From Narcine bancroftii (taxonomy: Eukaryota): 64,000 nucleotides of DNA. Each line of letters opens with the position of its first letter. The stretch's first letter is position 1. The translations under genes were made by a program, and so were the position numbers. Shown one piece after another: positions 1 to 64,000 of the stretch. The stretch covers positions 1,302,001 through 1,366,000 of the forward strand of contig NW_027211801.1 in the NCBI RefSeq assembly GCF_036971445.1, read 5' to 3'. The notes under the pieces were generated by a model that had not been told where the DNA came from, ran no database searches, and saw only the letters and a list, made by a program, of their open reading frames with translations.

Positions 1-1100
1 ATAGTCCAGTGAGGCAGTTTGGGTGGAATTGAGGGGTGAAGGATGCATGAGAGTGCTAGAAGGGGTGTATCACAAACCACCAAAGGGGTCAAGAAAATTT
101 GAGGAACAAATTTGTAGGGAGATAAGGTATATGTGTGAGAATCATAAGGTAGTAATCATGGGAACAAAGATTAGCGTATACAGAACCATTGTCATACCCA
201 CACTCCTGTTCGGCTCCGAATCATGGGTCCTCTACCGGCATCACCTACAGCTCCTAGAACGCTTCCACCAGCGTTGTCTCCGCTCCATCCTCAACATTCA
301 TTGGAGCGACTTCATCCCTAACATCGAAGTACTCGAGATGGCAAAGGCCGACAGCATCGAATCCACGCTGCTGAAGATCCAACTGCTCTGGGCAGGTCAC
401 ATCTCCAGAATGGAGGTCCATCGCCTTCCCAAGATCATGTTATATGGCAAGCTCTCCACTGGCCACCATGACAGAGGTGCACCAAAGAAGAGGTACAAGG
501 ACTGCCAAAAGAAATCTCTTGGTTCCTGCCACATTGACCACCGGCAGTGGGCTGATATCACCTCAAACCGTGCATCTTGGCGCCTCACAGTTCGGCGGGC
601 AGAAACCTCCTTTGAAGAAGACCACAGAACTCATCTCACTGACAAAAGACAAAGGAGGAAAAACCCAACACCCAACCCCAACCAAACAATTTTCCCCTGC
701 AACCGCTGCATCTGTGTCTGCCTGTCCCGAATTGGACTTGTCAGCCACAAACGAGCCTGCAGCTGACGTAGACATTACCCCTCCATAAATCTTCATCCGC
801 GAAGCCAAGCCAAAGAAAGATAAGGTAGTGATCATGGGAAATTTTAACTTCCCTCACATTGATTGGGATACCCATACAGTAAGAGGGTTGGATTGGCTAG
901 AGTTCGTTAAATGTGTTCAAGATTGTTTTCTAAATCAATTAGTAGAAGAACCAACTCGGGACGGTGTAATACTGGATCTCCTGTAAGGGAACGAGCTAGC
1001 TCAGGTATCGGACATTAATGTTGGAGAACAAATTTGGTCTAGTGATCATAACTCTGTTACTTTTGGGTAGTTTTAGGGAAGAACAAGGAGGGGCCTAAAG
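1..1100 (+). mobile_element. Degenerate CR1 LINE fragment (APE endonuclease region), interrupted by an RTE insertion
   Basis: Translates to VVIMG(N)FNFPHIDW, EEPTR and GxSDHN-type motifs typical of CR1 ORF2 endonuclease. Boundaries approximate. Confidence 0.75.
165..819 (+). mobile_element. 5'-truncated RTE-clade LINE with 21-bp target-site duplication
   Basis: ORF 23-766 carries the RTE ORF2 C-terminus (LLFGSESW...LERFHQRCLRSIL...RLPK..LYG) and ends in gccaagccaaagaaag. It is flanked by ataaggtagt(a/g)atcatgggaa at 144-164 and 820-840. Confidence 0.9.
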
Positions 1101-3029
1101 TTGAGTTTCTGCCTTCCTTCCCCTTCAGGCTTGTTTCGGGGATATTTGTTGCTTCTTAAAGATGTCCCATTTTCTGGTTTCCGACTCTTAGCAACTTTGT
1201 GTGATTTGGTTTGATGCCATCCTTTATTTCACTGGTTATCTATGGCGACCTGTTCTCACACTTACTGTCCTTGCATTTTGCCTGAAAACACACTTAATGA
1301 GAAGCACGTTGCAAATCCTCCACTGTTCCACCATGTTCGTTCCATGTCGCCTCCCTTATCAGTGCAGCCTGGCCAAAACATCCCTCATCCCCGGTAGAAG
1401 GTCTTTCTTTCGGTGTCCACAGTGGTTTCAGTCCTAACTTTGTCCCATGCATTTGTATGGAAAACACTTTCACAATTTCATCAATCTTCCCAAAAGACAA
1501 TTCCAAACTTTACAATCGCGAAATAGACCTGTCTCATTGACTGGCTCAACTTCACGATGGTTCCTCACTGTTTTTGGCCCATACAGAATGTTTTCAAGAT
1601 TTTGGCTCTTTCTGAAGCAGAGACCTGACCGGCCAGAATCTGCCATCTCCCCCCTCCGCCTGCCTGAAGTGATCTTCTCTCTAAAATACTATCATCTTTC
1701 TGTTCCTTCTTTTCAGTTTGTATCCCATCTTCTCACATTCCCTGGTTGTGCCTCCGTCGTTGATGACCCCATGGTTCACAGTCATTGGATCTTTGCACTT
1801 CAACTGAAAATTCCTCAGTGCGTTAGATCAGATGTCCCGAACCAGGGCACCATTGAGGCAATGCTGCCTTCCGAACGCTCTCTCCCTGCCACAGAGTGCT
1901 GCTTGAGATTGCCCTATTGCATTATACACAATTACAACTACATCTCTCTTTCTATTCCCACCTCCCCCCTTGAATGGCTCCCCGAATCACAGTGTTCCAC
2001 ATTGGCCGCTTATCCTTCCTGCCCCGACCACTCCTATCCACACAAAAGCAATGAATCACAGTGATGTGAGTCATGTTTAAGGCCCAACCCTCCTCCAGCT
2101 CCGTCTCTTGCATCACACTACCTGCCTCACTAGCCGACTCCAAGTCTTCTCCACGATCCCTGGCCGAATTTGAGACAGCTATTCAAATATCTGGAACAGC
2201 CTCTTGAGTCAAATTGCCCAGTTTGTGAAGCGTGGATAAAAGTTCATTAATGTTATTCTTGAATTCTTCCAGAAGCAACCACTTCCTTCTGATGTGGTCA
2301 TTCGTATCCACAAAGCAATCCAACTGCTCACACACCATGCAGGTTTAACAAATCACTTGGTATGGCAGGCCTACTTTATTCATGACCTCTGAATAGATGA
2401 GCTTTATATAACCAGTCCAAAAGCATTCCTTGCACCGCCCCAGCGCCGCCTCGCCGGAGGTTTGTGGGCGAAAGCATCAAATTCCTTCTCCTCCCCTGAT
2501 CCACTCACACCCTGGCCGCTCTACAATCAACGCTCACCTTGAGTATCCCCACAATTCGTCCACCACAGACCATGAGTCAATGGAGGAATTGAACCCAGCA
2601 TTGATATTTCCACTGCAATTACGAAGAAAATAACAATGGATCCCGAATGTATTTCACCCCTGGATTTCATTCCAAATATGACCTGCCCATAACCAAAATT
2701 GTCCAAATTTAGGACATTGCCAAGTTAAATGTAAAAAAGATGCAATCTCAGAAATACACCAAACACATATATCTGATATGGCAGGAATTAATCTATTTAA
2801 TTTTTGTGGAGTCAAATATAATTGATGTAAAAATGATATTGAATCAACCGATATATTTTAATTTAAACAGGCAGGTTGAAATTAAGCCTTATGAATGCTC
2901 CGTGAATTCCGGCAAGAGACTCGATTCATTAGGTGAGTATTCAGCTGTCGTTATTATGTTTCCACACACCCGCAGAATCATGCCGGTCATGGTTCGCCAC
3001 ACCGTGCTGCACGCTTCTTCGGCCCACTA

Positions 3030-6000
3030 CACGCCCACAACTTCTGCCACCCTCCTCCCCCCTCAGAATCATCACCGTAAACTAAAACACTAGTTGCGTG
3101 TGCCTAAGATGAACGTCCATGCTGTCTGGGTTGGGGGCATTGAATGGGTGAAGTAGGATCCATTAGGGCAGGCTTGAGTCTTTCTCCATTAAACAGCTGC
3201 AAATGCCCCCCAATGTCCAAAGTAAACACAACCCAGTCCCCTGTAATCACGAGGAAAGGGCTTTCATATGGTCATTGTAATGGAGCTCCTGGGGCCTGTC
3301 TGCGTGCAAAAACAAAATCAGTGTCCAGGAGCAGTGGGGGCACATGTTGTTTAGGGGATCCATACCAGTTGGTAGGAACAGGTTTGCTGCTGGTGATACC
3401 ACATCAAAGCGACTGAAGGTCATCCAGGTCAGAGTTGGTTGTGAAATAGAACTGTAAGGACTGTACCATCAACCATCTCTGCAGATGATGCAGACAAATC
3501 CTCCTTTGGGGCCGTGCGCACTCCCAGGAGAACCCATGGCAACTCATCAACTCAATTGGAACCAGTGAGTTGGGTCTTGAGTGCAGAATTAAGTTGCCAG
3601 TGGAAACATTCCACAAGGCCGTTGGACTGAGGATGGTAGGCCATCGTGTGCTTCAGATGTGTGACATAAAAGCACGCAAAGAATTCTGCTCCACGGTCTG
3701 AAGTTATGTGCGTTGGGACACTAAATCTAGCGATCTAATTGACGATGAATTCCCTAGCTCATGTTTCAGTGAAACTGGATGGCAACTGAATGGCCTCTGG
3801 CCCGCACATGAAACGGTCCACCTCTGTTATAACGCATCTCATGTTTTGAGATACTGGGAATGACCGGACAAGGTTCACGTGCACGTGTTCAAATCTCCTG
3901 CGTACCACTGGAAAGGACTGAAGAGGAGTCTTGGTGGGCCGCTGCATTTTAGCCATCTGGCAGGAGGTGCATGTATGTGCCCATTGGGCAATGTCTTTTT
4001 TTAGTCCAGGCCATATGTATTTATGTGACATGAACTTGACTAATGTTCAATTGGACGGATGAGAGAAGCCCTGTATCTGGTTGAAAAGGCGTCGCCTCAA
4101 TGATGCCAGAATCAATGTCTAGGGTAGCCTAAAGACATGTCACAATGTAGGGTTGGTCCACCCCAGTTGTGGTGCCACCCATTGTATGTCCAGGTTAGTA
4201 ATGGCCGTACTGCATGCCTGAACATCAGGGTCTATGGCCTGTACAATAGTCAATTCAGAAATATTGATTCCACTCTGAATATGATATACTGTCAGCCTGG
4301 ACAGCATATCTGTGATGAGATTGTGTTTTCCAGAAACATGGCACACGGCCATTGTGAATTCTGAAACTTACGATAAGTGACGCTACTTTATTGACGACCA
4401 TGGATCTGTTATTTTCCTGAAGGCAAAAATTAGTGGCTTTCAATCTGTAATCACAGTGAAATGTCGACCTTCCTAAACATATCGGAAGTGCTGTGTGGCT
4501 TGATAAAATTCCAAGAGATTCCAATCAAGCGTACTGTATTTCACTTCCGCTGGCCTTAAATGTTGGCTGAAGAAAGCGAGGGGTTGATAATGTCCATTGA
4601 CGTACTGGTCAAGAACCGCACCCATGGCCGTACTCGAGACGTCTGTGCTAACCCCAAGGTAGCCTCAGGGTTAGGATGAGTGAGCATTATTGCTTTGGTC
4701 AATGCCTCTTTGGAAGTCTTAAATCCAGCCTCCACCTCTGATGTCCAGGTAATCTCCCTGAGCTTGGTGGAGAGGATCTGAAACTGTGGTCGAAGAATGT
4801 CAACAGCTGCAGGAATAAACCAGTGATAAAAGTTTATCAAGCCCAAAGTTTTTTGCAGTCCCTTCACCGTGGGAGGTTTGGAAAAAAACACAGAGAGCGT
4901 CTACCTTGCTGGATAAGGGGAATATATCTTCGGCTGTGATCTTGTGTCCTAGGAAGTCAATGGGGAATCTGCCAAATTGACATTTGCCAGGGTTGATGAT
5001 AAGACCGAATTCCTCCAGCTGTTGGAAAAGGCGGCGCAAATGCAGGTGGTGATGCTACTCAGTTTAACTGGCAATGAGGATGTCATCCAAGTAAATGTTT
5101 ATTAACTCCAAATCCCTCCCTAATGCCTCCATAAGCTGATGGAAGATTTGAGCGGTGTTTTTCCATCCAAATGTTATTCTAAGAAATTCAAAAGCCCAAG
5201 GCGGTAATGATTGCTATTTTAGGAATGTCATCCTGATGGACTGGCATTTGATGACATCGCTTAACCACATCAACTTTGGAAAAAATGCGACAATTGTGTG
5301 GAAAGGCAGCAAAATTCTGTATATGAGGAATTGGGTACCTGTCGGGGGTAGTAACATCATTGAGCCTACGGTAATCACCTCAGGGTCACCATCCACCTGT
5401 TTTGTTGAGTTCCAAATGATACCCAACCCCTCCATTGTCTTAAATTCTGCCATTGCCTGCAGCAGTTTATCAGGTGGAAGACGATGAGCCCCGACTTGAA
5501 TCGGTGGGCCTCAGTGTCTATGTAATGAGACACACCATGGCCTGTTATTGAGGCATTTGAATTAGGAGTGAGAATGCGGGGCAATTCTTTGAGCAGGGCA
5601 GCAAAGACATCTTTGTACAGCATGTGTACCCCGAGCTGGGAAACTCTCCCTTTGCTGCATGCCAGCGGGTATGTCTGAAAAGTGGCGGAATCAACCAATT
5701 TCCTTCGTTTCACATCCACCAGTAAGTCATGGGATCGTAAAAAGTCTGCATCCAAAATGGGCTGAGCAACAGAAGTTAAGACGCATTTCCAATGGAATGT
5801 GGTCCCTCCTATTCCAATTGTGATCTGTCGCGTGCCAAAGCAGGGCATAATACTCCCATTTGACGCTTGAAGAACCACATGTTATTTATGGGTAACTGAC
5901 CTCAGCACCCATGTCTGCAAGGAACCTGCACTTACCAGCGTCGTCTTGAAGATTCAATTAGCACCAGCTTCCAAGACCATTACTGGCAGCCGGCTCTTTT

Positions 6001-6920
6001 GTTTCCCTACCTTTTTCCTGTAATAGGTTCATGGCTGAACACATTCATGGGTATTTTATCCCCAACGGTGATGGTAAAAACTCCATTCATAATGCCCGTC
6101 AGTACGTTCCTCCTTTTTTGATTGAATTGCAGGTACAGAAGGCTTGAAGGACACTGGAGATGTATCTGCTGCCAAAACGGGCCATATTTGAGTCGACAGT
6201 TGTGTTGGGGTATGATAGAGCCTGTCAACCTCCCGCGCTATGTCATGGGGTCGGTGGAAATCAATGTTACCGATGGGAATGGTGACACGAGCTGGGAACT
6301 TGGATAGGAATAGTGTTTCAAAAAGCAGGCAATGAGAATGACCATCCACAAATATGAGCATTTCATCCTTAGGTACGATGGATTCCTCTCACCCAGGCCT
6401 TCCATATTCAAAGGCTGCATGCCACGCTCCTGTCTTGTCATTTCCAGTGTATCCAGTAGAAACTGGGGGATCCTGGTGTACTGGTTTTCTGCCGGGGGAT
6501 TGGCAATAAATTTGCTTACTCGAGATGCGGTAGCAGTGTCCAACGCACATACGACTTGCCAGAATTTCATGTCCTCTGCTGTTATGCCTCGAAGACGAAA
6601 CTGGGTTGCAACCTGAATAAGCCGTACCCGAGGTAGATAGATCCAGAAAGGAGGCAAGTGTAATCCCATTGCGTTAATTCCCTCCGTGGTGGCGGGTTCC
6701 GCTTCTGCTGTAGCTGCGTCCATTATAACTGTAGTCTGAAGCTTCAGCTGAATCTTGCAGTCAGGTCACCAATTGTAGCGGCTACTGCGGTAGAGCTACT
6801 GAAGTAATAGAAAGACAAACACCAGATTAGTCAACTCAAGACTGATTTATTCAGGGTTTACAGGCTTCTCTTAAATACTGCATTTCCAGGGCTCCATGGG
6901 ACAAGGTGGGACATCGCTGC
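3030..6920 (-). mobile_element. Degenerate Gypsy/Ty3 LTR retrotransposon (gag, protease, RT, RNase H, integrase)
   Basis: Gag-like ORF 6238-6723 (LPPFW...QFRLRGIT). RT fragments (GLIINPGKCQFG, FLGH), RNase H, and integrase (YIWPGLKKDIAQWAHTCTSCQ, FEHVHV). LTR end ...CTACA at 6774 is followed by PBS-like TGGTGACC. Many stops and frameshifts. Confidence 0.88.
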
Positions 6921-6924
6921 TGGA

Positions 6925-7360
6925 ATAAGATAGAAAGAGTACAGAGAAGATTTACTCGAACATTGCCCAGACTTCAGTAACTGAGTTACAGGTAAAGGTT
7001 AAACAAGTTTGGCCTTTATTCCCTGGACTGCAGAAAATGAGGGGAGATTTGATCGAGGTATTTAAAATGATGAGGGGAATAGACAGATTAAATGTAGGTA
7101 GGATATTTCCACTGAAGGTAGGTGAAATAGAGTCCAGAGGACATGGGTTAAGAGTGAATGGGAAAAGGTTCTGGGCAAAATTATTCACACGGAGAGTGGT
7201 TGGCATGTGGAACGAGGTGAAATGGTGAATGGGGCTCCATGTTCACATTTAAGGAGAATTTGGACAGGTACGTGAAAGGGAGGGGTATGGAGGGTTATGG
7301 GTGGAGTGCACTTCGGTGGGACCAGGCAGAAATAATGGTTCAACACAGACTAAAAGTGCC
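6925..7360 (+). mobile_element. CR1 LINE 3' fragment
   Basis: MRGDLIEVFKMM...SRGHGLR...FTRRVVGMWN is the CR1 ORF2 C-terminus. Confidence 0.8.
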
Positions 7361-7369
7361 ACAGGAAAA

Positions 7370-7594
7370 TGTCTGTGTTTTGTCATGTATGTGACCTGGG
7401 AACAAATCTGCTTATTTCAGGGAACACAACCAGATGGGGTGATTGTCCGCCACTTGGCGTTCTCCTGACATCTCTCCCTCATGGGCACCCCTTCTTAAAC
7501 AGAGCCTCCAGACCTGCTTTGCAGACGGGAGAACCATAGCGACTCCGTGTTTTCGAGGAACCCAATCGCGCTGCTTTGTATTAGCCTGTCCGGA
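7370..7594 (+). promoter_or_regulatory. Promoter copy of the light-chain VJ pseudogene
   Basis: Aligns with 24978-25200 and 36420-36650. Contains TCATGTATGTGA, a CAGATG E-box and TATA-like CTTAAA near 7495. Confidence 0.65.
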
Positions 7595-8167
7595 ATGATT
7601 GTCTCTGTGCCAAGACTCCTTTGGTCTCTGATGGTCTGGGTTCCAGTTGAGAAGTCAAGAGGTCATTCCCCATGTATTATAACCACCCAACTCCCCTCCA
7701 ACTAAGCTTTTCATTGCACTTTGTTTCCCTGCAAACACACGGTGTCATGTTTATTTGTGTCATTGAAGGTGTCCTGGCATTGGTTAAACTCAATCAGACC
7801 CCAATGTTTGACCCACTCTCCGCGGGACATAGAGCTCACTTGGACTGTCGGCTGGCTGGTGGGAGCGTTGGAAGTTCCCACATGAACTGGTTCTGACAGC
7901 GACCCGGAGAAGCTCGAGAGTGGGTATTGATACACTATATGTCTAACAGTAGCTACTTTCAGGTGGCCACAATACAGAATAATAAAATCTCCCAAGGCCG
8001 CCGGTTCACCAGGCGATTCGACCCATCCAGAGACACCTTGGCCAACACTCACTCCTTGACCATCCTCAGCCTGGAAGCTGGAGATTCAACCATGTCCTAC
8101 TGTGCTACATGGGACAGTTCAGCAAAAGTTTGGGTGTTCGGTCCTGGAACCACATTGATCAGAACAA
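7595..8167 (+). pseudogene. Germline-joined Ig light chain leader + VJ pseudogene (sigma-cart / type I-like)
   Basis: Leader 7595-7646 has its donor changed GT>TT. VJ exon 7769-8167 reads LVKLNQTP...C...WF*QRPG...SYCATWDSSAKVWVFGPGTTLI, with in-frame TGA at 7894-7896 and J donor GT>AT. No RSS between V and J. Confidence 0.93.
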
Positions 8168-8709
8168 ATTAGTGAACTCAAGGAAATTTAAATAATTTTA
8201 TTTCCAAACTTCAGAATCTATTTTTCATTCATTTTGTCCGTGAGCACAGAAGATGTCAGTAAACTGTCGAGACCCTGTGCTGGAGACAGATTCTGCAGAT
8301 GCCCCTCAGCCAGATGAGGTTTGACCCTAGGAAAGTCACCTCATCCTGACCCCCAGATTGATGTGTGTGGGACCCAAGCACAATTTGATACCTGGTTATT
8401 CTCAATTTCAAGGTAAACATTTTAATATTATTTAATAAAAATAATGTCGGTTCCATCAGCAATTTATTCTTCAGAACTTTCTCTAAAAACTTTTTAAGTC
8501 ATGTCCAAAATTGTTTCACCATAATCACATAACAAAGTGGAATGGAGGAATGAACCTACTTCCTTCTGGCACCTGAAACCTAAATCGGAAGAAATTGAAT
8601 TATATCTCTTGAATTTTCCAGGGGTTAAATATTGATGATGTATGAAGTAATAATGGAACAACCTATATCTCACAATAACAATCTTTGTCATACCATATTA
8701 CTATGTAAC

Positions 8710-11700
8710 AATTTACAGTTCAGAAACAGGCCATATTGGTCCTTCTCGTCCGCATCGATTTTTGTGTGACTCCATTGCTTCCACCTACCCATTCCCTTGC
8801 CCATAATTCTCCAACCCCCTCACATACCTGTACGCATCTAACCTCTTAAATTAAAGAAATGACCGTGCCACAACTACCACTTCCGGACAATCATTCCACT
8901 CAGCCACCACTCTCTGAGTGAAGAAGCATCCTCTTATATTACTTCTAAAGTGTTGCCCCCTAACCCTTAACTTATGACCCCTTGATCCAATCTCCCCTAC
9001 CCTCAGGGGAAAGAGCCTATTCACATCTACTCTATCTATTCCCTTCATAATGTTAAATTCCTCTATTAAATCCCCTCTCAACCTTCTATGCTCCAGTGAA
9101 TAAAGTTCCAGTCTACTCCATATTTAAGATACTGCAATCCAGGCAAGATTTTCATAAATCTTCTCTGTATCCTCTCTACCTTATTTATATCCTTCCTACA
9201 AGTTGGAGACCTGAATTGCACACAGTATTCCAAACTTGGCCTCACTAATGCCTTAAACAGTCTCAACATAACCCCCCAGATCCTATATTCTATGCAATGG
9301 TTTATAAAGGCCAGAAAACAAAAAGCCTTCTTCACCACCCTATCGACATGGGAATCCACCTTCAAGGATTGCTGAACTGTTATTCAAAGATCACTCTGTT
9401 CCTCTGCATTCCTCAATGCCTTCCCCTTCATGGCATATGTACAATTTTGGTTATTCCTCCCACAATGAAGCAGCTCACACTTATCTACATTAAACTCCAT
9501 CTGCCACCTTTCAGCCCACCTTTCCAAACAGTCTTTTTGTAGTCCATGAAAACCCTCCTCACTATGCACAACTCCAACTATTTTTGTATTGGCTGCACAT
9601 TTACTCACCCAGTTCACCACCCCATCATTCAAATCATTCATATAAATGATAAACTTTAAAGGACCTAACACCGATCACTGAGGCACATTTCTTGTCACTG
9701 CCCTCCACCCTGACAGAGAGATGTCCACCATGACTCTCTGGTGCCTACCTTCCAGCCACCACTGACCCCATCTGACTGTCTCTATATTAATCCCGAGAGA
9801 CTTCCTCACTAACCTTTCATTTGAAACCTTATCGAAAGCCTTACTAAAATCCAATTAGACCACATCATCTGCTCTAACTTCAGTTCACCTCTTCAAAAAT
9901 TTAAACAAGATTCATCAAACACAACTTTCCCCTCACAACCCCATGTTGGGTGTCCCTGATCAATCTCTGCTTTTCCAGATATTTTATATTTTCCCTAAGA
10001 ATTCCTTCTATTAGTTTCCCCACCACCAATGTCAAACTTACTGCCCGATAATTGCTTACCCTACAACTTGCACCCTTTTTAAACAACTCAACCACATTTG
10101 CAACCCACATTACCACACCCTCCTCCAGTGACCATTGAAAAATCACCTTCAGAGCCTCTGCTATTTCCTTCCTGACCCCCCTTAAGGTCCTGGTGAAAAT
10201 CCCATGAGGACCAGCAGACTTATCTACCTTTATATACCCCAGAATTTCTAATATCCTTCTTTAATAATCTTTATCTTTTTCATAACTCACCCTTTGGCCT
10301 CACAACTACACAATTCAAGATTTATTTCCTCTTAAACATTGATGAGAAGAATTAATACAATATCTCCCCTATCTCATATGGTTCTTCAGACATTCCTCTG
10401 CCCTGATTTTCTAGAGGACTATTCTATCCTTAATTTTCCTTTTGCTGTTCACATATTTGGATAACCCTTTTGGATTTACTTTCACCTTATTTTCTATAGC
10501 CCTCTCATACCTTCTTTTTGCCTTTCTAATTTCCTTCTTAAGGTTCTTTCTACAATCTATGTATCGTTCAAACATCTCATCCATCCTTTGTTTCTTGTAT
10601 TCAACGTAGTCCTCCCTCTTATTCCGAACCATCTTCCTAATCTCTCTAGAAAACCATGGCTCCCTTGAACATTTGGCCTTGCCTTTTGTCCTGACAGGAA
10701 CATAAATAGTCTGTGCTCTCAAAATCTCAATTTTAAATGCTCTCCAATTCTCCTTAACATCCTCTCCAGAAAAAAGATCAGTCCAAACTACTCCCTACAA
10801 GTCCCTTCTCATTTCTTTGTATCTGGCTTACCCCCACACAAAGACCTTCAACGTCGGACCAGATCAATCCCTTTTGCTGAAATTAATGGTACCATCATCA
10901 CTGGATCCGAAGTGCTCCCAAGTGCACACCTCCTTCACCTGCCCTATTCCATTCCCAACAGTCAATCTAACACTGCCCCTTCTCTAGTGGGCACTCAACA
11001 TATTGATGCAAAAAGCACTCCTGCACACATTTTACAAACTCTAATCCATCCAGCCCACTCACTGTCTACGTTACCCAATCTATGTTAGGAAAATTAAAAT
11101 CCCCAACTAACAGAACCCTGTGCTTACTGCACATCTCAGCTATTTCACTGCGCATTTCCTCTTCTCGTTCCCTCTCCCCATTCGGTCGTCTATAATACAC
11201 CCCTATAAGCATAACCTCACCTCTATTATTTTTTTTATTCCACCCACAGCGCCTCCCTTGACAAGCCCTCTTATGTATCATGCCTCAGTAGCGCTGTAAT
11301 ATCCTCCTTGACAAGTAATGCAACCATCCCCATCCCTCCAATTCTATCACACCTAATGCAGAGAGATCCCAGAATATTTAACTGCCAGTTGCAACCCTCC
11401 TTCAACCACGTCCCACTAATTGCTGCCACATCATACTGCCAATTGTCCAGCCACACCTTCGGCTTGTCCACCTTCCTTATATTGAAGTAAATTCATTTCA
11501 GAGACTTCCCACATCTTACCTTCTGCCTATCCCCCACTCGGTCATCCACGCTATTATTTGTCACCTTCCTCCATTTTCCATCATAGAATCTATCCCTCTC
11601 CTCCTCAATCAACTGTGGTCCCACCCCAAAATTTTGTGAATAAGCCTTTTCCCTTCACCTACAATAACTCTCTCTGCTCTCCTCCCTTATATGGGCAATT

Positions 11701-12230
11701 TCCCCCAAAATAGGTCCCAGTGATCCAAGAACTCGAATCCCTGCCCATTACTCCAGCACTTTCGCCACGCATTCAGTATCCACCTGATTCTATTTCTACC
11801 CTCACTATCACGTGGTACAGGAAGTAATCCAAATATTACTCACTTTGCGATTCTTCTTCGGAGCTCCAAACCTAACTCCCTATATTCATTCCTTAGGAAC
11901 ACTTCCTCCTTCCTCCCAATATCATTGGGACCAACATGTAACATGACCTCTGGTTCATTACCCTCCCCTTTTAGGATGCCTTGGATATGCGTAGTTAGAT
12001 CCCAGATACTAGCACCAGGGCAGCAAACAACCATCCGGTTTCCTCTATCGTATCCACTAAAACCCCCATCAGTCCTCCTGACCATTGAATCCCCAATAAC
12101 TATAGCCCTCCTCCTCCTTTCCCTTCCCTTCTGGGCTGCAGAAGGTGACTCTGAGCCAGAGTTACAGTCACCGCTGCCTTCCTTAGCCAGACTGTCCCCC
12201 CAAATATTACTCAAGGAGACATGGTACCTT
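8710..12230 (-). mobile_element. Long degenerate CR1 LINE including the ORF1 esterase region and ORF2
   Basis: 11840-12214 gives AIVIGDSMVR...HVGPNDIG (SGNH esterase). Also endonuclease (VGDFNFPNIDW), RT fragments and C-terminal MRGDLIE. Confidence 0.9.
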
Positions 12231-12599
12231 TATAATGCTGGAGAGACAAACCCACATCATTTACTGACGCCAATAGCTCAGTGGCAGGAGGATTAATCTA
12301 ATTAAAATAGCCAATGGTCCAAGGCCAAGTACAGACAGGCTGCAGTGTCCAGTCCAAGTCATTTCCATGTGGCCAACAGCAAGGTGCGCACTCTTGGGTG
12401 GGGCAGAACCAGAGCTTGATTGGCAGCTGGTGTGTCCTCCGACAATGTAGGGGAACAGTGCTGTCACATGACAGCCACAACCCTTCCCACCACAAGCCTG
12501 AAGGCCTAAGAATTTAGAAAATATCCATCAATCATCTCGGACCAGTGTGGTGCAGATGGAACTAACCATAGATGGGGTTTTTGGCCATTCTAGTACCAG

Positions 12600-13545
12600 A
12601 GAAAATTAGAGCACAGAAACAAACACTTCAGCCCATCTCATCTGTGCCAAATGAGATTCTGCCTTGTCCCACTGACCTGCACCCATTCCGTTACCCTCTA
12701 TAGCTTCAAATCCATGTACGTCTCCAAATACTTCTTCAATGTTAAAACTGGTCCCACATTCACCACTTCAGCTGTCAGCTCATTCCACACTCCCACTACG
12801 CTGTGTATGAAGAGGTTCCCCCTCATGTTCCCCCAAACTTTTCTCCTTTCATTCTTAGCCCATCTCCTACATTTTGAGGGAAAAGCTGATCTACATTTAC
12901 TCTGTCTATACCCCTCGTAATTAAACAAAACCTTGATCAAATCTCCCTCATTAATACGCTCCAGGGAATGAAGTCCTCACCTGTACAACCCTTCCCTGTG
13001 ATTCAGGTCCAGAATTCCAGCCACTTCCTACTAATTCTTATCTGCACTCTTCAATCTTTCCTGTATTTCAATGACCAAAACTCCACACATTTCTCCATTT
13101 TTGACCCCACCAATATCTTATAAAACTTGACCACAATATCCCCACTCCTGCGCTCAATACTTAGATTTATGAAGGCCAAGATGCTAAAAGCACTCTTTGC
13201 AACCCTATCCACTTTGACCCCACTTCAGGGAATGACGTATCTGTATTCCGAGGCCCCTCTGTTCGACCGCACTCCTCAGGGCCCGACCATTCACCGTGTA
13301 TGTCTTTTCTTGATTTGTCCTTCCAAAGTATAGCACCTCACACTTGTCTGCATTAAATTCCATCTGCTATTTTACAGCCCACTTTTCCAGCTGGTCCAGA
13401 TGCCTCTGCAAGCTTTGAAAACCTTCCTCGCTGTCCACAATGCCTCCAATCTTAGTGTCATCTCCAAACTTACTGATCCAATTCACCACATTATCACCCA
13501 GAGCATTGTTATGACAAACAGCAATGCCCGCAGCACTGACCCCTG
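12600..13545 (-). mobile_element. CR1 LINE 3' fragment
   Basis: NWISKFGDDTKIGG...QLEKWA RT motif and a CR1-type 3' end. Confidence 0.8.
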
Positions 13546-15185
13546 ATGGCTTGGGTTGAGTCTTGATCAGGATTGTCATGTAATGTATCCTCCGAATTGG
13601 AGCGCCTTGCGATTGGGTGAAATATTTTTGGTGTAGAATTTTAGAATTTGTGGAAGGTCGGTTGAAGTTTAAGTTGGAACTTGATCCAATGTTATTTTAA
13701 CTTGGATAAAGCACAACATTGATTTTGGGTATAAAATTGGAGAAATTCCAGCTTGCATTTATTCGACTGCCCTTAGCGGTGCCGAGAAAATGTATAGTAA
13801 TTACTTGAAAAAATGAGATTAAGCTGAATATCCTGAGATGGCATCTGAGTTATGATCGTGTATTCCATTGGAAAAGATAAGTTATAATTTACCTGATAAT
13901 TGTTCTTTATTTATTAAAGTTTGCAATCCATATATGAAATATATGCGTTTAGTAGTGTTACAAGGTTTTTATTGGAAAGAGCAGGCACCCACCACAGCAG
14001 TGAAAAAATAAACAAACATATGCATGTTAACTCCATTATATTTTATTTGGGGTAGTTTGTAGGGGGCCAGGTATGAGTGAGGGGTTGAGGGGGGAAAAGG
14101 GTGAAAATGTTTTGTATATCTGTTATTCCAACATGTCTGTATACTCTATTTTTAATAAATAATATATACAAAAATTGTGTGACCCTTGCGATTGGCCCAC
14201 CTCAATCAGCAGGGGCTACAGTCCAGAGAACCTGCCCAGACTCAGCCCTTACCTTCACCCAATTGGCCCAGGAAAATGACCCCTGCTAAGCCACTGCTGA
14301 GCCCCTGCACTGTACTTGGAGCCATTGACGCAGCAGCCAACGGGACCCAGCCAGCCCTGAGTAATTGCCCCACCCCCTCCCCCAATACTGCCTGCAAAAC
14401 TATAAAGGGTCATGTTCCCCTTTGTTCTGCTGCTTTGGACTCCATTTGTATTCTATCCCTCTTGAAGTGACTGCCAGCATTCAATTTGTGTTCTTCAACA
14501 CCGTCTCAACCTGCAAGTTTACCTTCAGACGATCCTGCACGAGGATTCCCAGGACCATTTGTATCTGAGTCTTTTCAATTATCTCCCAATTTAAAAAAAA
14601 ACATTGTCTGCTCATTTGGAATACAGATGGATAATTCCCTGAAAGTGTCGTCACAGGTAGATAGGGTTGTAAAGAGAGGTTTTGGCATATTGGCCTTCAT
14701 CAATCAGTATTTACCATTATTTAATAAAATTAAAGAGGATTTGAATAGATGGAATGATTTTCCTAAAACTTTAATAGGTTGAGTGAATTGTATCAAGATG
14801 GATAATTTCCCAAGGATTCAATATTTTTTCAATCCATTCCTTTCAATATACCTCAAAAAAAAAATTAAGGATCTAAATTTAATAATGAGGACATTTTTGT
14901 GGAAAGGTAAAATGGTAAATGAATCCTTAGAGAAATTAACTTCAAAATTTGAACTAAGAGGTTTACAGATTCCACATTTTCAATATGATTATAAAGTTGC
15001 TCAGTTGAAATTTATTAATGGAAAATTTGATTGAGGTAAATATTTAACATGGGACATTATACAATTCACTGAAATAGATTTTAAAAATCTATCCTAGAAT
15101 TTATTTATAAATGGAACACCAGATGATTAATTGGTAATACGGACCCTATTTTATTATGGAATAAAATAGATTGTGAGATTGGTGG

Positions 15186-15927
15186 TGTGAGAGATGAGTA
15201 AAACTGATATTCAAATATGAACACGAAGAAACTAAAATTGATACATGGATAAATGAATGAAGCCAGTACAAACAGGATGAGACATGGATATTAGAATGCA
15301 GGAAGCAGAATCAGTCTGAGTAAGATAAGGATCTCCTAGCCTTTAGACAGAATCAGCAAGTTCACTGTATGAATGAGATGAGGATAGACAATAGATCATA
15401 GAATATAGGAAGTAGAGTTAGTATGAAAGAGATAAGGGTCTCCTAGCCCTAGACAGAAGTACCAAGTTCTACATATATAATTAGTAAGCCTTACACAGAT
15501 TTATCAAGTTATGTATATTAAATCAGTAAACTCTAGACAGGATTAGCGAACTCTGCATATGAAGAGACTGTAGCTGAGAGTCGGAAAGGTGTGAATGGGG
15601 ACAAGGGCAAGGTTGTGAATAAGGACAATGAGGATAATGACATGAGAAGACACCGACAGGATACCCCCTGGTCCCCCAAGTTCACAGAAACAGCACGTAG
15701 GCAGGCAGGATTACTTAATGCCAAACCTCTCCAGGAGGCAGAAGAATGTAAGGGGGAGGGTATTCCTATACTGAAATGAACTGTATAAAAGTTGGGTGAG
15801 CCCCAGTGTACGTGTGTATTCCCATGGTAAGGGGAAGCACCCAACTTTGCATTGTTGTTTAATAAATGTTCTTTGTTCTCAATTTTTGTCTCGAGCAATT
15901 TCTGTGAAGGTACATCTATTTCTAACA
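15186..15927 (+). mobile_element. ERV 5' LTR
   Basis: TG...CA ends, repeated gataagg(a/g)tctcctagcc units in U3, TATAAAA near 15784, AATAAA at 15861. Followed directly by a PBS. Confidence 0.85.
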
Positions 15928-15929
15928 AA

Positions 15930-15946
15930 TGGGGCTCATCCGGGAT
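15930..15946 (+). promoter_or_regulatory. Primer-binding site, tRNA-Pro type
   Basis: TGGGGCTCATCCGGGAT versus canonical TGGGGGCTCGTCCGGGAT, 2 nt after the LTR end. Confidence 0.85.
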
Positions 15947-16158
15947 CACACTCCCTCCACTGACAGAGTGCCCGACGACGGGGGTAGGTGCACCCCAGCT
16001 GATTCAGCTGGACTCACGGACGGAGGGTGATTGGTCAGTGGATGAAGCGAGTGATATCTGAGAAGAGGCATTGAAAACAAACGATGAGAGAACGTTGAGG
16101 AAGCGCGCTAGAGATTGCTACTGGAACTCGGTAAGAGGAATTCTACTTGCCTGTTAGT

Positions 16159-16580
16159 ATGGGAAGTGTGGGTAGCAAGGAAGATAATCCTAGTGAAGGA
16201 TGTGAGAATCAGATAACCACGTACAGCCCGTTGGGATTGATGTTATCTGACTGGGGCACGCGGAAGACCCGTGGAAAGAACAAACTGACCATGGTCAGGT
16301 ATTGTATAGAATGGGTTAAAAGCCCAATTAAAGGGAGCTCCGAAAACTGGCCAAAGTTCAGATCCGATGATGACTGGATGTGTCAAGCCTTGAACATCTG
16401 GCTCTATCAAAACCAGAAAGATAATCTTGAGAGCAGGGAATATGCAGCCTGCTGGCTCAGGGAACCATTCAATCAATTGTTTTTGAATGAGAAAGAATGC
16501 AAGGACAAGAGAGATGAGGAACATTTTGTCCCTGAATCACAAGGATGGGATGTGTTACATTCCCTTCCTCCACCTTATGC
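16159..16580 (+). pseudogene. gag: Truncated class I (gamma/epsilon-like) ERV gag, matrix region
   Basis: MGSVGSK myristoylation-like start, SPLGLML, WPKF..., and a PPPY late domain. Host L1 sequence resumes abruptly afterwards. Confidence 0.8.
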
Positions 16581-18130
16581 TAAGATTTCAGGTAAAACAC
16601 CTTGAAATCAAAATAAACTTTTTCCTTTGATTGCTAATAATTAATTTTGAAAGATATGGAATCAAATGAGGATTTAAATAATAAAAGATTGTTTTGAAGC
16701 TGGTTATTTTGTTTCTTTTCTACTAAAGAAAGAAAATATAATGTTCCAAATAAATACTTTTTTTGTTATTATCAAGATTAAGCTCTTTTAATTGATAAAT
16801 TAGGTCAAAGTTTAAGATTAACTGGATAGTCTGAGTTAGAAATGTTACTTATTAAAGTGGGTATTAATAAATTAATTTCAGAAATGTATAAATTACTTCA
16901 AAGGAAAATGGTCCAAAATCGATATTCATAAATCGAGATTAAAGTGGGGAACATATTTAGGTAGAACAACAGATCAAAATGATTGGAGAATGTTATGTAA
17001 AGATAATATGACTAAAATTCTCAATGTAAGATGCAGATTAGAACAATATAGCTTTTTACATTAATAATATTTAACACATTAATTATTAAAAAGATTTAAT
17101 TGAATTTCTTCAGATTTATGTTTTAGACATCATAAAGAGATAGGTTCTTTGTTCACTCAATTTGGCCGCATATTAAGGTTAAGTCATTTTGGATACAAAT
17201 TGAAGCATTTTCAGCAAGTGTTAAAGGTTAAACATCCGTTAGACCCAAAGTTAATTTTATTAGGAAATATTAAAATGTTAATTGTCAAATTATTTTTTTA
17301 CAACCAGCCTCAGCTGTTTCAAGGAAATGGTTTAGCTATTACCTGGAAGTCTGATATAGATTGATGTCTTTTGACCAATTCATTATTAAATATGGTCTAA
17401 CTTATAATACATTACATTGTTATTTTCAATCGAGGGCTTAATTGAGAGAGACATTAGGACTGGAAATGATTTTAAAAGATCTTTCACATTTGAAAAAAAT
17501 TATAGTTGATGGAATGATTAAAAAGTTTATTTTATTTGCATAAATATTATTAAAAGACCAGAAACCTAAAGTAGGTTTGTTTAATTCAAAAAAACAAGGG
17601 AACAAGATTTGGATATAATATCAACAAATCTGGCAGAATTTGTGTGAAGAGGTTATGACAAATACTATTAATGTATGATATAGATTAATGCATATAATTT
17701 TTTAGATCAATTGTATATTAGTCCTCAGAAATTGACTAGATGGTGATTGGATTTATCGGATCCATGTTTTAGATGTGGAAGAGAAATTGGAACTGTTCTG
17801 CACTCTATGTGGTCTTGTTCAATGGTCAACCCGTTTTGGGTTTCTATCAGTCAATTTTTACAACCGAAAACAGGAGTAAATTTTCCTTTAAATCCTCAAT
17901 GACTTTTGCTGGGAAATTTTGAAAGTGTTTCTCCTAAATTATTGTTGTTAGATTCCCAATTAAAGCTTGTTAAGTGGGTTTTAGTAACAGCAAGAAAAGT
18001 GTCACTGTAACACGGAAATCTGATGTTCCATTAACATTAGAGAGATGGTTCGCAGAGATTCCATTAGAAACAATACGGATAAATTTACTGATAAATATTA
18101 TTTATGTTTCCAAATTTGAAATAATGAAAT
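16581..18130 (+). mobile_element. AT-rich L1-clade LINE 3' fragments
   Basis: Decayed C-terminal CFRC...H..W.C motif and AITWKSD motif, present twice in tandem. Confidence 0.7.
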
Positions 18131-18489
18131 AAAAGTAATTATTTTATTAATTTCTATCTTGACCAGTCAAGTTTTCCCTAAAAAAACAACTTCATGATGC
18201 TTTTAAGGTCTTTGTGTCTCAACTGATGGAATCCAAATTAATAACCTAATTGTTTGATAATGAAATATCTTATATTTTAGATTTCGGATTAGATTAGTTT
18301 GGGGGAGGGTGGATAAATAGGTTTTTTTTTGTAATTTGTAGTTATTTTAGATTTTATATTTTAGTATTTTAGCTTTTATAAATAAAGTGTCAATACATAT
18401 TTGTAATATTTTATTATGTACTCATGCTATAACATTCTTATTTTTTGACATTATATATGTTGAATAAATAAAATACTTTAAATAAACAG

Positions 18490-18730
18490 AGAGGGTCCCG
18501 CCAGAATATTAAGGTGTTGTTCCTCCCATTTACAGGTGGTCTTGGTTGGAAAGGGCATGAGACCTCGAACAGACCATTCAGTGCGGGAGAAGGGAGTAGA
18601 TTTGAAGTGGGTGGTCACTGGGAGATCCCTGCCACTGGTGCAGATGGAAAGAAGGTTCTCAGTGAACGGATCTCCTAGTCGGTGCCGAGTCCTTCCGATG
18701 TAGAGGAGGGAAAGTGCAGAGGTCAGAGCC
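18490..18730 (-). mobile_element. Penelope-like element fragment (GIY-YIG endonuclease)
   Basis: LLYIGRTRHRLGDPFTE...DLPVTTHF...EEQHL. Paralog at 59370-59595. Confidence 0.75.
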
Positions 18731-18870
18731 ATGCTGGGCCGAGAGGGAGGTCGCAATCGCTGGCTCTCTGCAAGGTACCCCTAGAATTCTCCCGAGCACC
18801 ACCTTACCTGCTGAATTTACAGCGAGGAGTTGAATAATGACAGACCACAGCAAACTTGCCTCTTCTCCAC

Positions 18871-18876
18871 TTTATT
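18871..18876 (-). terminator. Putative polyadenylation signal of the intact light-chain gene
   Basis: AATAAA ~440 nt after the stop, followed by a GT-rich tract. Conserved in the paralog at 59183-59188. Confidence 0.6.
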
Positions 18877-19316
18877 GAGTTGTGCTTTGCACAGGATCTG
18901 ATCACTACAGGTTCACTGTCTATGGGGGAATCTCTCCACATTCTACACACAACAGGAGTTGAAATGTGGGGCTGGAAGGACAATTCTACAGAATACAGGA
19001 AAATCTGATTTTGGAGATGATTAAGAATTGGGTTGGTCTCCAGCAGTGAATATTTTTGCACGATTATACCACACAAGGCAGACACAGACCCCAAAGAGGG
19101 CATGAAACATGGGCAGAGAATCAGGAACAAAACATGAAAGTCTGCAGACACCCGTGGTTGAAGTAAATACACAACACTGGAGTAACTCAGCAAGTCAAAC
19201 AGTGTCCTTTATATAGCAAAGGTAAAAATACATAATCAACATTTCAGGCTTGAGCCCTTCATTGAGCTGTGAAATCCAAGGCACGAGCCAAGAATCTGCG
19301 TGTTCTGCTGGCCTCA

Positions 19317-19642
19317 CTACACACAGGATAACGACGAGATGGACTCGCGCAGAGGCGAGCTCAGTGAGCTGTGGCTCACGATGCAGGTATAGCTGGAGCC
19401 TGTGTTCCAGGCAGTGGCGGACACATGCAGGTAACTGCTCTGCTTGTAGGTCTGGTCAGCATCAGGGGATGCGACACCCGTCGTCACCCCGCTCTCTGTC
19501 TCGACCCCATCCACGCTCCACCGGAGTGACGCGAAGCCTGGCTTAAAGCCGCTCACCAGGCAAGACAAGGTGGCCGAGCCTGAGTCGGTCTCATTCTGGG
19601 AGGGAGGGAGCAGTTGAACCGAGGGTTTCCGAGAGTCGCTAC
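19317..19642 (-). CDS. Ig light chain constant exon (sigma-cart / type I / NS5-like), intact
   Basis: Acceptor ttctgctctcccacacag at 19643, phase 1. Reads SDSRKPSVQLLPPSQNETDSGSATLSCLVSGFKPG...RWSVDG...YTCIVSHSSLSSPLRESISSLSCV*, with both domain Cys, the Trp and the penultimate interchain Cys. Confidence 0.95.
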
Positions 19643-20695
19643 CTGTGTGGGAGAGCAGAAGGGAAACATCATTAGGTGATGAAGTCCAAACACCAACACC
19701 AACTCTGAATAAAAGATCCCATGGACATGAACACGATGGCCTTTATAAATCAAAGTATTGAGTACAGGAGTTGGGATGTTTTATGGTAAATTAGAGTAAA
19801 ACATTGGTCACGAACTAGGATTGAAAGAGTGTAGAGAACATTTACTCGGATGTTAACAGGACCTCAGGAACAGAGTTACAGAGAAAGGTTAAACAGGCTA
19901 GAACTTTATTCCCTGGGGAAAGGAGAATGAGGGAGATTTGGTAGACATATTTAACGTTATGAGACAGAGAAAATGCTTTTTCAACTGACGATAAGTAACA
20001 TACAAACCAGAGGACATGGGTTCAGGATGAAAGGGGATATTTTGGGGAAGTAGAATGGGGAAGTAGAATGTAAAAAAATAATCTTCTTCCTTCTGACATC
20101 AAAAAAACACAAATATGAAGAAATTAAATTTTATCCCCTTAATTTTTCTAGAATTAAATATAATTGATTAATAAAATTATAATGAACTCACCGATAAATG
20201 ACATTTATAATTTTAGTCATACTAAATTCATCCAATCATTTTGATGAATAAATATTCCTTCATCTTTTACCCATTTCAACCTATATTTATGCAAATCCAA
20301 CATAGACATTTTATTCTGTAATAAAGAATACATCGCAGATCTAAATCCCTTCTTACCTCCCTCTGTAAGTAAAATTTCAAACTTTGATCAACTAGGTAAC
20401 CGTAAAGTATGTCCCAAATTATCCAACAATAAAACATTAAATTGATAATAAGAAAAAAGAGTATTTGAAGGAATATTATTTTTCTCTTTCATTCTTTGGA
20501 AAGAAATAAAATAACCTGCTTCATAAGAATCTTGTACAAATTTAATACACTTTTGATCCCATAACTTCAAAAAATGATTATTGTGTAAAGGAAAAAAGCT
20601 TATATTGATACAAAGGAGTTTTATCTGAAATCTTCCCTTGAGTACCTAGAACTTCATTTATTTTATACCATAGTTGCAAAGTATGTTTCAAATTC

Positions 20696-20881
20696 TTGGG
20701 CTTGGCTTCGCGGACGAAGATTTATGGAGGGGGTAAAAAGTCCACGTCAGCTGCAGGCTCGTTTGTGGCTGACAAGTCCGATGCGGGACAGGCAGACACG
20801 GTTGCAGCGGCTGCAGGGGAAAATTGGTTGGTTGGGGTTGGGTGTTGGGTTTTTCCTCATTTGCCTTTTGTCAGTGAGGTG
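20696..20881 (-). mobile_element. Short RTE 3' fragment
   Basis: Near-identical to the 3' ends of the other RTE copies (cttggcttcgcggacgaagatttatggagg...). Confidence 0.9.
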
Positions 20882-20912
20882 AGGGTTAGGGTTAGGGTTA
20901 GGGTTAGGGTTA
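20882..20912 (+). repeat. Interstitial telomeric repeat
   Basis: AGGG(TTAGGG)4TTA, perfect. Confidence 0.95.
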
Positions 20913-23900
20913 TTTCATCAAAAAGAAGCTGATCCATCCTCTTCTTACCAATTTGAGATCATTCACTATTTGTCCATATCAATGACTTTTCCAAATCAAA
21001 CATCCTTTTAATAAATTTCACTGTGCCACATCATAGTAATTTAGAAAATTCAGAAGTTGTAAACCTCCTCATTCATATTTCCAGGTTAATTTTTGTAAAG
21101 ATACCTTTGCCATCGCATCTTTCCATAACAATTTGCTCACCATGGAGTTCAAATCCTTAAAAAAATTAGTGGGAATCTTACAAGGAATAGATTGAAATAG
21201 ATTCTGAAAATGAGGAAAAATGTTCATTTCAATACATTTAACTCTTTTTATTAAAGTAATTGGTAAATATTTCCATTGATTGAAGTCATTTTTAATTTAA
21301 AAAATAATGGTAAATCATTTATTTCATATAAATGACTATAATTACTATCTTCCTGAACACCTAAATACTTCATTTGATCCAACCATTTAAATTTAACAAT
21401 ATGTTTAGAAAGAGAATAATCTATTGCCTCTAATGGACTAATCTCACTTTTTTCCCAAATGATTTGACAGCCTGATATTTCTCCATACTGTTTCAGTCTG
21501 TCATGTAACCACTTCAAAGAATTCTGAGGTTTGTTAAGAATATCAAAACATCATCCACAAACAAATTAATTTTAAATTCATCAAACTTCACTTTAATATC
21601 TACAATATTACCATCTTGCATAATCATCTGAGCCAAAGATTCAATAACTAATGCAAAAAGAGCTGGTCACAAAGGACATCCTTGTCTAGTTGATCAATTC
21701 AACAGAAAAGGTAAAGAGAACTGTGCATTTGTCAAGACTCTAGCAATAGGATTTTTTAATATAATGCCTTAATCCAACAAGTAAATCTTGGACCAAATGT
21801 AAATTTCTACACAACGTTTAAAAAAAAAACTCCACTCAACTCCATCAAAGGCCTTCTCTGCATCCAATGAAATAACCAATGGTAGTTTGGATTCCTCCCA
21901 AGAAATCTTAATCAAAGAAAACAATTCTGCTGAATTTATAAAGAATGTTATTCTGCTGAATAACAATTTTTAATAAATCTAGCCTGATCCAAATGAATTA
22001 AATCTGGTAAATATTTTGCCAATCTATTAGCTCTTCTTAGCTAGAACCTTTGTTATAACCTTATAATCAGAATTCAACAACGAAATTGGTCGATAAGACC
22101 CATCTTTCAATGGATCCCAATCTTTTATTGAATAAATGGTTATATGGTTATATGGTTAACTATTGTAATAGCTTGAGAAAATGAATCTGGTAAAGAGTGA
22201 ACTTCCATTCCTTGTTTCAATACATCTATTAACAATAGCATTAATAAATCTTAAATACTGGATCTTATGGACCAATTTCTTTGTGAAATGTTGGTTACAA
22301 AATTGTAACTAAGGTTCTAGCAAATTGATTGAGGAAACACTTACCAGGTTTAATACATTTAGATCAAGCTGGTGTTATTAAAAATCATTATTCTTCAGAT
22401 ACTATTGCAATATCAATTAGTATGATTCCTATTTCTTGGGAGGAATCCAACTGACCAGTGGTTTTATCATTAGATGCCAAAAAGGCATTTGATCGGAGAG
22501 AGTGGAGTTTTTTATTGAAGGTATTAAAAAGGTTTGGGTTTGGACCAATGTTTATTCATTGGATTGAATCTTTCTATCAAAAAGCTTTTGCCAGATTGGG
22601 GACGAATGGTCAAATATCATCATGTTTTTATTACAACGATTGAGTAGACAAAGTTTCCCTTTGATTCTTGCATTGTTTGCATTAGGTATTGAAACCTCGG
22701 CTCAATTCATAAGACAAGAAAATAATATTAAAGGTGTTAAAGTGAAATCTGAGGAGTATAAGACTAATTTATTTCCAGATGATGTTTTGGTTTACTGAAC
22801 AGAAACTCAGAATTCTTTGAAATCACTATGTGAAAGATTGAAACAACATGGAGAAATATCTGGCTATAACATTGATGAGGGAAGAAGTTAGATTCTGCCA
22901 TTGATGGTGATGATCCTCATTGTGAAATGATTGTTCAATTTAAATGGTCAGATCAAATTAAATTTTTAGGTATTAGATTGGATAGGAAATTGGATCATTT
23001 TTATGAGTTAAATTAATTGCCTTTATTTCATAAAATCAAGAGTGATTTAAATAGATGAAAGATTTACCTCTCGCATCAATAGATAGAGTTTTTTTTGTGA
23101 AGATGGATATCTTTCCTAGAATATAATATCTTTTTTAATCTATACATTGTAAATACCACAAAAGTTTCTTTGGGATTTGAATTCTACAGTTAGAAAGTTT
23201 ATTTTTATGGAAAGATATCATGTTGAGAGAATCTTTACAAAAATTAATGTGGAGGTATGAACTGGGAGATTTACAACTAACTAATTTTCACAATTATTAA
23301 AGAGGAGCACAATTAAAATGTATTAATAGAATGTTGGACTTGGATTATCCATTGGTTTGGGCTAATACTGTGTTATACACAATTGGTGAGAAGAAAAATA
23401 AGCAATTTATTGATAAATGGAATTCCAAGTTATTATTCACATAAAATTCACCTATTTTGAGACATTTAATTGAATGATAGAAAATGATAAATGACGAAAT
23501 AGGTAAACCGGGGAAAATTTCAGCTAAGACAACTTTATACCCGAATAAACCTTTTCCTTTTACGCTTAATAATCAAAATGTGAGATCAGAAAGGAATTAA
23601 AATTGTACAAGATTGTTATGAAGCTGATTATTTAATGTCTTTTCAAAGAATGAAGGAAATTCCACAAAGTACTTTTTTTTGTTATTCCCGAGTTAGAGCT
23701 TCACTACTGGATAATTTGGGACATTCTTTAATGTTGCCAAGGCAGTTAAAAGTTGAAATTTGGCTTATGGAAGGTGGGAAGAAAACAATTTGTGTCTGAA
23801 ATGTATTTGTTATTACAGAATAAAATGCCTAAATTAGATTTATATAAGTCGAGATTAAATAGGGAAAAGGATTTTGGGATCATAGTTGATCAGGAATTTT

Positions 23901-24439
23901 GCGGTAATTTATGTAAAGATAGTGTGACTAAGATTGTTAATGTGAGATAAGTTGCTTCATTATAACTTTATACATCAGTGATATTTAACCCCTGAAAAAT
24001 TAAAGAGATATAATTTAATTTCTTCAGATTTATGTTTCAGGTGTCATAAGGAAGTAGCTTCTTTCCTACATTCTACTTGGTTATGTGATTATGGTGAAAC
24101 ATTATTGGACACGACTAAAAAAGTTTTTTAGGGAAAGTTCTTAAGAATAAATTGGACCCAACATGATTTTTGTGAAGTGATGTTAAAATGTTGACCTTGG
24201 AATTGAGATTAACTGGGTATCAAATTGCGTTGGGGGCCCACACACACCAATCTGGGGGTCGGGGTGAGGTGACTTTCCCAGGTCAAACCTCATCTGGCTG
24301 AGGGGGATCTGCAGAATCTGTCTCCAGCGCGGGGTCTCGACAGTTTACTGACATCTTCTGTGCTCACGGACAAAATGAATGAAAGATAGATTCTCAGATC
24401 TGGAAATAAAAGTCCGAAAAGTTCCCTGAGTTCACTCAC

Positions 24440-24802
24440 TTGTTACGATCAACGTGGATCCAGGGCCGAACACGTATTCGTTTGCTGAACCGTCCCATGT
24501 AGCACAGTAGTAGACGGCGGAGTCTCCAGCTTCCAGGCTGCGGATGGTCAAGGTGTGAGTGTTGGCCGAGGTGTCTCTGGACGGGGCGAATCGGCTGGTG
24601 AACCCGCTGCCTCGGTAGATATCATTATCCGGTTGGTGTTCCAATACCCACTCTGGAGCTTCTCCGGGTCGCTGTCGGTACCAGTTCATGTAGTAACTTG
24701 CAACGCTCCCCCCCTCCAGCCGACACTCCAAGTGGACGGTCTGTCCCGCAGAGAGTGGGTCGGACATTGGGGTCTGATGGAGTTTAACCAACGCCAGGAC
24801 AC
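24440..24802 (-). CDS. Germline-joined VJ exon of Ig light chain (sigma-cart / type I / NS5-like), intact
   Basis: Acceptor cattgcag and donor gtgagt; 363 nt, phase 1 to phase 1. Reads VLA-LVKLHQTPMSDPLSAGQTVHLECRLEGGSVASYYMNWYRQRPGEAPEWVL...RFAPSRDTSANTHTLTIRSLEAGDSAVYYCATWDGSANEYVFGPGSTLIVT. QTP.SDP.SAG, WYRQRPGEAP.WVL and RF.PSRDTS match recalled elasmobranch type I V motifs. Confidence 0.95.
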
Positions 24803-24928
24803 CTGCAATGACACAAAAAACACCGCAGCGGGTGAACGCGGGAAAACAAGGCGCGGGAAAAAGGTCCAACCCGGCTCAGTTCGAGGGGAGGGGATAGCAT
24901 CAACGGGGAATGGCCCCCGACTTCTCAC

Positions 24929-24977
24929 CTGGAACCCAGACCATCAGAGACCACAGGAGACCCAGCGCAGAGACCAT
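24929..24977 (-). CDS. Leader exon of the intact light-chain gene
   Basis: ATG at 24977, MVSALGLLWSLMVWVP-G, 49 nt, donor gtgag, 126-nt intron. Spliced CDS is 49+363+326=738 nt. Confidence 0.93.
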
Positions 24978-25200
24978 CGCTCCGGACAGGTGAAGACAAA
25001 GCAGCGCGATTGGGTTCCTCGAACTCCCGGAGTCGCTCCGGTTCTCCCGTCTGCAAAGCGGCTCCGGAGGCTCTGTTTAAGAAGGGGTGTCCATGAGGGG
25101 GAGGGGTCAGGAGGACGCCGTGGGGCGGAGAATCACCCCATCTGGTTGTGGTCCCTGAAATGTTCTCGGGTCACATACATGACACAAGACAGACTTTTTC
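24978..25200 (-). promoter_or_regulatory. Light-chain promoter and 5' UTR
   Basis: TATA-like TTAAA at 25076-25080, GC box near 25121, E-box 25139-25144, Runx-type TGTGGT 25147-25152, TCATGTATGTGA 25171-25182. Homologous in three copies. Confidence 0.7.
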
Positions 25201-25849
25201 CCGCGGGAGGGGCAGAATTAGCACTAATGACACAGACACAGACAGTGCCCTCCATCAGAGAACATGACAGCACGGAAACAGGCCCTTCGGCCCTTCCAGT
25301 CTATCTAAACCATTTTATTGGCATGGTCCCACTGACCTGCACACAGCCCACAGCCCTCCATACCCCTCACATCCAAGTATCTATCTAAATTCTTCTTAAA
25401 TATGAACATTGACCCCCCCTCCCATCCATGACCCTTCCCACATTCACCACTTCAACTCATTCCACACTCCCACCAATCTCTATGTGAAGAATTTCCCCAG
25501 AACCTTTCCCCTTTCTCCCTTAACCTACGTCTTCTGGTCTCTATCTCACCTACCCTCAGTGGAAATATCTTACCTACATTTATTCTGCAAAATCCCCATC
25601 ATAATTTGAAATAGCTCCATTAAATCTCCCCTCATTCTTCTACAGACAAGGTAATAATTCCTAACCTTGACCAAAACATCCCAACTCCTGTACTCAATAC
25701 TTTGATTTATGAAGGTGAAAGTGCCAAAAGCTCACTTTACGCCCATATCCCTCTGTGATGCCACTTTGAAGGGATGATGTATCTCTATTCCCAGGACCCT
25801 CTGTTTACTGCACTCCTCAGTTGAGGATGTTTGGTATTAAGATGCTTTT

Positions 25850-26510
25850 TCCACTATTTGCCCCTGTTTTCCACAGTTTTCAATGTAATCCGATAATTCC
25901 CATGCAATTAAAGTGAAGATTCCAGATTTTATTCAAGGTTATTTTTACACATTTTGTTTTGACCAGGGAGAAATTACAGCCCTTAGTTGCGTCATTTCAG
26001 GGAACCATAACATTTGGGACATTTGGCTTCACAGCTGTGTGTTAGAACTCAGGTGTATTTAATTGCTTCATTGGTGCAGGTACAAATGAGCGAGGCTTGC
26101 TCTAATCATTTGGAGTCTGTGGTTGCCATCTTTCTACACGAGGACCAAAGTTGAGCCAATGAAAGTTAAAGAAGCCGGTAAACCAGAATAAAACACTGAG
26201 AAACATCGTAAAACCTTAGTCTCCTGTGGACAGTCGTCATTGACGTATCCAGACTTGCCTCCTGAAGAGTGTTTCTGATCTGTCCGACAGGAGTTTGTGG
26301 ACTTTTCTTCATTCTGCTGAGATTTCTTCTGTCATCAAGAGTGGAGGTTTTCCTTGGTCGACCAGTCCCATTGCTATGACTGAGATCACCAGGACCCTAT
26401 TTCTTTTTAATCATTCTGGTCATCCTAAGGTTTGGGCGATGTCCCTTACTGTTTTATTCTGGTTTTTCACCCTCACAGGTACTTCTTTGACTCTCATTGG
26501 CACATGTTTG
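25850..26510. mobile_element. Internally deleted Tc1/mariner-like DNA transposon remnant (paralog ~37380-38090)
   Basis: Decayed transposase N-terminus (..RTKVEPMKVKEA / IMRLENQNKTVR) joined to an inverted transposase fragment. Confidence 0.55.
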
Positions 26511-29500
26511 TGACAATAAATCATGATTCTGGCTGATTTCTCTCCACAGGTACTACTTTGGTGCCAGCAACCCTCTATTTATTCATTTATTTATTTTGCA
26601 ATTCATCAGGTGGCTTTTAACAACGTGGACATAATTAACAAAAAGATATCAACACTCTCAGTTCCAGCCATGTAAACTTTTCAGGAGTTCAGGGACTTGA
26701 ATATTGGCCTTCAGTGTTGGAGGGATTGAATTTTGGAGCAGTCAGGTTGTGTTGTCTGGTGAGGCTGCATCTGGAGAATTGCCCCAGTTCTCATCTCTTA
26801 ACTTGAGTAAGGATTAATTGGTTCTGGAGGCGGTGAAGAGGAGATTCAGCAGGTTGGCCTTTGAAGTCATCTGGAATTGCACTCACTGGAATTTAGGTGA
26901 ATGACAGTGGATCTAATAGAAATGTCTAAAATTATGAAAGGCATAGATAAGATAGAGGTAGGTAAGTTGTTTCCATTGGTGGGGAAAGATCAGAACATGG
27001 GCACTTAACGCAAGATTCAGGGGAGTAGAGTTAGGACATTGATTTGGAGGAACTCCCTTTCCCCGAGATTGGGGAATCTGTGGAATTCACTGCCCATTGA
27101 AGCATTCGAGGTGACTTCAGTAAATATATTGAAGGCAAAGTTGTGTACAATTTTACATAATAGGGGAATTAAGGGATTTGAGGAAAAGGCAGGTTGGTGG
27201 AGATGAGCCCATCATCAGTTCAGTCAAAAGGTTTGATGTATCTGGGACTTGTTCCCTCCTCCCTCACCCTCAGGCCTAGTCAGGCAATGGTTTCCAGGTT
27301 TGAAAAGACAGCTGCCTTTTGTGGTTCTCATTAGCTCCCTCTGGGACGCTGGCGGTGTTGTCCGAGCCTTTATTTAGCTGCCACTACACAAATCTACACT
27401 GTTTTTAATCATGCAGGCAGGTGTTGTGGTCACTTGGCTCTAGCAGTTGTTGAGAGGGCAGGGAGGAGACAGAAAGGGAGAGAGTGCTGATGTGGGGCAG
27501 CACGTTTATAATTCTGGAATCATTAATGCTCCACCATTTACTGCAAGGCTCTGGGTGAAGGTATTAAAGATAAACATAACAGTTCTGAGGCCATTCAAGT
27601 ACTGAACTTCAGTCTGGGAGCAAAGGCCGAGAGGGAGGCAGAAACAGCGGAAACTCGGTGTTAGGGACAGGACAGGGGCAGTGATTGCGTGGTTGTAATG
27701 GGCCGAAAAGCCATTAAAGTGGTAGCAGATTATTGCTTCTCAGACTGGAGGCCTGTGACTAGTTGTGTGTCTCAGGTATCAAGGCTGGACCCATTGCTGT
27801 TGGTTTTTCTTTGACTATTTGATTAAAAATTTTAAAACCACAACATTAAGTCAATAATGAATTTTACATATATATGCATATATATATAAGACAATACATG
27901 TGGTATATATACTAATCCCTACTCCCTCCCCAACACCCACCTCCCTTCCAATACTCTTCAGAAAGAAAGATGTCAGAGATTATGAATGAATATATGTTCA
28001 AATTAACCCCTGTGAAACCGAGTCCCACCAAGAGGATGAGCTGTTGAGAGCTGAAATTTTCAAAAACACTTGTTGTAAATATGGGCTCCATATTTATGGG
28101 GTCCTTAATATTTATCACTTAAATTCTAAGTTAACCTTTGAAGAGGAAAGCAGGATCTCATTTCAGTATGTTATCTCTGCATCCACAAATCCGTATCAGA
28201 CTTCCAAGTAATAGCAAGTTGTAAAAATTCAATTTGATAAATGTTTTACCTTAATGTTAAACTAAACATTTTAATATATCCTAATAGAAATAACTTTAGG
28301 TCTAATGGAAGTTTAACCTTTAACACTTTCTCTCAACATGCTTTAATACACGGCCAAGTCGAGTGAACAAATGAACCTATGATGTCTCAAACATAATTCA
28401 TAAGAAATTCAATTAAATATTTTTAATTTTTCAGGTGTTAAATATAATTGATCTAAAAAGTTATATTGTTCTAATCTGCATCTTGCATTGATGATTTTAG
28501 TCATATTATCTATACATAACATTCTCCAATCATCTTGATCTATTATCCTACCTAAATCAGTTTCCCACTTTAATCTTGATCTACAAATATCTGATTTAGA
28601 CATTTTCCTTTGAAGTAATTTAGACATTTCTGAAATAAATTTCTTAATACTCTCTTTAGTAAGTAAAATTTCTACCTCAGACTGGCAAGGTAATCTTAAA
28701 CTTTGACCTAATTTATCAATTAATAAAGTTTTAATGTGATAACAAAAAGGTATTATTTTTAGTTGAAAAGAAATATAATAACCAACTTCAAATCAACTTT
28801 CTATCATTTGAATCCCTATTTGATTCCTATCTTTATAAATTGATTATTAACAGTCAAAATAAAAAAATTATTTTGATATAAAGTTGTTTTACATGAAATC
28901 TAACCTTTCCCACCTATTTCATAATCTATTTTATTCCATAATTCAATTAAAAATTTCAGTATTAGTGGGTCCTTACTTCAATTAAAATTCCATTAATAAA
29001 TCTGAACTGAGCAGCGTTATAATAATTTGGAAAAGTGGAAGCTGTAAAATGTCGCACTGCTAAAGGCAGAGCTGCTGAATTAAATGCTGTCCACACCAAG
29101 CACGTAAACCAGTATCTGCCATTTATTCAAACCACGCGCGTTCCTTTTTAGTGGGGGCGAGAGGGGCAACAGGCTCATGGGGGTGATGTCATAATGCAGC
29201 TGTAAGGCCTGGTCATTCCCCTGGCAACGTGCTCCTGCAGCCTGGAACTTCAGTGCGGTGGGAATCAAGTCTCTGTGCTCTCCCGTGTTGGTTGTTTGCT
29301 GCAGTGATTTGGCCAGTCATGTGTGTGTTTGACCTGGCTCACTACAGGACCCAGTGATTGAAATTTCCAAATTAATTTCTCTAAGGAAATTCTTACCATT
29401 TTACCTTTCTAATTAAACAGATCCTTAAAATGTTTTGATGTATATTGTAAGGAATGGATTGAGAAAGATATTGAATGCTTGGGAAAATATTCATCTTGAT

Positions 29501-29659
29501 ATAATTCACTCTTCCTATTAAAGTGATAGGTAAATAATTCCATCTATTCAAATCATCTTTAATTTTATTAAATAATGGTAAATAATTCAACTAATATAAA
29601 ATATCCAAATTTTATACATTTTAATTCCCAAATATTTAATTCCTTTCCCATATCACCAT

Positions 29660-31433
29660 ATGCACCAATTACAGTATGGAAACAGGTGATATCAGCCCCT
29701 CTCATCCACACCGATTTAAGTGATCTCTTCTTGTCCCACCCACCCACTCCCTGTCCAGAACCCTCCAATCCCCTCACATCCAAGCACTCATTCAACCTTC
29801 TCTTAAATGACAACATTGGTCCTGCTGCAACCACTCAGCCCCCACTCTCTGAGTGAAGAAGCTTCCTCTCATGTTACTCCTAAACTTTTGCCCCCAACCC
29901 ATAAATTATGACTCCTCGTTCCAATCTCACCGACCCTCAAGGGGAAGAGCCTATTCACATCTACTCTGTCTGTCCCCATCATAATTTTAAATACCTCTAT
30001 CAAATCCTCCCTCAACTTTCTATGCTCCGATGAATAAAGACCCAGTCAACTCAATCATTCTTTGTATTCTAGATACTGCAATCCAGGCAACATTTTAGTA
30101 AATCTTCTCTGAACTCTCTCTATCTTATTGATATCCTTCCTATAATTTGGGGCCCACAACTGCACACACTATTCCAAATTTGGCCTCACCAATGCCTTGA
30201 ACAGTCTGTCTTGGGTAAACTTATACCTCTCATTTTGTTCGTTTTAGATTGGTCACAGTGTTTGAGCTACCGAAAGAATATAGACACACACACCGAGAGC
30301 AGTTCAGTTTATACAAATGTTTATTACAAATTCAAAAGCTGATTTCACACTACAATATGCAAGCCCTTCCCAACTATACTTATCAACGCTTGGACTGGTC
30401 CCAACTGCCGAAGTGAGGCAACGACTGCACACTTGTCGTTGGTTGTCAGGACGCCAGTAGCAACTTCTCCACCTCCCCTGACCGGGACGTTGGCTGGACT
30501 CCAGATGTTCTTCTTCTTGCTGAGAGATGTTGCCACCTCTCGGAGAGTCTCAAACTTCAGCAGCGGGACCATGACTTATATTACCCAAAAACTGCTTACC
30601 CAAGCACCTATTCCCAGCACAGCAAGAAAGATAAGCAAGCAAGCTAGCATGCTAGGCTTCTAACGAATAACATAACTTTCAGCTTATCACTTTGAATACA
30701 ATGGTTTATTTTGCATCAAGGCAAGGCCTCTGACTGTCTGTGACCAAAACAAGCAGGAAGATTAAATGTTCTTGGTACACAGATGTCCTTTCGTCAGATA
30801 ACAGCATCTCTGGCCCTTTGGTGGAATTTAGCTTATGTCTGCTGAATCTAAAACACAAGCAGGTTCTCAGCCTTCCAGACACCAGAGCTGCAAGTTTAAA
30901 AAAAAAACAGGTTAGAATCTTCCATTACACAGTCTTAATACCACCTCCCAGATCCTATATTCTCTGCTTTGATTTATAAAGGCCAGCATGCCAAAAACCA
31001 TCTTTACCACCCTCTTTACATGAGAATCCATTTTCAAAGAACAATGAAGCATTATTCCAAGATCTCTTTGTTCCTCTGCATTCCTCAATGCCCTCCCCTT
31101 CACTGCATATTTCCTGTTTTGATTATTCTTCCCATAATGAAGTACTTCACACTTATCCATAGTAAACTCCATCTGCCATCTTTCAGCCCACTCTTCTAAA
31201 CAGTCCAAATCCTTCTGCAGTTCCCAAAAACCCTATTTTTGTATCATCTTCATCTTTATTAACCCCAATTTTCCACTCTATCATCTAAATCATTAAAATA
31301 AATGACGAACAGCAAGGGACCCAACAGCGAGCCCTGAGGCACACCACTCATCGCCAGCCTCCATCCTGACAGACAGTTATCCACCAATACTCTTTGGTGT
31401 CTATCTTCAAGCCACTGTTGAACCCATCTGACT
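29660..31433 (-). mobile_element. CR1 LINE fragment hosting a solo LTR and an RTE
   Basis: SGVPQGSLLGPLLFVIY, WAERWQMEF. Confidence 0.85.
30207..30929 (-). mobile_element. Solo LTR with perfect 5-bp TSD
   Basis: TGT...ACA termini, CAGTC at 30202-30206 and 30930-30934, AATAAA on minus near 30320. CR1 sequence resumes colinearly. Confidence 0.85.
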
Positions 31434-31444
31434 ATCTCAACATT

Positions 31445-32581
31445 CTTTCTTTGGCTTTGCTTCGCGGACGAAGATTTATGGAGGGGGTAAAAAGTCCACG
31501 TCAGCTGCAGGCTCGTTTGTGGCTGACCAGTCCGATGCGGGACAGGCAGACACGATTGCAGCGGTTGCAAGGGAAAATTGGTTGGTTGGGGTTGGGTGTT
31601 GGGTTTTTCCTCCTTTGCCTTTTGTCAGTGAGGTGGGCTCTGCGGTCTTCTTCAAAGGAGGCTGCTGCCCGCCAAACTGTGAGGCGCCAAGATGCACGGT
31701 TTGAGGCGTTATCAGCCCACTGGCGGTGGTCAATGTGGCAGGCACCAAGAGATTTCTTTAGGCAGTCCTTGTACCTTTTCTTTGGTGCACCTCTGTCACG
31801 GTGGCCAGTGGAGAGCTCGCCATATAATACGATCTTGGGAAGGCGATGGTCCTCCATTCTGGAGACGTGACCCATCCAGCGCAGCTGGATCTTCAGCAGC
31901 GTGGACTCGATGCTGTCGACCTCTGCCATCTCGAGTACCTCGACGTTAGGGGTGTGAGCGCTCCAATGGATGTTGAGGATGGAGCGGAGACAACGCTGGT
32001 GGAAGCGTTCTAGGAGCCGTAGGTGGTGCCGGTAGAGGACCCATGATTCGGAGCCGAACAGGAGTGTGGGTATGACAACGGCTCTGTATACGCTTATCTT
32101 TGTGAGGTTTTCTTCAGCATGATGCTGAACCAAGCCATGAAAGACCCCAACAATGAAGACGCTGTTTACATCCGGCACCGCACGGATGGCAGTCTCTTCA
32201 ATCTGAGGCGCCTGCAAGCTCACACCAAGACACAAGAGAAACTTGTCCGTGAACTACTCTTTGCAGATGATGCCGCTTTAGTTGCCCATTCAGAGCCAGC
32301 TCTTCAGCGCTTGACGTCCTGCTTTGCGGAAACTGCCAAAATGTTTGGCCTGGAAGTCAGCCTGAAGAAAACTGAGGTCCTCCATCAGCCAGCTCCCCAC
32401 CATGACTACCAGCCCCCCACATCTCCATCGGGCACACAAAACTCAAAACGGTCAACCAGTTTACCTATCTCGGCTGCACCATTTCATCAGATGCAAGGAT
32501 CGACAATGAGATAGACAACAGACTCGCCAAGGCAAATAGCGCCTTTGGAAGACTACACAAAAGAGTCTGGAAAAACAACCA
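31445..32581 (-). mobile_element. RTE LINE with inverted 5' part and 11-bp TSD
   Basis: 3' part on minus (31445-~32111); RT part on plus (~32112-32581, ELLFADDAAL). TSD atctcaacatt at 31434-31444 and 32582-32592. Confidence 0.9.
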
Positions 32582-32713
32582 ATCTCAACATTAATACCAT
32601 TTAAATTGAACCTTTTTTTGCATTGAGTATAATGCCCCTCAACCAAAAGCATAATTTCACTTTTATCTCAATTAATTTTATAACCTGTTATTTCACCATA
32701 TTCCTTTAATCTC

Positions 32714-35293
32714 TGTTGTGAACTGTGATTCACTATTAATGTGCTGTACTGACGACTGGTCCCACTTCCCTGCTCCTCCCCCTGTTACCTGTATCTAACC
32801 CTAGTTTCACACCTAAACCCAGAACCCAACTGAAGCCTATTCATGACCCCTACATGTGTTGTAATGTAATAAAAGTGTATGTTTTCCCTCCAGTCGAGTG
32901 TGAGCTTTTATCTCCACGACAATTTTATTAGCTGACAAACAAGGATGGAGATGTTACTCAAGCCAAGTTTGCTGCTAATAGACCCCCAGTCTCCTGAATG
33001 CGGCTGTGGAGTTTTCATATTGGCTAGACTGCTTCCAGGCCTACCTGAACTCGGCCAGGGACGTCTTCCATACAGACAAACTCTGGAGTTCAGCGGCCAT
33101 GACAAGGGTAGGGACGAACGGGTACGTAGTCGTCCGAGATTTCCCGATGTACGAGCCCACCATCGAGGAGCTGAATGCCCACTACATAAAAGCCCGGAAT
33201 GTGGACCTAGTGAGGCACTGGCTTGCCCTACGACGCCAATGGCCCGGAGAGTCGATTGAGGACAACGTGCTGGTTATGCGGACACTGGCTAAGAAGAGCA
33301 GGTATGTGGCCACCTTAGGCCACATCTGGAAAGCTAAACAGATCCAGAACACTCTGGCCGTGGGGGTCCACGTCAGGCATGTGAGGCAGCAATTGCTTGA
33401 GTCAAGAAGGAAAAACATCATTAGCCATGTCACGCTGGCCAAATCTCTGGAACAGGTCAGTCTCGAGAACAATGTCCTCGTGGCGTACGAGATGGCACTC
33501 TCGGGTGAGCACCTCCAAGGACCGGATCCTCCCTCTAAAGGCAGCTGCCTCCTGAACCCAGGAGTGCTTTTTCTGCAACAAGGGACAGCATCCCGTTGCC
33601 TGCTGCCCAGCCAAAGACTTGCGTGCTCCAGCTGTGAGAAGAAGGGACATTGGGTGAGGGAGTGCCGCGCAAAGGGAGGTCCGGCTTCCAGTACCAAGAC
33701 ATCTGCCCCGGGCTCACCCAAGATTGCCTGCTGCGCATCCCGCTGCCTACAGAAATAGTGCAAAAATCAAGAATGACATCGAGAATGACAACATTTCTTT
33801 GTGGATGATTGAACTCTCCACCGAGAATTTTGGGCATCACCTACCGGCCAGGAAGCCCTTAACCACACTTCAGATGCCTTGTCCAGGGGGTGCTGTGCAT
33901 CCGCATACACCGGTCAACTGTGGACCTTACAGAATATGCTCTGCCACCCAGGGGTCACCCGCATGGCTCATTTGATCAAGTCCCGTAACTTTCCCTATGC
34001 TTTGGAAAACGTCAGGTCATGCCAGGTCTGCGCTGAGTGTAAGTCGCACATTTATCACCCAGCAAAAGCACACCTGATCAAGTCATTCAGGCCCTTTGAA
34101 CGGCTCAGTATCAATTTTACAAGACCTTGCCTCTCCACGAACTGGAATATATGATTTCATTCATCGATGATTACTCCCACATCCCGGTCGCCATCCCGTG
34201 CTCAGGCACACCTGTTACGTCTGTTATGAAAGCCCTAGATTCTATTTTCAACCTGTTCAAGTGTCCCAGCTATATTGATAGTGACAGGGGCTCAGCCTTC
34301 ATCAGCGAGGAGCTGCCTCAGTTCCTGCTGGTGGGTGCATCATGTCCAACAGGACAACCAGTTACAAACCCCAGGGGAACGGGCTGGTTGAAAAAGAGAA
34401 TGCCCCGATCTGGAAGGCTGTCAAACTTGCCCTGAAGCAAGAAGGCCTTCCAGACTCATGCTGGCAGGATGTCCTCCCCATCGCGCACCACTCCATTTGG
34501 TCGCTACTCTGCTCTGCGAACAAACCTACTGCTCATGAGCTCACGTTTACATTCAACAGAAGGTCGACATCAGGGAGTAAGCTCCCAGCTCGGCTCAGTA
34601 GTCCTGCTCCGGTCCTTTTCAAGAAGCACGTGAGGAGAAGTAAGGTGGAAAGGGTGAAATTGCTCCATGCCAACCCCACCTACGCCTACATTCCATACCT
34701 TGATGGTAGGGAGGACACCATCTCCGTCAGGGACCAGACACCTGCTGGAACAGAGGATCCATTGCCTCAGAGGCCCCACAAACTACTGAGCTTTTTCTCC
34801 CCACCCCTGCTCGGGGCCTCACGGGACCTGGTTTTGGAGGAGAGTGAATCCACCTCCATTGTCGAGCTGGAGCCCTAGCCCACTAACCTTCCATCACAGA
34901 CGGACCACGAGACTCAAAGATCCCATTACACCTCGGTGCTAAGGCACTTTACCAGGATCTCCAGACCCCTGGACCTCCTCAATCTGGAAATACTATCATA
35001 AATATTTCTCTTCTGTGTCTCTTCCTAGCTATTGATGCTTGTTCTCATCATCCACAGACCCTTAATTCTGAAGGAAGGGGTGAATGTAGTGAAATGGGAT
35101 TCACTAGAAGTGTGCTGTAGTGATGACTGGTCCTGCCTCCCAGCTCGTACCCCTGGAGCCTGTATATAAACCCTGGTTTCCTGCCTAAACCCAGAACCCT
35201 ACTGAAGCCTATTCGTGAACCCCATCTGTGTTGTCAGCTAATAAAACCATTTGTTCTCCCTCCAGTCGAGTGTGAACTTTAATCAACGCCACA
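32714..35293 (+). mobile_element. Internally deleted Gypsy-type LTR element with both LTRs (32714-32921, 35085-35293)
   Basis: Paired ~208-bp TG...CA repeats, PPT gaaggaaggggtgaa at 35070-35084, gag with CSSCEKKGHWVREC knuckle, integrase (SDRGSAFIS, PQGNGLVEKEN). No protease or RT. Confidence 0.88.
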
Positions 35294-35475
35294 TGTGTTG
35301 AGGTGACTTTTCAAGGGTCAAACCTCATCTGGCTTAGGGGGATCTGCAGAATCTGTCTCCAGTGCTGTTTCTTGACAGTTTACAGACATCTTCTGTGCTC
35401 ACGGACAAAATGAATTTTTTTAAAAATTCGCAAATCGAGAAAGAAATGTCCCAAAATTTACTTGAGTTCACTCTC

Positions 35476-35513
35476 TGGTAACGACCAATATCGTTCCAGG
35501 GTCGAACACCTAT
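35476..35513 (-). pseudogene. Unrearranged J segment (pseudo)
   Basis: 38 nt: A TAG GTG TTC GAC CCT GGA ACG ATA TTG GTC GTT ACC A, homologous to VFGPG(T/S)TLIVT. Donor GT>GA. Downstream flank matches the J-C intron of the other copies. Confidence 0.88.
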
Positions 35514-35552
35514 CACTGTGCGATGTTCCAATAGAGAGGACCTCCTAAAATC
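35514..35552 (+). other. 23-bp-spacer recombination signal sequence flanking J
   Basis: Heptamer CACTGTG (35514-35520) abuts J; 23-nt spacer; nonamer CCTAAAATC (35544-35552, 6/9 to ACAAAAACC). Confidence 0.78.
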
Positions 35553-36286
35553 TCCCATGCTCCGACAGGCCGTCTTCAGCACCAATCCCTGCACTGTTCA
35601 GGCGAATCCACATCACAGAAGGAGACCTGAAAGAAAAAATCGAAATGGTCATATCACAAGTAAGGGGAAACATTCAGGTGTGTGCGGGAGAAAGAGTTAA
35701 CACTTAGACTTTGATGAGGCCAAATTTGGAGAATTACATGTATTTGGTCACCAAACTGCAGGAAAGACAACAATAACATTGGAAGGAGATGGGCGGAGGA
35801 TTTACACGGATGTTGCCATGTCTTGAGGAACTCAGTTACAGGGAAAGTTTAAATAGGTGAGGAGTGAAAAAGGAAAGTCTGCAGACGCAATGATTGAAGT
35901 TGGAACAACGGTGGGGAAACTCAGCAGGTCAAGCATCAAACTTTATGTAGCAGAAATAGCCTGAGCCCTTCAACAAGGGCTGAGGGGGCGCACGGACAAA
36001 ATGGTGAGGGGGCGGGGATGGAGCAGGAATCCAAATAGGCAGGAGGTCAGAGGTGGATAAGGGAGGGAGGGCACATCAGCCAACAAGGGGAGGGGGGATG
36101 GGTCTGTGAATGGGGAGGGAAAGGAGGTGGAGAGCTGGAGGGAAGGGGAGATGGAGATGGGGAAGAGAGGGAGAATGGGGAGTCGCTAGTAGTGGGTGGT
36201 CAATCGGCCAGGCAGGCAGGAGAAAGAATCCCGGTGATGGATGTGCGGGCTCTGACAAGAAATCTGAATCTCAGGCCACCCCAGAG

Positions 36287-36314
36287 GGTTTTTGTACAGT
36301 GCGTTCTCAATGTG
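36287..36314 (-). other. 12-bp-spacer recombination signal sequence flanking the V remnant
   Basis: On minus: CACATTG + agaacgcactgt (12 nt) + perfect ACAAAAACC, directly after CAGCAAAGT, which matches the V 3' end of the joined genes. Confidence 0.92.
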
Positions 36315-36419
36315 ACTTTGCTGGAGGGGTCAAGTTATAATAAATGGGGAATGGCCCCCTGACTTCTCACCTGGAATCCAGACCATCATAGACCACAGGA
36401 AACGCGGCGCAGAGATCAT
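36315..36419 (-). pseudogene. Leader exon (36371-36419), partial intron and ~9-nt V remnant of a split light-chain cluster
   Basis: ATG at 36419, MISAPRFLWSMMVWIP-G, intact gtgag donor. Intron homology stops near 36324 and jumps to the V 3' end. Confidence 0.88.
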
Positions 36420-39400
36420 CGGTCCAGACAGGCAAAGACAAAGCTGCGCGATTGGATTCCTCGAACTCCCGGAGCCAATCTGGTTCTAGCGTGTGCAAAG
36501 CGGCTCCGGAGGCTCTGTTTATGAAGGGATGCCCATGAGGGAGAGTTGTCACGAGAACGCTGTGGGGTGGAGAATCACCTAATCTGGTTGTGATCCCTGA
36601 AATAATCAGATTTGTTCTCATATCACATACATGATATAACATAAACTTTCTCCTGCAAGAGAGAGGGATAATTACAGAGACAGACAGTGCCCTCCATCAA
36701 AGAACATTACAGACAAAACAGGCCCTTCAGCCCATCTAGTCTGTGTCGAACCATGTTACTGCCTAGTCCCACTGACATGCACCCCACCCATAGCCGTCCA
36801 TACCCCTCCCATATACTTCTAAAATGTGAACATTGAGCATGCATTCACCACTTTAGCTGGCACCTCATTCCACACTCCCACCGCTCTCTGTGTGAAGTTC
36901 ACCCAAATCTTTTCCCCTTTCTCCCTTGACCCATGTTCTCTGGTCTATATCTCACCTCCCCTCACGGGAAAATCCTGCCTATATTTACTCTGTCTATCTC
37001 CCTCATAATTTTAAATACCTCTATCAAACCTCCATTCATTCTTCTACATTCCAGGGATTAAAGTCCTAACCTGTTTAACCTTTACTTGTACCTCAGTTCC
37101 TGAAGTTGGGGAAACTTCCTAGTAAATCTTCTCTGCTCTCTTTCAATCTTTGTGATAACTTTCCTGTAGTTTGGTGATCAAAACTGCACACAATGCTCCA
37201 GATTTGGTCTCACCAATATCTCATAGAACTTGACCAAAACGTCCCAACTCCTGTTCTCAATACTTCAATTTATGAAGGTCAAGATTCCAAAAGCTCTCTT
37301 TACGCCCCTATACCCCCATGATGCCATGTTCAGACAATGATGTATCTATATTCTTAGGTTCCTCTGTTCTCCCCTACTGGAATGTTTCGAACTAAGATGG
37401 TTTTTCCCTTTAATTACATGTGAATTGTCTGATTTCAAGTTGAAAACTGAGGAGAACAGCAACAAATAAAGTCCACATTATTTGTACACAGTTTGGTTTG
37501 ACCATGGAGAAATTACAGCCCTTTTTATCCATAGTCCCATCATTTCAGCGAACCATAACGTTTGGGACATTTGACTTCACCGCTGTTTGTGAGAACTCAG
37601 GTATGTTTAATTGCTTCATTGGTGCAGGTATAAGTGAGCGAGACTTGCTCTAAGCGTTTGGAGTCTGTGGTTGCCATCTTTCTACACGAGGACCAGAGTT
37701 GAGCCAATGAAAGTTAAAGAATCCATTATGAGGCTGGAAAACCAGAATAAAACAGTGAGAGTCATCGTCAAACCTTAGTCTCCGATGGACAGTCGCCATG
37801 ATGTATCCACACCTGCCTCCTGAAGAGTGTTTCTGATCGGTCCGACAAGAATTTGGAGAATCTTCTTCATTCTGCTGAGATTTCTTCTGTCATCAACAGT
37901 GGAGATTTTTTTTGGTCGACCAGTCCCATTGCATTGACTGCGATCACCTGGATCCTTTTTCTTCTCAATGATGTTCCAAACAGTTGATTTTGGTCATTCT
38001 GAGATTTGGGCGATGTCCCTTACTGTTTTATTCTGGTTTTCCACCCTCACAGTCACTTCTTTGACTCGGATTGGCATGTTTGTGCCAATATATCCTGATT
38101 CTGATGGATTTATCTCCACAGATGCTACTTGGCTGGCTGAGTCCTTCCAGTCACCCTTCACTTTTATTTATTTTGCTTTTCATAAGATGGCTTTTAACAA
38201 CGTGGACATAATTAAGGAAAGGAAATCAGCACTGGCGTTTCAGCCATGGATACATTGCAGGAGTTCAGGGACTGGAATCTTGGCCTTCAGTTCTGGATGG
38301 ATTGAATTTAGTAGCAGGCAGATTGTGCTATAACTATACAAAGTCCTGCTCAGGCTGCATCTGGAGAACTGCAGCAGTTCTGGTCTCCTTACCTGAGGAA
38401 GGATGTACTGGCTTTAAAGCGGTGCAGAGGACGTTCACCAAGTTGATTCCAGAGATGAAGGGGTTGGCCTATGAAGAGAGAATGAGTCGTCTGTGTCTGC
38501 ACTTGCTGGAATTTAGAAGAATGGGACGGGATCTTACAGAAATGTATAAAATCATGAAATGTATAGATAAATAGAGGTCGGTGAGTTGTTCCCATTGGTG
38601 AGGGAGACCAGAACAAGGGGACTTTGCCTCAAGATTCAGGGGAGTAGCTTTAGGATAGAGATGAGGAGGAACTGCTATTCCCAGAGGGTGGGGAATCTGT
38701 GGAATTCGCTGCCTATTGAAGCATTCCAGGCAACCTCAGTAAATATATTGAAGGCAAGGTTGTTTTGATTTTTAAATAGTAGGTGAATTAAGGGATATGG
38801 GGAAAAGGCAGGTCAGTGTAAATGAACCAATCATCAGGTTAGAGAAAAGGCATGATGTATCTGGGAATTGTTCCCTCCTCCCTCAACCTCAGGCCTAGAC
38901 AGACAATGGCTCCCATGGTCGAGAAGACAGCTGCATTCTGTGGTTCTCATTAGATCCCTCTGGGGACCTTGGCGGTGTTGCCCAAGCCTTTACTTAGCTG
39001 CCATTACACAAATCAACAATGTTTCTAATTCTGCAGGCAGGTTTTGTGGTCACTGGGCCCCAGCAGTTGGTGAGGGGGGAGGGGAAGGGGCAGGAAGGGA
39101 GGGAGAGCTGATGTGGGCTGTGTGTTTATACTTCTGGAAATATTAATGCTCAACCATTTACTGCGAGGCTCTGGATGAAAGTATTACAGATAAACATTGC
39201 AGTCTGGAGATAAACACATCAGAATAAAGTACTGAGATTCAGTCTGGGAGCAAAGGCCGAGAGGGAGGCAGAAACAACAGGTAGTCGGTGTAAGAGACAG
39301 GGCAGGGGGCACTGAGGGTTGTAATGGGACAAAAGGCAATTAAAGTGGTAGCAGATTATTGCTTCTCAGACTGGAGGCCTGTCACTAGTGGTGTGTCTCA

Positions 39401-39559
39401 GGGATCAGGGCTGGGGCCATTGCTGCTTGGTTTTATTAATTTTTTTTATTTAAATGTTTAAAATCATAATTTTCAATCAATAATGAATTATATATATATG
39501 ATAATACATGTGGTGTATATACCAATCCCTCACTCCTTCCTCCCTTTGAGCCCCCACCC

Positions 39560-42000
39560 CTTGACCACCTGAAGCCAAGTGCAGGGGCTGAGCAGGGGTC
39601 CGTCGAGGTGATTCACCTGGACCAATTGGTTGAAGGTGAGGGCTGAGTCCGGGCAAGCTGTCTGGACACAGCACCTGGTGATTTAGGTGGGCTAATCGCA
39701 AGGGTCAACTTGATTGCTTGGGGAGATCTTGATTGGGAGGTAGGGTGTCCTCCCAACAGGAGCTCAGTAGTGCTACCAGGTGATGGATGCTGGCTCTCCA
39801 TTACAGTCCATCCCTTCGGAAGACATACTGCACGCCAATAATATATGACAGGAGATTACTAAGTCTAATGGATTAAGGCTGAGGTGCGTATGTTTCGACA
39901 GGCAAAACAAAGAATAATCCGCGCTATAATAATTGGAATAAATACAGTCCCCCAGTATATGATAGTTGCCTAGACATTCCCAATGGAGCCAAATGGCCAC
40001 AAGTCTCCCCATGAGATGATGTGCTGGAGAAACTGCTCCCTGGAATTTTATAATTTTAGCCACTGAGTCCCAAATATGGTCAGCAAGGTGGGTGATGTTG
40101 GAGGATGCGTCAGGTAGGTAGATGCAGCGTCCTGACCAATTACAGCACAGGTACCACCCTATTCACTGCCAGCAGGTAGTCAAGGGCCTTGCAATTTTGC
40201 AGTGCGACCATCTGGACCGCCGTCAGCTCCACAGCTGCTCGGTCAAGGTGTCCTGTGTATGCTGAAATGTCTCTGCCATCTCGTTGGCCAACTTCTCAAG
40301 GAGAGCAGTCATCTGGATCTCTTCAGTGGAAAGCCGGGAGGTACCGTACCTGGGGAAGGCGATCATCCAGAACCTTTCCGCCGCTGTGATAGTTCTCTTG
40401 TTGCGCTGGTCTCCAAAGGCTGGGTGCTCCCCCAGGTCATTGAGAGTGTGGATGTAAGGCACAATGAATGCGGGAAACTGCAGCCGAGACTGGTGCCAGG
40501 CAGCCAGAGGTAGGTTCAATGGATGCATACCCAGTGGGTGACATTCAGGGTCCAGGGAGCCCCCAGCATGTTGACACCTTTGGAGGTGTCGTGTACCCAC
40601 TATGCAGGCAGTCACTGTCTCCGACTGGGAGGTTGGAGGTGTGTCTGATGGGGAGTCTGCACCAGCACTCCTTTGGTTTGTGGAGGAGCTGTGGGATGAC
40701 GAGGGGTGGGGGGCGGGGGGGGGGGAGAGTGGTCAGGACTCAAGTGGAGAGCAAATTGTAAAAATTGAAATACTAGTTCCTAACATACCCACCGCATCTG
40801 GGGTCAGAGGAGGGGACAGTGTTCATTGGAGAGGTCAAGGATAGTGGGCTGCCTTCAGGCCCATCTCATATAGATAAGCTGAAGCCCGCTGGAGAAAAGA
40901 GTCTATGTAAGCAGTTCATCTGACACTCGTCCAGCAGGATGGGAGTCAGTGGTGGTGATTGATCGGTGTGTGCTGGGGTTTGGACGCTGATCCAGCAGTC
41001 CGATCTGTTAGTCTTAGTGGCAAAGGCTCAGGCAACGTAGGGGAAGGTGTTTGCCGGTGTGACATTACCGATGATCGCAGCGAGCAGTGGGGACATGTTG
41101 GAGACTTGCATGGTCCCGTGGAGTGAAAGAATAATGGGGAGAGTGAGGAGTGGGGGGATAAACTCATTGTCTCTGAGTAAGATGGTGGGTGTGGAGACAA
41201 GGTTAGTCTGACCTGGGATTGTGACCCAACTTGTGTCCCTAGGACCTCACATGGCAATTTCTCCCTTCTGGACGGGATCTTTTGTCTGTTGTATCCACAT
41301 TCTCCCCGAGTTCTCTGTCTCAGATGGTTTGGTGGGCTCAGATTCAGGAGGTGGGGCGTGTGCCAGGTGGCGTGACAGTAGGGTCTGCCCTTGGCCGGTG
41401 GGCTGTGTGTTTAAATGATCCCCAGCCTGCTACAGCATGCTCAGCCAACCCCGCAGTGTGTGGGAGGGGGTCAGGGTGCGGATACTCTCTTTGAGCAGAC
41501 CGTTCATCCTTTCAATTAGGCCGAATGCCTGTGGGTAGGAAGGGATGTGGAGTAACTACGAGATCCCCACCTCAGCAGCCCAGACCTGGGCTTCAGCACC
41601 CATGAAGTGTGAGCCCTGATCAGATTGTAACTTCCAGGGGGCTCCATGGATAGATGAGAGGCGCTGGAATACTTTGAAGTGGTTATTCTGGTCAGCTTTC
41701 TCACAGGGTACTGCCACCAATGCACCAGAATATGTGTCCACACTCGTCAGGACATATTTTTTTCATTTAGGCGTGTGGCTCTCCGATATAGTCAATCCAC
41801 CATATGTGTCCTGCTCCCGCGCCATGGCGAATATGACCTGGCAGTCCCATTGGATAACCCCTTGGCTTCACCTGTTGGCAGACAGGGCAGTCAAACACAC
41901 CAGTTTTGCGCATTTCTAGGGTGAGGGAAACCCCACAACTTTCTGCCTATCGTCGTGATCTTTGGGCCCCGAGGTGGACACCTTCCCGGTGTGCCCATGA
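39560..42000 (-). mobile_element. Degenerate ERV: integrase and env remnants
   Basis: Integrase VDTYSGAL..PC.KADQ...LQSDQGSHF (41556-41741). Env RNKR furin site plus fusion-peptide-like ERFWMIAFP (40223-40615), then frameshifted VALQNCKALDYLLA and GGTCAVIG. Confidence 0.78.
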
Positions 42001-42229
42001 AGCCAGAACCCATTGTCAATCTCTTGAGGAGGAGTAATTTCCTCGTGTCCCCCCAGGAAGTGGTATGTGATGTTTGGTGTTTCCCTCACCCAACAGGACC
42101 ATGGCTAAAATGATAAAATACCAGGGAGCAGTTTGCCCAGCACATCACCTCATGGGGAGACTGATGGCCATTTTGCTCCATTGGGGGTGTATGGGCAACG
42201 ATCATACACTGCGGAATTGCAGCACTGGC

Positions 42230-45200
42230 AAACAGAAACAGAAGTGCTCGGCTACCGTGAGGCTAGTAAAGAAGCCCCAAAATAAGACCAGAGCAGTCCC
42301 AAACAAGGAACAGCAAACGAGAGGCAGGAGCAAGTCCAGCGACAAATGGTGTTTCTTCCACCGGAGATGGGGCACCGAGGCCCACTGATGCCAGTCCCCC
42401 TGCAAGTTCCAGGGAAATGACAAAGCCAGCCGTCACTGATGGCCACGACAGCTGGCCACCAAGAGAGCCTCCTGTACATCTGGGACCTCCTGTCCGGCAG
42501 ACACTTCCTTCTGGATACAGGAACAAATGTCATCTTGATATCCCGGACAGGGTTGCAAACGAGGTGCAGGCATGTTGAAGGCTTCCAACAACACCAGTAA
42601 ATGGACCTTTGGCACTCATAGGGCCGACCCGCAGTTCGGAGGCAGTCACTTCCCGTGGGATTTCACGCTGGCCAAATGCTACAACTATTCCTCGGAGTGG
42701 ATGTCCAGCAAGTCAAGAGCCTCCTAGTGGACCTTAATGGTAAGCGACTCATCCACATTGAGAACGACCAGACCATCACACTGATGGGCACTAGGTTTCT
42801 GGCAATGCACCTGGACTCTGTCCACAGCTTGGAGGATTTGTTGTCCAAGGTGCTAGTGAGAATCTCAGCAATCATTTCCCCTTAGTTCACAGTGGAGATG
42901 CCTCGACACGGCATCACACATCACATCCTGACCAAGGGCACATTTCTCCACGCAAGGGCGAGACAATTTCCCCCGGAGAAGCTACAACTGGCTAAGGAGG
43001 ATTTTTGCAAGCTCGAGGTGTTGGGTGTTGTTCGATGGTCAGACAGCCCAGGGGCCATGCCCCTGCACATGGTGCCTAAAACAACTGAATGCTGGAGACC
43101 GTGTGGCGACTATCGTCGGCTCAACAAAGCCACCACCCTGGACCACTACCCGGTGCAACACTTCCAGGATTTTGCGGCAAACTTGCATGGGGCAACAATA
43201 TTCTCAAAAGTGGACCTCGTGCGAGGATATCACCAGAACGCGGAGCATCTTGATGACATCCCTAAGACACCTTGCATTGCTCCATTTGGGCTCTTCGAGT
43301 TCTTGAGAATGCCATTCGAGCTCAAAGATGTGTCATAGACATTCCAGTGGCTGAATGACCCAGTAGGTCGAGACCTGGACGGCACTTTCATCTACCTTAA
43401 CAATATCCTCGTGGCAAGTAGAACCCGACAGAAGCATCTTCAGCACCTTTGAAATCTCTGTAGTCATCTGCAATAGTTCGGCCTCACCATCAACCTGATC
43501 AAATGCCACTTTGCCCTGAACACTATCGACTTCCTGAGCCACAGGATTACAAAGGACGGGGCCACACCACTGCCTGAAAAGGTAGAGGCCATCCGCAACT
43601 TCCCGAAGACCAGTACAACCAAAGATCTGCAGGAGTTTGTGGGGATGATAAACTTTTAACGAAGGTTTATCCCAGCAGTTTTTTGAGTGATGTGCCCTCT
43701 GTTCATTTTAATGTCCAGCAAGGAGAAGGACGTGACCTCGGATGGTGAATCCGCACGTGCGTTTGTGGAAACCAAAGAAGCCCTGGCCAAAGCTGCACTC
43801 CTGACCCACCCCAGACCAGATGCACCCATGGCCCTCACAGTTGATGCCTCAGGAACAGCGATTGGTGGAGACCTGGAGCAGCAGATAGAAGGAAGTTTGT
43901 ACCCACTAGCTTTCTTCAGCAAACATCTGCGGCCCCCCGAACTAAACAACAGTGTTTTCGATAGAGAGTTGTTGGGGCTGTACTTAGCCATCCGCCACTT
44001 CCGGTACTTTCTTGAGGGAAGGGCTTTCCCGGCTTTTGTGGACCACAAACCACTGACTTTCGCCCTGGCTAAAATCTCCAATCCCTGGTCATCCCACCAA
44101 CAGAGATTCTTGTCTTACATCTCGGAGTACACCACCAACTTCCAGCACATCTTGGGCAAAGACAATGTGGTCGCAGATGCCTTGTCGAGACACAGCATCC
44201 ACTCCCTGGTCAATGGTCTGGACTTTGGAGCCCGGCAGAGGCACAGCAGCAGGATGACGAGATCCCGCAGTACAGGACCACTGTCACAGGCCTTCGCCTT
44301 CAGGACTTTCCAGTTGTCATAGGTACTACCACCCTCCTGTGTGACGTGGCCACCGGGCAGGTTTGACCTTTTGTCCCAACGGCATGGAGGGGATGAGCTT
44401 TTGACTCCAACCATGGGCTGGCACTCCCATCCATCAGGACTACTGTCTAGCTGGTGACCAGCAAATACATGTGGCATGGATTGCAGAAACAAGTCCGGGG
44501 GTGGGCCAAGACATGTCTTTGGCTTGGCTTCGCGGACGAAGATTTATGGAGGGGGTAAATGTCCACGTCAGCTGCAGGCTCGTTTGTGGCTGACAAGTCC
44601 GATGCGGGACAGGCAGACACGGTTGCAGCGGTTGCAGGGGAAAATTGGTTGGTTGGGGTGGGGTGTTGGGTTTTTCCTCCTTTGCCTTTTGTCAGTGAGG
44701 TGGGCTCTGCGGTCTTCTTCAAAGGAGGTTGCTGCCCTCCCAACTGTGAGGCGCCAAGATGCACGGTTTGAGGCGATATCAGCCCACTGGCGGTGGTCAA
44801 TGTGGCAGGCACCAAGAGATTTCTTTAGGCAGTCTTTGTACCTTTTCTTTGGTGCACCTCTGTCACGGTGGCCAGTGGAGAGCTCGGCATAGAACACGAT
44901 CTTGGGAAAGCGATGGTCCTCCATTCTGGAGACGTGACCCACCCAGCGCAGCTGGATCTTCAGCAGCGTGGACTCGATGCTGTCGACCTCTGCCATCTTG
45001 AGTACTTCAACGTTAGGGATGAAAGCGCTCCAATGAATGTTGAGGATGGAGCGGAGACAACGCTGATGGAAGCGTTCTAGGAGCCGTAGGTGATGCCGGT
45101 AGAGGACCCATGATTCGGAGCTGAACAGGAGTGTGGGTATGACAACGGCTCTGTATACGCTTATCTTTGTGAGGTTTTTCAGTTGGTTGTTTTTCCAGAC

Positions 45201-46015
45201 TCTTTTGTGTAGTCTTCAAAATGCGCTATTTGCCTTGGCGAGTCTGTTGTCTATCTCGTTTTCGATCCTTGCATCTGATGAAATGGTGCAGCCGAGATAG
45301 ATTAACTGGTTGACCGTTTTGAGTTTTGTGTGCCTGATGGAGATGTGGGGGGGCTAGTAGTCATGGTGGGGAGCAGGCTGATGGAGGACCTCAGTTTTCT
45401 TCGGGCTGACTTCCAGGCCAAACATTTTGGCAGTTTCCGCAAAACAGGACGTCAAGCGCTGAAGAGCTGGCTCTGAATGGGCAACTAAAGCGGCATCGTC
45501 TGCACGGACAAGTTTCTCTTGTTTCTTGGTGTGAGCTTGCAAGCGCCTCAGATTGAAGAGACTGCCATCCGTGCGGTACCGGATGTAAACAGCGTCAGTG
45601 CAAAACAGCCAAAGTGCACCAACACACCAAGGTCCCCCACCAGCCTTTCGAGACTTTTGAGGTTTGACAACATTCTTATGGACAGTGGGACCCTTGCCAG
45701 TCTCTCAGCGTTTACGCTACCTGTTCACAGTGGTCGACTGCCACACCCGGTGGCCAGAGCAATCCCCGTGGCTGACACATCCACCAGGTCCTGTGCCAAA
45801 GCACTCCTCTCGTCCTGGATTGCAAGATTCGTACTGCCACAGCACATCACTTCTGACTGAGGTGCACAGTTCACCTTGAGTTTGTGAACCGACATTGACA
45901 ACCTGTGGGGCAGTCAGCTACATCATACGACCCATACCATCCACAAGCCAATGTCATAGTGGAGTATTTCCACAGGCACCTCAAGACTGCCCTCATGACC
46001 AGACTCAAGGGCCTG
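42230..46015 (+). mobile_element. Degenerate Gypsy/Ty3 pol (protease, RT, RNase H, integrase) interrupted by RTE
   Basis: FLLDTG, WRPCGDYRRLN, FSKVDLVRGYHQ, LTVDASG, DHKPL, ADALSR, and integrase fragments after 45598. Confidence 0.9.
44516..45597 (-). mobile_element. 5'-truncated RTE LINE inserted in Gypsy integrase
   Basis: Same family as the other RTE copies, includes the ADDAAL RT region. Gypsy sequence resumes after it. Confidence 0.9.
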
Positions 46016-46826
46016 TTTCAGAGTTCTGTGTTATGTATTGACATATGTGTTGTGTGGTTTTATGTTAAAAAGTGACAGTTTGCCTTTGAGAGTCAAGGTG
46101 AAGGTGGACTGCAGAAAGTGGGAGACGGACTGGGCATGTGCAGAAGATGATCGAGAAATTTCTGGATGTGGAAGACAAACCACCCTTGAGTGTGGCTGTG
46201 AAGTGGAAGGAGGCCCAAGCAGAGTCAATGTCTGGGAGACAGTTTGGAATGTTGGGCAACTTAAAAGGGATCACATTCTGGAAAAAGCCAGAAGGATCTG
46301 GACCAAGCCTCTGTTCCTCTCTTGGCAAGCAACACAAGAAGACCACTTCATATTTTGTGCTCATTTTAGATTTAGACATACAGCACAGTAATAGGCCCGT
46401 CAGTCCACGAGCCCAGACCACTCAATTACACCAGTGACTTCCAACCCCCAGTAGGTTTTGAAGGGTGAGAAGACCCAAAGCACCTGGAGGAAACCCATGC
46501 AGATACCGGGAGAATGAACAAACTCCATACAGACAGAGCCAAATTCAAACCCAAGTCGCTGGCACCTTAACAGGGTGGTGGTAACTGTGGCACTAATCAT
46601 GCCACCCTCAATTATTCCCAGGATACTTCCTCCTACTTTCACTGAGCTGCAATTGCTTCCAATTCCAGTGCCCTTGTTTCCCAGTGACCCTGCCCAGTGA
46701 CTCTGTCCCCAGTGCCTCCCACTGATCAGATGACCAATGCTACCTTTCACAGCTCCCGCCCCAACTTTTCTACCCCAACTCCACCAACCACAAACTCCCC
46801 ACACCCATCCTGTCCTGCCCACACAC

Positions 46827-49800
46827 CCACAGGGCCAAGGTTGATGATGGGCGGTAGCTCCCAGCCATTGGGCAACCTGCTGCTAGGATCGCACAACTCA
46901 ACGAGTGGGAGCAAGAGTCCTGGGGCAAGAGGTGGATGGCAGGAGTTTACTGCAGTAGCTGGCTGCACAGGGCCACACCCTCTGAGTGGGGTAGGGGGTC
47001 TGCCTTTTGAAGACCTGCAGTGGCAAGAGAGAGGAATAGGACATGGAGATTGTGGGCAGATTTCCCGACACCAAGGGGCAGGGGTCTCCCCACCTTGTTG
47101 AAGGTTTGGGACATTGCCATCAGGAAGGAGACTGGACCACTGCCCAACACACACCTCCACCTTCTGGGGGTCCTAAGAGCAGCTCAGTTTCCAAGGCTTA
47201 TCAATGGGGAAAGGGAGGTTGGGGAATGGGGTTGAGGCTGATTGGAGATGGACACATTGAGGTGAGGGAACCAGTATAGTGGGAGGCATGGGACAGGAGT
47301 TTTGGGGATAGGGCTGGAAGGGGGCAGGGGCTTTGGGGATGGACCCGGCAGATGATGGGATTTGTTGGTGATCCAGGTGTGGGATGGGGTTTGTGGATGA
47401 TCCTGGCGTGATATGGGGTTTGTGGGAGGAATTGGTGAGGGAAGGAATTGGGGATGGTCATGGTGGTGGATGGGATTGATGTTGGACTCAGTGGGGTATG
47501 GGATTGTGGACTGACCCCGGCAGGAGATAGGATTGGAGGTGGACCCAGTGGGGGATGCAACTGGGGACTGACTCATTGGGGGATGGGTTAGAGATGGACA
47601 TAGTGGGGGATGGGATTGAGGACTGACCCAATAGACGGAGAACACCCCCAGAACTCCAGGTCACTCATCTTGGCCACCTTGGACTAAGCTTTCTCACTTT
47701 TACATGACAATTCTCTGTCTGCCCCCTCCCCCCCCTCTCTCTCTCTCTCTCTCACTCTCTCTCTCTCTCTCTCTCTCTCTGTCTGTCCCCCTTTCTCTTC
47801 TCTCCCTATCTGGCACATCACCCTCTCTCTGTGTGTTGGACAGATTTGCCTTGTTGACTCTGGTGACGAGGCTGCCTTTCAGGTCTCCGGTGGTCACTCA
47901 CTGTTATCTGAGGGGTACTCTATAGCTCCAAAGATGAGCTCTTGTCCTTGATAATACCGGGAACAGATGAATGCTGCACTGTAATCAGCATACACTTACA
48001 CGAAGGTATCTTTACCTGCAACTCTGCCTCAAGCATCTTGGTCATTTGAACCCGTCATCCCTCATTGTGCTTCACCCCTGAATTGGCCTTGTTTGAGCCC
48101 AAGGTAAAAGGAGGGATCAGGCTTCCTCGCACCAGGTTGGTTTTTGGGGTCCAGATCAGACCCCATCACATCTACCAAAACCAGAGCTACTTGCTTTCGG
48201 GCTCAGAACACGACAACACAGGGACAGGTCTTTCTTTGCACATGTTTAAACAGGAGAGGACTTTGTTATCTGGAGCGTCGGAGAAGGAGAGGAGATTTAA
48301 TGGAGCTGTACAAAATGATGAGGGGTTTGGAAGCAGGGTTTTTCCACTGAAGTCGGGTGAGGCAAGGGTGAAGGATGAAATGTTTAGGGGGAACACGAGG
48401 GAGAATTTCTGCACGAAGAGTGGTGAGAGCATGGAACAAGCTGCCAGCTGAAGTGGTGAATGTGGGCTCGATTTTGACACTTCAAACAACTGGACAGGTA
48501 CATGGGTGGGAGGGATATGGTCCAGATGCAAGTCAGTGGGACTAGGAAGAATAATCGATCAACACGGGCTGAATAGTCCGTTTCAGTGCAGAAGTGTTCT
48601 GTGTCTGCACCAAACACAAAGCTCAGTTTGTCCAAAAATTCAGCCAGCTCCCTCTACACCCTGCATATTCACTCCATAGCAGTCATTCTCAACCTTTTGT
48701 TGACCTTACTTTCCCCCCCACCCACCCACCCCCCAGCACCTCCATCCCTCCTCACCCACCTCAGGACTCAGCACAAAGTTTATGGGCCATCTTTCTCTGT
48801 AAAACAGTCACATTTTGGTTTCTTCCGTATTTCTTTCCTACTGACTCCAAAAATAACAAAAAAATATTTATATTACCTTGATACAATGTGCTGTGGCCCC
48901 CACAGAGAACCCTCTTAAAACCTGCTATTATATCTGCTTGCATCTCTGGTCCCAGGAGCCCATTTCATGCACCCACTGTCTGGAAAAGTTAAGGCCCCAC
49001 ACATCCCCCTTCAACTCTCACTCCCTCACTTTAAACACACATCCTCTGTGGTGTGACAATTTTACCCTGGGGCAAAGGTCCTCACTGTCCAAAGCCTCTC
49101 ACAATGTTACCAACCTTGCTCAGGTCTCCCCTGAGCCTCTGATGCTCCTGAGAAAACAACCCCAAGTGTTTCTGACTTCTCCCTGTAGCTCATCTCCTCA
49201 AATCCAGCAACATCCTGCTCCTTCTTCCCTCCTCATTTCTGCCCCCATCCTACCTTTGAATTCAGGCACCTGGCCATTTCTACAGACACCTGACGAAGGG
49301 TGCAGGCCCGAAACATTAGTTACCTTTACCTTTCTATGGATTCTACGTGAATTGCCCAGTTTACCCAGCAGGTTTGTGTATTGCCCTTGGGCCCAGCATC
49401 TGCAGATTTCCGAGCCAACCCCTCCCCTATCCCTTCCCAGAGCTTCTGCATCCATTACAACATCAAGCATTGCAGACCAGTACAGGCCCTTAGGCCTACG
49501 ATCCTGTTGCCACCTTTGTAAACCTTCTGCACAACAAACTAACCCTTACCCGCACCACACCCATACCCTTCTGTTCCCTTACATCCACAAGCCTGTCTAA
49601 GAGTCTTTTAAATGTCCCTATTGTACCAGCCTCCACCACCTCCCCCGGCCACATCTTCCAAGCCCCCTTCCCTCAATGTGTCTAATAACATCTCCCCTCA
49701 CCTTAACCAGATGCCCTCTGGGATTTGCTACTGTCACTTTCAGAAAAAGTGCTGGTGTCCATCCTATCAAAGCCCCCAGAATCTTATTTAGAACAAGTAA

Positions 49801-51015
49801 TTAAGCTGAGGAAGGGGCAAGTTGGACGAGGGAGGAGAGAACTGGTGGGGAAGGGAAGAGAGCCAGGGGAGGGGTAAGTGGAGAGGGTGGGGAGGAGTGT
49901 ACAGGGGGAGGGGAGAGAACCGGGATGTGGGGGGAAGAGGTTTATGGGGAGAGGGGTCAGGGACCGCTTTGAATTAGTGAATGGGTAGACATAGACATAC
50001 CTACCTGCCGAAGTCACAGAGCTTTAACACAGCCGTCTCGGGATCCACCAGCATATTCTGGGGCTTTATATCTCAAAGGCAAACCCCAAAATCATGGATG
50101 TAGGCCAGGCTCTGGAACAGCTGGGTCATGTACACCTGGCAACACAGCAATGCAGCATTTCCCACCCAGCCCAGTGCCTCCACTGGCTGGGCCTAGTCCC
50201 AGGGCTGGGGGGAGGGGATGGATCATTCTACATCCATCCTCATCACCCCCTCCACCCCTCCCCCACACCTTCCCTTCCCTCCTCATCAATACCCAGTGAG
50301 ACCCTCATTCGCCCCTCATCAAAAAGTTCCCAGTGAACTCCTGCATATCCTCCAACCCCGCCCCGCCCTCCTCTCTGAGTGCCTGCTGCCCCCAGTGGTC
50401 AACACCACATGGCCAGAATCCAAGGGCTCAGTTAGTAGAGCATTGACGGGCCGTAGTGGACCCATTGCCTCCCTCATCAACCGGCTTCTGGTGAGACTAC
50501 ACAAAGTGGGCAGCTCCAACCACCCTGGGTGGTGGGTGGGGCCGAACGTGTGGAGGCCAAATTGTTTGGATGATTTAGAGCAGCCATTGATTCGTAAGGG
50601 CACTAAATGAGGTTATGGGGAAAAATCAATTCATGATATGAATGGGGGAAACAGACTCAAGGGGCTGAGTGGCCTAATTTGGATCCCTTGTCTTGTGGTC
50701 TTAGCTGCTGCTGTTTGGAGTTGAAATTGCAAGAGTTCATAAGTTAATGGGTGTGGAGCTGTACAGTGGAGTCAGCAGGACAGCCAGCATCCAGGGGTAG
50801 GCACTGGGCGGAGGGGTAGGTCGGAGGAAACAGAGAGACTTCAGTGAGATGGATAGATTCAGGGAATGGAGAAAGAAACAGCAAATGAAATACAGTGAGT
50901 AGGGGTGGGGGGGGGGGCACGCGGGACTTATCTCGTCACCGGAGGAGTAGAAGAAGTAGAGGAGAGTGACAATGTTGGTGTGATCCAACTTCCACACGAT
51001 CTGCAGTTTGTGGTT
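46827..51015 (-). pseudogene. GSK3A: Intron-containing glycogen synthase kinase-3 (alpha-like) pseudogene fragment
   Basis: Exon 50932-51015 (84 nt): NHKLQIVWKLDHTNIVTLLYFFYSSGDE. Exon 50005-50135 (131 nt): [42 protein letters not shown]. Exon 47902-47978: FICSRYYQGQELIFGAIEYPS. Exon 46827-47014: VFK...VALCSQLLQ*TP...ELCDPSSRLPNGWELPP. VYM, GVC and LVDP favour alpha over beta. Confidence 0.88.
47735..47780. repeat. (CT)n microsatellite
   Basis: Direct reading. Confidence 0.95.
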
Positions 51016-51309
51016 CTGCAGTGAGGAAGGAACATCTGCAAGGGTGGGTGATGGGTCAACACCCAAGGGGTGACTTGTCCAGGTTGGGGGTGGACACGAG
51101 GGAGACTCGTCAGGAGGTCAGAGGTGGAGGTCAGGAAGCTGGACGGGGGTTAGGGAAATTCAACAGGAGGCCGAAGGGCGGGGGATTTGATGGGAGGCAG
51201 GGGCGGGGGGCTCGATTGGGTGGGGGGGGGGGAAAATTAATAATTTCAGTTTTCATGGTTGTTTACCCAGCTTCCATTGAACAATGAATTTGGAGACAAA
51301 CAATCTCCA

Positions 51310-51475
51310 NNNNNNNNNNNNNNNNNNNNNNNNNNNNNNNNNNNNNNNNNNNNNNNNNNNNNNNNNNNNNNNNNNNNNNNNNNNNNNNNNNNNNNNNNNN
51401 NNNNNNNNNNNNNNNNNNNNNNNNNNNNNNNNNNNNNNNNNNNNNNNNNNNNNNNNNNNNNNNNNNNNNNNNNNN
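51310..51475. other. Assembly gap (166 N)
   Basis: Run of N. Confidence 1.
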
Positions 51476-53841
51476 CCTCACACACTGCTCTGCCTCGATT
51501 CCTCCACCCCCTCTCTCCTCCCCCACCCAACACCATCACCTCTGGTTACCCCACTGCCTTCCATCCCCTCCCCCCCATCCCCCCAGCTGAACACTATATC
51601 CCCTAGCTCTGATCCAATCTCCCTTAGCCTGTGGTGCACCCCCTTCCCTTCATTCCCCCCTCTACTTTACCTCTGCTCCCACAGACCCCATCCCTGTATC
51701 CTCTCCCATGCCACTGCTCTCCCCTCCCCAGTCCACTCCAGCTGCTTCAGAAAGTGCCCTGCATTCAGGATGGGGAGAGGGGGTTAAATGTGGACTCCAT
51801 TCTCTCCACACATACTGGGTGAAGGATGATAGCAGAGGAGTCCCTGTCTCAGCATGAGAGCATGTGATTGTCTCTTTATCTCACCCATGGATGCTGGACG
51901 CTTCCAAACACAACCTCGTTAATCAGAGGGTCCCTGGGATGAGACCTCCTCCTACTTCCACACGCGGCCAAAATTCCCTTCCAGGAGAGGCATCTCCTTC
52001 TCGTGCTGCTGTGCCACGGCACGGCTCAGCTATGGCAACACAGCAGCAGGTTCCCTGTGCTCTGACATCATCACCCCCCTGTGACATCATCACCCCCTCT
52101 GTGACACCACTAGTGTCATGGGCAGGCACATCCATCCATTTAAATCTCCTCAATTTTCTCAAGGAGGAGGTGGTTGGCAGGTGGGGGGAGTAATTCAGAT
52201 TGTATAAATTATTCCAGTTATTATCCATTCTAACTCCTAGATATTTGATCCCATTTTGCAGCCACTTTAGTTGACTATTTTCTTGACATTGACTATAATC
52301 CCCCTTCCTAACTGCATGAATTTTCATTTATCCCAGTTGATCTTATACCCAGAGATATCCCCACAGTCCTCCAGACTGGAGCACAGCTCAGGCAATGAGG
52401 GTGTCGTGTCTATCAGAAAGATCAGAACATCGTTGGCAAATAAATTGATTTTTTGCTCTTGCTGGCCTGTTCTGAAATCTTTAATGTCTGGAGCCTGGCA
52501 AATGGCCATGGGTACTGGCTCCATGGTTAGTACGAACCTACTCACTCAGCTTGTCTGACACCCCTTCCCATCCTCATCATATTTTCATGAATGCAGCACC
52601 TTTACAGCACCAACGATCAGGACCGGGCTTCGAATCTAACACATTCTGTAAGGTGTTTGTACGTTCTCCCAATGTCTGTGTGGGTATTCCCAGAGATTCC
52701 TGTTTTATCCCACTGATCAAAATGATCCTGGGGCTGTAGATTAATTGGGTGTAATTGAGTGGCACGGTTTCGTGGACCATGCTGTATGCCCTCTCATTCA
52801 ATATAGATTATCAATAGATGGGTCTCAAACATAAATCACTGGGATACTGTTTTATAATGATGTAAAATGCAAGAGGGTAGCTAAATTGAAAGTTGGGCTC
52901 CGGGAAGATGAGATTTGATATTGGATAATGAGGAAATGGCTGAGGCTTTGAATGACTATGTTGTGTCGGTATTCCTAATAGAGGACATGTCGACCATGCC
53001 GAGGACATGTTATGGATGTGGTGGGAGTTGAGGACCTGGATGTATTAGCGATCACTAAAGAGTCGTACTCAGAAAACATCAGGGTCGAAAGATAGATAAA
53101 TCCCCTGGTGCTGATGAACTGCTTCACAGGGTATTGAAAGAAATGGAAGAAGTTATAGTTGAGGCCGAGATGAGAATTTACAAAAATTCTCTGGGCTCTG
53201 GGCTGATCCCAATGGATTGGAAGATGGCAAATGTCATGCCACTATTCATGAAAGGATGCAGGCAAAAGCCAGAGAACTATAGGCTGGTTAGTTTCACATC
53301 TGTAGTGGGAAAATACAAAGCTATCATTAAAGAAAAAATAGTGAGGAACTTGGAGCAAAATAGATCTATCAGGCAGATGCACCATGGATTCAGACTCGAT
53401 TGCAGAGATATTACTATATAACCATTTACAGCATGGAAACAGGCCAGTTTGGCCCAACTAGTCTGTGCTGAACATCATCTGCCACTCAGTTACACTGACC
53501 TGCATTTGACCCATAACCCTCAACACCTCTCCTGTCCATATACCTATCCAAACTTTCCTTAAATATTAACATCATTCTCGCTTCTATCACCACTGCCAGA
53601 AGTTCATTCCATACCCTCCCCCCACCCTATGCATGAAGAAATTTCCCCTTATGTTTATCTTAAACTTTTCGCCTTTTCCTCTCAATCCAGGCCCTCTTGT
53701 TTGAATCTCACCCACTCTCTGTGGGTTACACCTCTCCACATTGACTCTATCTGTCCTCCTTATCACTTTGAATACACTGATGGAATATATGGAAATGTTT
53801 TTGGGAAATAAATTAGTAAAATTAGAGTAGGTTACATACAT

Positions 53842-54449
53842 CTTCTTTCTCTTTGGCTTGGCTTCGCGGACGAAGATTTATGGAGGGGGTAAAAAGTCCA
53901 CGTCAGCTGCAGGCTCGTTTGTGGCTGACCAGTCCGATGCGGGACAGGCAGACACGATTGCAGCGGTTGCAAGGGAAAATTGGTTGGTTGGGGTTGGGTG
54001 TTGGGTTTTTCCTCCTTTGCCTTTTGTCAGTGAGGTGGGCTCTGCGGTCTTCTTCAAAGGAGGCTGCTGCCCGCCAAACTGTGAGGCGCCAAGATGCACG
54101 GTTTGAGGCGTTATCAGCCCACTGGCGGTGGTCAATGTGGCAGGCACCAAGAGATTTCTTTAGGCAGTCCTTGTACCTTTTCTTTGGTGCACCTCTGTCA
54201 CGGTGGCCAGTGGAGAGCTCGCCATATAATACGATCTTGGGAAGGCGATGGTCCTCCATTCTGGAGACGTGACCCATCCAGCGTAGCTGGATCTTCAGCA
54301 GCGTGGACTCGATGCTGTCGACCTCTGCCATATCGAGTACCTCGACGTTAGGGGTGTGAGCGCTCCAATGGATGTTGAGGATGGAGCGGAGACAACGCTG
54401 GTGGAAGCGTTCTAGGAGCCGTAGGTGGTGCCGGTAGAGGACCCATGAT
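53842..54449 (-). mobile_element. 5'-truncated RTE LINE
   Basis: ORF 53903-54472 is almost identical to the copy at 31445-32111. Confidence 0.9.
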
Positions 54450-54564
54450 ACACACACATTAAAACAGATCATATATGAAATACTGAAGAATTCATATTCA
54501 GTGACTTTTCAGAAACTATGGAGAAAGTTATGTACATTTCACAAAGAGTGCTAATTGAAATGAT

Positions 54565-54767
54565 GTCATGAAATGAATAGACTGGATTCAGTTTGTCTGT
54601 GTTAGATATTTCTGCAAGGCTTTTGACCTCACTCAAATTTCATTGAGAGGTTGTTTACCTAAAACAACAGATGGGACCAGAAGACTAACTCCTATTGATT
54701 GGTGAAGAAGTTGCGGGGGTTGGGTTGCAAGTGAGAGAGAGAAGGACATGTGGCAGGCACTTGGAAT

Positions 54768-54821
<54 letters not shown>

Positions 54822-55307
54822 CTTAGAATAAGAGCAAAATAAAGGAACTCAGTAGTAGCCTGAAAGAAAGAGGCTATCATCTGGAGAACCCTGATGGGGA
54901 AAGTTTCATCACCAGGACATTGAGGAAATGTGGAAATCCTGGAACAGTACATCTATCTTTGCAAAACTACAAAAACTTTCCTGAGCGGTAAACATTTTCC
55001 TTTCAAGTGCCAAAGCCTGGTGAACTTTATACATGTTAAATTCTGTGCAAAGAATAAGAATTGCCTGTAACCAGTGAACGTGGAAGAATGAGAAGTGAGA
55101 TTGAACCAAAGAACTTTTCTAAAATTTACACACAGATTACATACACGTGCGCTTAGAATTAGAAGGGGTTTAAGGTAAGTAGTTAATTTACAGTTTGAAA
55201 CTGTTTTCAAGTTTAAAGATTATTAAAAGCAAATTTGTTTAAGTAACTACTTGTTGTGTTTAATATCTACTGCAACTGAGATTTGGGGTCCTTTGGGGGT
55301 CATAACA
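54565..55307 (+). mobile_element. Probable solo LTR containing a (GA)n microsatellite (54769-54819)
   Basis: Ends in ...ggggtcataACA, after which L1 sequence begins sharply. Left boundary uncertain, no TSD seen. Confidence 0.45.
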
Positions 55308-58300
55308 TTACAAAAATTATCCTGGAAATATAAATGAGAAAGTTTACAACTTCTGAATTTTCTAAATTACTATGATGTGGCACAGTTTAAATTTATTAAT
55401 AGAATGTTTGATTTGGAAGATTCATTGATATGGGCAAATATTGAGTGATCTCAAATTGGTGAGAAGAGGATGGATCAGTTTCTTTTTGATGGAATTCTAC
55501 GTTATTGAGTAATTACCTATTTTGAAACATTTAATGCAACTATGGTATAAAATAAATGAAGTTCTAGGTACTCAAGGGAAAATTTCAGGTAAAAGACCTT
55601 TGTATCAAGCTAAGATTATTCCCTTTACACATAATAATCAATTTTGAAATTATGGGATCAAAAGGGTATTAAATTTGTACAAGATTATTATGAAGCAAGT
55701 TATTTTATTTCTTTCCAAAGAGAAATATAATATTCCTTCAAATAATCTTTTTGCTTGTTATCAATTTAAAGTTTTATTGTTGGATAATTTTGGACATACT
55801 TTACGGTTACCTCGATGACTGAAGTTTGAAATTTTACTTACAGAGGGAGGTAAGAAGGGATTTAGATCTGTGATGTATTCTTTATTACAGAATAAAATGT
55901 CTAAGTTGGATTTGCAAAAATCTAGGTTGAAATGGGAAAAAAATTAAGGAATGCTTATTCATCAAAATGATTGGATGAATTTAGTACGACTAAAACTATA
56001 AATGTCAGGTATCGGTTAGTTCATTATACTTTCATTCATCAATTATTTTTAACTCAGGAAAATCTGAGGGGATATAATTTAATTTTTTCAATTTTGTGTT
56101 TTAGATGTCAGAAGGAAGTAGGTTCTTTTTTTTACATTCTACTTGGTGATGGTAAACCCTCCTTGGAAAAGACTTATGGAATTTTTAGAAGTAATTTTGA
56201 AAGTGAAATTTTCATTACATCCTTTAGTATTTTGTTGGGTAACATTAACAGGTTGGGATTAGAATTAAGATTAAATATATGTAAAATTGCATTTTTGAGA
56301 TTGGCATTAGCTGTAGCCAGAAATTGTTTAGCAATTACTTGGAAAAATGAGACTGATTTGAGTATACAGAGATGGGAGATGGAATTGAGGTCTGGTATTC
56401 CGTTGGAGAAAGTAACATAGAATCTACATGATAATTATTTTTTTTATCGTAAAACTTGGGTCCTGTATTTGGATGATGTGGGTTTGAGTTTTTGAATCCC
56501 CAGCCGCCCAGTGTTGATGTTTCTCAAATTCATGGTAATTAACTGAGGAATTTTGTTATTATGGTTAATCTCCTCATTTCTCTTCCTTTCTTTATTGTGG
56601 GAGATAGGTTAGAGGGGGGTGGGGTTGGGTGGGTGGGTTAGCAGGATGGGGGATTGTAGGGGTTTAGTTTGTATTAAATATACCATGCATGTTTTTATAT
56701 TGTTTTATCTATTAATTGTATATTTTAATATATGTTTCATTGTTTTAATAAATTAAAGTTTCAAAAAAATTTTTGACATGTAGATGGATGGGAGGGGCAT
56801 AGAGGGCTATGGTCTGGGTGCAGGATAGTAGGTCTTGGGAAAATACTAGGTTGGCATTGAATAGAAAGACCAAAGGGCCAGTTTCTGTTCATTTAAGTTC
56901 TATGGTTCTACAGTTTAATTTTTTTCTACCAAAAACATATGCCCCCTCTCCAGCTTGACAACAACTTTCCCCTCACACAGTGCTCAGTACTGAACCCAGT
57001 ACTTCAGATAGGGCCTCCCCAATGTCTTACACAATAGTAATATAATCTCCCAACTTTGGGACAACAGTCTGACCACTGAAGGCCAATGTGTCCATGGCCT
57101 TATTTAACACCATATTTACTGTGGTGCTACTTCCAAGGTTCAAACTAGGTGCACTCCAGGACCCCTCTGCTGTTCATCACTTTGGCAATCAAGTACCTGT
57201 CTAAATGCCCCTTGAGTATTGCCCCTGATCCTGCCTCCATCATCTCCTCTGGCAGGTTATTCCAGGTAACAACCACACTGTGAGTGAAAATATTTACCAC
57301 TCTGAACCCAATTAAATCACTTCACTCTCATCTTGAACCTGCGTTCTTTAGTTTTAGACACCACCCCCCACAACAGAAAAGAGACTTGCTCACTTCCTTA
57401 TCAAATACTACAGCACAGAACAGGCCCTTTGTGGTACTGACCTATATATACCAACCATCCAAAAACGAAACCCTCACAACTTCATAACCCTCAATTTTTC
57501 TTTCATCCATGTGCCTGTCTAATAATATCTGAAATTATGTTCCATCTTCCACCCCCACCCCTGGGAATGCATTCCAGGCACCCACAACTCTCAGTGTAAA
57601 ATTACTTACCCCTGATGTCTCCTAAACTTTTCTCCCTACACTTTGCACAGATGTCCCCTGGTGTTTGCTATTCCTGCCCTGAGAAAAAAGGCACTGGCTG
57701 TCCACCTTATCTATGCCTGTCAGAACATTAGACCACAGAACATTAAAGCATATCAAAGGCTTTTTGGCCCTTCTCGCCTGTGCTGAGCTATTATTCTGCC
57801 TAGGCCCATTGACCTGCACTCAGTCCATAGCCCTCCATATCCATCCCATCAATGTTGCTATCCAAATTTTTTTTCAATGTTAAAATTGAGCCCTTATTCA
57901 CCAGTTCAGGTGACAGCTCGTTCCACACGCCCACCACTCACTTTGTGAAGGAGGTCCCCCTAATGTTGCCCCTCAACCAATCCCCTTGCACCCTTAACCC
58001 ATGTCCTCTGGTTTGTATGTAGCTTACCCTCAGTTGGAAAAGCTGACCTACATTTTCTATGTCTGTACCTCTCATAATTTTAAATACCTCAATCAAATCT
58101 CCCCCCATTCTCCTACGCTCCAGTGAATAAAGTCCTAACCTGTTTAACCTTTCCCTGTAACTCCATTCCTGAGGTCCAATCAACATCCTAGTAAATCTTC
58201 TCTGCACTTTTTTAATCCTGTAGTTCGTGAGCAAAACTCCAGATTTGTCCTCACTAATGTTTTGCACTAATTTACCATAACATCCCAACTAATCTACTCA

Positions 58301-58410
58301 ATAATTTCTGAAGGCCATATGTTCATGTCAGTGGAATCTTTTATTCAGAGTTGGTGTCAGAGCTGGGATCTCATCACCTAATGATACCTCCCTTCTGCTC
58401 TCTCACACAG

Positions 58411-58723
58411 GTTGCAAATCTCGGAAACCCTCGGTTCAACTGCTCCTGCCCTCCCATGATGAGACCAACTCAGGCTCAGCCACCGTGTCTTTCCTGGTGT
58501 GCGGTCTTAAGCCAGGCTTTGCGTAGCTGCGGTGGAGTGTGGATGGGGTCTAGACAGAGAACGGGGTGATGATGGGTGTCGTGTCCCCGGATGCTGACCA
58601 GACCTACAAGCAGACCAGTTACCTGAGTGTCCTTGAACAAAGGCTCCAGCTATACCTGCATCGTGAGCCACAGCTCGCTGAGCTCGCCTCATCATTATCT
58701 CATCATTATCCTGTGGGCAGTGA
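58411..58723 (+). pseudogene. Ig light chain constant-exon pseudogene
   Basis: Paralog of 19317-19642 with intact acceptor. First Cys TGC>TTC, two in-frame TAG, a net 11-nt frameshifting deletion near 58625, rearranged C-terminus. Confidence 0.93.
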
Positions 58724-61700
58724 GACCATGTTGGTCAGCAGAACATGCGGATTCTCAGCTCATGCCTTGAATTTCACAGATCAATGAAGGGCTCAAACCC
58801 AAAATGTTGATTATGTATCTTTACTTTGCTATATAAAGGACACTGTTTGACTTGCTGAGTTTCTCCAGTGTTGTGTATTTACTCCAACCATGGTGTCTGC
58901 AGACTTTCGTGTTTTGTTCCTGATTCTCTCCCCATGTTTAATGACCTCTCTGCGGTCTGTTTCTGCCTTGTGTGGTGTAATCGTGCAGAAATGTTCACTG
59001 CTGGGGACCAAACCAATGCTTGATCATCTCCAAAGTCAGATTTTCCTGCGTTTGTAACATGGAAGATACTGTAGAATTATTCTTACACATCCGTGTTTCA
59101 ACTCCTGTTGTGCGTAGAATGCGGAGAGATCCCCTGTAGATAGTGAAAATGTTATGATCAGATCTTGTGCAAAGCTGCTCTCAATAAAGAGGAGAAGAGG
59201 TGGGTTTGTGGTGGTCTGTCATTACACAACTGATCGCTGTTCATTCAGGGGATGGGCAATGAGTAAGGTGGTACTCGGAACCAAAACCCCAGAAAAATTG
59301 TCGGGATACCCCGTGGAGAACAAGTGATTATGACCTAAATTGCGGTCCACCACAGCTCCAACCTCCGCAATTTCCCTCCTCTACATTGGAAGGATTCAGC
59401 TCCGACTAGGAGATCAGTTCACTGAGCACCTTCGCTCCATCGTCACCAGCGGCAGGGATCTCCCAGTGGCCACCCACTTCAATCCAACTCCCCTCTCCCA
59501 CACCGTATTGTCCGTTTGTGGTCTCTTGCCCTTTCCAACCAAGACCACCTGTAAATGGGAGGAACAACACCTAATATTCTGCTGGGACCCTCTGTTTTTT
59601 TTTTGTATATTTTATTTATTCAACATATATAAGGTCAAAAAATAAGAATTTTATAGCAATAGTACATAATAAAACATTTCAAATGGGTGATGAAACTTTA
59701 TTTATAAAACCTAAATTACTAAAATCTAAAAACATAAAAACTACAAATTACAAAGTAAATCCCCTATGACCCCACCCTCTCCCAAACTAATCTAATCCCA
59801 AATCTAATATATAAGATATTTCATTATAAAACAATTACAAGTTATTAATTTGGATTCTGTCAGTTGACACACAAAGACCTCAAAAACATCATAAAGTTGT
59901 TAAAATTTGAGGGAAAACTTCACTGATCAAGATAGAAATGAATAAATCCATTATTTTTATTTCATTATTTTAGCATACGGACCGGAAATTTGCAAAAATA
60001 AAGAATATTTATCCCTTAATTTATCCATATGTTTTTCTAATGGAATACAGCTTTGAATCTCAGCGAGCCATCTCTCTAATGTTAATGAAATATCAGATTT
60101 CCATGTTACAATGACACATTCCTTTGCTGTTACAAAAACCAACTTAACAAGCTTTAATTGGGAATCTAACGATAATAATTTAGGAGAAACTCTCTCAAAT
60201 TTTCCCAACAAAAGTCATTCAGGATTTAAAGGAAAATTTACTCCCGTTATCAGATGTAAAAATTGACTGATAGAAACCCAAAACGGGTTGACCATTGAAC
60301 AAGACCACATAGAGTGCAGAACAGATCCAATTTCACTTCCACATTTAAAACTTGGATCCGATAAATCCAATCTCCATCTAGTCAATTTCTGAGGACTAAT
60401 ATACAATTGATTAAAAAAATTATAATGCATTAATCTATATCAAACATTAATAGTATTTGTCATAACCTCTTCACACAAATTCCACCAGATTTGTTGATCT
60501 ATTATGGTATCCATATCCCGTTCCCTTCTTCCTCTGAATTAAACAAACTTACTTTAGGTGTCTGGTCTTGTAATAATATTTATGCAAGTAAAATAAACTT
60601 TTTAATCAACTATAATTTGTTTCAAATTTGAAAGATCTTTTAAAATCTTTTCCAGTCCTAATTTCTCTCTCAAATAAACTCTCAATTGATTTTAACAATG
60701 TATTAGAAGGTGGACCATATTTAATCATTAATTTCAAGAACATTGTCTGCTCATTTAGAATAAAGGTACCTAATTTAATGAAAATATAATTTATTATAAG
60801 ATAAAACATTTTTAATCATTAATTGGTCAAAAGACATCAATCTATATCAGACTTCCAGGTAATAGCTACACACTTCCTTGAAAAAGTTGAAGTCAGTCGT
60901 ATAAATTTAATTTGATACTTAACATGTTACTTTTATATTAAACATTTTAATATTTCCTAATAAAAATAACTTTGGGTCTAACAGAAGTTTAACCTTTAAC
61001 ATCTTCTGAAAATGCTTCAATTTGTATTCATAATGACTAAACCTTAATACGCGGCCAAATTGAGTGAACAAAGAACCTATCTCTTTATGATGTCTAAAAC
61101 ATAAATCTGAAGAAATTCCATTAAATCTTTTTAATAATTGATGTGTTAAATATAATTAATGTAAAAAGTTATGTTGTACTAATCTGCATCTTACATTGAG
61201 AATTTGAGTCATATTATCTTCACATAACATTCTCCAATCATTTTAATCTATTGTTCTACCTAAATATGTTCCCCACTTTAATCTTGATCTGTGAATATCT
61301 GATTTGGACATTTTTCCATTTTTCTTTGAAGTAATTTATACATTTCTGAAATAAATGTATTATTATTCATTTTAATAAGTAAAATTTCCAACTCAGATTG
61401 TCTAGGTAATTTTAGACTTTGACCTAATTTATCAACTATCAATCTTGATAATAACAAAAAATGGTGTTTATTTGGAACATTATATTCTACTATCTTTAGT
61501 TGAAAAGAAACAAAATAACCAGCTTCAAAACAATCTTCTGTAAATAGACCCCCATTTGAATCCATATCTTTCAAAATTAATTATTAACAGTCAAAGAAAA
61601 ACATTTATTTTGATATCAAGGTGTTTTACGTTAAATCTTACCTTCCCATCAATCTCATAATTTATTTTATTCCATAATTCAATTAAATCTGTCAGAATAG

Positions 61701-62815
61701 GTGGGTCCTTATTACAAATTAATCATCTGGTGTTTCATTTATAAATAAATTTGAGGATAGGTTTTTAAAAACTATTTTAGTGAATTCTACAATTGCCCAT
61801 GATAAATATTTACAACATTCAAACTCCATTAATAAATTTCAACTGAGCAGCTTTATAATAATTTTAAAAACGTGAAAGCTGTAAACCTCAGTTCAAATTT
61901 CCAAGTTAATTTCTCTAAGGATTCCTTTACCATTTTACCTTTCCACAAAAATGTTCTCATTATTAAATTTAGAACCTTAATTTATTTGAAGTATATTGAA
62001 AAAGTTATTGAATTCTTGGGAAAATATTCATCTTGATACAATTCACTAAACCTATTAAAGTTTTAGGTAAATCATTCCATCTATTTAAATCCTCTTCAAT
62101 TTTATTAACTATTGGTCAATACTTTGATTGATGAAGGCCTGTGACATCACTTTCAGGGAATTATGCATCTCTATTCCAAATGAGCAGACAATGTTTTTTA
62201 AATTGGGAGAAAATTTAAAAGACTCAGATACAAATGGTCCTGGGAATCCTTGTGCAGGATCGTCTGAAGGTAAACCTGCAGGTTGAGACGGTGGTGAAGA
62301 AGGCAAATGCAATGCTGGCAGTCACTTCAAGAAGATTAGGATACAAATGGAGTCCTAACAGGCAGAACAAAGGGGCACATGGCCCTTTATTGTTCTGCAG
62401 GCAGCATTGAGGGGGCCAATCACTCGGGGCAGTCTGGGTCCCATTGGCTGATGTGGCAAATGGCTCCAACCCAAGTGCAGGGGCTAAGCAGGGGTCAGTC
62501 GTGGTAATTCCCCTGGGCCAATTGGGTGAAGGTCAGGGCTGAGTCCGGGCAAGCTGTCTGGATGCATCACCTGCTGATTTAGGTGGGCCAATCACAAGTG
62601 TCACCCTTTTTATGTATATTTATTAAAAATTTTAAAATATAGTATACAGACATGTTAGAATAACAGATATGCAATAATTCCCCCCCTTTCCCACCTCCCC
62701 CATACCCTACCCTACTACAAACTACCCCAAATAAAATATTTTGTAGTTAACTTCTATATGTTCATTAATTTATTCACTGCTGTGGTGGATGCCTGCTCTT
62801 TCCAAAAAATAACCC

Positions 62816-63219
62816 TCTTTCTTTGGCTTGGCTTCGCGGACGAAGATTTATGGAGGGGGTAAAAAGTCCACGTCAGCTGCAGGCTCGTTTGTGGCTGACA
62901 AGTCCGATGCGGGACAGGCAGACACGATTGCAGCGGTTGCAGGGGAAAATTGGTTGGTTGGGGTTGGGTGTTGGGTTTTTCCTCCTTTGCCTTTTGTCAG
63001 TGAGGTGGGCTCTGCGGTCTTCTTCAAAGGAGGTTGCTGCCCGCCAAACTGTGAGGCGCCAAGATGCACGGTTTGAGGCGTTATCAGCCCACTGGCGGTG
63101 GTCAATGTGGCAGGCACCAAGAGATTTCTTTAGGCAGTCCTTGTACCTTTTCTTTGTTGCACCTCTGTCACGGTGGCCAGTGGAGAGCTCGCCATATAAC
63201 ACGATCTTGGGAAGGCGAT
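62816..63219 (-). mobile_element. 5'-truncated RTE LINE
   Basis: ORF 62873-63202. Absent at the paralogous site near 13960. Confidence 0.9.
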
Positions 63220-64000
63220 TACACTATTAAACACATATATTTCATATACAGATGCAATACTTGAATTTAAAAAAAGAACAATTATCATGTAAATTATAAC
63301 TTATCTTTTCTAATGGAATACACAATCATAATTCAGATGCCATCTCTGGATATTCAGCTCAATCTCATTTTCCCATCTAATTGCTATACATTTCCAAGGC
63401 ACCGCTAAGGCCAGTTGGATAAATGCAAGCTGGAATTTCTCCAATTTTAAACCCAAAATCAATGTTGTCCTATATCCAAGTAAAAATAACATTGGATCAA
63501 TTTCCAAATTAAACTTCATCAGTCCTTCCAAAAATTCCAACATTCTTCACCTAAAAGGTTTCACCCAATCACAAGGGTCACCTTGATGGCTTGGGGTGAG
63601 TCTTGACCTTGATTGACATGTAATGTGTCCTCCGAATAGGAGCGCCGCAGCACCACCCTGTGGTGGCGACAGGCTCTCCATTACAACCATTTAAATTGAA
63701 CTATTTTTTTAAATTGAGTTTAATCTCCCTCAACCAAAGGCACATTAGGGTTAACCCAATTAATTTTATAGCCTGATATTTCACCATATTTCTTCAATCG
63801 CATATACAACAAAAGCAAATAATTTTCAAGGCCTGTTAAATAAATCAAATAATCGTCAACAAATAAATTAATGTTCAATTAATCAGAATTAACTTTAATT
63901 ACTTTAATATTAATATATTTTATTAATTATGCTAAACCTTCAATTGCTAAACCAGATAAAGCTGGGTACAAAGGACATCCTATCTAGTTGATCTAATTAA

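What the first reader, a model, noticed from the sequence alone, without database searches (positions are those of the whole stretch)
35476..36419. Fossil unjoined (RSS-bearing) light-chain cluster next to its germline-joined paralogs
Seen: on minus the order is promoter, intact leader, ~45 nt of intron, V 3' end CAGCAAAGT, 12-RSS (CACATTG-12-ACAAAAACC), ~735 nt spacer, 23-RSS (CCTAAAATC/23/CACTGTG read on plus), 38-nt J, then J-C intron. None of this appears in the ORF track. Known: sigma-cart / type I clusters use V-12/J-23 signals; they occur split in sharks but are described as germline-joined in skate, and joining is attributed to RAG action in germ cells. Inference: this is a surviving pre-joining template of the same family as the two joined genes, so the before and after states of a heritable V(D)J event sit within 30 kb.
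Basis: partly seen in the sequence, partly recalled or inferred. Interest (0 to 1): 0.9.

Follow-up and report, generated by a model that had tools for sequence, protein, structure and literature searches.

The report
Dead unjoined antibody light-chain cluster relic
An electric-ray genome keeps a broken antibody light-chain gene whose V and J pieces are still separated by both recombination signals, next to sister genes in which V and J are already fused. This supports the accepted view that fused genes arose from split ones in the germline, but it is a diverged sister copy and not their direct parent.

Summary
On the minus strand lie a conserved upstream region, an intact leader, 47 nt of leader intron, the last 9 nt of V, a 12-RSS, 734 nt, a 23-RSS, a 38-nt J, and 177 nt of J-C intron.

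- **Organism and family:** the window is from the electric ray Narcine bancroftii, not a skate. The family is type I / sigma-2 (sigma-cart).
- **State:** the cluster is dead. About 390 bp, the V body, are deleted. The J reads FDPG instead of FGPG, has an in-frame TAG, and has GA in place of the GT donor. No C exon follows.
- **Support:** short-read contigs from another DNA sample carry the same leader / V-end / 12-RSS junction, so it is not an assembly artefact.
- **Relation to the joined genes:** the relic differs by K2P 0.19-0.26 from both joined neighbours. It is a sister lineage, not their template.
- **The joint:** all five joined copies share one CDR3 length. That length equals the relic's V end plus its J with no net gain or loss, which suggests one old, precise germline joining.

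[quoted passage not shown] This scan also noted two similar relics elsewhere in this genome. I rate it a new member of a known kind, of moderate interest.

The parts
36420..39540 (-). Upstream and promoter region shared with gene 1 (and, up to about 37150, with gene 2). It includes a repeat copy at about 36698-37281.
   Evidence: blastn 36340-37072 vs 24899-25667 (76%) and 37229-39540 vs 25666-27929 (78%). Alignment A1 columns 56-296.
36371..36419 (-). Intact leader exon (MISAPRFLWSMMVWIP + G), followed by a GT donor at 36370-36369.
   Evidence: Read. Aligned to the leaders of gene 1 and gene 2.
36324..36370 (-). First 47 nt of the leader intron. Homology to the paralogs' introns ends at ...CCCCTCCA.
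   Evidence: Alignment A1 columns 343-391.
36315..36323 (-). Last 9 nt of the V exon, CAGCAAAGT. The rest of the intron and the V body (about 390 bp relative to gene 1) are deleted, with a 2-nt CA overlap at the junction. A second allele reads CAGCAAAGGT.
   Evidence: Compare gene 1 ...TTCAGCAAACGA and gene 2 ...TTCAGCAAAAGT. The insertion allele is in DNA runs X1 and X3 (table 4).
36287..36314 (-). 12-RSS: CACATTG, 12 nt, ACAAAAACC.
   Evidence: Only match in the window, with 0.01 expected.
35553..36286 (-). V-J intervening DNA, 734 nt. It is partly C-rich and of low complexity, and partly repeated in the genome. A cryptic splice acceptor lies at 35627/35626.
   Evidence: DNA depth by bin and the leader-to-35626 joint in run X5.
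35514..35552 (-). 23-RSS: GATTTTAGG, 23 nt, CACAGTG, flush with the J.
35476..35513 (-). J segment, 38 nt. It reads FDPG instead of FGPG, has an in-frame TAG at nt 2-4, and the splice donor after it is GA instead of GT.
35299..35475 (-). Remnant of the J-C intron. Homology to the paralogs stops at about 35299, beside a high-copy repeat (35085-35284) and a decayed retroelement (32714-35284).
   Evidence: blastn 35299-35513 vs 24265-24477 (82%) and vs 8343-8133 (79%)..
19317..24977 (-). Gene 1, an intact germline-joined sigma-2 light-chain gene: leader 24977-24929, VJ exon 24802-24440, C exon 19642-19317.
   Evidence: Each exon matches XP_069768335.1 / P0001. Pfam V-set and C1-set.
7769..8167 (+). 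Gene 2, a germline-joined VJ pseudogene. Its leader donor is TT, FR2 carries a TGA, and the J donor is AT.
58411..58723 (+). Orphan dead C exon of the same family, with no V or J beside it. The first Cys is Phe, there are in-frame stops, and 2-nt and 9-nt deletions.

Best explanation
This is the decayed remnant of an unrearranged (split) type I / sigma-2 immunoglobulin light-chain cluster in the electric ray Narcine bancroftii.

When it was intact, the cluster read promoter, leader, V, 12-RSS, about 0.7 kb, 23-RSS, J, intron, C. RAG would have cut at the two heptamer borders, joined the V and J coding ends, and removed the 801 bp between them.

The same reaction in a germ cell of a sister copy produced the fused VJ genes that now make up the working family. 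These are gene 1 here, three near-identical paralogs on the same scaffold, and the dead gene 2.

The relic lineage stayed split and then died:
- A deletion of about 390 bp, with 2 nt of overlap, removed the V body.
- The J lost the first glycine of its FGXG motif and its splice donor.
- The cluster is cut off about 177 nt after the J, so it has no C exon.

It encodes nothing today. It is a sister, not the parent, of the joined genes.

Shown: the anatomy, the homologies, the defects, the divergence, and the presence in a second DNA sample. Inferred: RAG as the agent, a single joining event, and the order of events.
For: - Anatomy and coordinates.
- The 12-RSS is unique in the window, with 0.01 expected. 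The 23-RSS lies flush with the J.
- Only three J copies are present, all at light-chain loci.
- Block homology with both joined genes lies on either side of a relic-specific insert.
- Gene 1 equals NCBI XP_069768335.1 of N. bancroftii. It is 64% identical (E 6e-102) to Leucoraja type I light chain.
- Junction: gene 1 reads CAGCAAACGA+ATACGTGTTCGG and gene 2 reads CAGCAAAAGT+TTGGGTGTTCGG. The relic reads CAGCAAAG(G)T | RSSs | ATAGGTGTTCGA. With the 10-nt allele the lengths are equal, and about 3 mismatches in 17 nt is roughly what about 20% divergence predicts.
- The four annotated paralogs and gene 2 share the same CDR3 length. They have W, Y or L where the relic has TAG.
- K2P: relic to gene 1 0.19-0.20, relic to gene 2 0.23-0.26, gene 1 to gene 2 0.14-0.18.
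- A contig from another DNA sample bridges 36115-36400 at single-copy depth.
- Literature: type I is split in horned shark and all joined in skate. It is mixed in nurse shark. Joined genes are attributed to RAG-like activity in germ cells with little TdT (PMC2193156, PMC5192425, PMC2192082 abstract).
Against: - The V end is only 9-10 nt, so its homology rests on 7-9 matching bases plus its position beside the heptamer.
- Three copies without an outgroup cannot be rooted. Branch counts are relic 56, gene 2 44 and gene 1 22, and the difference is not significant. 'Sister lineage' and 'one joining event' are therefore parsimony arguments.
- No read or contig spans the whole relic.
- I could not count split and joined clusters in the whole genome.
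- RAG cleavage of these RSSs is untested.
Confidence: 0.85

Rival explanations
1. One reading: the relic is the true parental template. Gene 1 and/or gene 2 were copied from this very cluster and then joined, so the before and after of one and the same event lie side by side.
For: The relic and gene 1 are tandem on the same strand, about 11 kb apart. They share more than 3 kb of upstream homology. The coding-end borders fit the joints.
Against: The relic is the most distant of the three (K2P 0.19-0.26, against 0.14-0.18 between the joined genes). All five joined copies have one junction length and pattern, which fits one joining before their spread. Three further joined copies lie elsewhere on the scaffold.
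Confidence: 0.12
2. Reverse direction: a joined VJ gene was split again. An excised fragment with signal ends was put back by RAG transposition, so the relic is derived and not ancestral.
For: RAG can reinsert excised DNA in vitro (discussed in PMC2193156). The joint and the relic are exactly colinear.
Against: There is no target-site duplication: the flanks are ...AAAGT and ATAGG.... The same family is split with RSSs in sharks (PMC5192425), so split is the older state.
Confidence: 0.03
3. Assembly artefact: reads from different clusters were merged into a chimeric leader / RSS / J arrangement.
For: The region is rich in paralogs and repeats. No single contig laid here spans all 944 nt.
Against: Independent short-read contigs from another sample cover 36115-36400 across the odd junction, and 35887-36080 without a mismatch. 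Depth is single-copy (about 27-60) over the leader, V end, 12-RSS, 23-RSS and J. An RNA-like run splices the leader at 36371 to 35626 within the same stretch.
Confidence: 0.03
4. The relic is not inert. It is transcribed, and its near-consensus RSS pair is still cut by RAG in lymphocytes or germ cells, as a non-coding substrate.
For: Run X5 (RNA by guess, but with GT..AG joints) shows the leader spliced to a cryptic acceptor at 35626. It also shows high contig depth over 36379-36565 and 35444-35630, where DNA depth is single-copy. CAC and the nonamer A-run are kept in both RSSs. A 1-nt indel polymorphism lies one base from the heptamer.
Against: Contig depth is not an expression level. Part of the transcript starts at an exon 13-15 kb upstream (51889-51915), so the relic's own promoter need not be active. 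No coding or signal joint was among the joints listed. The indel, G versus GG, can be simple slippage.
Confidence: 0.1

Closest known systems
Nurse shark sigma-2 (NS5 / type I) loci: two split, one germline-joined, one pseudogene (summarised in PMC5192425)
   Same: Same light-chain type. Split and joined clusters coexist in one genome, and one locus is dead.
   Different: In nurse shark the split genes work and rearrange. Here the only split copy seen is a wreck, and the working genes are all joined. The host is a batoid, not a shark.
Nurse shark NS4 (kappa) split/joined pairs such as S10/R7 and S31/R4 (Lee et al. 2000, PMC2193156)
   Same: A joined gene can be compared with a split relative. 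The RSSs are cleanly gone from the joint, and there is little or no N addition. The V-J intervening DNA is of similar size (about 500 bp there, 734 nt here).
   Different: Those pairs are up to 99% identical and date to about 7-49 Myr. Here the split copy is about 20% diverged and non-functional, so the joint can be compared only in outline. The isotype also differs.
Skate (Raja/Leucoraja erinacea) type I light-chain clusters: at least 89, all germline-joined (PMC2192082 abstract)
   Same: Same isotype (gene 1 is 64% identical). Both are batoids, and the joined genes are the working genes.
   Different: No unjoined type I gene was found in skate. This ray keeps one, though it is dead.
Horned shark type I clusters, split (per PMC2193156 and PMC5192425)
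   Same: Layout V, RSS, short spacer, RSS, J in one cluster. The closest shark proteins are 63-68% identical.
   Different: Those are intact and rearranging. That their signals are V-12/J-23 is from my memory and was not checked in a paper here.
Other relics noted by this scan in the same genome (s1-876407, 660 kb away, called lambda; s1-878115, on another piece)
   Same: A joined light-chain gene beside an RSS-bearing broken or unrearranged sibling.
   Different: I could not see their sequences.

Membership tests
Type I / sigma-2 (sigma-cart) Ig light-chain cluster | Sequence kinship of its segments with known type I light chains | tested here: met
   The relic's leader, V end, J and flanks align with gene 1. 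Gene 1's product is 64% identical (E 6e-102) to Leucoraja type I light chain, and it has V-set and C1-set domains.
Type I / sigma-2 (sigma-cart) Ig light-chain cluster | Complete cluster: leader, V exon, J, and a C exon within a few kb on one strand | tested here: not met
   The V body is deleted. No C exon lies on the minus strand below 35299. The only spare C exon (58411-58723, +) is dead and on the other strand. It is a remnant, not a working member.
Unrearranged (split) antigen-receptor gene obeying the 12/23 rule | A heptamer starting CAC flush with each coding end, an A-rich nonamer, one 12-nt and one 23-nt spacer, and signals facing each other | tested here: met
   CACATTG-12-ACAAAAACC after the V end, and CACTGTG-23-CCTAAAATC (read outward) before the J.
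Unrearranged (split) antigen-receptor gene obeying the 12/23 rule | The signals are actually cut and joined by RAG | not testable with these tools
   No coding or signal joint was among the listed joints in contigs of two DNA runs, but contigs drop rare forms. No RSS information-content model was available.
Germline-joined VJ gene | V and J fused in one exon, with no RSS, in non-lymphoid or germline DNA | tested here: not met
   The relic keeps both RSSs and 734 nt between them. Its neighbours gene 1 and gene 2 do meet this feature.
Pseudogene | Defects that preclude a product | tested here: met
   The V exon is missing, the J donor is GA, FGPG has become FDPG, there is a TAG in the J, and there is no C exon. 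A leader spliced to 35626 would stop after 3 codons.

The most novel reading that the evidence does not exclude
The relic is still a live RAG substrate. It would be an expressed, non-coding 12/23 signal pair inside a light-chain region that is cut and deleted in lymphocytes, or now and then in germ cells. The 1-nt indel beside the heptamer would then be a scar of such germline cutting. That would give a neutral reporter of ongoing germline RAG activity in a ray.
Probability: 0.08. Interest if true: 0.65.

Novelty: new member of a known kind. Interest (0 to 1): 0.4.

Why it matters
Reviews state that type I / sigma-2 light-chain genes are all fused in skates and split in horned shark. Lee et al. 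(2000) called it 'probable, but not conclusive' that the change happened after rays and skates branched off.

A split relic of this very type in an electric ray shows that split sigma-2 clusters with a V-12/J-23 signal pair existed within the ray and skate lineage. The fused genes of this ray match a clean joining of such ends, with no added bases.

This supports the accepted model of RAG acting in germ cells. It also gives a locus where the joining could be dated once related rays are compared. It does not change the model, and similar relics exist elsewhere in this genome.

Tried and rejected
I could not fetch the loci of the three other Narcine paralogs or of other species' sigma-2 genes, and so could not root the tree.
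- **C exon for the relic:** tblastn and blastn found none on the minus strand below 35299.
- **Inversion idea:** I considered an inversion of about 35299-55307 having parted the relic's J from the orphan C exon at 58.4 kb. The layout would fit. But there is no matching intron sequence and no inverted repeats at the supposed breakpoints, and the homology starting at 55308 is a multi-copy repeat. I dropped it as unsupported.
- **RAG transposition (re-splitting):** there is no target duplication.
- **RAG-made V deletion:** there is no heptamer-like motif at either breakpoint in the paralogs. The embedded TACTGTG lies 17 nt away. I read it as an ordinary deletion.
- **RSS information-content scoring:** no model or training set was on hand, so I gave consensus matches and shuffle expectations instead.
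- **The search of earlier findings by sequence** was blank, which means nothing according to the operators.
- **Anderson et al. 1995:** only the abstract is held.
- **V-12/J-23 rule for horned-shark type I:** I could not confirm it in the papers I could read.
- **Spliced models:** they were searched exon by exon, by reference. Only in a local script did I read the leader together with the cryptic exon, to see where the frame stops.

Full report
**What is there**

Read on the minus strand, the stretch holds these parts:
- A conserved upstream region.
- A start codon at 36419 and a 49-nt leader exon ending at 36371, with a GT donor.
- 47 nt of leader intron (36370-36324).
- The nine bases CAGCAAAGT (36323-36315).
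- A 12-RSS at 36314-36287: CACATTG, 12 nt, ACAAAAACC.
- 734 nt of intervening DNA.
- A 23-RSS at 35552-35514: GATTTTAGG, 23 nt, CACAGTG.
- A 38-nt J at 35513-35476.
- About 177 nt of J-C intron.

**Is it more than chance?**

- The pattern CACNNTG-12-ACAAAAACC has one exact match in the 64 kb, against 0.01 expected from shuffles. Even at two mismatches it is the only match.
- The 23-RSS deviates from consensus at heptamer position 4 and nonamer positions 1, 3 and 8. Across the window, sites that good are at chance level (11 found, 8.9 expected).
- The weight of the 23-RSS comes from position alone. Its heptamer abuts the first base of a J whose core occurs, without mismatch, only at the three light-chain loci of the window.
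- blastn and MAFFT show clear block homology with the two joined genes. The upstream region, leader and first about 47 nt of intron match. Then comes relic-specific sequence. Then the J and about 180 nt of intron match again.

**Organism and family**

- The VJ and C reading frames of the neighbouring gene 1 were searched exon by exon, by reference. They hit XP_069768335.1 of Narcine bancroftii, the lesser electric ray, on a 1.9-Mb scaffold. The match is exon for exon.
- That protein is 64% identical (E 6e-102) to the type I light chain of Leucoraja erinacea.
- It is 63-68% identical to horned-shark relatives, with V-set and C1-set domains.
- The family is therefore type I, also called sigma-2 or sigma-cart. 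The animal is a ray of the order Torpediniformes, not a skate.

**Why it is dead**

- Relative to gene 1, about 390 bp are missing: the rest of the leader intron and the V exon up to its last 9-10 bases. The break has a 2-nt CA overlap and no heptamer-like motif at either side. I read it as an ordinary deletion.
- The J encodes VFDPGTILVVT, so the first glycine of FGXG is lost. It has TAG at nt 2-4. It is followed by GA where the paralogs have the GT donor.
- Homology to the paralogs' J-C intron ends at about 35299. There a high-copy repeat and a decayed retroelement begin.
- No C exon follows on that strand.
- A spare C exon of the family at 58411-58723 (+) is itself dead, with Cys changed to Phe, stops and frameshifts. 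I could not tie it to the relic.

**Is it real DNA?**

- Logan contigs of two DNA runs from another sample cover 36115-36400 in one piece. That piece crosses the leader, the deletion junction, the V end and the 12-RSS. It carries two substitutions and one inserted base.
- The same runs cover 35887-36080 without a mismatch.
- Depth is single-copy over the leader, both RSSs and the J.
- The many small differences indicate a different haplotype or animal. The structure is therefore inherited, not an assembly chimera.
- No single contig spans the whole relic, and I had no long reads.

**Relation to the joined genes**

- The junctions read as follows. Gene 1 is CAGCAAACGA+ATACGTGTTCGG. Gene 2 is CAGCAAAAGT+TTGGGTGTTCGG. 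The relic is CAGCAAAG(G)T, then the RSSs, then ATAGGTGTTCGA.
- With the 10-nt V-end allele seen in the other sample, the joined genes equal the relic's V end plus its J exactly, with no base gained or lost. The mismatches, about 3 in 17, are roughly what the general divergence predicts.
- The three further annotated paralogs on the scaffold, and gene 2, all share gene 1's CDR3 length. They carry W, Y or L where the relic has TAG.
- This fits one old joining without N or P addition, followed by duplication. It agrees with the 'little evidence of TdT' seen for germline joints in nurse shark (PMC2193156). Repeated precise joinings are not excluded.
- In shared non-coding DNA the relic is K2P 0.19-0.20 from gene 1 and 0.23-0.26 from gene 2. 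The two joined genes are 0.14-0.18 apart.
- Three copies cannot be rooted, and the branch counts (56, 44, 22) do not differ significantly. The simplest reading is still that the relic is a sister lineage that split off before or around the joining. It is not the parent copy.
- At shark-like rates, about 20% divergence would mean tens of millions of years or more. That figure is my rough inference.

**Transcription, seen in passing**

- One run labelled RNA by guess (X5) shows GT..AG joints on the minus strand. The leader at 36371 joins a cryptic acceptor at 35626 inside the V-J spacer, in several contigs.
- An exon at 51889-51915 joins either 38473 (an exon 38473-38392 that goes on to 36595) or 36597 directly.
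- A leader-to-35626 product would stop after three codons (a local translation only).
- The relic is thus part of a spliced, non-coding transcript, which may start far upstream. Contig depth cannot rank its level.
- One contig joins a leader-like end to a sequence identical to the start of gene 1's V exon. It may simply be gene 1's own mRNA partly laid on the relic.

**Comparison with what is known**

[quoted passage not shown] In nurse shark there are two split, one joined and one pseudogene (PMC5192425).
- At least 89 skate clusters were all joined (PMC2192082 abstract).
- Lee et al. showed mixed split and joined kappa genes in nurse shark. They argued for RAG-like joining in germ cells (PMC2193156).
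- The present case is the same phenomenon in a new host group, and for the isotype that is wholly joined in skates.
- This scan also noted two comparable relics in the same genome (s1-876407 and s1-878115). I could not inspect either.

**Limits**

- No RSS scoring model was available.
- The V-12/J-23 rule for the shark family is from my memory.

**Verdict**

It is a new member of a known kind, of moderate interest.

Noticed in passing
window 7769-8167 (+), leader near 7640-7690: The second 'joined paralog' is a pseudogene. Its leader donor is TT instead of GT, FR2 has an in-frame TGA (TGG TTC TGA CAG), CDR2 has extra bases, and the J donor is AT instead of GT. No C exon follows before a LINE insertion at about 8.7 kb.
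   Followed up: partly
window 58411-58723 (+), within block 55308-63576: An orphan sigma-2 C exon with no V or J beside it. It is dead: the first Cys is Phe, there are two in-frame stops, and there are 2-nt and 9-nt deletions. It sits in an inverted duplicate of gene 1's C and 3' region (13.6-21.1 kb). It could be the lost C of the relic or of gene 2, but I found no evidence for either.
   Followed up: partly
window 36315/36316: A 1-nt indel polymorphism (G versus GG on minus) one base from the 12-RSS heptamer. The longer allele, seen in another DNA sample, restores the reading-frame length of the joined genes. It is either slippage or, less likely, a scar of RAG nicking and resealing.
   Followed up: partly
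window 51889-51915 (-), 38392-38473 (-), 36595-36371 (-), 35626 downward (-): A spliced minus-strand transcript in an RNA-like run. An exon at 51.9 kb joins 38473 or 36597, then the relic's leader joins a cryptic acceptor at 35626. It has no long reading frame, so it looks like a long non-coding RNA that has taken up the relic's leader.
   Followed up: partly
window about 50740-50830 (-): A short reading frame LQIVWKLDHTNIVTLLYFFYSSG that resembles the GSK3 kinase motif around KLDHCNIV. It has no Pfam hit at E<0.01. Another note of the scan reports a GSK3-like pseudogene 724 kb away on this scaffold.
   Followed up: no
window 20940-23394 and 20061-20661 vs 23487-24078 (gene 1 J-C intron): Gene 1's J-C intron holds a large imperfect palindrome (68% self-inverted over 2.5 kb). 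It also holds two inverted copies of a 0.6-0.85-kb repeat that occurs at least 6 times in the window.
   Followed up: no
window 36698-37281, 25256-25667, 6927-7352, 57734-58317, 12595-13264: The same repeat of about 0.4-0.6 kb lies just upstream of all three V promoters, and also just upstream of the orphan C exon. It was carried along by the cluster duplications, and its meaning is unknown.
   Followed up: no
window 51310-51475: A run of 166 N (assembly gap or masked).
   Followed up: no
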